From positions 1-64,000 of the forward strand of contig CAWHXP010000009.1 in assembly GCA_963833425.1 (NCBI GenBank): a stretch of 64,000 nt of DNA. The letters are read 5' to 3'. Under the pieces are notes generated by a model. The model saw only the letters and a list, made by a program, of their open reading frames with translations, did no database searches and was not told where the DNA came from. Shown here piece by piece: positions 1 through 64,000 of this stretch (positions are counted from its first letter, which is position 1; every line of letters starts with the position of its first letter). The translations under genes and the position numbers were made by a program. The DNA comes from an uncultured Methanosarcinaceae archaeon. Its GTDB lineage: Archaea > Halobacteriota > Methanosarcinia > Methanosarcinales > Methanosarcinaceae.

Positions 1-493
1 AATACATCTATCAACATGAAATTAACAACAATAATAAATTATTTATGTAGTTAGTAGGATGATCAACCCGATGCTTTTAAGGTTAATTTTCCCGAATTGT
101 TTAACTCATTCTACTAATAGACTGGACAATTCCTATTTTTCATTGGGAAGAAGAAGATAGAAAATCAACCATATTTGCAGAAAATTCGGTACACTGTATT
201 TTTTAGCAACATCTTGAAAATCCTGTGAATTTAAGCGATTCTGTACTCGATTGACACGCTTTATTTAAATTATTGTGATCTAAAGTTAGGGTAGCTTCTG
301 AACAGTCTGCCAAATAAATTGTGAAAAATCTTATGAAGAATTATTTTCTATTTAGAAACTAGTTTTCTTATGATTTAAAATAACTACAGTGACAAGAATA
401 AACGTCTCTAAGTAAGTACATCATCAGTACATAATAAGAGACTTGAATTACAATAGTATATATTTTTAAAAATAAATAGGATGTGTATCTTTA

Positions 494-1033
494 ATGGGGA
501 AAAAAGTATTTGACAGAAGAAAAAATACACTAGCTATTTTGCTAGCAGTTTGCTTTTTAGTGTCCGTGACAGCTGCAGCGGTAAGCGCAGGACCAGTTAT
601 GGTTAAGGAAAAGAAAACAGCCATCATAGTCTTAAAAGATACGAAGACTAAAATCTGCAAACACCCAAGTAAACACCACAAAGGCGGAAAACACTTAAGT
701 GAACAACAGAAAGGTGAAAAACACTCAGGTGAAAAACAGAAAGGTGAAAAATACTCAAGTGAACAATACCAAAACGGACAATACCCAGGTGGACAAAATC
801 AAGGCAAAAAATTCCCAGGTGGACTATTAACAGGTGAACAAAACCTTGGCGGGAAATTTCCAAGTGAACAATACCTAAGAGAAAGATTCCCAGGTGGATT
901 ATTCACAGGTGAACAATACCTAAACGGACAATACCCAAGTGGACAATATCCAGGTGAACAAAACCAAGGTGAAATATATCCAGTGGGAACAAGACCCGCT
1001 GTAGGAACACCCGGTTTAGCAACACCGGCTTAA
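494..1033 (+). CDS. Secreted low-complexity protein with pentapeptide (G/S-E/G-Q-Y/K-P) repeats
   Basis: Signal peptide RRKNTLAILLAVCFLVSVTAAAVSA followed by many 15-bp repeat units (e.g. ggtgaacaataccca) at about 697-985. A shifted frame continues as LITDATYEPSAPAIPSSKTSVDKKGG to a stop at about 1110. Confidence 0.8.
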   Translation: MGKKVFDRRKNTLAILLAVCFLVSVTAAAVSAGPVMVKEKKTAIIVLKDTKTKICKHPSKHHKGGKHLSEQQKGEKHSGEKQKGEKYSSEQYQNGQYPGGQNQGKKFPGGLLTGEQNLGGKFPSEQYLRERFPGGLFTGEQYLNGQYPSGQYPGEQNQGEIYPVGTRPAVGTPGLATPA

Positions 1034-1559
1034 TAACCGATGCGACATATGAACCTTCGGCACCCGCAATACCTAGTTCAAAAACTTCAGTGGACAAAAA
1101 AGGTGGATAAAAACAAGGCGGATAATTTGATGAAACTCACTTATCACCTTGTATATCTATCACAAAACTATCGACTAGTCTAAACTAGAGATATCTCTTA
1201 TATAGGCTATACTTTATTTTTTCATGGAGCTCTTTTGCATCTTGTTTTGCATTCTTATAAATCTGCCTTTACTCCTTCCTGAATGTCATAATCTCTTTCC
1301 TGTATCATTATTTAGTTCTGTATCAACTAACTAGGATGACGCATAGGTTTAGACATAAAAACTGTGCATCAGTGAAAACCAAGAAATCATGTTTTGTAAT
1401 GAAAAAAAATGGAGAACAGTCATTTTTATAGAACTTTCAGTACACTGCTAAATTTGTCAATGTGCATAACTTTCTGCAAAATCTATTTTATACTTTCAAT
1501 CTTCTTTTTTGATTACTGTTCTATTACGATATATTTGTTTCCTGTTATTCACTCTTCAT

Positions 1560-1878
1560 TTATGCTGCCACTGATGCTGTATTTGCTGCCTTTGCTGCTA
1601 ATGGTGCTGTATTTGCTGCATTTGCTACCTTTGCTGCTACCGGCGCTGCTACTGGTGTTGCTCTACCCGCCATTGCTGCCGGTGTTGTTCTACCCGCCAT
1701 AGTTGCTGGCGCTGTATTTGCTGACATTGCTACCTTTGCTGCTCTATCAGCCATTCCCACCGATGCATGACCGTTACTACTGTGACCATGACCACCTTTT
1801 TGCACTTACAACTGTAATTGCCAGTGAAACCAAAACGAAAGCTACTAACAAAATCGTGGTTGTTTTTTTAAATTTCAT
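1560..1878 (-). pseudogene. Small secreted Ala-rich protein, frameshifted at an A5 run
   Basis: ATG at 1878 gives the signal peptide MKFKKTTTILLVAFVLVSLAITVVSAK. Removing one A from the run at 1797-1801 joins it to the ORF GGHGHSSNGHASVGMADRAAKVA...ASVAA*. Confidence 0.65.
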
Positions 1879-2088
1879 TTATTTTTTCCCTCCATTAATT
1901 TACATAGCCAAAGCTATGGTTTTTCGATTCATTTAATAGAAATTCGTTTTATCCATTAAGCCTGTACATTTGATACAATCATCCAACAATTTTTCAAAAT
2001 AGTTTTTCAGGATACTTTTTCTAGACTCACTTTATCTGTGAACTAAAAAAAATAAAAATTGTATCAACATAAGTTATAAATAACAAAA

Positions 2089-2130
<42 letters not shown>

Positions 2131-2686
2131 TGTTATATATAGTATATTAAAAAAGTAATAAGTACTACCTTTTGCTTTGAAGAACCGTGATATTTTAAGG
2201 GATCGTGATCAGTATAAAAAGATATACTCAACTGATATGATTTACTATCACATCGGCTGTTTTACTTTTATGAGCCATGATAACTGGTATCCTAGAGAAG
2301 TTCCAAGAAATTGATCGCACTTTAAGGGGCTCTTGGCTGGTTAATTTTTAGAATTTTCATAATGACTCTTTCCAAAGTTATAATGAGGATATAAGTCGCA
2401 CTTCCAATTTTAAACAGTTAAAATAGGACAATTGAAAAAATAGATCGCATTTTTGTGTGCATCTGCTGAAAGTGAGAGATATGCAGAGATTTATAACTTA
2501 AAACTGTGCATAAATGAAACCCCTAAAAACAGAAACTTTATCAATAAAAATATTAGCTCTGAATATGTTTTTTGTGATGAAGTAAAGCTACACAGAGCCA
2601 TCAAACTTTACAGATTTTAAGATATGTTGTAGTAAGAGCAGTTGACTTTAAAATTTGAATCTATCACAGGTGTCTATATTCACTGA

Positions 2687-3006
2687 TTAACAGATCCATA
2701 CCCAGCTGTTAGTGTTTGGGCTCCACACCCAGTCACAATTAGGGTAGTAACTGCCATAGTAGTAGTGGTGACGCCACCCGCGATTGTTGTAGCCATGGTA
2801 GCTGCTGCGGTAGCCATAATGACCCCCAGCGTGGTGGCCGTGGTGCCCCCAGCGTGGTAACCATGATGGCCATGGTGGCCATGGTGGCCGTGGTGGCCAC
2901 GATGACGTGCAGCACTAGCTGTTACTGCTGTTACAGATGCAACAAAAAGGACTACCAGCAAAATAGCTAGTATCTTTTTCATTCTACTGGATGATTGTTT
3001 CAACAT
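2687..3006 (-). pseudogene. Small secreted His/Gly/Tyr-rich protein with C-terminal CxWVW...WVWxC motif, single frameshift
   Basis: Signal peptide MKKILAILLVVLFVASVTAVTASA then (GHH)n. After a 1-bp slip near 2845 the alternative frame reads HHGHHAGGHYGYRSSYHGYNNRGWRHHYYYGSYYPNCDWVWSPNTNSWVWIC* (TAA at 2687-2689). Confidence 0.7.
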
Positions 3007-3108
3007 TCATTTCACTCCTTTATTTATATTAAACAATTGCATGTGATTTTCAGTATAACTATGCAGGTTCAGAACCATTAATAATTATAATTCGTATATA
3101 TTAATTAT

Positions 3109-3257
3109 GGTTCTGTTGCAAAAATAATTTTACTGCCTTTTTAGGCTATAACTATTGCGTTTTGTATCATTATTGACCTGTTTCTGGTATATAAATATCC
3201 CATTTGTGGTGTTTTTCATTGATTATGTAAAATAACCAGATTTTTTGCAACGGAACC
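3109..3257. mobile_element. About 149-bp MITE with IS6-like terminal inverted repeats
   Basis: Ends ggttctgttgcaaaaa and tttttgcaacggaacc match the IRs of the IS6 relic at 26640-27392. Homologous copies at 14182-14246 (partial) and 28430-28578 (inverted). Confidence 0.75.
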
Positions 3258-3391
3258 TAATCGATAGAAACCTGGACATTCCTATATGTAATAGAATGAT
3301 CCAATTAGCAAAAACATAGGTAGAAAACAAGAACTTTCAGGTGGAATTTTAACGAAAAAAATGCTATAAGGCGATATATATGAAATATAAT

Positions 3392-3634
3392 TTACATCAT
3401 TTCAAACCTAGTCGATGACTTTTCAACAATAGCTACATATTCTGCAAATGATTCTGATTCCGGAATCGGTAAATTATCGTCCAACAATCCTTGAACATGC
3501 ATTTCGATAGCTTCATAGATATTCTTCTCCGCTTCGGCCCTGGTTGAGCCAGTAGCTATACAACCTGGCAAGTCAGGAGAATATGCTGAATAGTTGTTGC
3601 TTGCTTTTTCTATTACAACAAGGAAACGGTACAT
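3392..3634 (-). CDS. hicB: HicB family antitoxin
   Basis: YSAYSPDLPGCIATGSTRAEAEKNIYEAIEMH is the HicB motif. Lies directly downstream of hicA. Confidence 0.9.
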   Translation of the reverse strand: MYRFLVVIEKASNNYSAYSPDLPGCIATGSTRAEAEKNIYEAIEMHVQGLLDDNLPIPESESFAEYVAIVEKSSTRFEMM

Positions 3635-3636
3635 TT

Positions 3637-3831
3637 TTAACTCTCCATTTTCAATCGCGCTTGCTTTACTATGCTATTTAACGTACCTGGAGCAAGGTCA
3701 TCTCCGCTATGACCCGCAATCGTTAATCGGCCTGATTTAATCGGGTGTTTATATTGCCGACAGCTTCCTTTTATGGCAACCAGATACCAACCATCGGCTT
3801 CAAGTAGCTTGATAACCTCAAACACTTTCAT
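3637..3831 (-). CDS. hicA: HicA family toxin (catalytic His replaced by Cys)
   Basis: MKVFEVIKLLEADGWYLVAIKGSCRQYKHP...DLAPGTLNSIVKQA. The canonical GSH reads GSC here. Confidence 0.9.
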   Translation of the reverse strand: MKVFEVIKLLEADGWYLVAIKGSCRQYKHPIKSGRLTIAGHSGDDLAPGTLNSIVKQARLKMES

Positions 3832-4164
3832 TTTAATATGTATAGTTCTATGCCGTTTGAATTTTATATAGATTCTGGAAGTCGGATGATTAAAGCTTAA
3901 GGGTTACTTACGTTAACTGACCAAAAGCCTATCCGAAAGATAAAATAATTGTTACATCTGGTAAATTAGCTAATCATAAGACTTAAAACCATACACGACT
4001 CAGAGATCCCTGATAAACTCTGAATGAAGGGATACCTAGAAAAAAAATGATTGAAAAATAATGAAGGGGATACTATATCCCCTGCATCCTGACTGCTAAT
4101 ATAAAGCCCATCCTAGATTTTATGGAGCTTCATAGAAGGGGCATCAAATCTCTAGCTGATCTAA

Positions 4165-4749
4165 TTAACTCCTACTAGCTGACATAAGGTAAGCTTTAAT
4201 GCTACTCGGTCCAACTCGAGAATCGAAAGCTGAGTCTTTTAGAGATATAATATTGAAAAGTGGCGTGAAAGTATGCTCAATTTCAGCTTTTGAAATTCTC
4301 CTGGGCCCATAGCCTTCTGGCTCTTTATCGGAGAAACTCAGCATGAAATATTTGCCGCTTGATTTTAGCACTCTATGTATTTGCCATGCAAAAACTGGCC
4401 TTTCCTCATCCGTCATCACATGAAACAAACCAGAATCAATAACGGTATCGAATTCAGCCTCCATGAAAAGTCGGTCCATCTGTAACACATTTCCGACTAC
4501 AAAATTTACCTTAACATGATGCTTTATAGCTTTTGCTTTTGCATCTGTGATAGCATCTTCAACAATGTCTATACCTGTAACATCAAACCCATTTATGGCT
4601 AACATTATTGCATTATCACCCCGACCACATCCAATATCAAGAGCTCTTCCAGACGTAATTTCTCCATCTTTTATAAGAGCTTCGAAAACTGACTGGGGGT
4701 GACCGATATCCCATGGTGGTGTACCCTTGTATGCTTCATTCCAGTCCAA
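4165..4749 (-). CDS. Class I SAM-dependent methyltransferase
   Basis: PPWDIG, LDIGCGRG motif I and DSGLFH. Confidence 0.9.
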   Translation of the reverse strand: MDWNEAYKGTPPWDIGHPQSVFEALIKDGEITSGRALDIGCGRGDNAIMLAINGFDVTGIDIVEDAITDAKAKAIKHHVKVNFVVGNVLQMDRLFMEAEFDTVIDSGLFHVMTDEERPVFAWQIHRVLKSSGKYFMLSFSDKEPEGYGPRRISKAEIEHTFTPLFNIISLKDSAFDSRVGPSSIKAYLMSASRS

Positions 4750-5314
4750 GATAATCTTCTCACGACCAAAAATTCAGTTACCATTTTGATTACAGATAAA
4801 TATTTTGCTAATTGATCATTGTATGCGTTTAACTTTCCCTGAATAAAATTATCTGATTAACTATAGCACAGTTCTTAGGATAAAATAGATTATATCCTTT
4901 TATGCGTTTTTAATTCATTGCAGAACCGTATGCTAAAAGTGCCGTAAAAACTACTGTTTTCCACTTTTTCTCCCATTATAAAATGAAATTTCGTGGTTAT
5001 GTAGATGCAGAGATTTTGCTATAAAAACCTATGCATAAGTGATACAACAAAAATCATGTTTTGTGATGAGAGAAAAGGTTAGAGACTAATCATTTTTACA
5101 TAAATTACAGTACACTTCCCAATTTGATATTAGTTCATCAATAAAACAATGAAAATACCTGCAGCCATCATATTTCAAAAAAATAGTAAGTGTGTATTTC
5201 ACTACGTTAGTTACTTTTTCTATTTAACAATAAACTCTGCTTTCCTGATCACCTGTTCTTCAATTTTCGACTTTAATACTTCATCCCTCATTATTTTTTG
5301 AGTTCTTGATTTTT

Positions 5315-5494
5315 TTAAATAGAGCGTATGAAAATCAGGATAAATAAAGCTGTTAGAATAGCAAGTATGACAAAAATTATTATCAACCACTTTGCAATTT
5401 CCATTGAGAAACCTGCAATTCCCGTTGCACCAAATACATATGCAACGAATGCTAATATTAAAAAAAATACTGCAAGACCTATCAAATTAGGCAT
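5315..5494 (-). CDS. DUF1328 / UPF0391 small membrane protein (59 aa, below the ORF-track cutoff)
   Basis: My translation: MPNLIGLAVFFLILAFVAYVFGATGIAGFSMEIAKWLIIIFVILAILTALFILIFIRSI*. GGAGG RBS upstream. Confidence 0.8.
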   Translation of the reverse strand: MPNLIGLAVFFLILAFVAYVFGATGIAGFSMEIAKWLIIIFVILAILTALFILIFIRSI

Positions 5495-6709
5495 AATTTA
5501 ACCTCCAAGTCATATTTAATTGATAATTAATTGATTCAGCATCCTTTGACGCTGCTGTTAATGCTACTACAAATAGATCTGCTAGCAAAATAGCCAGATA
5601 TCTTTTTTATTCTGTTAACTCTTATTTATTTTCCAATCTGTCTATACACCATATTTTTGTTCAATTTCCCATAATTTAAACAATACAAGATGCAATGGAA
5701 ATATAACTAAGAAATATTTATTCATTACAGAGAATTCCAAATTTTTGGTTGATTCCCTATAAAAAGAATACTACCAATTTGTTTAAACCGATGGTTTATT
5801 TAAATTTTGTATACTTACTGAATCTTCTCACATCAGTAATTATTCATTGGTTTACTTAGCTTTTTAAATTGATTACACAAAAAATAGTTCTTGAACAAAA
5901 TTTTTTTCTCTATTAAATGTTTTAAAATTGTACAATTAAAGTCAAATTTATGACATTGCTAAAAATAATGAGTAAGGAGAAACCAACTATTGACATATAC
6001 CCCTGTCTTTGCTACAAAAAAACAATTTATCTTTTTATTAATGCACAAACTTTGTGTCTAAAAGCTCTGGATTTCCTAAATGCCATCAGTAATAAGAAAA
6101 ACTTGTCGATCTTTGACTCATGGAGCTTTTTGAACCCTTGGAGCTTCTGGAACTCATAGAGCTTATGGGACTTTTAGAACATGTGGAGCTCCCGGAGCAC
6201 TTGGAAATAATTGACCTAAACTGCCATCATGCTTATAATACAATAAACATTATCAAAAAGTATATGATGTAGTAAAACTAACACTACTTGGGGAACAGAC
6301 AAATAATTTTCCAGAATGGAATAAATACTGTTGATGTATGCATCGTCAGCAGTATCATCTATCTCGAATTAATTATGATGTTAAATTTCTGTAATGGTCC
6401 ATTTGTTTAAAACTAGAACCCATAACCCCTGTTCAATCGTATTGCAAACGAGCAGTAGTTTGAAGATTCATGGAAAAATGAAAAGTCGACCTGAAATTTT
6501 AAGAACAAGAAATAAATTTTTTTATGTGAATTTATTCACAGTACTTCTGGGAAACACAATAAATTATCGTTTTTAACATCGGTTTATATAATAATAAGTA
6601 GTAGTATCTTATATGGCATCTGTGGTACATTCTTTTGTTTCCCCATTTAATGCGACCCCCACTTGCAAATATTTAAAACAGATGGCAGTTTATTCCTTTG
6701 AACTAAAAA

Positions 6710-7030
6710 TTAGAACTTTTTCGTATACATATTAATCTCAGTTTCTTTTTCGAGAAATTCTAACAACAAAGGAACTATTTCTCTAAAATGATCGGAGTTT
6801 AAGTGTTTATCAAGGCTACTTTTATCGCGCCATTCTTCTAATGTCGTTAAGATTCCTGGATTATTTAATTCCTGATAAAGTCCATAGTCCATGCAACCTT
6901 CTTCCTTTACAGATTCTTCAACAAGTTTTTTAAACAAACCTATAAATTCTTGAATTTTTTCAGGTTTGACGTAGTTTTTTGCAACGACTCTTATTGTCAA
7001 TAATATCACCTGCTTCTTAATAGAATTCAT
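6710..7030 (-). CDS. Antibiotic biosynthesis monooxygenase family (putative quinol monooxygenase)
   Basis: SVKEEGCMDYGLY...EEWRDKSSLDKHLNSDHF pattern. The true start may be the TTG near 7000. Confidence 0.85.
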   Translation of the reverse strand: MNSIKKQVILLTIRVVAKNYVKPEKIQEFIGLFKKLVEESVKEEGCMDYGLYQELNNPGILTTLEEWRDKSSLDKHLNSDHFREIVPLLLEFLEKETEINMYTKKF

Positions 7031-7081
7031 TTTACTAAAATTTTCATAATTTAGCTAGCCATCCAATATGACTTTTCAATC

Positions 7082-9449
7082 TCACTGCCGGGACATGGCA
7101 ATACGCATCTCAGCTTCCTTGTCTTCTATCAGCTGACCACTCACATCCACGGTCACATTATGGATCTTGCCTGTGAACTCAAATGGGGGACGATAGTCGG
7201 GTGTGACTGGTGCCCCATGAGCGGCGCCACAGGTGACCCCAGTTAGTCCAAATGAAAGCGGAGTAGTCACAGGTAAATCTAGTTGGCCGACTAACGCTCC
7301 ATCTATAAAGAGCTTAGCTATTCCAGGTGAGCCCTTGCCATTAGCAAAATCTGGCTTATCGGTCACCTCAAATTCGAAACCGAGTTGATGTCTTCCTTCA
7401 GGAATATTCTCTCTTGATTCTACGTGATAAATTGTTTTATTTACGTAGTTGTGTGCCCAGTGCAAGCTTTCCGCCTTTGGTATAAAATAAATAGCCAGCC
7501 TCGATATCACCATGAGAGAGCAAGACTCCCTCAGCACCTCCTGCAGGGATCTCGACATCTGCTATGATACTGTGAGGACGATTGAGAACTTTGACTGCTG
7601 CATTTGCGGGAATCGCCTGAGTGCCAGGATAATAGGTGTAAGCGTGTTCGATTAATTGTAATCTCTGGCCGTTCATCGGCAAAACGCAGAACTCCACGCC
7701 CATCAATAGGTAGCACGTTATACTTGCCAGCTTCTGCATACCAGGTGGCAACCATCTCAATCAACTTAGGTCGATTCTCAGCAGCCACGTTATGATTCTC
7801 TGCCCAATCCTTCTCAACATGATAAAGCTCCCAGCCTTTTGCATCAAGCTCAGTCAATATATCTGCCGAAATCGGTTCGCCGAATGGTTTTCCCGCTTCA
7901 GTGAACGAAGGGCCGGGCCATGGGCATACTGCACGCCAACCATCATGATACAATGAGCGATGCCCCATCATCTCGAAGTACTGAGTACGGTGCTTTGTTG
8001 GTGCATTGGAATCGCCAAATGTATGTGCAAAACTTACCCCTTCGATAGGTGATTGGGTTACACCTTTTATAACAGTGGGTGGTTCAATTCCTAGGCACTC
8101 CAGAACTGTAGGTACCATATCGATAGCGTGGGCATACTGAGTACGAATTTCGCCTTTGGATTTAATTCCTTTGGGCCAGTGGACTATAAAGGGATCACTG
8201 ATACCACCACGATATGTCTCTCGTTTCCAGCGGCGGAAGGGTGTGTTTCCAGCAAATGTCCAGCCCCAAGCATAATGGTTGAAGGTCTCTGGTCCTCCAA
8301 GTTTATCCAGAGCTGCGAGATTTTCCTCCACAGATTCAGACACATTATTGAAAAACCTAATCTCATTAAGTGATCCCGTAGGGCCTCCTTCGGCACTTGC
8401 TCCGTTATCTGAAATCACCATGATCAATGTGTTTTCAAACTCGCCAATCTCTTTCAAAAATTGCAACAACCGACCAATGTGGTAATCGGTGTGCTCCAGG
8501 AACCCAGCAAAGACCTCCATCATACGGGCATAGAGTTTCTTCTCCTCAGGTGTGCATTGGTCCCAGGGTTTGACATCTGGATCATGGCGAGATAGCTCAG
8601 TTTCTTTTGGAACGATACCCAGTTCCTTCTGTCGGGTTAATGTCTTCTCCCGGTAAACGTCCCAACCATCATCGAACTTACTTTTGTATTTATCTGCCCA
8701 CTCCTTAGGAACATGATGAGGAGCATGCATGGCACCTGGGCAGAAGTACATGAAAAAGGGCTTGCTGGGTGCGACTTGTTTGGAGTCAGCAATGAACTGG
8801 ATGGACTTGTTCACTATATCTTCATTCAAGGTGTAGCCCTCTTCTGGAGTTTTGGGAGGGTCTATAGAATGATTGTCATAGATCAGCTCAGGATAATACT
8901 GATTTGTATCACCACCTAAAAAACCGTAGAAACGCTCGAAACCACGTCCCAAAGGCCAGCGGTCATAAGGTCCGGCTGCAGACATTTGTTCTGCAGGCGT
9001 CAGGTGCCATTTGCCGATTGCATAGGTGTTGTAACCATGCTGTAGAAGTATCTCCGATAAAAAACCGTTCTCAAAAGGTATATTACCATTATAGCCTGGA
9101 TAGCCAGTTGATCCTTCAGTGATACATGCCATGTTGTTCGAATGATGGTTTCGGCCGGTAATTATGCAGGAACGACTAGGAGAGCACAGCGCAGTTGTAT
9201 GCATATTTGAATAGGCAAGACCATCTCGTAGCCAAACTATCAAGGTTGGGGTAGTATAGGGCTACCATAGCATCCAAGTTGTCCAAATCCTGTGTCATCC
9301 AGCACAATGAACAGTACGTTAGGAGCGCCATCTTTAGCGCGCAGTGGTTCTGGCCAAGCTGGCTCCGACTGGTCTTCTGTGTGTCCGATTACACCTGGAA
9401 AAGTGGTTCCTGATTTGTATTCTTTCAATGACAAATCTATTTCCTCCAA
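7082..9449 (-). pseudogene. Arylsulfatase, split by several frameshifts
   Basis: Consecutive fragments: PNVLFIVLDDTGFG (9449-9240); CSPSR sulfatase motif, GKWHL and SDNG (9243-7531); and C-terminal pieces 7760-7437 and 7558-7082. Confidence 0.9.
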
Positions 9450-10308
9450 TAGTTAGTCAATACTTTTGGGAAATAATTTCTTGCTTGATTATCAATTTTG
9501 AAAAAGCTAAAGTGATTTATTTATCATTTTTTGATCTATTTATTTAAAATATAAATATAATCATTTTTTGATTATATTAAATAAACTTTTAAAAATTGGT
9601 TTCCAAATAAACTCATTCCAACATAGAATATTTTTAAAAACAATGTATCTTCTTTTTTCAAATGTTGTCAATTCTTATAAGCTGTGGAATGATCGAGTCA
9701 TCAAAAATATAGGCAAAAATAGAAAAATATTTCTGATTTTTAAACCGTAAGATCGTGCTCTATTAGCTGAATAGTATGCTCGAACGAACTCAAAGGCAGT
9801 AAGGCTTACCAGACCCATCACAATTAACTTCACTATAAATATAATCACGAGAATAAATTAGGCGGAAAAAGACATCTTTATCATTGGTAATAATAGATAC
9901 AGTCACTGGGTCTAAGAGCTAGTGAGTATTAAATAAAACAGCATCATTTCAATTTTTTAAGGCATTGAAGATAATTAATTTTATGCACAGTTTTTGTGTC
10001 TAAATCTATGCATTTCCGAAGTTCCAAACAAAATAAGAAAAATCGATAATTGTACGACTATATTTTGAGAAAAACAAGCAAGATCAGCGTTGAGCCACAT
10101 AGGTATAAAAATCTCATGCACAGCAAAAGCGGATTAAGCAGAGTGCATATCTACCCTTTAGTTTTAAAATTTTTGATAGATAATTAATCGAAAACCGTGT
10201 TGTTAGAAAATTTCGACCATCACGATTTGATCTACAAAAAGTAAACTCTCCTATATTCCTCAATTCACAACTTCTGAAATGTTCTCTCTTTCAGTTGATC
10301 TTCAGACT

Positions 10309-10923
10309 CTATTCGATGTTCGTGTGCCTTGATTTAAGTTCGGCTTCCGAAGCGCCGGTTATCGTAATCAACTGGCTAACCACAGAGTCCAAGAAAACAA
10401 GTGCAGTAATTTCAAAAGAAGTTCCCAAAGGATGGATGTTTTTGTAGTCACCACGCATGTGTCTTTCAAGGTAGCCGGCTTCATCAAGGTCATTTTTAGT
10501 TTTGCTTGGAATGATCACAGCAATATCGGAAATTCTACCCAGTGTAGAATCTTTTTTAGATGTAATTGTTATAAGGGTTGAGCCGATATCTTTTGTGAAT
10601 TTTCCAAGGTCAGCTACAGTATGGGTTTCTCCGGACCCAGAAATAGCAATCACGACATCCTGCGGCAAAACAGCAGGAGTTGTGATTTCACCGACCACAT
10701 ACACACTAAGTCCAAGCTGCATAAGTCGCATTGCAAATGCTTTGCCAACAAGTCTAGATCTTCCGGCTCCCATTACAAAAATTTGATTACCATCAATTGT
10801 TTTTTGGAGCATCGCCTTTATGGCTTCCCTATCAAGTTTATCAATTACCTCTTTTAAGTTTTCTATGATCAGTCTCATTGATGATGATACTTCTTCGCAA
10901 TCATTTACCTCAATTTGTTTCAT
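10309..10923 (-). CDS. hxlB: 6-phospho-3-hexuloisomerase
   Basis: SIS domain: GAGRS, FAMRLMQLG, ISGSGET, PLGTSFE, RHTNIE. Confidence 0.92.
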   Translation of the reverse strand: MKQIEVNDCEEVSSSMRLIIENLKEVIDKLDREAIKAMLQKTIDGNQIFVMGAGRSRLVGKAFAMRLMQLGLSVYVVGEITTPAVLPQDVVIAISGSGETHTVADLGKFTKDIGSTLITITSKKDSTLGRISDIAVIIPSKTKNDLDEAGYLERHMRGDYKNIHPLGTSFEITALVFLDSVVSQLITITGASEAELKSRHTNIE

Positions 10924-11874
10924 ATGAGTTCTCCAAAGAACATTGGGTTAAAACATGAATAAACTAAATCAGGAACTTAATTCATCAATACCACAGCTTG
11001 ACTCAATAAGTTTCTAACAAATTTTTCCATCTTGTTATTCTTACTAAAAAAGAACTTCTTAATAGGTTTTCCCATACTTTTTATGTTCTTATATATAATT
11101 ACCAGTAGAATAGTAATCATTCATTCCAAAAAGTTGCTGTCATGATCAGTGGGATTTTGACTACGTACATATTATCTATTGAGTTATAGCCATTACTATA
11201 TAGCAAATATACATAAAATATATATTCTTTTGTTTTCAATTAATATATCAGGATCCATAAATGCACTATGACGTAGATCCCAAAATAAAATGTCTTAGCG
11301 TGATTATGTGTCTGAAAGTGAAAAATTGTCAAGGAATTCTTCGATGTATATTGTATCATTACCCACAACTTATAAGATCTATTTTTTTATATGCCGCTGA
11401 TGCTCATAGTTCTTCACTGCTGTCGTCTTATTAAGGATTGAGTTCCACCTCTCTAATGTATCCCTGTGAAGTCAGAGAGCTTAAAATTAGATCAACTTTT
11501 ACAATTATATAATGAACAATCGTAACTTTAAATGCGGTACTGCTTATTATTTACAGTGATTCACAGTACTTCTAAAAAATACAATAATTTATCGTTATTA
11601 ACATTTGTTTATATAATAATAAGTAATATTAGCTGATAGGACATCGGAGATAACTTCTTTTATTTCCCAAATTAATACTACCCCCACTCCCTAATATCAA
11701 AAAACCGATGCCCATTTACTTTTTTAACTTCTTTATCTTTGACTAAGCTTTGAACGTGTACAGCCTGTTTATGCACAGTTTTTGTGCCAAAATCTGTGCA
11801 TTAATGAAAAATCATATTTTACAGAACTTTTGGCACATTGCATTTTAATATAGAAATAAAGTCAACTACATACA

Positions 11875-12135
11875 TCAGTATGCGTTATCGTGATGTTCAA
11901 AATCTTCTAAAGTAACTGTTTTTGTTCCTTCATCAATAGAAAAAGACAGAACAAAAGGTCCAATATGAACACGACTTAAACCACTCATATCATATCTTAA
12001 ATTTTTGTATCTATGAGGATCATTAACTATTTCACTAGCTTTACGCTTGATACTATCCTATAATTTGTTATCTTTTTTCTTTAATCCTTTTGACTGAACT
12101 TGTAAACACATCACTAAAAACCAAATTGTAGGCAT
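11875..12135 (-). pseudogene. RelE/ParE (YafQ-like) toxin with an in-frame TAG
   Basis: Frame from ATG 12135 reads ...GLKKKDNKL*DSIKRKASEIVNDPHRYKNLRYDMSGLSRVHIGPFVLSFSIDEGTKTVTLEDFEHHDNAY*. TAG at 12058-12060. Missed by the ORF track. Confidence 0.8.
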
Positions 12136-12143
12136 CACCCATT

Positions 12144-12395
12144 TTAATTATCAACATAGTCGTCTACAATTTTATCAAAATTATCGATATTGCCTACAAA
12201 TATATGTTTTCCCTTCTTTATTTTCTCTAATTTATCAATGTATTCTGGACTAAATGCAGGTTCAAGAATTTTTTCTTCGTACTGAGACATAACTAGGTCA
12301 ATAGCGGCACTCTTATCTTTTAAGTTGTACTTAGCTTTTATAATGTTCAACAACTGGTTAGAATGCTGACTTATATTTATTTTTGCTTGCACCAT
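12144..12395 (-). CDS. DUF2683-like antitoxin
   Basis: MVQAKINISQHSNQLLNIIKAKYNLKDKSAAIDLV...LEPAFSPEYIDKLEKI. Immediately upstream of the RelE-like toxin. Confidence 0.75.
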   Translation of the reverse strand: MVQAKINISQHSNQLLNIIKAKYNLKDKSAAIDLVMSQYEEKILEPAFSPEYIDKLEKIKKGKHIFVGNIDNFDKIVDDYVDN

Positions 12396-12685
12396 ACATC
12401 TCACATAGATATTGTGGGTATATGTTGTATATATACATAACACAGTATGCTGTTTTTATTGATTTTATTTTTCATTTCGTGCCACTCTTTCTGACTTAAA
12501 ATCGTCGTCTACAGACCATATAAAAAGTGTCTATATGTTTCTTAGCATTTTTTTTGCATTTACTAGGTATAAATCGGTAGAATCTTGAATATTCCTATAA
12601 ACTATGGAATGATTGAGTTTACAAACACATAGGCAAAAATTGATAGTGTCGCGAATTTGCCGTAAATGCAAGGTTGGATTTCTGT

Positions 12686-13999
12686 TTACGGTTTTAAATT
12701 TTGTTCTTCGGGCATAAACTTTTCTACCCAACGACTTTTAGGTATTTTGATTTTACACTTCTGTGATATATCTAGGATTGCAGCTATTCCGCCAAACGCT
12801 ATCATAAGTTGAGAGCCTTCGTCGAAATCTGTTGATATAAAAGCAATCCTTGCATTGCCTTTATCAGCGAGTTCTGAGAATTCACCAACGATATCAACAA
12901 CATCTGTGACTTTAAATGCAGAACCGCATTGAGAGCAATTTCCTGCTACAGGAACAGCTTCACCGGGTTTCCATTTTCTTGTCCATTTTTTCTCATATCC
13001 ACAAACATTGCATTTGATAGTTACTCTTTCGGATCGTAAGTCTTCAGAAAGTAAAAGTACATCAACTGCATTTATTTCAAGATTTGCCCGCACATTGTCT
13101 TCTCCATAGGATACTTTACCAGACTCAGTAGCGATCTCTTTAAAAAATACTTCCATATCTTTCTTTTGCTGAATTAAATCAATACCCTGGAGCGTATCCT
13201 CTGCTGCATTTATTAACTCAGAAAAACCTGATTCATCCGTATATCCTGTATCAAATAATCCAAGAACCTTTTTCCGAAGCTCATAATGTAGAAATTCACC
13301 TTCATTGAACTCTTCTTTAGTTGGAGAATGCCCTCCTATAAGAATGCCTTTAAGTTCAGTTGGCTCTACTTCAAGGAATGCCTTACTAGCAGCATCTCCT
13401 ATCCTTTTGTAAAAATCATGAATAGCAATGCGTCTGAGTTGTTCAAATCGATGTGCACTCTGACCTCCTTTTCTTTGTTTGCCAGGGACAGTAGAGTGAA
13501 GATGTCTAAAAACATCAATTTGCTTACCTATAAGCATTCCAATAGTAGCTTCTCTTAAATCAAGAAGTAGAAGCCCATAAGTACTACATTCTCTGAGAAT
13601 TTCCTCAAGAGGCTTAATATAGAAAATAGAATCACAGTGATATGTGTAAGATATTATAGGTTCTGGAGGAATAAAAACTTCACTCTCCATGCTTGTCTTG
13701 TTAGCACCAATATCGACAGCCCCCGCAAAATAAACTATCCCATTTTCGGGTACTTTGTTAAGAGATCTTAACTTTGCCAACAAAGACTCAAGTGCTCCCT
13801 GTACGTTAGTTCTAGTAAGTTTAGAGGCAATGTTCGAAGCCTGTCCATGTTCTTCCCTCAAATGATTTGTAACATCTGAAATCTGTTTATCAGAAGGAAT
13901 ATAAAGGGAAATTAACTCTGTGCCCCTTCGACTTTTTCTTCTTAGAGTTTCAAGCCTCTTTTTTAAGTTATATTTTTCATATGTACACTGTTCAACCAT
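12686..13999 (-). CDS. prf1: Peptide chain release factor aRF1 paralog (NIAS variant, C-terminal frameshift)
   Basis: GTELISLYIP, ASNIASK, YHCDSIF, KGGQSAHRF and a zinc-ribbon insertion. Likely start MVEQ at 13999. A 1-bp loss near 12772 replaces the expected ILRYITEV* end. Confidence 0.92.
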   Translation of the reverse strand: MVEQCTYEKYNLKKRLETLRRKSRRGTELISLYIPSDKQISDVTNHLREEHGQASNIASKLTRTNVQGALESLLAKLRSLNKVPENGIVYFAGAVDIGANKTSMESEVFIPPEPIISYTYHCDSIFYIKPLEEILRECSTYGLLLLDLREATIGMLIGKQIDVFRHLHSTVPGKQRKGGQSAHRFEQLRRIAIHDFYKRIGDAASKAFLEVEPTELKGILIGGHSPTKEEFNEGEFLHYELRKKVLGLFDTGYTDESGFSELINAAEDTLQGIDLIQQKKDMEVFFKEIATESGKVSYGEDNVRANLEINAVDVLLLSEDLRSERVTIKCNVCGYEKKWTRKWKPGEAVPVAGNCSQCGSAFKVTDVVDIVGEFSELADKGNARIAFISTDFDEGSQLMIAFGGIAAILDISQKCKIKIPKSRWVEKFMPEEQNLKP

Positions 14000-15084
14000 T
14001 TCAGCTTTCCCTTGTCTTAAATAATATGGTTTTATGGACCTTTTTTGATTCCGTTGCAAAAAATCTTTTCTAATGACACAATAGAATAAAAAGAAAACCA
14101 AAGAAGAATATGCTATCTAATTCCTTTAAATGGAAGCATTATGAAGGAGAAATTATCCTATTGAATGTGAGATGTTACTTAAAATATCCTATTTGTGATT
14201 TTTTTCACTCGTTTTGTAAAATAGCCAGATTTTTTGCAACGGAACCAAAAAAACTATTTTAAGGGCTAATTAAATCATTCTTTAGATCAACAGAAAAAAA
14301 AGTAGCAATATCATCCAAGCTAATAAAGAGGTAAAAGAAATCTCATTTTGGAATTCGAGTATATAATCCGTCAATTTTATATATTCGTATATATAGACAT
14401 CCCCACAAAAGTTTGCTGCGGATACTGTTGCAAGAGTATTAGGCAACCAAAACGCCACACCACTTTCTGCCAGTTCAGTGAAGGGAAAATCGTGAACAAT
14501 CTCAGGAAAAACCCGAAATTTGTCCTGGAACTTTCGCCTCTAGTAAAGATTACAATGTAGCTATTTATATATAGTGAATATTAATAGCAACACACTTTGG
14601 AAATATTTTGGAGATTATGTGGGTAAATAGTTTAAGATCTTTTTAGAGATAACTTTTTATAACAAAAAATTCGATTTATATTTGGTATACTTTTACACTT
14701 TTTCCATAGTGACTGGGGGGTAATTCCACTGTATTTTATAACATACATTCCAACTTTTAACATTCGTTTAACATACAAAGCCAACTACTAAGATGTATAT
14801 CATATGAAAATGCATTGATTAATGCCCACCTTTTGAAAAAGTGAAGAGCATACAAAATTGCATTACATAATTTTTAAATTTCAAGTGTTTGTTGACGGAA
14901 AATGCATAAAAGCCACTCAATCGTATGAAAATATATCTTCTTTTTAAATCGGGGGTTTAAGCTGAAGAGTATATTTCCACTACCATTGAGAATTGGAATT
15001 AAAATCCGATAGCTTTGGAAACTGAATTTAACAATCAGTATATTTGGGAAATTTATGATTGAGTGGATACTATGGAGGATGTAT

Positions 15085-15609
15085 ATGATGAACAAAAATA
15101 TGGTTAAGAAACTAGGTATTTTCACATTAGCTCTTTTTGTCTTGTCAATGACAGGAGCGGCGGCCTTCAGTGACAGTACAAATTACAAAAAAACTCAGGA
15201 AATTTTCACAAACCCTAAGGTAAGCCTGACAGAAAATAATGTTGTAGAAGTGGTCCAGCTTGAACAGATAAACACAGCCCTCAAGAAAGGCCCAGTTTTG
15301 TTGAAAATCGGAGCTGAATGGTGCGAAGCTTGTCAGAATATGAAGCCTATCATTAACGAGCTGGCTACAGAATATAGAGGAACAGCAACTATCATGACTG
15401 CAGATGTAGATCAGAGCCCTAAACTTGCTGACTATTTTGGAGTAAGCTCTATACCCGACTGCTCTGTGATCGTGGGTATTGAAGATGGAAAATACGTTTA
15501 CATGCAGGAGAACGGAAAAGTTAGCACGGATAGGTCTCAGGCAAGAATTCTCGGACTGAATGATAAAACAGTGTTTGAAAAAGTTCTTGATTTTGCTATT
15601 CAGAAATGA
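15085..15609 (+). CDS. Secreted thioredoxin family protein
   Basis: Signal peptide plus WCEAC active-site motif, DVD and cis-Pro (SIP). Exact start uncertain. Confidence 0.85.
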   Translation: MMNKNMVKKLGIFTLALFVLSMTGAAAFSDSTNYKKTQEIFTNPKVSLTENNVVEVVQLEQINTALKKGPVLLKIGAEWCEACQNMKPIINELATEYRGTATIMTADVDQSPKLADYFGVSSIPDCSVIVGIEDGKYVYMQENGKVSTDRSQARILGLNDKTVFEKVLDFAIQK

Positions 15610-16505
15610 AAAGTCGTATCCGCAATTTATTGAACATGAACCCTAAATGCTTGTAATTCCTTTAAACTCCATGCGCGATTAATTATTTCCCGCCATTTAT
15701 GGAGTTTTTTGGAATGATTTTTGGTTTTCAAATTCAAATTTTAATTTTAATTAACTTTAGGTCATTGAAAGTATTCATACTATTTTAAAAAAATTAGGAA
15801 AATTCTGAAAATCTAATTTCTCTAATAATAATTATGAAACCAGCCAATCGTCAACCGATATACAATTATTTGAGGCTTGTTTTGTAGCAAAGGATTGTCT
15901 TTAATATTTGCAATGAGGGTTTAATCATCAACTCACAAATATGACTCAATATTAAGGCTATGATGGTGAAAAGGCTATGCTATGAAATACATGTCCACTT
16001 TATCCAGGGTTCGAGTATAGGTCTTAGCCTATACTTTTTTTATGCATAAGGAAACTAAATATATTTTTATAATTGAAAATAATCTCGAAACTCTCCAATA
16101 ATTAGCCCTACAAAGAACCAAAAGCGACTCGTACACAAAACCTCAAAAAAGTAGAACCAAATTGGACTTTAAAATGATATATAATAAATTCGCTTAAAGA
16201 ATGATTCTTCTTGAAATTCGATATTTTAATCAAGAGTTCAAATATCACTGGATCTTGGAATATAGTCTAAATATACCTATAATTATACACACCTATGTAT
16301 ATATAGCCCCTAAATTTGAACTAACAGCATGCTGAGGCACAAAAAAGTACCGATTGTGATTGTAGATGACAACACTATGTTTTTTTAGAGCTTTAAAAAA
16401 TACTGTTTGAAATTTTCCCAAGTATTAAATCTTATACTGTGGATTCTGCAATGTAACGCTTAAGATATGGATTATCATTAATCATAAAATTCTTGAGGTG
16501 AAGCT

Positions 16506-16870
16506 GTGAAAATACAGGCATTTTATACTAATTTTATTGCTGATTGTATCTTCTTAGTATCCAGCTGTATTCCCAATAAAGAAACTGTATCCACTAATAA
16601 AAACATATCTGAAGGAGCATCTTCAATTGCAGAATCGAGGATAAGGATGTCAGCCAATTGTCGACCAGAGTGCATTTCTGATTGCAGATGAAAAAGAGGT
16701 AATTGAAAACCGATCTTGCACCTTATTGAGTTCAAGAGATCAAAGAGTACGAGTTTCAGAAGGTCCACAGTTCTATGTGGATTGAATTACACTCGAAACC
16801 TCTGACAAAAGAAGATCTTTTTGATACGAGTTTCTATGAGAAAGCTATCAGTTCGAAAATTAAGCAGACG
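16506..16870 (+). pseudogene. ABC transporter substrate-binding lipoprotein (SsuA/NMT1-like) relic with a large internal deletion
   Basis: Pieces across frames: a lipoprotein-like leader, RIGCQP, KTDLAPY*VQEIKEYEF, joined directly to the C-terminal KPLTKEDLFDTSFYEKA. Confidence 0.5.
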
Positions 16871-17592
16871 AATTTAAAAATAAAAAGTCAAAGCAAAGTG
16901 TTCAATTGCCTTTTTTTTGAAGGAACGATTTGAAAAGGAGTCGATGGAAGTAGAAGGTGAGAAAAACCCTTGCTTAACACTTGTTATTATTTTACCCACA
17001 CCCAAAACTTCTCATTGCCTTCGCTTTTAATTAGGAATTCTACCATTGAAAGTTCGATGATAGATTTTAGACTATTATTTTTGATCTCTTTTTGGATCTA
17101 CATATAATTTTATGACAAACTTATAGTTATTATTTTTTAGTTTTATTTTACTTTATGTTATTAAACTAAAAATTGAAGACACAACAGAGGAAGAAAACAG
17201 TTATATGATGTAGAAAGCATTATACAATAAAAAGAATAATATGGAACACATATAATATTCTCATTTAGAGCTTTTCTAAGGTTGGAGTTACAAAGAATCA
17301 ATGACCTAGTTTATTGGCTCAAAAGTAAGACAAAAATTCAAAGAATAGCAAAACGTCATATATGAGCCAACCAAGATACAACTCAAATTTATTGTAATTT
17401 TAGATGTGTAACGAAAAAACAATGAGTATAAAATGATACTACATAAATCCTAGAAAAATTAGAAGACTAACTCATATCAAACTTTAAGAAATAATAAGGA
17501 ATATTCAGACAGGCTCTAAAGGTACTGACATTTATGAAGATGCTTTGCGTTAAGGAAATCCATAACTGAAACGAAATGGAAATTTTAAACAG

Positions 17593-18444
17593 GTGATTAA
17601 AATAACGGATCGGATTCAACCACTTGAAAGCTTATCTAAAAAGCCCCAAGAACCTAAAATTATAGTTAACCTCAGACGTATCAAGCGTAAGATCATGATA
17701 ATGAGCGGGAAAGGAGGAGTAGGGAAAAGCACAGTTGCCGCAAATCTATCCATCGGACTGGCTCTGCGTGGATATAAGGTGGGACTTCTTGACTGTGATA
17801 TTCATGGCCCGACTATTCCCACAATTTTCGGTTTGGAATCTGAGAGACCATCTGTTAACGAAGAAGGTATACTGCCAATCCAGGTCCTTCCCAATCTTTC
17901 GTTGATGTCTGTAGGTTTTCTGCTCGAAAGTAAAGATTCCCCTATCATCTGGAGAGGGCCTGCAAAAATGGGGGTTATCCAACAGTTCCTGGAAGATGTT
18001 ATCTGGGGAGAACTTGATTTTCTGATTATAGACCTGCCTCCGGGTACAGGAGACGAACCTCTGGGCGTGGCTCAGCTGACCCCCAATTGTGATGGTTCAA
18101 TACTTGTTACAACTCCTCAGGACGTAGCTCTCATTAGCGTCCGCAAATCAATCCGATTTTCTGAGAAACTCAAGGTGCCTATTATAGGGCTTGTTGACAA
18201 CATGCATGGGTTGATCTGCCCTCACTGCGCCGAGCCGGTAGAAGTGTTTGGAACTGGTGGTGTCGAAAAAGCCTCAAAAGATTTTAACATCCCTATCCTT
18301 GCAAGGCTTCCAATAGAGCCAAAGATCGCAGAAATGGAAGATAAGGGTACAGTTGTTCGGGAACTGCTTGAACACAATACTGAATGGCAGAAAAATTTTG
18401 AATATATTGTGAGTGCGGTAGAAAAAACCCTCGACGAAAAATAA
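17593..18444 (+). CDS. Mrp/NBP35 (ApbC) iron-sulfur cluster carrier ATPase
   Basis: SGKGGVGKST, DCDIHGP, IIWRGP, DLPPGTGDE, CPHC. Confidence 0.93.
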   Translation: MIKITDRIQPLESLSKKPQEPKIIVNLRRIKRKIMIMSGKGGVGKSTVAANLSIGLALRGYKVGLLDCDIHGPTIPTIFGLESERPSVNEEGILPIQVLPNLSLMSVGFLLESKDSPIIWRGPAKMGVIQQFLEDVIWGELDFLIIDLPPGTGDEPLGVAQLTPNCDGSILVTTPQDVALISVRKSIRFSEKLKVPIIGLVDNMHGLICPHCAEPVEVFGTGGVEKASKDFNIPILARLPIEPKIAEMEDKGTVVRELLEHNTEWQKNFEYIVSAVEKTLDEK

Positions 18445-18572
18445 GTGGGATGAAAATTTGAAGACCAGTAAATAATAAAAAGTCACGCAAATTTTGAATT
18501 TTGGAATAAGCTCAAATAAAAAGTATTTATAGAGCAGGCTTACTTAGAAATTTAGTCATTTTCGTACATACT

Positions 18573-18803
18573 TTAAAGCCAGTCTATGATTTTAGGCCAG
18601 AGTGACAATGAAATTATCATTGTAAGTACAAAAACAAAAATTGAGCCTGCAGTCATATCTACCTGAGTATAAGCCACTCCTCCCCTGATGACATTAGCTG
18701 AAATAGCCCCAAAAAGGAAAAAAATTACAAGCACTAATGAAGTGGCAATGCTTGTTAGAAGCACTAATCTATTATTATTGCCCTCTGATACCGATTTCAC
18801 CAT
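18573..18803 (-). CDS. Small membrane protein (2 TM)
   Basis: Two hydrophobic segments, GGAG RBS, downstream of copA. Confidence 0.65.
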   Translation of the reverse strand: MVKSVSEGNNNRLVLLTSIATSLVLVIFFLFGAISANVIRGGVAYTQVDMTAGSIFVFVLTMIISLSLWPKIIDWL

Positions 18804-19005
18804 ATAACTCCCATCAATCTATAGAATTGTAAAAATACTCCAAAGTGTCGATCTAAGCATCTTTTCAGGGAAATGTACTTATTTGAGAGATTCTCTCAGT
18901 AGTTAATCTTTGCCAGCAATTACTCTGATACATTATTTTCTGCGATCTCTTTAAATGTGTCTCAAATATGTTTCAAATAAATCAGCTTCGAACTATTTTC
19001 CTAGT

Positions 19006-21876
19006 TTATTTAAGTTTACTTCTTTTCATTAGTAGGGAATTGGTCGTTACTGAAATTGAACTGAGGGCCATTAAGGCGGCAGCAAGCTCAGGCGTGATCA
19101 GAATCCTGTTATAGATTGGATAAAGAATTCCCGCTGCGATAGGAATACCTATAGTGTTGTACCCAAAAGCCCATACAAGGTTTTCCTTGATCTTGTGAAT
19201 AGTAAGCCGACTTAGCTTAAGGGCCGCGACCACGTCTCTTGGATCATTTTTTATAAGTACAATTTTTGCGGATTCCATTGCCACATCTGTCCCCGCTCCC
19301 ATCGCGATTCCAACATCAGATTGAATTAGGGCAGGAGCGTCATTAATGCCGTCCCCTACCATTCCAACAAGCTTACCCTCTTTCTGGAGTTTTTTTATTT
19401 CATTGGCTTTATCTTCAGGCAATACTTCAGCAAGCACCCTGGAAATTCCCACCTCTGCTGCAATTGCACTTGCAGTAACAGCATTGTCTCCGGTTATCAT
19501 AACAACTTCGATACCCATTTTTTCCAGAGTTTCAATTGCCTCTTTGGAGTTTTCCTTAAGAGTATCGGCAACTGCAACAAGACCTATGATTTCGTCTTCA
19601 TAAGCCACAAGCATTGCAGTTTTCCCATTTTCTTCAAATTCGCGCATTTTAGCTTCCAATTCCTTAAAGGAAATTCCGTTCTCTTCCATAAGTTTGCGGG
19701 TGCCAAGCAATATTCTTTTTTCTTCAAAGTCAGCTTCGATTCCTTTTCCGGGAATCGAATGAAAACTTGCCACATTTCCAAGGCCGATTTCTCTTTCCTC
19801 AGCCCCATTTACAATCGCTTCTCCAAGAGGATGTTCTGATCCTTTTTCAGCCGTAGCTGCTATATAAATAACTTCATTTTCCTCATGGCCCGGAACTACA
19901 AAAACATCTGTAAGCTTTGGAGCACCTTCTGTAAGGGTTCCTGTTTTGTCAAAAACGATAGTATCGAGTTTATGCGCCCTTTCAAGGGCTTCTCCTCCTT
20001 TTATAAGGATTCCATTCTCGGCACCTTTACCGGTACCTACCATAATAGCTGCAGGTGTTGCAAGTCCAACTGCGCAAGGACACGAGATTACAAGAATTGT
20101 AATGGCTATAAGCAGAGAAAAAAGAAAAGGACTGATTCCTCCGAGAGACGCAGATTCCCCTACTCCGTATCGCCAGTAACCTATGAAGAACCAGAAGAAA
20201 AAAGCAAGTAGGGCAAAAACATGTACGGTTACAATGAAGTTGCCAGCAAAAGCGTCCGCAACTCTCTGAATGGGAGCTTTAGTAGTCTGCGCAGTTTCCA
20301 CAAGCCTGATTATCTGAGCAAGGGCAGTGTCAGCTCCTACCTTTGTAGCCCTAAATTTAAAGGATCCAGTTTTGTTAAGAGTAGCCCCGATGACTGTATT
20401 ACCTGCACCTTTCTCCACTGGAATACTCTCGCCGGTAAGCATAGACTCGTCTACTGCCGAACTACCTTCCACAACGACCCCATCAACAGGTATTTTTTCT
20501 CCGGGCCGGACGACAACAATATCACCAACTGTCACCTCTTCTACAGGAATTTCTTTTTCTATGCCATTTACAATGATTCTTGATGTTTTTGCCTTGAGCC
20601 CCATTAGTTTTCGAATGGCTTCAGATGTCCGCCCCCGCGCTCTGACTTCGAGGTACCTCCCAAGTACAATGAAAACTATCAACAAAGCCACCGTGTCATA
20701 GTAGAGAGTATGATATCCCGGTCCCAGATCAAAAAATGTCGCTGCTACACTAATCAGGTAAGCAGCTCCGGTCCCTCCAGCAATTAATAAGTCCATATCA
20801 GTTACGCCGTGCCTGAAACCTTTGAAAGTCCCGACAAAAAACTGCCTGGCCGGAAAGAGGAGGACCAGACTAGACAGTATAAAAAGCACTATAGGATTGG
20901 AAAGGAAAGAGGGTACAAAAGAGAGTAAAGGAAATATCATACTCATATTCCCTAGAGATACCGGAATTCCCAAGACGAGAGCGACGATTAAATTATTTCT
21001 CTGCCTCAGGATTTCAGCATCCCGGGACATTTGCTCTCTGTCCTCATAATCTACAGTCTCAGCTTTAACAGATGCTCCATAGCCGATTCCCTGAACCACA
21101 ACGATAATTCCTCTAACTGAAATGCGGAACGAATCAAATTCTACAACTGCTTTTTCAAGCGGAAAGTTTACTGAAGCTGAAATCACGCCTTCTGTTTTAT
21201 TAAGAATTTTCTCAATGTTTGCAGCACAGGAAGCACAGCTCATTCCCTGAAGATTGAGAGTTACCTTATCTTTCTCTACCTTATATCCAATGGATTCGAT
21301 GGCTTCTTCAATTTCTTTGGGAGAGATGAGTGAAGGCTCAAAGCTAACTTTTGCCCTTCCGAGTTCAAGATTGACAGCTACCGAATCTACACCTTCTTTT
21401 TTCTTCAAAGTCTTCTCTATATTCAAGGCACAGGCTGAACAAGTCATGCCAGAGACTCCAAGGGTGATTTCTTTTAGGTCGGCTTTCTGGCTTGAGATTT
21501 GAGTTGCTTCTTTTTCTGTCGCCTCGCATGCTTCGTTCAGTCTACAAGCTTGAGAATTCTCTTTCGATTCTTTTGATACAGTATCAGTAGTTTCTGAAAT
21601 TGTGCCTTCTGCCTCTGAAGTAGCGGAGATTTCTGCTTGGCCCGTTGCCTGAACTTCTCGAGCCTCTTCTTCAATTTCGGTTGAGTATCCAGCTTTCCGG
21701 ATGGCGTCCTTTATAACATTCAAATTTACTTTTTTAGGATCAAAGTTGATAGTAGCACTTTTGGATTCGAGATCAAACTCGACTGATTTCACTCCTTCAA
21801 GTGAAGAAATAACATCAGCTACTTTTCTCTGGCAATGACCACAGGTCATACCATAAATTTCTATCGCAACTTCCAT
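19006..21876 (-). CDS. copA: Copper-translocating P1B-type ATPase with three HMA domains
   Basis: GMTCGHC, GMTCSAC and [37 protein letters not shown] motif. Confidence 0.96.
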
Positions 21877-22269
21877 TGGATATCCCGCCTATCCAGATTT
21901 TCATGACTGACTGAAATTTATTGAATATTTTTCAGGCTCTATTATTATATTATAACCAGTCTTCAGCAGCGTTATACTTATTATATGCTCATTAGTTATT
22001 TGGTTGTCAGAGGCTATGTTTACTGTCGTCCTGTCAAAAATATTTATATTTATTCTGGAAACCTGTTTAGTAGGGGTAACGAGTTTTGTGACAATGTACT
22101 TGTAGTACCTGTAGTAAACCGTGTCATCTACTATGAATGTCGCATCGCAGATTGGTTCAAACCCATTGAATCAGCTGTTTTTCAAACAGGCGCATTACTA
22201 TATAATTAAATCTGTACCTGTTATTATATAATTCGTTGAACAAATACACTCGATTCTAGCAATTCAAAA

Positions 22270-22476
22270 TTACAGGGGTTCATATCCAGCTTCACTAACT
22301 GCAGCCTTGATCTGTTCGAGACTTGTTTTCCTTTCTTCGTATTCAATAGCTACCTGTTTATCCCGAAGGTTTACTTCTACTTCCCACACGCCTTCCACAG
22401 ATTCAACTGCTTTTTTAACTTTCATCTCACAGTGACCGCAGGACATACCCTCTACTATAATTATTTCTTTAGTCAT
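22270..22476 (-). CDS. copZ: Copper chaperone
   Basis: 68-aa HMA domain GMSCGHC...EAGYE upstream of copA. Confidence 0.92.
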   Translation of the reverse strand: MTKEIIIVEGMSCGHCEMKVKKAVESVEGVWEVEVNLRDKQVAIEYEERKTSLEQIKAAVSEAGYEPL

Positions 22477-22829
22477 GGTTTCGATCTCCGATTAGCCGTT
22501 CAAACTATATTATCGAACAACTGAACACTAGAATTCTATAAAATAACAATTCACATAAAATATTTGATTAAATCAAATTGTCATTATAAATTTGAATGAA
22601 AATATTTGCTTAACTTCTCAATGAGTCAGAACATAATACTTTAAACTATTTACCGAATCTGTAAAAATTCAAGCACATCTTCTCTTATAATGTACAGATT
22701 AAAGATAAAATTTATTTTTATTACCGCATTAAATAAATAAGCTGAATAGAGCAGAAATTTAAGAGGTTATGAAATACCTTGAAACAATTTCTTCCAAAAA
22801 GAGAAAAATTTCGGCCAGAGTTCTCTTTT

Positions 22830-23062
22830 TTATTTTGAAATTTTGAACTCAGTCTTCACCCATCATCGGTTCAAATAAATATGTACCAATACGAGGGTAA
22901 CCAGACAGAAACCTGTGAGTAAGTGAATTTTCTCATCAGGATCGCGGAATCTTCCCATCCTAACAGCCCGACAAACAACAGCCTTAGGCCTGTTAACATT
23001 TGCGTCAAAAGTATAAGAAAGAGAGCAAAGTTAAGAATCTGAAGCTTAAGTTGTTTAGCTAT
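22830..23062 (-). pseudogene. DUF4405-like small membrane protein relic
   Basis: After a GAGGGG RBS (start decayed to ATA): AKQLKLQILNFALFLILLTQMLTGLRLLF..., then after a shift IHLLTGFCLVTLVLVHIYLNR*WVKTEFKISK*. Confidence 0.5.
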
Positions 23063-23072
23063 GCTGGCCCCC

Positions 23073-24025
23073 TCAACTTTTTAGTACTAAGGGGTTTACC
23101 ACGTTCTGAGGCTTGCCTTTAATAAACATCTCAACGTTCTCAATACTCATTTAAGTACACTCATCTAAAGATCTTCAGATAGAAAAGCAATGTGCTAAGT
23201 CAGAGCAACACATTATCCATCTGTAATAGTGAACTGTCGGAGGGTAACAGCTCCTTTTCAAAAACATCCAGTCCTGCTCCAGCAATCTTTTCATCCCTAA
23301 GAGCTTCTATGAAAGCATCTTCATTGACCGCCTTTCCCCTTGCGGTATTGATCAGTATAGCAGTGAGCCTCATCTTTGCCAATTCCCTGAAACTTATCAT
23401 GTGCTCTGTTTCGAATGTCAGTAGCACATGCAGTGTAACTATATCGCTCTCTGAGAGCAGGGTATCCAGATCTACTACCTCTACTCCTAAAGCCTGTGCC
23501 CTTTCAGGATTAGAGTGAGTAGTGACAGAGAGTACGTTCATATCGAATCCACGAGCTATCTGTATTACCTTTTTCCGATGTAGCCCGTCCCCAGCACGCC
23601 TATAGTCTAGCTCATGAGCTGATTTCCCACATAGTACTTTCAATTGAATAACCCCTTCGGCAAGTTCGTATCAGCGAGACGGACTTTTCTTAACAAGCCC
23701 AGCGATAAAGCAAAAACAAATTCTGCCACCGAATCAAAATCGTAATTGGGAACATTCGATACAATGCCTCCACCCTCAGTAGTTCCTTCAAATCTACATT
23801 TCGAAGCCTGTCTGCCACAGGGATATCATCTTCTGCTTAGGCGCAGAACGCAGAGCTTTGGCATCAACGCCGTATCTTCCTACTATTATAACTTCAGCAT
23901 CTTTTATTCTTTCAACAAACTGTCTGAGAGACAGGCAAGCTGTCGTAGATTTTGAGCTCACCTAGGCTCCAAGACGCTCTCTGTATTCTGCTGTCAAAAA
24001 GGTAGGATCTGACTACTGTCTCCAT
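23073..24025 (-). pseudogene. D-isomer-specific 2-hydroxyacid dehydrogenase, degraded
   Basis: Fragments ERIKDAEVIIVGRY, SNVPNY, LINTARG, AGAGLDVFEKE and GKPQNVVNP across several frames. Confidence 0.85.
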
Positions 24026-25523
24026 ATACCACCTCAAAACTTCAAATATTGCCCAGAATCCTAATCGAACATCCTACAAAAAAGACTGAAAAACGGGTGT
24101 CTTGAGACTGCATCTGATTCTATAATTGGGATAAAATATTCTACTATAAAACTAATTTATATATTGATTTTGGGATAAATTCTATTTGATTTTAAAGTCA
24201 ACAATATCCATTATCCAAGTGTAGAAATGAGTCAAATTTTGAGACTACCAGGAAACGGCATTTTTTTGCCGTCTTGCTTTGATTTTGAGAAAACAGTCTA
24301 GATTGATTATTTAGTCTTGCTGAAATTAAGATCTTAAAATCTTAATATTTTCACACTCTAACCTTAAGACTCGATATACTTTTTCGGATTTTCACCGAAC
24401 TTCTTTTTATCCTAGAGGGCACAGAAGTAGTATGGTTTTCCTTTATACTCACTTTTAAACTTCGTGTCTTTCTCTTCCAGCTCCATCTTACATACAGGGT
24501 CAATGACCACCATAATACCTCCAATAACTAAAGACGCATCAAGCAATTTCTATTTTATCACCTTAATAGATCTGAAAGGAATTCAATCTAGTGCATGAAA
24601 TTCAATTCAAGATCGTTTTGGCAATATTGCTCTCAATGGTTGTTAACATTGTCCATATTAGCAAAGAGGTCGCAGAGAGTTCTAAAAAGCAATAAAAAAG
24701 CACGAAAGAAGAGAGAAATTCTTCATCACCTTTTTTGTTTTGAGGCTTATCCCCATCTCCTTTTGGTGCTTACCTTCTGGCTAGATCTCTTTAGCCTTTA
24801 TTTCTCTTCAAGAGTCCACTGGTTTGTAGGCGGGACAATTTTAGTAGGCAACCTTCTTTTCATCTAGTGTCGTAGAGTTTTAGGTCGAAACCTGGCCCCT
24901 TCCTTGGAGATTCGGAAAGACATACTAGTGACAGATGGCCTTTATAGGTTCATAAGGAATTCTATGTATCCATCTTTCGAGTAGTAGAAGAGTATCTTTT
25001 TTCTCTGCCAACTGGATAGTTGCTTTATCTTACATGCTACTAACAATCACATTGTACTTTGTCTGGATATCCGATGAAGAGAAGACTATAATAGAAATAT
25101 TTGCAGATAAATACAGGAAATACGTGCAGAATACGGGACATTTGATGCCAAAGTTGAGCCTATTAAAGAGATAAGTGCCTGGCTTTTCTGAGAAAGATCG
25201 ATAAGAAGAGATCAAGGTGTTAACTGCTCCTTTTATGATCAACGTAAAGATAAGTTATAATGGATAGAGTAGGAGATCCAGAGGTTCTAAGGACTTTTCT
25301 AATTAGTATCAACAGGTTCAATAGACTATACGTCTTTGACACTGCCTTGATAATACCCTCGAAATTACTTAGATCATTGCAATTTTGGAATTACACACAC
25401 ATTTCCTGAAAATGCACTCTCAGAAATAATAATTATTCTCAATACAAACATAATTAAGAAAGGAATATATTAAGAGAATATTGTTAAAGTAAACTATTCC
25501 TGAGTTCTAGAAGAGGAGTGAAA

Positions 25524-26219
25524 ATGAGTTTGTTGGATAGAATGAGCACTGTAGTAAAAGCGAAGGTAAACAAAATCATAGGCAACATAGAGGACCCAAG
25601 GGAAACCCTAGACTATTCCTACGAGAAACAACTCGAGCTTTTGCAAAATGTGAAAAGAAGCGTAGTTGAAGTTGCTACATCTAAGAAGCGGCTGGAGCTG
25701 CAGAAAGCCAAGCTCCTGGAAAGCATTGACAGGATAGATGCCCAAGCAAGGGAGGCCATGAAATCCAATCGCGAAGATCTAGCAAGGATGGCCTTGGAGA
25801 GAAAGGTCACATCCCAGGCGCAGGCTGAAAGTTTAGATCAGCAGATTGCAGAGCTGAACGTTGAACAGGAAAAGCTTATGGCTGCTGAATGCCGTCTGGC
25901 AACGAAGATTGAGTCCTTCAGGGCTAAAAAGGAGACTATCAAGGCCCAATACTCGGCTGCTGAGGCACAGGTCAAGGTTACAGAATCCGTAACCGGCATC
26001 AGCGAGGAGATGGCAGATGTCGGCCTGGCGGTGCAAAGGGCAGAGGACAAGACCGATCAGATGAAAGCTAGATCTGCTGCACTTGATGGGCTTCTTGAAT
26101 CTGGAACTTTGGAGGACTACTCCAGCGGAGATCAAATTGAAAAGGAATTAGCCAAAGTTCAGGCTGCAGGCCGCGTTGATGAGGAGCTTGCAAAGCTCAA
26201 GCAGGAGGCAGGTAAATGA
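25524..26219 (+). CDS. pspA: PspA/IM30 (Vipp1) family protein
   Basis: MSLLDRMSTVVKAKVN...EDP; coiled coil; REDLARMALERK; ends ELAKLKQE. Confidence 0.93.
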   Translation: MSLLDRMSTVVKAKVNKIIGNIEDPRETLDYSYEKQLELLQNVKRSVVEVATSKKRLELQKAKLLESIDRIDAQAREAMKSNREDLARMALERKVTSQAQAESLDQQIAELNVEQEKLMAAECRLATKIESFRAKKETIKAQYSAAEAQVKVTESVTGISEEMADVGLAVQRAEDKTDQMKARSAALDGLLESGTLEDYSSGDQIEKELAKVQAAGRVDEELAKLKQEAGK

Positions 26220-26494
26220 TCGTTAGAATAATGGGTGAAGGTCAGTATGTGGTAGACAGCTGCTTGTTAGATGAACTCAATATCATCGATAATCGCATTG
26301 TGGATCATGTAAGCAAGGGAAAGCAAAAGGAGTTCGGGGAAGAACTGGCCAAGCTGATATCAACTGTAAAGAAAAAAGGAAAACATTTGGATCATAACGA
26401 GATCATCGAGTCAGATATCATAATTCCTCCGAAAGACCTGACCCTAAAGGAAGCCGAGGGCATATTCAAGGGACATGGAGTGATAAAAGACTAG
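26216..26494 (+). CDS. PspA-associated protein PspAA
   Basis: MIVRIMGEGQY...ESDIIIPPKDLTLKE. Overlaps the pspA stop (ATGA). Confidence 0.85.
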   Translation: MIVRIMGEGQYVVDSCLLDELNIIDNRIVDHVSKGKQKEFGEELAKLISTVKKKGKHLDHNEIIESDIIIPPKDLTLKEAEGIFKGHGVIKD

Positions 26495-26508
26495 TCAAAT
26501 TTGGTGGC

Positions 26509-26534
26509 ATATCCCGCAGCAAGCTGCGGGGTAT
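26509..26534 (+). terminator. GC-rich hairpin downstream of pspAA
   Basis: atatcccgcagc-aa-gctgcggggtat inverted repeat. Confidence 0.5.
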
Positions 26535-26639
26535 CCGAATGAAATCATTTCATCTGTACGCGATTAATCGAAGTTGTACATAATATTCTTTGATCTATAA
26601 AAATGATTATTGATTAATAATATCAATATCAATTGTCAA

Positions 26640-27392
26640 GGTTCCGTTGCAAAAATATCCGAATAAGCACGTAAATATATGGATGATGAACAAAAGTCAA
26701 AATATCCAAGGAAAATTATCAATATTACAGAACTATTCCAAATAATTGATTGATATACTTAGCTTCATTAAGACCAGAGTAGTTTAGATTCTTGATTTGT
26801 CCTTTTTTTAACTATATTCAAAGCTTCAATTCCTTTTAAAATCTTACTTGCAGAGCGAAAAGACTGAAAGCTTAGCACTGGAGCAATTATTCGCTTGATA
26901 GACCTCTGCTCTTGTTCTGCAATGTTATTCAAATACTTGACTTGTTTAATTTCAACCCTTTTAGAAACTTTTTTTCATGAATCTCTTTGCAGCTTTTCTA
27001 TTTCGTTTTGCACTTAGCATGAAATCGATTGTGTTGCCATTTGAGTCAACTGCTCTGTAAATACATTTCCATTAACCTTTTTTTATATAAATTTATCAAC
27101 TTTCCGTGAATCGTTCGTTGGTCTTAAGTGCCTTCTTATCTTCTTTTTTATTTCAGGTGAATATTGATGCACCAATCTCATGATTGTCGGATGGTCGACA
27201 TTTATTCTCCTTTCTGCCATCATTTCCTTTAAATTTCTATAGCTTAATGTATTTTTAAGTACCATCTTACGTTTAATAAAATAATTTCTCCTCATAGTAC
27301 TTCCATTTAAAGGAATTTACTGGCATAATATATGCTCCTAAATTTCTACTTATTTCAGTAAATTCCACTCATAATTTTTTGCAACTGAGCCA
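26640..27392 (-). mobile_element. IS6-family insertion sequence, degraded transposase
   Basis: IRs ggttccgttgcaaaaat and tttttgcaactgagcc. Fragments LSYRNLKEMMAERRINVDHPTIMR, YRAVDSNGNTID and QVKYLNNIAEQEQRSIKR. Confidence 0.9.
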
Positions 27393-27932
27393 AAAATACA
27401 GTACAACAACAAAAATATTGGGATTCTTAATCAAGGAGTTGGGATATCCAAAAATGAAATCTTTTACCCCGAAATTTCCTAAGTTATTTTTAAAAACAAT
27501 AAGGTGTAATTCAACATCATAACTTTTTGGAGTTTTAATATGGCACATATTTCAATAAAAATTATGCTTTTCTGGTACAATCTGGTTAAAATATCATATG
27601 ATTTCGGCTTAAAAATAATACACATCTTTTAGCACAAAACGATACATTTCTCAATTTCGTTGAAAAGAATCATCTGGTAGTTTTTCTCCGATCCCATTTG
27701 TAGTTACATTTTGGTTTCCATTAAAATAACTCATGAAAGCATCTAGTTTTTTTTCTGTCGAGCTTGGGAGCAGTATAACTGGGTTTGCGTTGAAGCATAA
27801 TTGTGGAAAATAACATGTGATTTATTGTCATAATAAAATAAACTTATTAACATATTTTAGTTAAATTGTTGAGCACAAAATATCTTAAGAAAATAGATTA
27901 ATATCTAAATGAGCACTACTAGGAGAAACACA

Positions 27933-28255
27933 ATGACAACAACTAATGTAGAGATTGATGTCGGTAGCAAATCTTTGATTCAAAGTAATTTTGGAAATAA
28001 GGGCAATTTCGAGGTAGTAGTGAGGTAAGGAAATCAATCAGCTCATTATTATCGAGATAACGATAGTAATAGCACATGGAATAAAACTGTAGTATTTGGA
28101 AACAATGTTAGCTCTGCTCCAACTATGATTCAAAGTAATTTTGTAAATAAGAGCAATTTTGAGGTAGTAGTGGGAGAAAGAAATCAATTAGCTCATTATT
28201 ATCGTGATAATGATAATAACAACACATGAATAAAACTGTAGTATTTGGCCCTTAG
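27933..28255 (+). pseudogene. Two-repeat beta-propeller/lectin-like small protein, disrupted
   Basis: AGGAGA RBS and ATG at 27933. Two 150-bp repeats (27978 and 28128) encode IQSNFxNKxNFEVVVxExNQxAHYYRDNDxNxTWNKTVVFG. TAA at 28026 and a 1-bp loss near 28228. Confidence 0.7.
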
Positions 28256-28429
28256 GGTGAAATGATCGTGACTATGTACCATAGATGGCTTAATTTAGTT
28301 TGCTAAATTTTATATTTTATATGAGAAAAGTAAATGACAGCCAATCTGACTAAATAAATCGTCTAAAACACTAATTTCTATTTCCACAGGAAAAAAAATC
28401 AGTATTCAACGATAGAATGAACTCAAATT

Positions 28430-28578
28430 GGTTTTGATGCAAAAAATCTGGCTTTGTTACAAAATCACTATAAACCTTTATAATTAAGTAAGTTAATTAG
28501 TCTCATCACCAGATCAATAAGACACAAACTAAGAATTATAGTTGTAAACTGCTGAAATATTATTTTTGTAACAGGATC
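28430..28578. mobile_element. Inverted, diverged copy of the IS6-like MITE
   Basis: ggttttgatgcaaaaaatctggc ... attatttttgtaacaggatc aligns with the reverse complement of 3109-3257. Confidence 0.65.
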
Positions 28579-28911
28579 ATAAGTACAATATTTTACATTT
28601 ATGCATAGGCCTTGCTATAAAAAATCAATACATCCGTAATTTTAGCATTCGTCAATAAATTAAAACACTATTTACTTACATATATTTTAAAAATAGGAAG
28701 GAGTTTTTTGACTCCTTACTTTTTATTTATTTTAAGGCATTATGGATGCTTATTCCAAATAATCGCTTTTTTTACCTAACTTTATTGCTTAAAGTATCAA
28801 TTGCCATATTATACTGCATTAATGTTTTTCTCTTTGTTGATATTCCCCTACCTAGTTAATCTTTTACTTGGTTAATAGCTTTTCAGGCTAATTAGGAGCC
28901 CGCTATATTGG

Positions 28912-31488
28912 TTATGTTGCAGCGATTGGAACAGTCGATGTTTTTGTACTTGTACCATAATTATTGCTTGCTGCCAGTATAGGGGTATAGGTTCCCGCCT
29001 GAGTGTAAATATGTTCTGGATTCTGTAGGTTAGAAGTAGTTCCATCTCCAAAGACCCAGTACCATTCAGCTGGTGATCCTGTAGTTTTATCCGTGAACTG
29101 TACATCAAGCGGAACAGGTCCTGTAGTTGCATTGATTCTGAAATGTGCATCAGGCTGTACTGGTGCTGTTACAATTATTGGAACAGTTGATATTTTTGTA
29201 CTTGTATCATAATCATTGCTGGCTGTCAGTTCCGGCCTATAGATCCCTTCTGTATTGTAAATATGCTCTGGATTCTGTAGGTTAGAAGTAGTTCCATCTC
29301 TAAAGACCCAGTACCATTCAGTCGGTGATCCTGTACTTTTATCCGTGAACTGTACATCAAGCGTAGCAGGTCCTGTAGTTGCATTGATTCTGAAATGTGC
29401 ATCAGGCTGTACTGGTGCTGTTACAATTATTGGAACAGTTGATATTTTTGTACTTATACCGGTTATATTGTATGCTGTCAGTTCCGGGCTATAGGTTCCT
29501 GGCACAGTGTAAATATGTTCTGGATTCTGTAGGTTAGAAGTAGTTCCATCCCCAAAGACCCAGTACCATGCAGTTGGTAATCCTGTACTTTTATCCGTGA
29601 ACTGGACATCAAGTGGAGCAGTACCTTGGGTTTGATTGATTCTGAAATGTGCAGAAGGCATACCCATAACATTGATCAACACATTCTTTGATGCTGTAGT
29701 ATAGTTTGCAGTATCAGTTGGTGTGAAAGAAACATTTAATGTCCATGTACCTACACTTAGTACAGTTCCTGATGGCGGAGTGTAGACAAAAGTTCCAGCT
29801 ACTGGGTCTCCAGTTACTGTATTTGTAGCAGATGCATCTAGCTGAATGTCGCTCAATGCTGTTCCATATGATATGTTGGCAGGGTTACTCCAAGTAATTG
29901 TAGGAGTTCGAACTGGGTCCGTAAACGCCTTGATGCACACATTAGTATTTGAGTAACCTGGCTCTGTTGTTATGTCGGTCCAGGTAGTTCCATCAGGACT
30001 TGCAAAACTTTCTGATGCATTTGCTGTTGCATGACTACTATAGTCGCTGATAGGCATTTCTACAGCAATTGGGTATTCAGACGTAGGGTTTGTAAGCTCC
30101 AGTACTACGGAAAAGTTTTGGCCGCCATTGAGCTGAACTCCAGAATTCAGGGGAACTGTATGATAGCCTGAACTTTGGATTGTTCCACTCTGGGTAAGAG
30201 CAGGACCAGCTTGACTGATTGGAGTGGACCCTGTATTATTGTAGATATTAATTACATAATTGCAGTTTATATCTGTCGTGTAGAAACTTACCGCCTTAAG
30301 GGCTTCGTTAGATTTTGCAGTAAATATATTTGCAGCCCAGCCAGTTGTGGGGTTAGTTTGAGATGTGTTAATTTTCGCGGTCCATCCAAGTGGATCGTAT
30401 TGGTAGATGTTTGTATAATCATTGAGTGGTCCGGCCGTGAAGAGTACATTCTCATCGTATCCTATAATTTTATCATAATAGGAAACATAGAAATATCCAT
30501 TATCACCCCAACTTGGACCCCAACTATTTTTTATGATAAATGCTCCATCTCCAGGTGGCTTTGTGGTGAAATTACTTGCATTATAAGAATCATCCCAGCC
30601 TACCATAACCACGGCATGGTTAGCGTTTGAATTTCCATTGTAGTAATAACCATATGTATTTGAAGAATAGTTTGCATCGTCAAAATACATTCCGACATCC
30701 ATTCCCCCATATATCATAATTGCCTTTTTCAGATATAGATTATCCATAGAATCATTTCTGGTCGGAAGGAAGGTTACATTTTGTACATGTTTCTGTATAG
30801 GAAGTCCCAAGGGAGAAACGACTGACATCGGATTCCAAAGGTCATCGCTATTGTTAATAGGTCCGCTCCAGCGGGTCAGGTAAGCAGTTGACCTTACTGC
30901 ATCTCCACCAGAGTCGGCAGTACGATCAAAACCATCAGTGTAGTTTGCAGAAAGAAGATTTTTCATATTTTGTTCTGAAAAATTATACTGCTGCTCTGGC
31001 ATTAAATATGATTCAAGAGATCCATAAGTTGCAAACGTCCAACAGGTACTTGTAGGATCTTGATCTTTTACAGGAGTCACTCTGTTCAGAGATCGCAGAT
31101 CATAGGAAGGCGTAATAGATGTGCTGGTCGAAGCAGATACGTCTGCAATGGTAGTATGTTTGAGATTACTAAAGTCAATAGGTGAAGGTATGTGTCCATA
31201 TTTATGCTTAGTTAGTGTAGATGCCAATTTATTAAATTTTAGATCATTTTGGTATTCGGTAAATTTAGGATTCCTTGGTGAAAGTCCAAATTTTGGAGAA
31301 AATTCAGTTTGATTTACAGTATTTTTGTGAATATGAGATGATTTGTTTTCTTCTGAAAATCCTGTATATGCGACCGCCACTGATGAACTTATAACTAAAA
31401 ATAAAATCAAGACTTCAATAAAAATTACTACTTTTTTTATTACAGATACATCAGTTATTATATTATAATTTTTTTTCATTTTTATCAC
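28912..31488 (-). CDS. Cell-surface C1A (papain-like) cysteine peptidase with lectin-like domain and three PKD domains
   Basis: Signal peptide; QDPTSTCWTF (Cys), NHAV (His), KNSWG (Asn); IYQYD lectin-like domain; three near-identical 255-bp PKD repeats (FTDKSTG...WYWVFGDG). Confidence 0.92.
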   Translation of the reverse strand: MIKMKKNYNIITDVSVIKKVVIFIEVLILFLVISSSVAVAYTGFSEENKSSHIHKNTVNQTEFSPKFGLSPRNPKFTEYQNDLKFNKLASTLTKHKYGHIPSPIDFSNLKHTTIADVSASTSTSITPSYDLRSLNRVTPVKDQDPTSTCWTFATYGSLESYLMPEQQYNFSEQNMKNLLSANYTDGFDRTADSGGDAVRSTAYLTRWSGPINNSDDLWNPMSVVSPLGLPIQKHVQNVTFLPTRNDSMDNLYLKKAIMIYGGMDVGMYFDDANYSSNTYGYYYNGNSNANHAVVMVGWDDSYNASNFTTKPPGDGAFIIKNSWGPSWGDNGYFYVSYYDKIIGYDENVLFTAGPLNDYTNIYQYDPLGWTAKINTSQTNPTTGWAANIFTAKSNEALKAVSFYTTDINCNYVINIYNNTGSTPISQAGPALTQSGTIQSSGYHTVPLNSGVQLNGGQNFSVVLELTNPTSEYPIAVEMPISDYSSHATANASESFASPDGTTWTDITTEPGYSNTNVCIKAFTDPVRTPTITWSNPANISYGTALSDIQLDASATNTVTGDPVAGTFVYTPPSGTVLSVGTWTLNVSFTPTDTANYTTASKNVLINVMGMPSAHFRINQTQGTAPLDVQFTDKSTGLPTAWYWVFGDGTTSNLQNPEHIYTVPGTYSPELTAYNITGISTKISTVPIIVTAPVQPDAHFRINATTGPATLDVQFTDKSTGSPTEWYWVFRDGTTSNLQNPEHIYNTEGIYRPELTASNDYDTSTKISTVPIIVTAPVQPDAHFRINATTGPVPLDVQFTDKTTGSPAEWYWVFGDGTTSNLQNPEHIYTQAGTYTPILAASNNYGTSTKTSTVPIAAT

Positions 31489-32134
31489 CTTCTTAGCTTA
31501 TTGAAAAATCAATTTGCGAAGTAGTTTATCTTTACTTTATTTTTATACAAATTAGTTTATTATAATAATTCAACTTTACTTCTTGAATTTCTCTAGAGTT
31601 GTTGATAAAAGACTAAAATGGAACTTCATCGGTATCTAGCACAATACAGAGAAATTTTATAACTTACTAATTTTAATAACTTTCAATAGCAATTCAAAAA
31701 TTTTTTATTTATTTTGAATGAATTGAGTTGATATATACTGGTATAAACTATAATAATTTTTTGTAAATGTGGTGATAATATTGATTTTTTATCTTCTACT
31801 TATTTTTTAGTAACGATAAATTGACTCTCAGTAGATGTTCTAAGGATAATAACATGCCCCATGAATCCGTTTTTGAAAAAATCACTCAAAAATTTGCAAT
31901 TATTATCTCAACTAAAGCTTCTGGGAATGAATTTCAGAACCTTTAAATGCAGGAAAGATCTAAAAGTGCGAGATATTTTCAAAAACTGCGTTTGAATAAG
32001 CACGGAGTTTCATAAAAAAAGTCTCAGAAAAAGTTGTGAAAATTAGAAAGGACATCTGCGGAAAGTTAGATACAATAAAATGTTGTGGTCAAAGTTTCCA
32101 TTAAAAAGCAATTGAAATTAACCCGCATGATTTA

Positions 32135-32506
32135 ATGGCTTCATTAGCTTTGTACGGTAACGGAAATGCTCTAACTAAATTAGGCAAGTACGACGAAGCA
32201 ATCGAAGCCTATGACAACGCAATTGAAGTTAACCCACCAGATTCAGTAGCTTCATTATTTTTGAACTGTAAAGGACTTGCTCTAACTAAAGAGGATTTCG
32301 ATAAACCTCTGATTTCAACAAATTGCTTATATACCTTTTATAAACTATCTACCAAAAAGTGGGGTTTATCGAAATCGTCTAAATTAAATAAATCCGATGA
32401 AGCACTAAAAGCATATGACAAAGCAAATGAAATTAACCACAGGATTCACTGGCTTTGGCCGCGAAAGGAGCTTTATCTAAATAGATTAAATAAGGCTGAT
32501 TTGTAG
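32135..32506 (+). pseudogene. TPR repeat protein remnant carrying an in-frame MITE insertion
   Basis: GNALTKLGKYDEAIEAYDNAIEVNP repeats. A 31-aa foreign insert lies between ALTK and LNKSDEALKAYDKA. Confidence 0.75.
32291..32379. mobile_element. About 89-bp MITE (GAGGATTTCGATAAACC IR family)
   Basis: IRs gaggatttcgataaacc and ggtttatcgaaatcgtc, with TAAA duplicated on both sides. Related copies at 34791-34876, 39907-39993 and about 56775-56866. Confidence 0.8.
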
Positions 32507-32938
32507 GTTGAATAGTTATTCAATTGTCATTTATTTTTATACTTCACGAAAATGAATATAGCAACTTCTTGGCCTTTAAAATAAAGTGATTTTAATAAAA
32601 AAATGTATTTTTTGCATAAATCAGGTGAAAATGTCCTATAATTTTGGTTGAAAAAGTAGAAAATGCATAGGTTTTAAGCTAAAAATTGCGTATAATTGAG
32701 CTTTCCACGTTCAAAGCTTAATCCAGAAGAATGGCAGATTGAATCTAAGGCCCTTCCAGAGAATAAAAAAAGTAATCGATTCCGTTAATTAAAACTTACC
32801 TCCATATCCAAATTTGTATCCAGAAAATTTTAAATATTTTTGGAGAATTTAGCGCAATTTATCATTTTTTTCTTACTAATCCGAAGATGTGTGAAGCTTA
32901 AGTAAATTTCCATTCGAATTTCTTAGTTTAAAAATTTA

Positions 32939-33022
32939 CGCCCAAGGCAGGATTTGAACCTGCGCTCTCTCAAAAGAGAAACGGTTTTCGAGACCGCCGC
33001 CTTACCACTAGACTACCTGGGC
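32939..33022 (-). tRNA. tRNA-Ser(CGA)
   Basis: Reverse complement GCCCAGGTAGTCTAGTGGTAAGGCGGCGGTCTCGAAAACCGT...GCAGGTTCAAATCCTGCCTTGGGCG: 7-bp acceptor stem, anticodon CGA, long variable arm, TTC loop, discriminator G. Confidence 0.92.
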
Positions 33023-33743
33023 ATTTTATTATATATACGAGAAAATTTCATGGGCATTACCCAAAGATTCCGATATAAAGGTAAATAAATATGCATTCTC
33101 TCTTATATATTTTATTATCAACGCGTTAATTCCGGACCTAATTGGTTTCAAAACAATTTCTACCAATCAGAGGAATGTCATAAAAATCATTCAAGGTAAT
33201 AGAGTAGTAATTATGACAAAGTAAAATTATTCCATTTATGTATAGAATCAGATATTATTGTCTTTACCCTCCAATTCTGTAGTATCTTTGATATAATAAA
33301 TTTACCGATGATACAACCCATATACCAAGAAGTTCTTAAATTGTTTGTTTCATAATGCAAAATCTTCTACAAATTTTCTTGAAGATGAAACCATTATTTT
33401 GAAGTCAAAACTAACAAAAATAAAAATTATTTTAGATTTAGATTAGTTTAATTATATAATTTGTAATTACCACCTAGTTTTAAAATAGAAATTCCTTAAA
33501 TGAGTATAGTTTTTTAGAATGTTTACCAAATAAGCATGAGTTCCAAACCTTATTATATTTATTATTAATATATATTTAACCTAGGTATCTGATCCCAATT
33601 TCTCAGGAAAACGACAGTATGAACAATTATTGGAATATGGAGTATAATATAAGCTGTATATACAGTGTATCGGTATGGATGTATAGAATACACAAAAGTA
33701 GGACTTTATGCTAACTTCAAAGGGTCTGAGTATATTTATATGA

Positions 33744-34520
33744 CTATTTTAACCTATCAAGAGCAAGTTTTGCAGCCTTTTTGCCTGATAGGAGCATACC
33801 TCCGAAGATAGGCCCCATTCTTGGAGCGCGGGTTGCTGCATTTGCAGCCATTCCCGCAACAATCAGACCAGGGTAGATCTCCTGCGTTGCGTCGACGGTA
33901 AGTCGCTCGCCAATTTCTGACCACATAGGTTTTTCCCCAAGTATCCCCAGCTCTCCGATTTTTGCGTTTGGGATTTTCCTAAGAATTGTGTTGCATACAG
34001 CTGCATCGTGCCCTGTTCCGTCTATTACGAGTTTTGTGCGAATCATAAGCGGATCCACATGTAGATTCTGTGATGCGACAGGCCCCCAATTGATCACTAT
34101 GCCAGTAATCCTGTCATTATCTCGGATCATGACGTCTTCAAAATTCACAAGATTAAATACCTCAGCCCCCGCTGAAGTTGCACCTGCAATTAACTTCCCG
34201 ACGGATTCAACTGAATTTGCCACATAATACCCTGACTGATATTCCTTATACCTAATCCCAAAGTCATCCAGAATACTTCGGGCCTCTTCCTGCAAAACTA
34301 TGCGCGGAAACATCATACCACCAGCCCACATACCCCCCCCAAGTGATATCTTCTTTTCATAAATGGCGACTTTTACTCCAGCTTCTGCCAGATACTTTGC
34401 AGCCACCAAGTTTGCTGGTCCTCCGCCAACAAGTGCCACATCGATGTCCGCATATTCAAGGAAGGTTTTAGCGTACTCATCAAAAATTGCCCGTGTGATT
34501 ATAACTTCGTCGAGTTCCAT
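33744..34520 (-). CDS. thi4: Sulfide-dependent adenosine diphosphate thiazole synthase
   Basis: GGGPAN, GGGMWAGG, LHVDPL (His at the yeast Cys205 position), RMGPIFGGM. Confidence 0.93.
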   Translation of the reverse strand: MELDEVIITRAIFDEYAKTFLEYADIDVALVGGGPANLVAAKYLAEAGVKVAIYEKKISLGGGMWAGGMMFPRIVLQEEARSILDDFGIRYKEYQSGYYVANSVESVGKLIAGATSAGAEVFNLVNFEDVMIRDNDRITGIVINWGPVASQNLHVDPLMIRTKLVIDGTGHDAAVCNTILRKIPNAKIGELGILGEKPMWSEIGERLTVDATQEIYPGLIVAGMAANAATRAPRMGPIFGGMLLSGKKAAKLALDRLK

Positions 34521-34896
34521 CTTAATCTCTCATAAAGTTTCTAGGTTTTGAAATTTTGGGAAAACAATCTGGTTTTCTTAGAAACAAATCCGGAAATTGT
34601 AAAACTGGACCATAGTAACTGAAATATACATGCAGTTAGATATCTAATGATATTTAGGTTTATATGTAGTCGAACTGGAAATTAATACATATAAAACAAT
34701 TACTTATCTAAAATACGAATTTAATCAAAACTCTATTGCGCTTTATTTTGTATATCAAGCGCATAACTCTTCGAATGTTTAATGATTTTAGGGGATCTCG
34801 ATAAACCTCTGATTTTCCACAAGTACTTTAATCCATTATAAGCATATGATAAAATTTAAAGTTCGTTGAAATCCTCTAGAGTTAGTCATCAACAAT

Positions 34897-35420
34897 TTAA
34901 TTGATCAAGAGAATGGACATAGATTCAGGCTGTTCTTTGATAAGAAACACTATAGGCATCTCAGAGTCTGCAGCAGGATTCATCATATTGATCTCAACTC
35001 CTTGTTCTGGGATTCTTGACATATTCGAGTGGGGAATATTCTTTTTTCAACATTGCATTTTTTTCATAGCGTGCAGACACTGCTCACAAATACGACTGTA
35101 AAAGTGTAACCTTCATTAAAAGCTGTCTTTTCAAGCTCAAGCATTTAGAGAGTTATTTTATCTCTGTGATCATAACAATCTGCCCAGAATTTGCTGTTTT
35201 TTCTCTTGTTTCATCAAGCTTGGAGGATCAGGCCCGGTTCTGTACGGAGTTTTTGCAATCTCTTCATCTGCAATCGCAGTAGATGTGGATTGAACAAGTA
35301 AAGCGTACATGTACTCCTTGAGCATCTCACGAAATTCATCAGCATTAGGGATACTCGGTGGGCAGGTGAGTTTTTTTTCGGTATCCTGTACAGCCTCTGC
35401 ATTTTAAATAACTCTTTTTT
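34897..35420 (-). pseudogene. DUF2284-like metal-binding protein, degraded and 5'-truncated next to an IS
   Basis: Cross-frame reading: RVILKCRGCTGY...LTCPPSIPNADEFREMLKEY...MLELEKTAFNEGYTF...CTL*KKCNVE...HSNMSRIPE. Confidence 0.65.
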
Positions 35421-35421
35421 C

Positions 35422-36214
35422 GGCTTTGTAGAAATGCTCTAAATTGAACTTTTACACTACAGTATTATTAATGTTCCGTCATAATATTCTTCGCATTTTT
35501 TCGCTAATTATGAGTGATATAAAAGAAAACCTCTCTCTTGATAAGATTCCACATTTTACTACCCTCCAAAAATTTGTAATCCGGATTCCCTCCTCTCTGT
35601 GTAACCTTCTTCTGTCAAGGATACTAAAGCTGTTTTACTCATATGGAGAAAATGTCTCTGTTGCAGCGATTGATGCAACAAGATTTACGAGTTCATATGC
35701 AAGTTATTATTATTCCAGAAGAACAGGGAAGCTTCGAAGAAGCCTCCTGAGGACTCCAATATCAGTAGACACCAGTAAAAAGATAATATTGGGATGGAAA
35801 ATTAGTCAAAAACAGACAATGAAATCAAACATGCAAATGCTCTGATAAGAAAATCAAATAAGATTAGAAAGTCTGAGTGTTATGTAATGGATAAACGATA
35901 TGATTCAGAAAAAACACATTATATAATTAGAGAAGAAATCAAAGCAGATTCTATTATACCTGTAAGAGAGAGAAAAAGGAAGAAATAAGAGGAAAATTAG
36001 GAAACAATTGAACATGGTCTTTGACAAAATTAAATATAATCAAAGAAATATTGTGGAGACAATATATTCTGTAGTTACAAGAAAATTAGGAAAACACTAA
36101 GGGCAAAAAAATTCCGTTATCAAGTAAAGGAGATAAAATTAAATTAATAATATACAACATAAACAAAAAAATTATAGAAATAATTTGCATCAAGTTAAAG
36201 ATTCCTGCGGAGCC
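35422..36214 (+). mobile_element. IS5-family insertion sequence relic
   Basis: IPHFTTLQKF, AIDAT and MDKRYDSE DDE fragments, plus YNQRNIVET. Imperfect IRs ggctttgtagaaat and attcctgcggagcc. Confidence 0.85.
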
Positions 36215-36500
36215 ATTTTTGTACTCTTTTAATAGATGCATAAACTCAAAAATATACTCAAAAAATTACACAATAATTTAGTCAAGACGCTGCATAATTT
36301 TTACTTCAGAACGCTATAAAAATGAATTCTTCAGAGGCGACTGCAAAAAATAGAATAGAAATTGTGTGGATAAATTTTTGCAAATTCTGGAGAAAAAAAT
36401 TATAAAAAATAAAGTATTCATTATGAATTACAGCAAAGTGGGACTACTGATCGAGTTTTCTCGGAAATCCTCATGGTAATTTTGGAATTAGAGTTAGGAA

Positions 36501-36794
36501 TCATTTGGATAATTCTTCTTGCACCTCTTTAGCCCCAGCTTCAAGTTCTTTTTTTTGCTGAGTGTCAAATAGGAGTAAAAGTGCCTGAAACTCTCCAACA
36601 TGTGTTTTTTCTTCCTTTGCAACATCCATGAGGATTTTTTTGATGTCCTTTTTTTTAGTCAGACTGGCCATCTGCTCATAAAGGTTTATGGCATCAAGCT
36701 CTGCGATAATAGCTCCTCTTAGGATTTCCTTATCAATATTTTCTTCGGATACGTTCTGAAGGTCTATAGGTATCTTGGATAGCAAGCTATTCAC
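36501..36794 (-). CDS. Ferritin-like (rubrerythrin/encapsulin-cargo type) protein
   Basis: AIIAELDAINLYEQMA...DVAKEEKTHVGEF di-iron motif. Confidence 0.85.
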   Translation of the reverse strand: MNSLLSKIPIDLQNVSEENIDKEILRGAIIAELDAINLYEQMASLTKKKDIKKILMDVAKEEKTHVGEFQALLLLFDTQQKKELEAGAKEVQEELSK

Positions 36795-38231
36795 CCGCTC
36801 ATTGTATGAGCAGATATATTAATAAGTATTTGGGAATGCGACAACAAGTATTCTTTCGGCTAAATTATTTTTTAGTAGCTATAACTTCTTCCCAAACTTA
36901 CATAGTAGATTAAGTTTGGAGCTATAAATTCTGCATTAAAAAAATAATCATACATATTTACATATTGTGAACTGCACTCAGCCGAAGAGTAAGTGGCTTT
37001 TAGTTTGTTTAAGTCTAACATATAAATTGATCTCTTAATTTATCATGTTTTGTAATTTTCTGATCAAGCGCCCAATTATAGACAAAAATGCAACTACTAA
37101 TATGTTGATTAAGTTGGTTAAATTAGTCAAATGTTGGATACGGCCCAAAAATGAATGCTTTTATCATACAACATTAATCTATTTTAACAATTAATATACT
37201 GTTTGGTAAATATTGAGCTTGGACACAATATAGATGTGAACACAAGAATCATACAAAATTTTTGCTAATTAATCATATTCGTTTTGTGTGCAAATATCGA
37301 AAGAAGATCCTAGAATTGCTTGATTAAGAACTCAAAAGATAATTCATAACATTGAAAAGTAGACCTTTTTGAAATATTAGAAATTGAGATCGTCAAAGAC
37401 CAAATTCACTTACTCTTAGAGCGGACCAAAAGTCAGCACTCTTGCAATAATTCGAAAAAATAAACAAGAGACTATAATTAGGCTATGGAAAACTCAAAAA
37501 AAATGTTTGAAAAATACTATTGTAAAGAAGATATGTTATTAGAAAGGTGGGTATCTCGCACCTGTTCTCGCCAATGTTAACATAGGAGCAGATGAAAACT
37601 ACATGCGGAAATAGAGTTGAAGTTGACGCTTGCATCCGCTAGTTGAAGATCTACCGGATTTAAGCTTTGTGTTATAACATGAGTATCCCAATAAAGCCCA
37701 AAATTAAGAGATTTTATACCCAAAATTTGATCACACTTAACAATTCCTAATGAAAATAATCCTATTTTTAGCTCAAGTTGAATTAAAAAAATTTATGAAT
37801 ATATAATATATTAGTTATATTTTATATGGAATATTCTTCATTTTTGTTACAATTAAGCTATTATTACTTTCAAAATTAACAGAAATATACTTTTTAATCC
37901 CTTTTTAGAAAGTGATGTGAGTATCAAAGTTCATCAAAGTTTAGTCCCACATAGATGATACATTTCATCACTCTTCGTCTTATTTTGTAGGAAAAACCAT
38001 TTCTACAATACTGTTTTCCCTTAATATCCATCAGAATGCTATACCCCCCAATAATCTGGTCTTCTTTATAATTTTCTATTTTATGTGCTTAATTTTTTTG
38101 TTAACTTTTTCTCAAAATAACCCACTCATTTATAAGTTTCATCCTTAACTTTGAATTGACTTAGAATCCTGAATAATTTAATTATTAATCTCATTTCTGA
38201 AACTCATAAAATATTTGCATCTTCTTTAGAT

Positions 38232-38909
38232 TTACTTATTGTTTTCCTTCTCAACAATTTGGGTTTCTGAAATTGAGTTTTTTGTAGCCATTTTTACCAT
38301 ATGAGTTGTCAGGATAAGTTTCTTCAGGGTTTTCCGAAGGCTTTTCATGCCTTCCAAATCTTCGGAAACTCCTTCTACTCCGTTATCCTTTGACCAGAAT
38401 GTTCCTCCCAGATTTGCTCCGAAGGAGCCACCTCCAATAGGTATCATTTCATTGATTACATAAAAGTTCAAAATGGTCTGAATGGCTGGTTCCTGCCCGC
38501 CTATTCGGTCTCCGCCATCTGCGATTCCCATACCGACTTTGTTTAAAAAGATTTTCTGGTCTCTGGCAACAATAGCTCTGCAGCGATCCATTATCGTTTT
38601 TGTCTGGGCACTAACTGTTCCCTGATATACAGGAGTTCCTATAATCCAGGCATCTGCCCAAATCATTTTGTCGTACAGCTCAGCCGAAATATCATCCTTA
38701 TGAACACAGCCCTCTTTTGTCCTTACACAGAAATCGCAATGGATGCAAAAATTTAGCTTTTTTCCTTTGGAGGAAAAGTAATCTGTTTCTGCACCGTATT
38801 TTTGTTTTGTGATCTGCAAAGCTTCCTGAACCAAAAAATCAGTTGCCATATTTCTGGGACTTCCCGATATTCCCAGAATTTTTATTGGTTTGGTTACGAT
38901 TTCTTGCAT
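38232..38909 (-). CDS. Iron-sulfur flavoprotein (flavodoxin family)
   Basis: GISGSPR, CIHCDFC...C, GTPVY, GGQE. Confidence 0.9.
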   Translation of the reverse strand: MQEIVTKPIKILGISGSPRNMATDFLVQEALQITKQKYGAETDYFSSKGKKLNFCIHCDFCVRTKEGCVHKDDISAELYDKMIWADAWIIGTPVYQGTVSAQTKTIMDRCRAIVARDQKIFLNKVGMGIADGGDRIGGQEPAIQTILNFYVINEMIPIGGGSFGANLGGTFWSKDNGVEGVSEDLEGMKSLRKTLKKLILTTHMVKMATKNSISETQIVEKENNK

Positions 38910-40318
38910 GTTCCCTCCATAATTACATCTAAATTAATACTTGAATATATATGTATGCTAGTATTTTTTTTAGAGAACATAGCTTTATACCTTAATTAAG
39001 TAGTTTCGAATCTCGTCAATTCTGGAACTATTTTTATGAATTAATCTAAACTCAAAACAGCTATGAAAGACGATGAAGTCGTTGATTATGACTATGAAAA
39101 ATGACTCTCCTCTGCATGGCCACAGTCTGTTTATTATCTGTGTTTCTGAATTATGTTGTATCATTGATATCATAATTTTGTCGTATAGTCACTTTACTGA
39201 ATGGGTCAAATTGTAATTATCAAGAAATTTTTAATGTTTTATTCTGTGCTGTGATATATTCTACAAATTATTTTGAATTTGCAATTAACGATCTAAGGTT
39301 AGTGATCTTAGAGATGATAATTTCCCAAGGGTGTAATAATTTTAATCATCTTTTGATTTTATCACATTTTCTTTCTGCATTTACCAGGAAATATATTTTT
39401 GGAAAGTATATATATCTTAAAGAAGCAAGCGACTGAAATTTTATCAAGTCAAAAAATTTTTTGGTAGGAAATTACATTTCTGAAAATCATTTTGAATCCA
39501 ATTTTTAAATGAGAACTCTTCTGCTTCTTCAGCATTATTGATTACTATATAGCTTGATTCTTCTTTCATAAAGGGATAATATAAAAACAACAATTTATCA
39601 TTTTAAATACTTTGATGGGTTATCATTAAAAAATTATACTCTCCAATTCTTCGTGTTTTCAACGAGATCCTATGATTTATTCGAAGAAGAACTGTTCGAT
39701 ATAAAAAGAAACTGTAATTATATTTAAAATTAGTCCATATGCATTGGATAACAGTTATATAAAATCCGCATTCTTATCAATATAATGGCAAACTGGGGGC
39801 AAAACGAATTGTTAGGTTGAAGTCTCACTCAAGTATATTAAATGTATATTTGTAATCGTTCAGTATTTTCTCAATTTGATCATGCAGAAATCATTCCTAC
39901 AATTTATAGGATTTCAATAAAATCCGATTTTCACGAGCCATCTATATACTATTTATAAGGATTGGATGATATTTAGGGGTTCATGAAATCCTACTTAATT
40001 TATTGGGAAACTTTTCGTATCATTTTTGAATTCATGTCTCATATCAAATAAATTAATTAGCTTTCGATTTTATTCTTGAGAAGAAAAATGAAGAATTTTG
40101 AATAATCGTCCGTAGTATTACACTTTAAGGCATGGAGTAAAAGTGGAAATATGAAAACCACGTTTTCACATGAAAAATACTATGTTGTAGGAAAATATAG
40201 GCTAAGTCCAAATAATATTTTAAAAAAAGCATTTGCTTAGAACTGATATAAATATTCTATAGTCCTGAGCGGTCTATACATCATAAGTATATAGTCCTAA
40301 ACAATATATTCCATATAC

Positions 40319-41530
40319 ATGACTAAATCAGTCGATGATGTTCATTGTATGGAAACTGGTTATTTAAATGCAAAACAAAGATTGAAAGACGCAGAAATTG
40401 GGGAAGAAAATAAAGCATTGATTGAAAATTTTTCAATTGCCCTTAGAAGAGAAGGGATAGCCAAAGCGACAATCACATGGTATTTAAATTATATAACCAG
40501 AATGGTTCAGCGCCTTCAGGAAATAGGATTCAATGAGAGTTTGGACAAGCTGGATTCCAAGACTTTTGACAGATTTCTTATTTTTCTTGAAGATGATAGG
40601 AAATTATCCGCTGGTACAATAAGAAATTATAAAAAATTGATAAAAAAATTTAATAAATCTGCCACTGATGGTAATCCTCCAAAATGGATCCGGGACCTGA
40701 AACTAAAATCGATTGAAAGTCCCATACAGCCTTCTGACATCCTTACTAAAGATGAGTTTACACATCTTCTTGAAGCCTGTAGACATCCACGGGATAAAGC
40801 CATAATTTCGATCCTTGCGGATGGTGGAATTAGAGTAGGAGCCTTAGAATCCTGTAGGATTAAAAATGTGGAGTTTAATCAATATGGAGCAATGATTTAC
40901 CTTTCAAAAACTGGAGTCAATAAAACCACACAGGCAAAGGGAATACCAATCACTTGGAGTGCGGGATTTTTAAATCAATGGCTTGCGATACATCCTCTCC
41001 ACGATGATATGGAAGCCCCCTTATGGGTTACTCTAGATAAAAATAAAGAAGCTTTGAGTTACAAAACAATACGAAAAATGATAAAGATTACAGCTGAAAA
41101 AGCAAGAATTAAGAAAAATGTATATCCGCATTTGCTACGGCATATGGCTATCACAAACTGGATTTTAGATAGTCTTAACGAGCAGGAAGTTAAGCGCAGA
41201 GCGGGCTGGAGTCGGGGAAGTACCCAAATGTTCAAAATTTATGCAAATTTCACGGATAAGGAAATCAATGACAGCATTTTCGAGAAATATGGACTCAAAA
41301 CAGAAGACAAAAGACATGTTACACTTAAGAAATGTCCACGATGTAATAATGTGCTAAAACCAGACAATAAATTTTGTAGCCAATGTGCACTGGTTCTTGA
41401 TCAAGAAACTGCTTTAAAACTAGAAAAAGACAAAGAAAAACTAGACTTGTCATTCTTAGAAGTTTCTAGTGTTGATCCAAAGGTTTTGGAGAAAATAGCC
41501 ATGGAAGTCAAAAAACTCCTAAATAAGTAA
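40319..41530 (+). CDS. Tyrosine recombinase/integrase with C-terminal zinc ribbon
   Basis: GGIRVG (R), KTT (K), HLLRH (HxxR), AGW, catalytic Y in KIYA, then CPRC...CSQC. Confidence 0.92.
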   Translation: MTKSVDDVHCMETGYLNAKQRLKDAEIGEENKALIENFSIALRREGIAKATITWYLNYITRMVQRLQEIGFNESLDKLDSKTFDRFLIFLEDDRKLSAGTIRNYKKLIKKFNKSATDGNPPKWIRDLKLKSIESPIQPSDILTKDEFTHLLEACRHPRDKAIISILADGGIRVGALESCRIKNVEFNQYGAMIYLSKTGVNKTTQAKGIPITWSAGFLNQWLAIHPLHDDMEAPLWVTLDKNKEALSYKTIRKMIKITAEKARIKKNVYPHLLRHMAITNWILDSLNEQEVKRRAGWSRGSTQMFKIYANFTDKEINDSIFEKYGLKTEDKRHVTLKKCPRCNNVLKPDNKFCSQCALVLDQETALKLEKDKEKLDLSFLEVSSVDPKVLEKIAMEVKKLLNK

Positions 41531-41850
41531 ACTTAAAATGTAAGCATAATATTTTTCTATTTATTTCTGTTATTAAATATCTTACTTAATATATAAAACA
41601 AAAGTATCTATACAAAATAAAAAGATTGCTTATTCAAAATAAGATTATTTATTTAATCTAACAACTTGGAAATATGTTAAATAAATCCATATACAAATAA
41701 ACGATAGAAAAAAGATAAAGTTGAATATTATGCGAGAGTATCTAGTAAATTCTTCTGTTAGACTTTCTTCAAATTACCAGTGTCTCTCTAAGTTTGTAAT
41801 TTTTTAATGGAAAATTATTTGGTCCCACTTAAATCAAGAATAAATGCTGG

Positions 41851-42901
41851 TCAAATTAAATCCATTTGATACTTTTCGCATTCCTTAATTCCTGCATCTA
41901 ATTGTTTGTCGTTTGTTATTATTAAGTATACCTCCATTGCTTTTCTTAATTCACGAATTTCGAAAATTGATTCTCTGAAATGAAGATTATTTGCATTTGA
42001 TATTTATTTTTGGGTTTTTTTTAAGAGTTCTATTATTTCTCTTTTTGATTGACGAATTTTTTCATCTGATATCATGTCTTTTGTTGCTGTGAGTTTTTCC
42101 CATCCTGGCATATATGCCTTTATTACATGGAGTGAGAATGGGTTTTCTGTACTGAACATTTTTTTAAGTTCATCCATGTTAGCACATTTTTTGAAGGCTC
42201 TATTGATGTAGAAGGTTGGTATATATATTCTCTTCCAGTTATCGGGATCTCGATCATGTTTCTGATCCGTTGTGCAGCTCATGCCCACAAAAAACATAAT
42301 AGGTTTTTTAATATAAACTATTAATTTATTCTTGTCAGAAATCAGAAAAAGTTTGAAAAAATCGGAGGATAACTGTAATTTTTTTTAAATGATTTTTCTC
42401 TTTTTTCAAAAAATATAACTTCGTTATATTTAGCCCTATCATTCTTATTTGGATCAAATATTTTATAGGAGAAGCTTACGGTAGTTTTTGGAGATGTACC
42501 GAACCAATTTTTATTTACATATCCCACAAATCTACGATTCAAAAATTCCAAATTATTTAAACCACAAATTAAATCTAAATTTTCGCGAAATATACATTCA
42601 AGAATCGAATCATTTTTTTGCATTTTGGGTATTAATTTTGGATATTCTTTGCATATGTTACGTATATTCTGAATACTGAAGACGATCGAATATAATGTGG
42701 AATCTTTTCGACCTTTTCCTGATTTTACCTTCTTATTTTCAATAAACCCATTTTTTTGAGTATGCCTAAATCTCTGGAAATAACATTGTAACCTGGCGGC
42801 TCATCTGGCTTAACATAACCTAGTTCACTTATTAATTCTACAGTCGTTTTAGAAAATTCTAATAAACTATCTAAAATTCGTTCCTGGTTTGTTTTTTTCA
42901 T
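41851..42901 (-). pseudogene. Winged-HTH domain protein (candidate element repressor), frameshifted at A-runs
   Basis: MKKTNQERILDSLLEFSKTTVELISELGY...YNVISRDLGILKK/GFIENKKVKSGKGRKDSTLYSI joins ORFs 42623-42342 and 42297-42004 through homopolymer slips. Confidence 0.65.
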
Positions 42902-43207
42902 GTTATGTGGATATTCTAATTTATATTAGAAGCTGTCTGAGAATATAAATTTAAAAGTCGGCGAATTTGGATATTTTGCTGATTTTCGCAATTTATTAAT
43001 TTTTGCCGATAAAAATTGTTTTAAAGTTTAAAGTCTATTAAACTTCTATTAAGATCACAATTAGGGAAAGTCTGCGAATAAGCTAGAAAACCAAAATCAA
43101 ATTTTCGCATACTTTGTGCTATTTGTTTATCTTATGTGAAATTTTTCCCTAACCTTTGGAGATTCGTCTTGACAAAAATAAAAACTTTATTAGATATAGG
43201 TGAAATC

Positions 43208-43387
43208 ATGTTTAAATTCGGGAAAAGAACTGTGATAAAACAGGGAGGAAGCTTTATGATAGCTCTACCGATGATTTGGATGAAATCGTGGGATTCAGAT
43301 GTGAAAAGTGTGATGATAGAGATGGACAGTGAAAATCAACTTAGAATTATAGCAGGTGATACGTGCCATGAAAATATCGTCTATTAA
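43208..43387 (+). CDS. AbrB/MazE/SpoVT-like DNA-binding protein
   Basis: MFKFGKRTVIKQGGSFMIALPMIWMK motif, GGTGA RBS, divergent from the wHTH gene. Confidence 0.8.
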   Translation: MFKFGKRTVIKQGGSFMIALPMIWMKSWDSDVKSVMIEMDSENQLRIIAGDTCHENIVY

Positions 43388-43413
43388 ACTACACAAGAGA
43401 GTTCGATAGCTGC

Positions 43414-43719
43414 ATGTTCAAAAAATGTAATGCATCTGGGAGAGAGAAGCAAATGAACGATCTAAAACCAGAAACGATAGAAATGTTTAAAAAATTTTAT
43501 ACAGAATTCTCTGACTTAATTGACTATAGAATTAAGTGTGGAAATGTGTATGAACAGGCACAGGCTATATTAATTAAAAGTGTTGCTAAAGGCGTTTCGC
43601 AAATACCGTCGCGGCCAAGCAGTCGGAAAGTTTGCAAAACACCCATACAGACGCCTACTTTCATCGCGAGTGACCCACAAGAACAGAGCGACCCAGAAAT
43701 GAGAAGTTACGCATCATGA
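43414..43719 (+). CDS. Hypothetical protein of the integrated element
   Basis: ORF co-oriented in the AbrB-rep operon. The start may be 43453. Confidence 0.55.
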   Translation: MFKKCNASGREKQMNDLKPETIEMFKKFYTEFSDLIDYRIKCGNVYEQAQAILIKSVAKGVSQIPSRPSSRKVCKTPIQTPTFIASDPQEQSDPEMRSYAS

Positions 43720-43836
43720 ATAACATAGTCTACATGCTAAATATAATTTCCTTTTTTAGCTCTGCAACTAACGGTTGCATGTACAGCCTAAGGACATCTA
43801 ATTCAACAAATTCGAAAATATGGATAATTTTGTAAG

Positions 43837-44241
43837 GTGATTACTATGAATTATAAAAAAGATTTAGCTATTCGGTGTAAAGAAAATTTGAATTCGTTAT
43901 CGGACGAATATATGCTTGAAATAACTGATGCCAGTTTTAGGCATATAGATGAAGTACTAATATCATTGTATGAAATATTAGACAATTATTTATCTCAAAT
44001 AAACGTTCTTCGGGAGCCTAAAATGTTTGCAGCACTTAGTTCTAAAACACTAAAAGTGGCTACATTATCAGATTTGGTCACTAAAAGTGCAGAAGAATTT
44101 GAATCCTTAGACATTCTCAAAGTGTTACTCGAGGGTAAGACAGTGCATAATATTTTCCAAGAAGGGGATTCTGTGAAAATCGAGATGCTTGGAGATAATG
44201 CATTGAAGATTTCCGGTGAACGACCTAGAGAAAATGAATAA
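43837..44241 (+). CDS. Hypothetical helical protein of the integrated element
   Basis: 134-aa ORF with AGGTGA RBS before the ATG at 43846. Confidence 0.65.
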   Translation: MITMNYKKDLAIRCKENLNSLSDEYMLEITDASFRHIDEVLISLYEILDNYLSQINVLREPKMFAALSSKTLKVATLSDLVTKSAEEFESLDILKVLLEGKTVHNIFQEGDSVKIEMLGDNALKISGERPRENE

Positions 44242-44961
44242 AGGTAACAAAAATTGAGAGATTTGAGCCCAGGACAGATTGAGCCCTGTCCTAGGCAATT
44301 CAGATCGTCATCTCCAATGACTGAACTATTATTAATTATACTTTCATAGTTAATAATAATATCTTATTCAAATGATGGTTCTGATGCTAAGGGTTCTGTT
44401 GTTCTCTTCGAATTCAAGGGGGAATAAAACCCATGAAATATTCTGCGTATAAACAAAGTGGTATTAGTGTTTTTTATCACAATTTTGATAGTACCAGATT
44501 TCAAATTACTTACAATTCTCTCGTCACATCCGCAGATGGACACAGAGACAAGGTGCTTAGTCAAATTAATAATTTGTTTTATTATTGGCATAGACAGAGT
44601 TGTTCTAGACATACCGATACTTATAACCCGTGGCGTCTTCCAGAAGAACCAGAGAATTGCTCGAGAGCAGATATTACGAGATCTTGTCGCTTGGGAGTGG
44701 GATTTTGATGCCAAGTTTCTCCGATCTGGAATATTTTTTTAGTAGTAGGCAGAGACCTACGACTCATCATCTCTATGAATTCCATATGGAACCTAAGAGA
44801 TGTTGGGAAGAGCAACAGGATAGAGGATGAATGAATTTTGATTCTCTTGATATGGTTTATTCTGAAAGAAGTAGACAAAACATCAGGCATTTCATAAATT
44901 TAAAACGAGCACCTGATCAGTCCTTTTCCAATGTATCGGTTACGGATCTACAGTTTGAAGG

Positions 44962-47210
44962 ATGGCTGAAAAGATGAGTTCTGAACCTACAATGCTTGAA
45001 GCTGCATTAAATTACACAAGGTTAGGAATGATAGTACATCCTTTGATAAATCCCAATGCACCTGAGATAAACCCTAAAACAGGGGGAAAACAGAGCCCAG
45101 GTAAAGGAGTTTTGGTAAATGACTGGCAAAAAAGGGAAAGTGCCTTAACGGAAAGAGAAATAGAAAAATATTGGGGATCTAGTAGGAGTTTTTACTTTGA
45201 GAATGCAAACATTGGCTTGCAATGCGGGAAAAGATCAGGTCTTATTCTAATCGATCTGGACGACTGGAATCCTGCAATATGGAACGAACTCACAGCTGGA
45301 TTAAACACAGATAATTGGTTGATGTCGAAAAGGACAACGAACCGGGGACATATCTTCTTTAAATACACCGAAGCTCTGAAAGCTCAAAAAACATCACGAT
45401 TTAGGCATAGAAATTTTAACAAATGGCAATAATGCAGTCCTACCCCCAAGCAAGCATAAAAACGGGCAGATTTACTCATTTAATAGGGAAATCAGGACAC
45501 TTGAAGATGCCCCAGAAATGCCTGAAAAACTCATAAACAGGCTTATAGCCCTATTTGGAACCAATAATAAGTTAAAAGTGATTTTGCAAAAGTGCAAGCC
45601 CTGTCTACGTGAAAAATTCAAAGCCCATCAAGAAAGTCCGAATATCACAGAATTGCATACCAGCACAGGCAGACAGTTAACTCTGGCACTTATGGCAGAT
45701 ATGAAGGCTAATGGTGCAGACCCTGAAATTTTACACCTTGCCTGTAAATACCTTTTTAGAGATGATTACACACAGTCACAAAGTGATTCTGAACTAGGTG
45801 GAGACGGATGCAAAATAAAAAGCCCTTGGAAATGTGAAACTATCCAGAGAGAGTTAGGAAGCATTACACTTGCTGATGACCTTAACTCAAAATGTGATAA
45901 TTGCACTTTCAGAGGCCAGAATAAACAGATATATAGCCAGAAGAAATCCGAACAAGAAGTTCAAAAAGATAATCCCCTAAACATAGACTATGATGAAATG
46001 GACCTTAGCCCAGAACTTATCCAGCATGCAGATGAAGAATCAGATCGGGTATTGAGAGAAGGCGACCCGATAGACTATATATTGAACACAATCGCAAAAA
46101 AGCATATAGGGGACCGAAGATACACAAGAAGCGATATGTGTCTCAATAGCCTGTCAGTGTTGTCTTAATACTGCAGGCTTGCAAATATCAGTAAATGGAG
46201 CTTCAGGCTCTGGTAAATCACACGGAATAAAAACACATCTACATTTAATTCCCAAAAAATGGAAACGTGTAACCGGATTAAGCGCGAAGGCTGCTTACTA
46301 CATGAATTTAGCTCCAGGTATCATTATTTTTTCGGATGACAAGGATCCTGACCCTGCATTTGAAGAAGTCATAAAACAAGCTACAACAAACTTTCAGGAA
46401 GAAACTTACTACACAACCGTTAAAGATCAAAAACAAATATCTCTGGTAATTCCACCCCGTATAAATTGGTACTTAACGAATGTGGAAAGCTTTGTATCAG
46501 ATCAATTATCAAAGCGTCAACTCACCTTTGATGCAGACAGCAATCCCGAGCAGAAAAAAAGGATATTTGATGCGCAGAAACACGAAGCTGCGAATGGTGG
46601 GAACGGGCAGGAAATAAACACTGAAGTACTTATATGTAGACGAATGTTTGGAAAACTTAAACAGAATTTATTTAATGTTAAAATACCCTTTGTGGATAGG
46701 ATAAATCTACATGATATGAATAATTCACGCATATTTCCAATGTTCCTTGATATGATTCGCGGTTTTGCTGCCTTCAAATGGGAGCAGAGAATCTTTGACG
46801 ACGGTGGATATTTACTAGCTGAGATTGAAGACTTCGAAAGGGCAAAAAGGTTATTTGAAGCTCAAAAAGAGAACACAGTAACAAAAATTAACGAAAATGA
46901 GAGACGGATAATCCAATATATAGCGAGTAAAGGGAAATGCACAATTAATGATATATCGAGTTACACAGGCATTAATTACCAATCCGTTAAACGCGCTCTA
47001 TTTGGAAGAAAAGATAGGGAAGTGGGTGGGCTTCTTGACAAGATCAAAGAGTTAAAAATGGACGAAGAAACTGATATAGACTACAAAAGGGCAGGAGATA
47101 CCTTGATAAGCAGTAGTGGCAGGAAGGCTTTTAAATTCAGTATAGATAACTCAAAGTTCAATTTCTGGTCACTATTTGATAAGGAGTTTATCTTCCTGAA
47201 GGATGCCTGA
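44962..47210 (+). pseudogene. Bifunctional primase-polymerase / P-loop helicase / wHTH replication protein (about 750 aa), two frameshifts
   Basis: Prim-Pol motifs NIGLQCG, LIDLDD and RGHIFF. A slip in the A-run near 45390 restores HHDLGIEILTNGNNAVLPPSKH. A slip near 46115 joins to Walker A GASGSGKS. C-terminal wHTH CTINDISSYTGINYQSV. Confidence 0.85.
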
Positions 47211-47222
47211 TTAGGGTATGAA

Positions 47223-47532
47223 GTCAACTGATCCTTTTATTCCCCTAAAATTCCCATTTATCCCAAAATATTCCCGTTTTATTCCCATTGAAACGTAATC
47301 AGTTGACATTTTGTTCCCAAAAACCCGAAAATGCAAGAGAGAAATAGAAAATTACACTTTTTGACATTCTAATATTTCGGCTATTACTTTAAAATATCAT
47401 ATATCATTTTTTTATTTTGGGAACATAATTCCCCTTTTTATTATGATTTTAATTCCCCTGTTATTGTTTTTATATTATTTTTAATGGGAATATAATGGAA
47501 AAATAACAGGAATAATTGGGAACTTTGGGGAA
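47223..47532. promoter_or_regulatory. Candidate replication origin with inverted iteron arrays
   Basis: TTCCC-type pentamers at 47240, 47251, 47260, 47271, 47282 and 47314. GGGAA-type at 47486, 47496, 47508, 47518 and 47528. AT-rich core between them. 10-bp IR gtcaactgat/atcagttgac. Conserved in the second copy. Confidence 0.7.
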
Positions 47533-47796
47533 TATAATAGTGGAAGACTTGCTTCTAATATGAAATATACATAACGAACAGGGTTAGCCTTAATATCACA
47601 TTTTTGTCTGTTATATTTTTAAAATTTCCCCGTTTAAACTTCTTCCATCAAAATTTTCTACATAACCAGCTATTCAAGCATCAAAATAGTATCAATAACC
47701 ATTGCAATTACTAAGTGATAATAAAGCATAAATACTAATAAATAGTATATAGTAGCGTAGTTTTTTGAAACTTGACTGGCTGGTAGATTGGATAAT

Positions 47797-47945
47797 ATGA
47801 AAGGTGGTAAAACAAGATTCCAACAGAAGTTTACAGAAGATACGTTCCTGAACGCTCTATCAATTGATAGCATAAAGTCTACTGCAACTGTTATTAGGTG
47901 GTAGGATGCAGCAGGTCCACAGCTAAAAACATGCTTTATAAGTGT
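47797..47945 (+). pseudogene. Truncated small HTH protein
   Basis: MKGGKTRFQQKFTEDTFLNALSIDSIKSTATVI, then after a shift VVGCSRSTAKNMLYK (HTH-like). Confidence 0.5.
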
Positions 47946-48417
47946 TGTAGAAATCTATTGCAATGGATAAAACTTTTAGCCAGGTATTTCACCGAGTCAC
48001 TTGTACAGTGGCTGGATTTCCGTTGTCTGTCCATAATTTTCTCTTTATGCAATCCGTTTATCTGATTCAGTCAGTTGAATTTCTCACGATCTGTTTACCA
48101 CACAGTGGGGAAAATGTCTCACGTTTTCTGGGATTTGCCTACCCCCTGATCGGTACAATATCCGAAGTAATTTGATTGATTTAGCGCAGTGCCTTCTGAG
48201 ATAGCTTGATGTCGGCTGTCGATCCAGTTTGTATCAACTGTTACATGGCGTGACCACGATAGAGACATTTACTGCCGGGTTGGCGAGCATCCCGACAGCG
48301 GCTAACTAGCTCCGGAATCACTGTCAATCTACCATATCTGTGAATCTGCAATAAAAACATCGTGTAGAGTTTAGCCATCAAATAGTCGATAAATTGATTC
48401 CTCAACAGGTCATTGGA

Positions 48418-49176
48418 TTAATATTGATCCCTTAGAAATTCGATATCGCTGCGTCGATAGTTTCGTAATAACCAGAGACCATAGATGAAAAGCATCAAAG
48501 AGAACGCAAGCAATGCCAGATCCCAAATGGAATTTGTCAGAAATGACAGGCAATCCCACAACCAATGAATTATGATTACCGGAATAATTGTGTTTAGGCG
48601 AATTCGCAAAGCTGCAGTCCAGATACCAAACGTACATGCAAAAAAAGCCTGAAGGACGCTCGCTCTAAAATCTCCAGTGATTAAGCTATTTAATATATGG
48701 ACTGAACCAAAAATAATCGCTGTGATCCATACTGCACGCCATATCCCAAATGATGAAGAAGCCCCATATAACAATATGCCACGAAACATCAGTTCCTCGT
48801 TGATTCCTACCATCATGGTATTGATGATTACAATCGTAAGAACCCCGAGTGATGGTAGATTGGCATATAAAACAATCAGTAGTATGAATAAAAGCGATAG
48901 AGCTGGGGGCCATAACAAACGTAAATCTCGGAAATTATTTGGGCTTTTCCATCCAACTTGAGGCCACCATCTTAAATAAGTAATAACTCCAGTCAAAAAG
49001 ACAATTTCAACTAGCTCCCCAAACATGATCTGTTTTTCAACTAATCTTTCAAGTTGAATGTGATGCCCCTTAACCTGTAGAAGTCCTCCTACCACTATGA
49101 AACTTAGCCAAACTATAAATATTATCAGTGAAGTAGGCCAAGATTTTCGTGATACATTCATTTTTGTTTTCTCCAA
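48418..49176 (-). CDS. CPBP family intramembrane glutamic endopeptidase (CAAX protease/Abi)
   Basis: EELMFRG, FGSVH and HWLWD motifs; multiple TM segments. Confidence 0.9.
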   Translation of the reverse strand: MEKTKMNVSRKSWPTSLIIFIVWLSFIVVGGLLQVKGHHIQLERLVEKQIMFGELVEIVFLTGVITYLRWWPQVGWKSPNNFRDLRLLWPPALSLLFILLIVLYANLPSLGVLTIVIINTMMVGINEELMFRGILLYGASSSFGIWRAVWITAIIFGSVHILNSLITGDFRASVLQAFFACTFGIWTAALRIRLNTIIPVIIIHWLWDCLSFLTNSIWDLALLAFSLMLFIYGLWLLRNYRRSDIEFLRDQY

Positions 49177-50208
49177 AAGAGACGTAAACCATCATTATCA
49201 TAGATATTTGAGTCATTAGTATCAAATTCAAATCATGAATTGATGTTGTTTTTAGCTTCTTCATTATGTAGTTTGTCTGTCCTGTACAAAAGGTGAAGAA
49301 TATGTTCCATCAACGACATCAAGCCCTAGAACACCTTTGTAGGAGACCATTAGTTTGGTTTATCTATAACATTGTTTAGCCTGAAATGAGTGAAGATCCT
49401 ATGTTGAGTAAAGAGTAGTCAAATGTGATATTCTGCCCTACATCATTTTAAGTTGATGGGAATATTTTTTGACTATTAAACTGCATATTATTCGATTTAA
49501 AGCTTAAAGAGATTCTTTTGATTCTCAAAAACAGTACTCATTTACCTTTTTAGTCAAAATTAATTCTCAAATAAACACTAATTTTAGACATAAATTGACA
49601 AATAAATTCAAAAATAAAAGAAATTAGGGCAGATTTCCAAAAAGGTTATTAGTGGTGTAACTATAAAATAATTTACGATTAAAATGTGGGGTGATGACGG
49701 ACATTGTGTGCGAACCCAAAAAAACTGTCATTACTTGGCCATAGCTCAAGATGCTTTTAGGATCATAACTCAATTTTCTTCTTTTTATTTGCTATCAAGG
49801 TTAATATTTTTCTAGTAGCTAATGAATCGACTTACTCTCAGCTAGTACAGCAAATTTTTTATTCTCTTCTTTTGGATAAACCCTACAATGCTCAATAAAA
49901 TGTCTTAAATTGTTCCACAATCGATCTTCATATATTTTTAATATTCATTTCATTTACAGTGAGTATTGTAATATAGAATCTCAAATTAGCTCTTGAAATC
50001 TCTAATCTAATTTGATGCTCGTTTCTTTTAAATATTCATTGCCTAACGGTAACATAAGTACATATCGACTCGTTCGGCAGCCTATTCGCTCACTTTGTCA
50101 GCGATCCAGGAAACTTCGCGTAGATAAATAACACTGGTTCATTGTTCTGGCCGTTATCTTTTCTCCACTTCTAGCCAAGTTTATACTCCTGCAAAGATAA
50201 ATAAAAAC

Positions 50209-50748
50209 TTATTTTTTCTCGATGATCCCACAGATAACCCGCACGCCACTGTTTCCAGCAGGGTTTGTCATCTCATCATCAGGATCAGCATGGATAACCA
50301 GTGAAGTGCCGTTGGCTGTGAATAGCGTAGTCGGCCCTGATGACAATTTCACAAGGGTGGTGGTGATATTCATATGCCCCATACCATTCTCTCCCACTTC
50401 TAGATTGGGTAAATCACCTGCATGGGGGCCTTTCGGGTTGTTTAGGCCATGTTCTTTGCTCAAAGGATTGTAGTGGTCGCCGGCCGAGATGAACGACGGT
50501 CCAGTGCAATTTCCTTTATTATGGATATGAATGCCATGCAAACCTGGTGTCAGGCCGTTCGCGTTGACGTTGATGTGGACCAGGCCACTAGCATCCTCGG
50601 TAAAGTTAGCCAGCCCCACTGTATCGCCCTTCGCATTTTTCAAGGTAGCTATAGCATCATGTGTGGTACCTTCATAGGCATAGATCGTAGTTGCAGCCAT
50701 CAGCATCGCCGAGGTAATTATTACTAATAACAATCCAGTTTTCATCAA
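50209..50748 (-). CDS. sodC: Secreted Cu/Zn superoxide dismutase
   Basis: Signal peptide; HGIHIH, GDHYNP, HG...HAGDLPN, IHADPDD, GNSGVRVICG. Confidence 0.93.
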   Translation of the reverse strand: MMKTGLLLVIITSAMLMAATTIYAYEGTTHDAIATLKNAKGDTVGLANFTEDASGLVHINVNANGLTPGLHGIHIHNKGNCTGPSFISAGDHYNPLSKEHGLNNPKGPHAGDLPNLEVGENGMGHMNITTTLVKLSSGPTTLFTANGTSLVIHADPDDEMTNPAGNSGVRVICGIIEKK

Positions 50749-51282
50749 CTATTCCTCTAAAATTTTTCTGCAAATTAGTAATCAGAATTATTTAGTGCAT
50801 CATAATGGACTTCAGACTTCATAGTAGGCAAGAGTCCCAGACACCTAATATAATCAATTACTGGATACATTTTCCCCATCTTGCTAGATCCCTCTGAAAT
50901 AAAATACCTCAAATTCCTGTGCTAATTAGTTATTACAATTTAGGTTTGCGTTGAATTTTGATGCCCACAGTTCCTGTAGCTCCCCTATAGACACTGTAGC
51001 TTCCTTAAAGGCACTGTCACATGCAGTAAGACATACGCGATTGAACTAAGAAATCTATAACTTACGCACTTAAGGATAAAAATCAAGAACAATAGATAGT
51101 TTGGTCAAATTCATTATTCAGACAGTTGAACTGCGTAGATCCTAAAAATCAATAAGCTTTTTAAACCTAAAACTGCCGAAATTATAATATTTTTGGTAGA
51201 TCTATTCACCGTTTATTTTGCTCCTCAAGCACATAAGTCCTAATGATAAAAGAAATATCTATCATTTTGCAAGATGAAAGAA

Positions 51283-51618
51283 TCAAATTGCTCTACCATT
51301 ATTGCAAAAATACATTATTGTATTTGCATTCTCCAGGCAGTAATCGTCCCAGACAGAGCAGGTTTTACAAATGCAATATCTGTTAGGATCTAAGTCGCTG
51401 CAGGTAGCAGTACCAGATGAACAGTAGACTCCAGGAACCTTGTAAGGCTCTGGAGCTTCATCTTTCCCTAAACTTTTCATTTCATTTTTTAAGTTTCCAA
51501 TTTTATCCAATGTGCACGCACTGTCAACTTGGACAGGACACTGGGGACACATGCATCTTTCGATATTTGTTACAGCATAAGGAACTTTTACTTATCCAGA
51601 TGTACCCATTTCAATCAT
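51283..51618 (-). pseudogene. DUF2769-like Cys-rich protein with an early in-frame TAA
   Basis: GAGGGAG RBS, MIEMGTSG*VKVPYAVTNIERCMCPQCPVQ...YCSSG...CICKTC...YFC. TAA at 51592-51594; could restart at Met 51552. Confidence 0.7.
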
Positions 51619-52792
51619 TTGACTCCCTCTATAAGTTATCTTTATTTAGACTTACTTCACGATAAATATGAAAGTCTTGAAAATCTTTATATGAAACTCT
51701 TCATATGTTCATTTTAAGTTACAGTATACAATTGCCCAGTATTTATTTTAAATTAATTATACAAAAAATAGTTTCTGAATAAAAATTACTTCCCCATAAA
51801 ATGTTTTAAAACCAAAACATAATTTTATATTAATTATGTTTTTATTCTACTCGGAGATCCTCGCAAATTTAACATTGAGCTTTTTCCTAGAAAGCATCCA
51901 GAATTCCAGATATAGGAATTTCGAAACAGAATATAGTCAAATTTATTGAAGTTGTGAATATTTCATAAAATCGATACAGAAGGAATTAGCTATACTGTGT
52001 ATGCAGTCCCTACTATATCCTCAAGATTAATACTGCAAAAAAAATTGAAGATAATTTGAAAGACTTTAGGGATTTGCTCTATTTAAGGATGTTAAGCGAA
52101 TAAGTGATGGTGTGGCTTCCAGGCTTCCTTTTGCTCTCAACTATAATATCAGTGTCAATAGCAGACTTTTGCAGGGTTACATAAACACAAAAAAAATGAT
52201 ATTAATTGATTATGTGCAAATTCCAAAATGGGAGTCTTTTATTTAATTAGCTTAGATGGTTTAGTCGATCTTAGATGTAAAAAAAGTTGATCTTTTGAGC
52301 TGCGGGAGAAAAGATGCCTGCAGCCCATAGAAGGATTGGTTGAAGGTAGGGTAGACCTTTGAATTAGAACTAGATTCAATTTATTATATATTTTTTGGAT
52401 ATATTCTAGATAGAATACTCCTTAACTAGTAAGTATTAAACTTTGGACGAAATCTTATTTTAAAATCAAAGTACGCCTATTTAATAATATAATTTATATA
52501 TTTATTAAATAATAAAAGTGTATGAAAAATATCGCGTGTTTACTTACCATGCATCGTAATCTAAATCATGGAAATCAAATTGGTCAAAAACTGACTTAAT
52601 CTGGGGTCACTAGTTAGTATTTTATCGAAAGTAATGAGTGGTAACTATTGCCCTACTTAGAAAACGTCTATAATCGTCTTATAATGGCTCAGATTTGATG
52701 GATATGAATCCCGCTGCAGTGCAGAACGAACGAACTAAATATTAAAATACAAAACAAGCTAATATTATTTGTAAAGAAAAAACGATGAATCT

Positions 52793-53215
52793 ATGAATCG
52801 CCCATCAAAGCTAACACCTGAAATTCAACAGAGAATCGGTGATAATATTGCACTCGGCTTGACTTATAAGTTGGCTGTCGAATCTGCTTGTGTCACTTAC
52901 AAAACGTTCAATTTTTTGATGACTAAGGGAAAAAATTCAAAATATGGGGAATACATTGAGTTCTATAAATTTATTCAAAAATGCAACGCGGATGCGGCAA
53001 ATAAATGCCTTGAGAAACTAAACGAAGCAGCAAAAGCAGGAAACTGCACGGTGTGTATGTGGATTTTGTCAAGAAGGTTCCATGAAGATTTCGGCAGAAG
53101 ACAATATCGTAAAATGGATGTCGTTTCAGAAAACCTGAATCAGAATGTTAAGATAATTGTCAATGATGCAGATGAAATTAGAGAGATAATTCTAAAAAAG
53201 TTTGCTTTCAATTAA
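52793..53215 (+). CDS. Terminase small subunit-like protein
   Basis: N-terminal RPSKLTPE plus HTH, a helical middle (KFIQKCNADAA), WILSRRFHEDFGRR and a beta-rich tail. This is the pattern of Sf6/P22-type TerS-like proteins, recognised by eye. Confidence 0.6.
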   Translation: MNRPSKLTPEIQQRIGDNIALGLTYKLAVESACVTYKTFNFLMTKGKNSKYGEYIEFYKFIQKCNADAANKCLEKLNEAAKAGNCTVCMWILSRRFHEDFGRRQYRKMDVVSENLNQNVKIIVNDADEIREIILKKFAFN

Positions 53216-53672
53216 GGAATCAATTTTAGCAAGTTTGTCTCCAACTAACTGAAGACGTTTGTATCCTTCTTTATGAGCAAAAATCAGTAAGAGTTTTTAT
53301 AAATATGAATTGTTATCAAGAGATTTAAACTCTCCAATGCTTAAATGCAGAGGCGTTTATCGAAAATATCTATATTCTTTTCTTCCACACCAAATTCCTC
53401 TTTTCATAAAAGATCCCGTTTCCCTTGTACCATCACTTATAATGAGTCTTTCAATTTTTATAAGTCTCCGTACTAATCGGCTAATCATCATAGCACAAAT
53501 TGGTCCAAGTTTTCGGTGATTGCACTCATGTTGGTCATACTCTTGAATTTGTATTTTCTGTATGCTCTTCAGAAAGACTGTGACTTTTGTGATTTTTCAA
53601 GATGAAAGAGCGGAGCCACCCAAAAAACAGGCGCGTTCAAAATGTTTTCCTCATCCAGGTTAAAAACAAATT

Positions 53673-55073
53673 TTATACTTCTTTATGTGGATATGCCATC
53701 CGATACGGGTCCACGATTCGGTCAAACTCTTCATCCGATATCAGGTTCAAGGCGATATTTGCTTCCTTTAAAGAAGAGTTATGATCATCGGCATAATGGG
53801 CTAGCTGAGATGCTTTGTCATACCCGATTTCTGGGCTCAGTGCAGTTACGAGCATCAGCGATTCCTTTAGGTACTGATCGATCCGCTGTTTGTTTGGTTG
53901 CAGATCCTTAAGCAGATACCGCGTAAAGGTATCGCAGCTATCGGAGATAATTCGAACTGACTGGACGATGTTGAAGATCATCAGCGGCTTGTATACATTC
54001 ATCTCGAGATAACCGCCGGCATTGGCTAAGGAGACAGCATTGTCGTACCCCATTACCTGTACGGCGACCATGGTCATGGCCTCACACTGGGTTGGATTTA
54101 CCTTACCTGGCATAATAGAGGATCCTGGCTCATTGGATGGTATTATCAGTTCGTGTAAGCCGGCCCGGGGTCCGCAGCTCAGGAGCCGAATATCATTAGC
54201 AATTTTATACAACGACGTTGCTAGGACCTTCACTGCCCCACTGGCTGCAGCCAGTGCATCGTGCGATCCCTGCAAAGCAAACTTGTTCGGTGAGGTGATG
54301 AACGGAAACCCTGTAAACTGGCCGATTTTTTTTGCCACCAGAGCATCGAATCCACTGGGGGAATTTAACCCAGTACCGACTGCTGTCCCGCCAAGTGCAA
54401 GTGTATACAAATCATCCCGTGCCCGCCCCAAGCGGCTGATAGCCTCATCTAGCATCGTTACATACCCGGAAAACTCCTGACCCAAAGTGAGGGGAACTGC
54501 ATCCTGCAGATGAGTCCTCCCGATCTTGACTATGGAATCCCAAGCTTCAGCTTTTTGCTTCAGGTCTGTCTGCATGTTTTTCAAGGATGGGATCAGCCGA
54601 TTATTGAAGAGGAAGATGGTGGTGATATGCATCCCTGTCGGGAACGCATCGTTGGAAGACTGCGATTTATTGACGTCGTCGTTCGGATGAATCGGAATTT
54701 TGCTCCCCATCACCCCGCCTGAGAGCTCGATCGCCCGGTTGGAAATGACTTCATTCACGTTCATGTTCGACTGGGTACCACTCCCAGTCATCCAGACGTG
54801 CAGTGGAAAATGGTGGTCCAACTTTCCGCTGATCACCTCATCGGCAACCCGGACGATTAGATCTGCTTTTTCCTTTTCCAGGGTGCCCAGTTCAAAATTA
54901 GTCAGCGCTGCAGCCTTTTTAATAAGGGCGAGTGAATGTATCATCTCGATTGGAATGAGATCATCACCTATTGAAAAATGCATCAACGAGCGTTGTGTCT
55001 GTGCACCCCAGTACCGATCGGCTGGAACCTCGATGCTTCCCATGCTGTCGGTCTCCATCCTCTTATCAGTCAT
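53673..55073 (-). CDS. fumC: Class II fumarate hydratase
   Basis: WGAQTQRS, TGSGTQSNMNVNE, SQSSND, GRTHLQDA, GSSIMPGKVNP. Confidence 0.96.
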   Translation of the reverse strand: MTDKRMETDSMGSIEVPADRYWGAQTQRSLMHFSIGDDLIPIEMIHSLALIKKAAALTNFELGTLEKEKADLIVRVADEVISGKLDHHFPLHVWMTGSGTQSNMNVNEVISNRAIELSGGVMGSKIPIHPNDDVNKSQSSNDAFPTGMHITTIFLFNNRLIPSLKNMQTDLKQKAEAWDSIVKIGRTHLQDAVPLTLGQEFSGYVTMLDEAISRLGRARDDLYTLALGGTAVGTGLNSPSGFDALVAKKIGQFTGFPFITSPNKFALQGSHDALAAASGAVKVLATSLYKIANDIRLLSCGPRAGLHELIIPSNEPGSSIMPGKVNPTQCEAMTMVAVQVMGYDNAVSLANAGGYLEMNVYKPLMIFNIVQSVRIISDSCDTFTRYLLKDLQPNKQRIDQYLKESLMLVTALSPEIGYDKASQLAHYADDHNSSLKEANIALNLISDEEFDRIVDPYRMAYPHKEV

Positions 55074-55085
55074 CCAAATATCCCC

Positions 55086-56732
55086 TCATACGATATAGCT
55101 CTCATAATATGGATGATACATCTTTGATTCCACCAGTTTGATGATATGGTCGTCATAATTTGGTCTCTCCACCCGTGCAAACCCTCTTTCAAAGATCACC
55201 CTGGCCACGGCTTCCGCCATCGCGGTTGCCACAGTGACGATCTGGGATTCAGGCGGGAAGAGCATCTCCTTATCAATCTGCTCCCTTGTGAGCTGGTTCG
55301 CTAGTGTCTTGGCGGCAACGAGAAACATCTCATCGGTGACCCTTGTTGCTTCCGTTGCGAAGACGGCCATGCCCACTGGGGGGAATATCCATAGGTTATT
55401 GGCTTGTGCGGGCTGGAACTCACGGCCCTGGTAGGCGACCTGAGGGAACAGGACACCGGCTGCAAACAATGCCTTTCCATTGGAATATCTGTAGGCCTCT
55501 TCTGCAGTGCACTCTTCCTGAGTCGTCGGGTTGGAGAGTGGGAAGATTAACGGTCGTTCATTGATCTCGGCCATTGCCTGAATCACTTCTTTGGTGAATA
55601 AGTTCGGTTGGGTCGAAACTCCTACAATTGCCGTGGGCTTTATCGACTGAATAGATTCCACAAAAGACACCAGTGGCGAGTGCTCGTGAGCATACGGTTG
55701 CTTAAAGAACTCCAGACGTTCTCGACCTTTGACCACCAGGCCTTTCGTATCGAACATCCAGCACCGAGTCCGTGCTTGCTCGTCCGTCAGTCCCTCTTGT
55801 TTCATCGCATAGCAGAGCATATCTGCGATTCCCCGTGCTGCAGAGCCGGCACCGAGAAAGAGGATGGTATGCTCGCTGATCTTCTTCCCGGTGTAGCGCT
55901 CTGCCGAATAAAATCCAGCTGCTGTCACTGCACCAGTCCCTTGGATGTCGTCATTGAACATGCACACCTTCTCACGATATCTCTCCAGGAGTGAAACGGC
56001 ATGGTAATTGGCGAAATCTTCAAACTGGATACAACACCGGGGGAATAATTCCTGTACTGCCTGTACAAACTCATCCACTAGCGCGAGATATTCGGAGCCA
56101 TCTGTACGTGGCTGACGCAACCCCATATAGAGTGAGTCATTCAGGAGCTCCGGGGTGTTCGTCCCGACGTCCAGGTGTACCGGCAACTGGTACTGCGGAG
56201 GTACACCTGCGATCGCCGTGTACAGGGCGAGTTTTCCGATTGGTATGCCCATGCCATTTGTTCCTAGATCCCCAAGGCCCAGAATCCTTTCGCCGTCGGT
56301 GATGACGATAAACCGAACATCCTTCTCCGGCCACTGCTGCAATATAGATTTAATCTTTCCTTTATCCGCGAGTGAGAGATAGATTCCTCGTGTTTTCCGG
56401 AAGATATGACCGAACTTGAGACATGCCTCACCTACCGTTGGGTCATAGACAATCGGAAGGAACGTAGCAGGGTCCGAGATCAATAACCGATAATATAGGG
56501 TCTCGTTCCTGTCCTGCAAGTTGGCTAGGTACACAAATTTGTCGATATCTTGTGATAGATGAGATATCTGGCTTAATACACGCTGTACCTGCGTATCCTC
56601 GCTCTCGATAGCAGCAGGAAAGAATCCTTCTAGACCTAGAAGTCTTCGTTCTTCCAGTGAAAAGGCTCCGTCTTTATTATAGCGAGGGTTATTCAATAAC
56701 TCAATGCCTTTCGGGATATTTTTTTTCTCCAT
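55086..56732 (-). CDS. maeA: NAD-dependent malic enzyme
   Basis: TDGERILGLGDLG, GIPIGKLALY, QFEDF, FNDDIQGT, GAGSA, PLSNPT, QANN. Confidence 0.94.
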   Translation of the reverse strand: MEKKNIPKGIELLNNPRYNKDGAFSLEERRLLGLEGFFPAAIESEDTQVQRVLSQISHLSQDIDKFVYLANLQDRNETLYYRLLISDPATFLPIVYDPTVGEACLKFGHIFRKTRGIYLSLADKGKIKSILQQWPEKDVRFIVITDGERILGLGDLGTNGMGIPIGKLALYTAIAGVPPQYQLPVHLDVGTNTPELLNDSLYMGLRQPRTDGSEYLALVDEFVQAVQELFPRCCIQFEDFANYHAVSLLERYREKVCMFNDDIQGTGAVTAAGFYSAERYTGKKISEHTILFLGAGSAARGIADMLCYAMKQEGLTDEQARTRCWMFDTKGLVVKGRERLEFFKQPYAHEHSPLVSFVESIQSIKPTAIVGVSTQPNLFTKEVIQAMAEINERPLIFPLSNPTTQEECTAEEAYRYSNGKALFAAGVLFPQVAYQGREFQPAQANNLWIFPPVGMAVFATEATRVTDEMFLVAAKTLANQLTREQIDKEMLFPPESQIVTVATAMAEAVARVIFERGFARVERPNYDDHIIKLVESKMYHPYYESYIV

Positions 56733-57487
56733 ATACAATCCCCTTTGATAATTTAGGATATTTGATGTTCTTAGATATTTATCGAAAATCCTACTCTAAT
56801 TTTCACGAGTTTTCGATGTAATATGTATAAGATCTGACAAAAATTAGGTGTTTATTGAAATCCTCTTTAGGACGCAATTACAATTATTTTCTTAATTATT
56901 TTAAATTGATTCTAAAAAAAATAGTTTCGGAATAAAATTTACTTTCTCATAAAATATTTTAATATCGAGCAATAATTTGAGATTAATTATGGATAATTTC
57001 GAATTACCTTTAATTTTTTTCTTCGTAAGAATCCTGTTTAAATCTTTCCGTAAATTTCTGTATTTGGTCTAATTTTTTCTTTTCTTGTTAATTATTCTTT
57101 GATTTTAAAGATAGCTTCGCTATCGTTAAAACACTCTTTTTTAATTCAGAGATCGTGATAGAGACAATGATGTAAACAGTGAGAATTTATTTAATGATTT
57201 GTCTGCACCCAGGGTAGCCTATCCCGAATTGTCCATAGATTTAAATTATTTTTTAGCTTCAAAACATTACATAATAAAGTAAGTTTTGTTCAGAAACTAT
57301 TTTTTGTGTAATTAATTTAAAATAATTAAATGGATAAAAGCTACCTTGTAGCTTAAAGTGAACAGATAAAGAGTGAAAGAGTGGGGGAGGACCTGTAGGA
57401 AGTAGATAATTTTGATGAGCTTTGAAATTTTTTTACAACTGCTCATTAATGACTTTTGGATAGGCTCTAAGTCTCGAGGAGAACCAT

Positions 57488-58813
57488 ATGGAGCATCAAA
57501 CTCGAATTGTTACAAATGCAGATGAGCTTCAGGATGCAGTAAAGCACGGAGACGAACACATTACTGTCGAGGGCGAGATTCGCGGAATGCCGATGCTTAC
57601 CCTTCAACCGGGACAGACTTTGACTGGTGGAACATTGCATTTCGGTTCGAGTGGTGTGCAGTTGAGCCGCAATAACGCTCTCTCAGACATCACGATCAAT
57701 ACAAGTGAGTTTGAACGTGCAATTTTGAACGACACGGGTGTAATGGATTTAGGCACGCTCATGCTTCACAACGTCCGAACGACCGGGCAAGTAGCATTAT
57801 TAGCCGGCGGTGCAGCACGTGGTGGTCATGTGCACGTCGAGAATCTTCATATTAAATACGCTGATTTGCGCGGGCGTACCAAGCGACCTCATGCATATGG
57901 AGTAGACGTTATGCAGGGCGCGTTCACCTTGTGGAACACGCACACTGACGACGTAACTATCAGTGCTGAACTTCTAAATATTTCTGCAGGTAGTGCCGAA
58001 GCTCCTGTGCGTGGCAGCGGCGTTTTTGTCGGCGGCCAGGGAAAACCGGATGGCACACCAAACGGTGGACGTGTGCATGTGAAGTGCCTCACGACCGGCG
58101 AAATTCACACCGATGGCAACATCTCCGAGAATACTCCTGACCTGATTAGTGGCGGAGTGTTCGTGAGTTATGGTGCATGTGTGGAAAGTGTCGAGAATAT
58201 CGGAGCGGTTACGACTTACGGGCCAAATGATATGGTGCTTGATAACTGGGGCAACGTACGCGAGTGGATTGCACGCGCGCCCATCGTGTCACGAGGAACG
58301 AGTGGCATTGGATTTGTACAGTTTTATGAAATTGGCAGTTTGCATGTCGAAGCACCAATCGAAACCTTTGGCAGAGGAGCGCGTGGTTTTAATTTTTACG
58401 ACGGCACTTTACAAGATGCTTCGTTCCAGAGCATTACTACACACGGCGATGGGGGCGTTGGCATTCAAATCAGCCGCGATTTACTGCATCTGACTATTCA
58501 GGACGACGTTACGACACATGGCGGCGAAGGGGAAAGCCTGGTGAAAGGTAAAGTGCTAAAGCTCAAAGCATACGCTCTGAGTGTACTGAAAAACGGTCAC
58601 ATCGGCGAGTTAAGCGTCGGTGGCGCGCTATGTACCACCGGGCAAGGCGTTGTTACGTTAATTGTACAGGGGAGCATTGACTGTCTCAAAGTGCATAAGG
58701 GCATTCATGCATTCGGTCCGCAATCGGATGCCATTGTGATTGAAGGAGGTAATATCCCGCTCGAAGGTTTAGAGATTACTGCCCATGAAGGCGAAAAAAT
58801 TCGAATACAATAA
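57488..58813 (+). CDS. Hypothetical Gly/Val/Thr-rich protein, probable beta-helix
   Basis: 441-aa ORF with GAGGAG RBS and recurring (I/V)xTxGxx turns. Confidence 0.8.
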   Translation: MEHQTRIVTNADELQDAVKHGDEHITVEGEIRGMPMLTLQPGQTLTGGTLHFGSSGVQLSRNNALSDITINTSEFERAILNDTGVMDLGTLMLHNVRTTGQVALLAGGAARGGHVHVENLHIKYADLRGRTKRPHAYGVDVMQGAFTLWNTHTDDVTISAELLNISAGSAEAPVRGSGVFVGGQGKPDGTPNGGRVHVKCLTTGEIHTDGNISENTPDLISGGVFVSYGACVESVENIGAVTTYGPNDMVLDNWGNVREWIARAPIVSRGTSGIGFVQFYEIGSLHVEAPIETFGRGARGFNFYDGTLQDASFQSITTHGDGGVGIQISRDLLHLTIQDDVTTHGGEGESLVKGKVLKLKAYALSVLKNGHIGELSVGGALCTTGQGVVTLIVQGSIDCLKVHKGIHAFGPQSDAIVIEGGNIPLEGLEITAHEGEKIRIQ

Positions 58814-58833
58814 CTAGATAGGAAGATACACAA

Positions 58834-59451
58834 ATGACAAGTATACCAATACGTGATCAGATTAATGATCGGCTGCTCACCCCGAAAAATGCAGCGCTTA
58901 TAATAATTGACTACCAGCCGGTTCAGGTGGCCTCTATAGTCTCGATGGATCGTAAGGTTCTGGTTGACAACATTGTGCGCGTTGCGAAGATTGCACGAAC
59001 ATATGAATTACCGGTCGTGCTGTCGACTGTGAACGTGAACAACGGTATCAATAAACCGACAATCCATCAGTTACAAGAAGTGCTGACCGGAATCGAGCCT
59101 CTGGACCGAACGGTGATCAATGCCTGGGAAGACAAAGAATTTGTCCAAGCTGTCAAAGCGACTGGTCGCAAGAAGCTAATCATGACAGCGCTGTGGACAG
59201 AAGCATGCCTCACTTTTCCTTCGCTCGACGCAATATATGGTGGCTATGAAGTCTACACTGTAGTTGATGCGGTTGCCGGAACCTCCGTCGAGGCACACCG
59301 TGCGGGGCTGAAGCGCATAATTCAGGCCGGTGGAAAACCAGTGAGTTGGGTGCAACTCGTATGTGAGCTTCAACGTGATTGGGCCCGCAAGGAAACAGTG
59401 CAGTCGTTCAAGCAGATTCTGTTCGGAACTGTCGAGCCTTGGAATGAGTAG
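58834..59451 (+). CDS. Isochorismatase-family cysteine hydrolase (YcaC-like)
   Basis: LIIIDYQP, DRTVINAWED, ALWTEAC, ELQRDW. Confidence 0.92.
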   Translation: MTSIPIRDQINDRLLTPKNAALIIIDYQPVQVASIVSMDRKVLVDNIVRVAKIARTYELPVVLSTVNVNNGINKPTIHQLQEVLTGIEPLDRTVINAWEDKEFVQAVKATGRKKLIMTALWTEACLTFPSLDAIYGGYEVYTVVDAVAGTSVEAHRAGLKRIIQAGGKPVSWVQLVCELQRDWARKETVQSFKQILFGTVEPWNE

Positions 59452-59647
59452 AATGCTTATTGATTGATGCATTGGTAAACAGATGGATGTTTAGAACTGG
59501 CGGAGCAGATTCACTGAGGGAATGCTTGCTATATCTAACGCACTTTTGATTACACACTATGATGTTTGAAAAGTTCATCTTCCCAGTATATAAAAAATCA
59601 ATTAAGTAAAATTGCAGTAAAATCATGGAGGCAAACGTTCTACGAAT

Positions 59648-60466
59648 ATGATCACGATCAAAGATGGTACGCAGATTTATTATAAGGATTGGGGTAGCGG
59701 GCAGCCAGTGATTTTCAGCCATGGTTGGCCGCTGAGCGCGGACGCTTTTGAAGATCAGATGTTCTTTTTGGCTTCCCGAGGATATCGATGCATTGCACAT
59801 GACCGCCGTGGCCACGGACGTTCGAGCCAACCGTGGAACAGTAATGATATGGATACGTACGCTGACGATCTCGCGATGCTCATCGAAACACTTGACCTGA
59901 AGGACTCGATCTTTGTTGGCCACTCAACCGGAGGCTGAGAAGTTGCTCGTTATATCAGCCGCCACGGTACGAAACATGTGGCAAAGGTAGTTCTGATCGC
60001 CTCCGTACCGACGCTCATGCTCAAGACGCCCGACAATCCCAGTGGGACGCCGATCGAGGTGTTCGATCAAATGCGCGCCAACGTTGTCGCCGACCGCTCC
60101 CAGTTCTGGAAGGATGTCAGCTTGTCGTTCTACGGCTACAACCGCCCGGGCGCAAAGGTATCGGAAGGAGTGCTCGAGTCATTCTGGCTCCAGGGGATGA
60201 TGGCGGGCTTCCCTGCCGCATATTTTTGCATCAAAGCGTTCTCCGAGACGGATCAAAACGAGGACCTGAAGAAGATCGACGTACCGACGCTCATCATTCA
60301 GGGCGACGAAGACCAGATCGTGCCGTTCGCCGACTCTGGCCTGCTCCAGTCCAAGATCGTCAAAGGCTCGGTCCTGAAGGTCTATAATAAGGGCGCCCCG
60401 CACGGTCTGTGCACCACCCACAAAAACCAGGTAAATGAGGACTTGTTCTCATTTTACAAAGCCTGA
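59648..60466 (+). pseudogene. Non-heme chloroperoxidase-like alpha/beta hydrolase with a single nonsense codon
   Basis: [25 protein letters not shown] (TGA at 59936-59938, in frame with 59978-60466), [13 protein letters not shown]. Confidence 0.92.
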
Positions 60467-60771
60467 GCATGAAGGCTTCGCAACGTCTCTAGCAGATAAT
60501 AGCGCTTGGCCATGCGAGCATCCAACGAGACGAGTCAAATCTGGACCAGCCTAGCTTTGCGTACTAAGGAGGTTGCAAATCAGAGATCGGTATCGATGGA
60601 AGTGGGCGCAAAGATAAAGCTAATGGGTAAAGTGACAGAAAGGAAAGAGACTGAGAAGAGGTCCATGGATGCAACTTTATCACATTATTCCGTTAATGTA
60701 ACTACAAATACATATTAAACGAAAAAAGACGTGAAAGCACGCTCTTCGAGTTCAGAATACGAGGTGATCAA

Positions 60772-61674
60772 TTGACAAATTCCAGTTTTGACAACGAAGC
60801 AGCTGTCGGTGTTATCGGCTTAGGGATCATGGGAAGCTCTTTTGTTTTTAATCTCCTGTCAAAAGGCTATAATGTTCACGTCTATAACAGGACTGAGGAA
60901 AAAGCTAAATCGCTCATCAAAAAGGGTGCCATTTTCCATTCTACACCAAGAGAGCTCGCTTTGGTAGCAGACATTATTATGACATCCTTGACTGATCAAA
61001 ATGCCGTTGACACTGTAGCATTTGGAGAAGATGGATTTCTCAATGGAGTGAAGAAAGGTTGTTTGTGGATTGATTTGAGTACAATAGATCCTTTAGCATC
61101 GATCAGACATTCCAAAGCAGCAAAACAGGCAGGCTTAGAAAGACTAGACACTCCTGTGGTGGGAAGTAAGGACCAGGCTTTAAAAGGAAATCTTATCATT
61201 CTGGTTGGAGGAAGCCATGAAGTATTTCAAAAATATGAGGCATTTCTCAAAGACGTTGGCAAGACTGTAATTTACTTAGGAATAGATGGCAACGGTCACA
61301 AAATGAAGCTGGCAATTAACTTGTATCTCGGACTTTTTGCGCAATCATTCTCTGAAGCCCTGGTTTTCTCACAAAAGCTTGGTTTCGACGCCAAAACTTT
61401 CGTTGATACCGTTAACAAGACTCCACACCGTAACTATATTTCCGAAGGCAAGGGACCTAAAATCGTAGAAGGCAATTTCGAACCAGCTTTCTCACTAAAT
61501 AACCTATTCAAAGATTTGAAGCTCATAAACGAACAAATAACTAAAACAGGGACTATATTACCAATGACAATTGTGGCCATCAAGGAATACTCTGAAGCAG
61601 TACAAAATGGTGAAGGGCAGAAAGACTTCAGCGTCATTGCATTGGAAATCCAACGTAAAAATGGATTAGCTTAA
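60772..61674 (+). CDS. NAD(P)-dependent oxidoreductase, beta-hydroxyacid dehydrogenase family
   Basis: GVIGLGIMG, VYNRT, DLST, DTPVVG, KLAIN, KDL. Confidence 0.9.
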   Translation: MTNSSFDNEAAVGVIGLGIMGSSFVFNLLSKGYNVHVYNRTEEKAKSLIKKGAIFHSTPRELALVADIIMTSLTDQNAVDTVAFGEDGFLNGVKKGCLWIDLSTIDPLASIRHSKAAKQAGLERLDTPVVGSKDQALKGNLIILVGGSHEVFQKYEAFLKDVGKTVIYLGIDGNGHKMKLAINLYLGLFAQSFSEALVFSQKLGFDAKTFVDTVNKTPHRNYISEGKGPKIVEGNFEPAFSLNNLFKDLKLINEQITKTGTILPMTIVAIKEYSEAVQNGEGQKDFSVIALEIQRKNGLA

Positions 61675-61875
61675 ATCATAAGAATCTGATCAAACTTAGC
61701 CATGAGAATGCAAAAACCAAAGAAAACCGGCATTCTACACCAGAAATTTAGATCATGTCAAAAGTTTAGCTCTATTATAAAAAGCTTAAAAACAAGGAAT
61801 GAATCGTATAAAGCACAAAGATAATAAAAAATGACAATATGACAAATACGAACTAGATACTAATAATATACTAAT

Positions 61876-61901
61876 ATAATAATAATAATAATAATAATAA
61901 T
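61876..61901. repeat. (TAA)n trinucleotide repeat
   Basis: About 8 perfect units. Confidence 0.85.
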
Positions 61902-62204
61902 GCTATCTTCTTCTCTGTCCTTGTCATTTGTGTCGTTGTCTTTTGTTTTGAGGAGATAGTTTTCATGTTTTGTAAAATTAAAAATAGAAAATTACTTTTG
62001 CAGTATACCTAAATTTCTATAAATTCTAAATTAATTATGTATCCCACTTTTACATCGTCACCCCTGTCACCAAAACTATCGTCCAAATGTACAGTCCAAA
62101 ACCCCTTAGCCAACGTAAACACTTTAACGACTCTATGATCGATTTTTTGGTGGTTAGCATCTTTCCAGCCATTGAATAAGAACCTTACTATGAGTCTATG
62201 AATG

Positions 62205-62420
62205 GCCTATCCTGTGGTTGATAATATGTGCGATGGAAACAATAGAAATCCCCTATATCCCTATTCCCGAATCTGTTTCTCCACCAGCGATAAATTATGA
62301 GACCAAAATCCCGGCCATGATCACTAATGTAGGTAAAAGAGTGCTCTCAAAGCTTATGGACAGCTCTGAAATGATATTAGTTACAGCTCCAGTTTCAGAG
62401 AAGGCTGCGATGCTTTCCAT
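62205..62420 (-). pseudogene. hppA: Internal fragment of a membrane ion-translocating pyrophosphatase
   Basis: SIAAFSETGAVTNIISELSISFESTLLPTLVIMAGILVS*FIAGG...GI*GISIVSIA/ILSTTG matches the HppA TGxxTNII-G...EST...LST(T)G segment. Confidence 0.7.
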
Positions 62421-62708
62421 ATGATGTACTTATAGAAATTCTTCCAATATATATAAATCTATAATAACAGTGTTGAAGAACATAATATGAAACCGTTTCC
62501 ATTATAAATAGGGTGTTTTTAAATTTACTATATATTTTTTTTAATTCTAAACATCCTATAATGATTATGCACATATCTTTATTAACTCAAATATGGAGAA
62601 TAAATAGATTAGGCGATTTATGAGAGGATTTGTTTCCTTATTTAGCTCCCACTACTTTTATTTATTTACATTTTTTTCTCAATAGTTCTCAAAGGGCCTA
62701 TTCCTATC

Positions 62709-63458
62709 AGAGAACACAGTAACAAAAATGAACGAAAATGAGAGGCGGATAATCCAATATATAGAGAGTAAAGGGAAATGCACAATTAATGATATATCAA
62801 GTTATACAGACATTGAATATCAAAGCGTGAATCGAGCCTTAGTTGGTAGGAAAGACAGAGAAGCCGGTGGGCTCCTTGACAAGATTAAGGGATTAAAAAT
62901 GGAAGAAGAACCTGATACAAATTATGTGAGAAATGGAGACACACTAATAAGCAGTAGTGGTAGGAAGGCTTTCAAATTTAGTATAGATAAATCAAAGTTT
63001 AATTTTTGGTCCTTATTTGATAAGGAGTTTATCTTCATGAAGGATGCTTGATCAAGGTACAAAGGCAACTGATTCTGTTATTCCCGAATATTCCCATTCA
63101 TCCCAAAATATTCCCGTTTTATTCCCAGTAAAACGCAGTCAGTTGACATTTTGTTCCCAAAATCCCGAAAATGCAAGAAAGAAAATATATTTTCTATTTT
63201 TTGACATTCTAATATTTCGGATATTATTTTAAAAAATCCTATATCATTTTTTTATTTTGGGAACATAACCCCCCTTATTTTATGATTTTTCAATCCATTG
63301 TTATTGTTTTTATATTATTTTTAATGAGAATATAATGGGAAAATAACGGGAATAATTGGGAACTTTGGGGAATATAAATCACAGAAGACATACTTGCAAT
63401 AAGAAGTATATATGAACTAACAATTGGGGAAGCATTAAATATCACATTTTGCTCTGTT
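62709..63458 (+). repeat. Diverged second copy of the rep 3' end plus iteron origin (homologous to 46868-47612)
   Basis: Starts agagaacacagtaacaaaa in both copies. ORF 62728-63051 mirrors the Rep C-terminus. Iterons are conserved at an offset of 15840. Confidence 0.93.
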
Positions 63459-64000
63459 TCTCAACATCTTTCAAAAGAAAAAATGAATGTCTTTAGGTTA
63501 ATAAGCTTTTGAAATAGTGTTTTAGATCATAGCAGAGATGTATGCTGAATTAACAGTAGAGCTGTTTCCTGTTCCCCTGTAAAAAAACGGCATAGATATA
63601 AATGTTTACGAAATTCAGTATATATGGAAATAAGAAAGTATTTACAAGGAAAAAACAGCAAGTTTTAATACTGAATAAACAAGCACTTTGATTAATAATA
63701 TATTAGTTACTTTTTTGGGGTTTGTAAAGTCTAGCTCCCCCCGAAATCCTAGAAAATGCCTCTAACGACCTTATAATGGCTCATATTTAAATTGACGCCT
63801 ATAAACCCCGCTTCTATACAGAATAAATGGAAATAACTATTCAACCCATAAATCAGATTGATTTTAATTGTTCTATCGCATGCTTTTGTTGCTTCATTTG
63901 ACTTACCCAATTGTCTAAAGAAAATCGCTTTATTGTACCAAGCCGTTGAATATTGTGGATTAACTTAAATTCCTAAATTGCTGGTTTTTCACTTTAACGT

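Follow-up and report, generated by a model that had tools for sequence, protein, structure and literature searches.

A decayed TerS-carrying mobile island of Methanosarcina and its family of small integrative elements

In a 64,000-nucleotide stretch of DNA from an uncultured Methanosarcinaceae archaeon (the window), we identified a decayed TerS-carrying mobile island of Methanosarcina. Its layout opens with a tyrosine integrase and a regulator convergent with it, continues with a Prim-Pol/AAA+ replication gene, an origin rich in repeats, and cargo, and ends with a homologue of the terminase small subunit (TerS). The best-fitting reading, which we judge about as probable as its opposite, is that the locus is a decayed member of a family of small integrative elements with a satellite strategy like that of PICIs and SaPIs. 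Its gene set, for integration, replication and a lone packaging function, is that of elements travelling in another virus's shell. We found no paper that describes such archaeal elements, nor any earlier description of such elements with archaeal head-tailed viruses.

The architecture and boundaries were derived from four sister copies in the same genome. Homology with three of these gives a shared core running from 40259/40271 to 47942 and again from 52725 to 53204, in agreement with the limits of 40319 to 53215 proposed in the first-pass annotation. The core of the family element is about 9 kb, and the window copy reaches 13 kb with cargo counted. The features are:

40259-40318, no strand: conserved left end, where homology to C20, C10 and C5 begins (40259/40271)
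40319-41530, plus strand: tyrosine integrase, 403 aa, intact
41887-42934, minus strand: regulator pseudogene, convergent with the integrase
43136-43387, plus strand: small ORF, possibly AbrB/MazE-like; 83 aa from GTG, 59 aa from the ATG at 43208
43414-43719, plus strand: conserved small ORF, 101 aa
43837-44241, plus strand: conserved ORF, 134 aa, present in all four sister copies
44962-47210, plus strand: Rep pseudogene (three ORFs in three frames) with Prim-Pol, linker, AAA+ (MCM/RuvB/Orc-like) ATPase and winged helix
47235-47537, no strand: putative replication origin, with direct and inverted ATTCCC-type iterons around an A+T-rich stretch
47797-47942, plus strand: truncated remnant of a 74-aa HTH ORF (orf77)
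47943-52724, no strand: 4.8-kb cargo or replacement segment, without counterpart in the sister copies
48131-48276, no strand: 146-nt repeat insertion in the cargo segment, seen as a 146-nt skip in contigs of 4 runs
48418-49176, minus strand: Rce1/CAAX-type protease, cargo
50209-50748, minus strand: secreted Cu/Zn SOD, cargo
51283-51552, minus strand: Cys-rich 89-aa ORF, cargo segment
52793-53215, plus strand: TerS homologue, 140 aa, intact, last gene of the element
53216-53375, no strand: short interspersed MITE-like repeat of about 155 nt, directly after the terS stop and outside the element
62709-63458, plus strand: second, partial Rep 3' end with iteron origin

The integrase assignment stands, with matches to PF00589 Phage_integrase (4.1e-16) and phrog_1 (1e-27), a SAM-like N-terminus (PF13495, 1.2e-8) and a C-terminal zinc ribbon suggested by weak Zn-ribbon matches in Pfam. 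Intact copies on C20, C10 and C5 share 81-82% identity with it. In the left end, 30-50 nt upstream of int, lies an imperfect inverted repeat, GGTCTATA-N11-TATAGTCC, which is found in four of four copies and may be an integrase or operator site. The integrase does converge on the regulator, as had been claimed. The latter had been described as a minus-strand wHTH gene, and its strand and place are correct, but it does not occupy a single frame: sister proteins align to it by tblastn in frames -3, -2 and -1 successively. Its intact homologues in the sister copies have 263-339 aa, and the one on C20 gives a weak HTH match (TrmB/PadR, E ~0.04). Divergent from the regulator runs the ORF at 43136-43387, which is 63-88% identical in the sister copies. 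Its proposed AbrB identity is a lead, as Pfam and PHROG profile searches gave no match and a protein-atlas feature search placed a cluster carrying PF04014 MazE_antitoxin at rank 3, with a score of 0.85 that falls under the tool's 0.9 line. The 101-aa ORF (100, 90 and 54% identity on C20, C10 and C5, respectively) yielded nothing above threshold in Pfam and PHROG searches. The 134-aa ORF, likewise without a match in profile family searches, has a 49% relative on C8, beside another TerS-bearing element.

Both domains previously read in Rep are present, a Prim-Pol domain at 44962-45432 (PF09250, 6.1e-9) and a P-loop part at 46179-47210 whose Walker A motif, GASGSGKS, was read directly. They do not form one gene, however, because two +1 insertions split the coding sequence over three frames. 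Measured against the intact genes of one sister species, which encode 751 and 744 aa, these insertions fall at nt 412 (A5 to A6) and nt 1142. The AF2 model of the P-loop part (pLDDT 84) matches MCM/RuvB/Orc-type AAA+ folds and a winged helix in Foldseek (E ~1e-8). Compared by sequence with solved structures, Rep gave no match; its precomputed Pfam label is PF27228. The iteron claim was also borne out, in that 11 TTCCC/GGGAA motifs lie within 47240-47532, versus 152 across the 64 kb, and the region carries inverted arms of 59 nt that are 71% complementary. This repeat-rich region, conserved along with the Rep 3' end in the sister copies and at 62709-63458, may serve as the replication origin. 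The segment at 62709-63458 is 84.3% identical over 753 nt to 46868-47612, holds 11 of the same motifs within 63081-63431, and is a remnant of another element; beyond it, the contig shows no more parts of an element.

The sister copies continue with orf77, a 132-aa ORF and terS. Intact orf77 gives HTH-type matches (PF22168, 1.5e-5); in the window copy tblastn recovers only its residues 1-33 and 35-49, and the 132-aa ORF is absent. At the position of the 4.8-kb cargo segment C10 and C5 have just ~0.8 kb. Pfam identifies the protease and the Cu/Zn SOD, in line with the cargo noted earlier, PADLOC gave no match within the segment, and its paralogues occur elsewhere in the genome at 81-85% identity. 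Sister-copy homology ends at the MITE-like repeat, of which the genome has 117 copies, with TerS-like neighbours only here and near one other locus; at least 40 copies per genome were scored in 5 sister genomes. The first-pass annotation was therefore right about the overall layout, now backed by domain hits, repeat counts and sister copies, but Rep and the regulator are not as it described them. Having lost Rep, its regulator and a portion of the module next to terS (one small ORF truncated, one missing), the window copy probably cannot replicate on its own and could therefore be mobilised in trans at best. Its integrase and TerS genes retain open reading frames.

PHROG profile, fold and synteny all mark the 140-aa protein as a TerS homologue, and the earlier description of a solitary TerS-like gene holds. 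It matches phrog_4102 'terminase small subunit' at 1.7e-15. Its AF2 model, an HTH and a long helix, was compared with 48,161 solved chains, and rather than an unrelated HTH protein the best match was the Sf6 small terminase (Z 7.9 over 84 aligned residues; runner-up Z 5.8). The top matches in BFVD are tailed-phage proteins (E 3.8e-6). We found 29 TerS loci in IMG/VR, and in 9 of the 24 whose next ORF was scanned the relative directly precedes a Pfam-recognised TerL. In the isolated Methanobacterium virus PhiF3 the relative, ORF8, is followed by TerL (ORF9) and portal (ORF10), and on the same-genus contig G081 a relative lies directly upstream of TerL. All of these TerL-adjacent proteins match phrog_4102, as the element TerS does, and the motif WILERRFxE(D/E)(F/W)GRR is common to element and TerL-adjacent TerS. 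When 34 TerS sequences were placed in a tree, those of the Methanosarcina elements grouped with that of G081 (support 99/98). The median dN/dS of 0.18, from 594 pairs of 37 intact copies, indicates that TerS is under purifying selection.

The same genome contains the four sister copies and 32 TerS-like loci. Five sister species have 11-50 TerS matches per genome, and in other Methanosarcina the copies are single. Wherever a locus yielded an integrase, TerS comes last, on the same strand and 3.3-9.5 kb downstream of it. Rep accompanies terS in each of the four sister copies and again in sister species, the co-occurrence that the first-pass annotation had predicted. Nevertheless, at least five replication modules are found beside TerS (Prim-Pol/AAA+, NrS-1 primase-DUF3987-PolA, D5_N-DUF5906, DUF927/Cch, and UvrD with a Toprim protein), and the nearest neighbour of the window TerS in the tree belongs to an element with a different replicase. 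TerS is therefore the conserved hallmark, and, as it is not tied specifically to the window Rep, interest shifts from this one locus, a decayed copy, to a broad family. The three checks named in the first-pass annotation, on fold, structural genes and co-occurrence, all favoured its satellite proposal. Copies C5 and C10 have an IS240 transposase in common right after terS, so duplication, IS-mediated or segmental, may account for the spread of some copies in place of packaging.

The plan of the family starts with a tyrosine integrase, followed by a convergent regulator that is paired with a small DNA-binding ORF divergent from it. Next come a replication protein with an iteron origin at its side, a slot for variable cargo, a small HTH ORF with the 132-aa ORF, and TerS at the end. 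We propose that a head-tailed virus, either infecting the cell or being induced, would act as the trigger, upon which the element would be excised by its own integrase and replicate from its own origin. The element TerS may then bind a site on element DNA and recruit the helper's large terminase, and helper capsids would be filled with element DNA.

Of the 39 window ORFs scanned with Pfam, none matched a terminase, portal, capsid or tail family, which agrees with the original observation. The surroundings of homologous loci bear on the possibility that these are remnants of head-tailed proviruses, with structural genes deleted and a lone terS left from a terS-terL-portal block. The window copy is clearly in decay, many of the genome's TerS-like loci are stop-containing fragments, and DUF5906 and NrS-1-type primase modules also adjoin TerS-TerL in viral contigs. 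However, TerL, portal and capsid families, whole or fragmentary, appear in none of 115 neighbouring ORFs in this genome (those of at least 230 aa, in 20 stretches), nor among 41 recurrent neighbour-cluster representatives from 77 loci in related genomes. Genome-wide searches found neither Terminase_6N nor Phage_capsid in this genome or in the five sister genomes with 11-50 TerS matches. In addition, terS is always terminal, with a MITE, an IS or host DNA directly behind it, there are compact copies whose genes are intact, and the dN/dS of ~0.18 argues for selection on TerS; provirus decay is thus improbable. Even less credible is that the TerS-like gene is part of an IS or transposon (an OrfA-type HTH) whose copies arose by transposition, unrelated to the integrase/Rep island. 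Its abundance (32 loci here, up to 50 matches in sister genomes), the name 'transposase' used by one source, and the IS240 transposases beside some copies suit such an origin. Yet the copies are 45-80% identical, versus near-identical in active IS families, no transposase recurs regularly beside them (IS240 is near 8 of 77 loci, its distance variable and its strand either one), and the consistent neighbours are instead integrase and replication genes in fixed order.

A stronger competitor, though still somewhat unlikely, holds that these are integrative plasmid-like elements that need no helper and have recruited a TerS-derived HTH protein for their own DNA transactions; it might act with the integrase as a recombination directionality factor, regulate transcription or serve in partition. 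In essence the protein is an HTH and a long helix, with weak matches to HTH_29 (4 of 38 members), HTH_28 (3 of 38) and HTH_Tnp_1 (2 of 38), and 6 among the 120 relatives listed carry the 'transposase' name. Judging from the layout, circularisation would bring terS, at the end opposite int, to just upstream of int. The viral contigs of IMG/VR provide no TerS above 38% identity and no Rep relative, which also counts against satellites, as do copy numbers far above those of PICIs, the IS240 transposase common to C5 and C10, the broken Rep in all four copies within this genome and the identity of only 34-44% between expanded-clade TerS and the sole same-genus TerS adjoining TerL. On the other hand, homology to genuine TerS is full-length, including the C-terminal part, and the gene groups with TerL-adjacent TerS of the same genus. 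A directionality factor is expected to co-vary with its integrase, and typical excisionases are smaller than 140 aa; TerS is longer and is kept across differing integrase types and replicases, as expected for a function with an external partner. For the satellite reading, the genus does have head-tailed virus terminases, as 11 of 59 genomes carry Terminase_6N, although no helper virus was identified. Searches for att sites, an empty site and an excision junction found none, and no capsid-remodelling gene was recognised in the elements.

Among known proteins, PhiF3 ORF8 and the structural reference Sf6 gp1 resemble the element TerS in their N-terminal HTH, long helix and similar length, with ORF8 also sharing phrog_4102 and the conserved motif. 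In head-tailed methanogen viruses, however, TerS is followed at once by TerL and portal, whereas the element TerS stands last, in an element with neither. The element Rep resembles pRN1-type replicases of small integrative or plasmid elements in its N-terminal Prim-Pol, P-loop ATPase and C-terminal winged helix, but the ORF904 ATPase is described in the cited passages as superfamily 3 (PMC4158269), whereas that of the element models as AAA+ MCM/RuvB/Orc-like.

As outlined in the sections cited from the survey of de Sousa et al. 2023 (PMC10085698), PICIs and SaPIs share the order of integrase, regulation module, primase-replicase and small terminase near the far end, and otherwise lack structural or lysis genes. 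The element has four of the five PICI core components, compact copies of ~9 kb compare with a PICI median of 9.5 kb, and both have accessory genes in variable slots and modules swapped between elements (PMC10085698). The differences are that the host is an archaeon (archaea have 0 occurrences in that survey), that helper induction and packaging are only proposed, and that int is convergent with the regulator, whereas PICI int is there divergent from it. The element also has no recognised alpA/stl/merR-type regulator or capsid-morphogenesis gene, its Rep joins Prim-Pol to an AAA+ (MCM/Orc-like) ATPase with a winged helix, and one Methanosarcina clade has 25-50 TerS matches per genome, many of them fragments, versus at most five PICIs per bacterial genome (PMC10085698).

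The sole archaeal satellites described earlier, according to the portions cited from the preprint of Zhou et al. 2025 (10.1101/2025.02.15.638363), are pSSVx and pSSVi. Together with SRCE these likewise join a plasmid-type replication module (pSSVx encodes a prim-pol protein) to a small part of a module for virus morphogenesis or packaging, and their ride in helper virions is proposed or shown. Their helpers are spindle-shaped viruses, and what they carry is, in the same portions, an AAA+ ATPase and/or major capsid protein and no terminase subunit. In contrast, the Methanosarcina element points to head-tailed, terminase-packaging viruses as helpers.

We identified the TerS-carrying island at window positions 40259-53215 as an integrative element whose genes largely follow the order claimed in the first-pass annotation (integrase, regulator, small ORFs, replication gene, origin, cargo and small terminase gene):

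40319-41530, + strand: tyrosine integrase (int), 403 aa, intact; Phage_integrase PF00589 at 4.1e-16, SAM-like N-domain, PHROGs phrog_1 at 1e-27
41887-42934, - strand: regulator gene, frameshifted, directly after int and convergent with it
43136-43387, 43414-43719 and 43837-44241, + strand: three small ORFs after the regulator, all open
after the small ORFs, + strand: replication gene (Rep); Prim-Pol PF09250 at 6.1e-9, P-loop part beginning GASGSGKS
47235-47537, no strand: putative origin with TTCCC/GGGAA iterons and 59-nt inverted arms
between origin and terS, - strand: cargo, comprising a Rce1/CAAX-type protease, a secreted Cu/Zn superoxide dismutase and a Cys-rich 89-aa ORF
52793-53215, + strand: TerS homologue, last gene, 140 aa, open

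The convergence of int (+) on the regulator (-), which had been claimed as a difference from SaPIs, is indeed seen. The regulator has only weak Pfam matches to TrmB/PadR HTH families, in a sister copy, and no alpA/merR/stl-type match in Pfam, though the gene sits at the expected place; it may be analogous to the alpA/merR/stl regulation module. The putative origin contains 11 TTCCC/GGGAA motifs, against 152 across all 64 kb, arranged in direct and inverted orientation on either side of an A+T-rich stretch. As previously claimed, no TerL, portal, capsid or tail gene is found with Pfam among the 39 window ORFs scanned, and no ORF of the element or of its sister copies matches a capsid-morphogenesis family (Pfam, PHROGs). 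Conserved 132-aa and 134-aa ORFs match no known family. The cargo hints at a set of oxidative-stress genes, and PADLOC matched no defence system in it. The superoxide dismutase and Cys-rich ORF (window 50148-51600) are covered by high-depth contigs of metatranscriptome run X3, which provides contig data only. Neighbourhoods of other TerS elements include catalase, universal stress protein and NADH:flavin oxidoreductase genes.

The 140-aa protein is a TerS homologue, on which five lines of evidence agree (profile, fold, and the contexts in IMG/VR, PhiF3 and G081). Residues 1-119 match phrog_4102, 'terminase small subunit', at 1.7e-15; in Pfam there is no terminase family for the protein, and weak HTH families appear in a few members. 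The AlphaFold model, built with 38 sequences (pLDDT 70, low only at residues 100-126), has an N-terminal HTH, with helices at 9-20, 25-31 and 36-48 followed by a long helix at 53-81. When the fold was compared with TerS structures, as the first-pass annotation had suggested, the Sf6 small terminase gp1 emerged as the best of 48,161 solved chains (Z 7.9, rmsd 4.4 Å, 84 residues spanning 4-96; Z below 8 is inconclusive for helical proteins), ahead of a SANT domain at Z 5.8. Foldseek on the PDB also placed the Sf6 protein first, weakly (E 0.38). Among predicted viral structures, tailed-phage proteins fill all the top ranks (best E 3.8e-6), and several of them bear the name small terminase. Searches of PDB sequences returned designed helical proteins or chance matches only.

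Relatives of the protein occur at 29 IMG/VR loci with identities of at most 38%, and in nine of the 24 loci scanned the next ORF is a Pfam-recognised TerL, often followed by a portal gene. Methanobacterium virus PhiF3, an isolated virus, encodes its homologue as ORF8 (28% identity, E 4e-8) directly 5' of the annotated TerL and portal genes. In G081, a genome of another Methanosarcina species, a homologue with 36% identity runs into the 5' end of a Terminase_6N/6C gene. The homologues from all three sources match phrog_4102, and the element TerS and its TerL-adjacent homologues have in common a WILERRFxE(D/E)(F/W)GRR motif and a similar C-terminal stretch. No TerL adjoins any examined copy in the clade of the window genome, which is the point of the satellite reading rather than an argument against TerS homology. 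One locus of G081 (L052, contig C342, 992-7832) carries a DUF5906 primase-helicase, TerS and TerL consecutively, and the contig stops after TerL; it can be read as a full head-tailed provirus or as a terminase-carrying, capsid-less element.

The P-loop part of Rep (343 aa), modelled with 29 homologues (pLDDT 84), matches the AAA+ ATPases MCM, RuvB and Orc/Cdc6 (Foldseek, E ~1e-8) and ends in a winged helix. These matches to the predicted model argue for an AAA+ replicative ATPase and thereby support the earlier designation as a P-loop helicase. Rep matched no PDB sequence and has no relatives in IMG/VR. The AAA+ C-terminal half of Rep bears the precomputed Pfam label PF27228 (proteins P0121-P0231). 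In various relatives this half is joined to a primase domain of the Prim-Pol, NrS-1 or DnaG/Toprim type, and it is present in records of Methanosarcina mazei, Methanomethylovorans and Methanolobus; the replicase family is thus modular.

The window copy of the element is decayed. The domains claimed for a single Rep gene are present; however, they are spread over three frames rather than one intact ORF. Relative to two intact genes of 751 and 744 aa in the sister species G104, the window Rep is interrupted by two +1 insertions, of which the one falls in an A5 run and the other lies outside any homopolymer. Rep is also broken in the three other copies of this genome, on contigs C20, C10 and C5: C20 has the same two insertions, C10 has TGA at codon 115 and an insertion, and C5 has TAA at codon 205 and a deletion. 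Pyrrolysine read-through does not explain the broken genes, since they carry +1/-1 indels together with TGA and TAA codons and no TAG. The nonsense substitutions also speak against assembly errors as the sole cause, and the long housekeeping genes of the window are open. The regulator aligns to intact 263-339-aa homologues in frames -3, -2 and -1 successively. A 74-aa HTH ORF that follows the origin in the sister copies is truncated at 47942 in the window copy, and the 132-aa ORF downstream of it is absent. A 146-nt short repeat is inserted at 48131-48276; contigs from four public runs skip over it. Still open are the integrase, the three small ORFs and TerS, the last with a 155-nt repeat directly 3' of its stop (53216-53375) that has 117 copies in the genome; we found no association of this MITE-like repeat with other TerS loci.

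Homology to the C20, C10 and C5 copies runs from 40259/40271, which is 48-60 nt 5' of int, to 47942, and resumes at 52725-53204. In C10 and C5 about 0.8 kb separates the two blocks, so that a compact element measures approximately 9 kb. The window copy and C20 have unlike extra DNA between origin and terS. Of the two G104 copies with intact Rep, one has TPR, DHH and NADH:flavin oxidoreductase genes in this slot and the other (L060, contig C43, 3720-11801) has KAP-NTPase/PifA-like, two radical-SAM and GNAT genes. The different extra DNA carried by each copy at the same place indicates a true cargo slot.

We found no att sites at the ends of the element. Exact and near-exact repeat searches of the four copies found only chance 9-11-mers joining the regions upstream of int and after terS. 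An imperfect inverted repeat, GGTCTATA-N11-TATAGTCC, lies just 5' of int in all four copies as a candidate att core and is absent from the right ends after terS. Comparison with empty sites had been proposed for defining att sites, but none could be reconstructed among the five sister genomes, because left-flank synteny extends only to window 39509-39690 (beyond which are contig ends or unrelated DNA), the right flank opens with a MITE that saturated the search for this flank, and the fumarase gene right of the MITE was not found in these genomes. In contigs of public runs, the only form in which these runs were used and which cover at most 24% of sampled words, there is no same-strand joint of the element ends. 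An opposite-strand joint, 40002/53209 (sides of 28-31 nt, two runs), is read as another locus since it touches a short repeat at ~39915-40002 with about 20 genome copies. C5 and C10 carry an IS240 (IS6-family) transposase at the same position directly after terS, and their homology stops at its far end (L003 and L006; C5 ~160.2-161.1 kb, C10 ~94.1-94.9 kb). Thus, part of the copy number may derive from IS-linked or segmental duplication of whole elements.

Directly right of the element, window 53673-61700 has a G+C content of ~0.50 compared with ~0.36 for the genome, and encodes a class II fumarase, malic enzyme, isochorismatase, a 6-phosphogluconate-dehydrogenase-like protein and an unassigned protein of 441 aa. 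This block was apparently acquired on its own, and it separates the element from a second Rep 3' end with iteron origin (62709-63458, 84% identical). Since neither an integrase nor TerS nor any other part of an element lies near this second copy, it is taken as a relic of another element. Short interspersed repeats fill the long intergenic regions of this lineage. MITE-like families in the window are those at 53216-53375 (the 155-nt repeat, with at least 40 copies scored in each sister genome as well), 48131-48276 and ~39915-40002, and a family at 51696-51838, 56893-56991, 57243-57374 and 5862-5927. All five sister genomes lack a 905-nt stretch at 36871-37776 in loci that are otherwise syntenic, which makes it an insertion in this genome.

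The TerS family is strongly expanded in one part of the genus. By tblastn, this 4.07-Mb genome (80% complete by markers) has 32 TerS-like loci, about 12 of them full-length and open. Among 59 genomes of the genus, five sister species have 11-50 matches each, about 12 others hold 1-3 distant copies, and the rest have none; in 15 other genera of the family a match occurs in one of 55 genomes. Related contigs belong to Methanosarcina/Methanosarcinaceae MAGs from bog, fen and other sites, and in a protein database relatives at E <=0.001 make up 502 clusters, mostly unnamed. We surveyed 20 stretches around TerS in this genome (115 ORFs of at least 230 aa) and 77 loci in related genomes, where 856 ORFs of at least 120 aa were clustered and 41 representatives, from clusters in at least three loci, were scanned. 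Neither set includes TerL, portal or capsid families, and tail, holin, portal and head-tail connector genes are absent from both sets and from the 39 window ORFs. Terminase_6N (PF03237 search) and Phage_capsid were not found in this genome or the five sister genomes; Terminase_6N occurs in 11 of the 59 genomes of the genus.

Loci combining integrase, replication gene and TerS without structural genes, which the first-pass annotation had proposed to look for, were found in related Methanosarcina genomes. The recurrent same-strand upstream neighbour is a zinc-ribbon tyrosine integrase 3.3-9.5 kb 5' of TerS. The replication modules upstream of TerS are Prim-Pol/AAA+, D5_N-DUF5906, DUF927/Cch, UvrD with a Toprim protein and, in 18 loci, an NrS-1-type primase-DUF3987-exonuclease-PolA fusion of up to 1248 aa. 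The 132-aa ORF recurs immediately 5' of terS. In G113, a 99% complete genome of another species in two contigs, int, regulator (-), DUF927 Rep and TerS occupy 8.5 kb, and in G105 the order is int, UvrD, TerS. G113 and G071, complete genomes from other Methanosarcina species, each carry one such element. In G083 (L050, contig C9, 9867-19087), TerS is followed by a type-1 BREX system (BrxA, BrxB, BrxC, PglX); it is possible that this system and the KAP-NTPase/PifA-like and radical-SAM genes of L060 are defence cargo, as in bacterial satellites. We found no convincing CRISPR array in this genome by a simple repeat-spacing scan.

In a tree of 34 TerS sequences, which includes every third intact copy, the element TerS of the expanded clade form one group (92/96) and solitary copies of other species form a second (100/99). 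Both sit with the TerL-adjacent TerS of G081, apart from most viral TerS (99/98). The nearest relative of the window TerS belongs to an element with a different replicase, which indicates that modules are shuffled. Median dN/dS for TerS is 0.18 over 37 intact copies. The family thus consists of small integrative elements. Apart from integration and replication, the one feature common to them is a TerS of viral origin that is under selection.

The simplest role for a lone TerS would be the one known from SaPIs and PICIs, namely binding DNA of its own element and delivering this DNA to the large terminase of a helper. We judge the chances that the element is a SaPI/PICI-like satellite to be about even. 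In the strongest competing explanation, the protein derived from TerS works for its own element, as a factor in excision or regulation. In favour of this explanation, copy numbers greatly exceed those of bacterial satellites, there is no sign of encapsidation or known helper, and IMG/VR viral contigs contain no close relatives of the TerS or Rep; we consider it less likely than the satellite reading. The decay of the window copy brings to mind a head-tailed provirus in ruins, which is unlikely: the element has none of the hallmark genes (HK97-type capsid, portal, TerL, tail). It is also unlikely that the TerS-like gene is an IS-borne HTH. The outcomes that the first-pass annotation had named as contrary to its proposal, namely an unrelated HTH fold, TerL or capsid genes in homologous loci and no co-occurrence of rep and terS, are excluded by these data.

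Extended to the genus, the satellite reading holds that head-tailed viruses of archaea have a large class of satellites in Methanosarcina that has so far gone undescribed, a proposal we put at slightly below even. These would be ~9-kb 'TerS-only' islands that retain a single conserved packaging gene while exchanging integrases, cargo and replicons of at least five kinds, reaching dozens of TerS copies and relics per genome in the peat-dwelling clade. Cargo across the islands includes oxidative-stress genes in the window and KAP-NTPase/radical-SAM genes in one sister element, and BREX adjoins another. If the islands are packaged by means of their own TerS, PICI-type terminase piracy would extend to the archaeal domain. 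Such packaging would also imply that Methanosarcina has head-tailed viruses still to be isolated, and it would offer a route by which genes for stress response and defence move between methane producers that are important in peat and wetlands. The related single-copy elements in complete Methanosarcina genomes make the hypothesis testable at the bench. Even without a satellite role, the elements constitute a new, abundant integrative class, whose hallmark gene derives from a viral TerS and whose AAA+ replicase family is found fused to several primase types.

Satellites known from archaea are of other kinds. Before presenting its own candidates, a 2025 preprint on haloarchaeal viruses counts only pSSVi and pSSVx as archaeal satellites; all of these, the candidates too, are linked to viruses of spindle shape, and they encode an ATPase or a capsid protein but no terminase subunit (10.1101/2025.02.15.638363). 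A paper on archaeal 'dark matter' islands describes other prim-pol elements and proposes a fusellovirus-type satellite, unlike the present element (PMC4158269), and a bacterial satellite survey nowhere mentions archaea (PMC10085698). The full-text literature searched, a scope that leaves aside the 2023 methanogen virus compendium (Medvedeva et al.), held no description of TerS-bearing islands in archaea. As set out in the same bacterial survey, PICIs are defined by five core components, of which the capsid-morphogenesis gene is often missing, for example in SaPI-type variants (PMC10085698). The element has the integrase (intact, with its PF00589 and phrog_1 matches), the primase-replicase module (a pseudogene in the window, intact in the sister species) and the small terminase (phrog_4102, Sf6 fold match, TerL-adjacent relatives). 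It also lacks tail, holin, portal and head-tail connector genes, as PICIs do; its regulation module is not an alpA/merR/stl homologue. We do not file it as a member of the PICI family, since its regulator has no homology to the defining ones, its host is archaeal, and its induction and packaging by a helper are hypothetical. Yet on paper it works like a PICI: measured against that definition (PMC10085698), it has four of the five core components, counting a regulator that may be only analogous, none of the forbidden structural genes and a very similar size.
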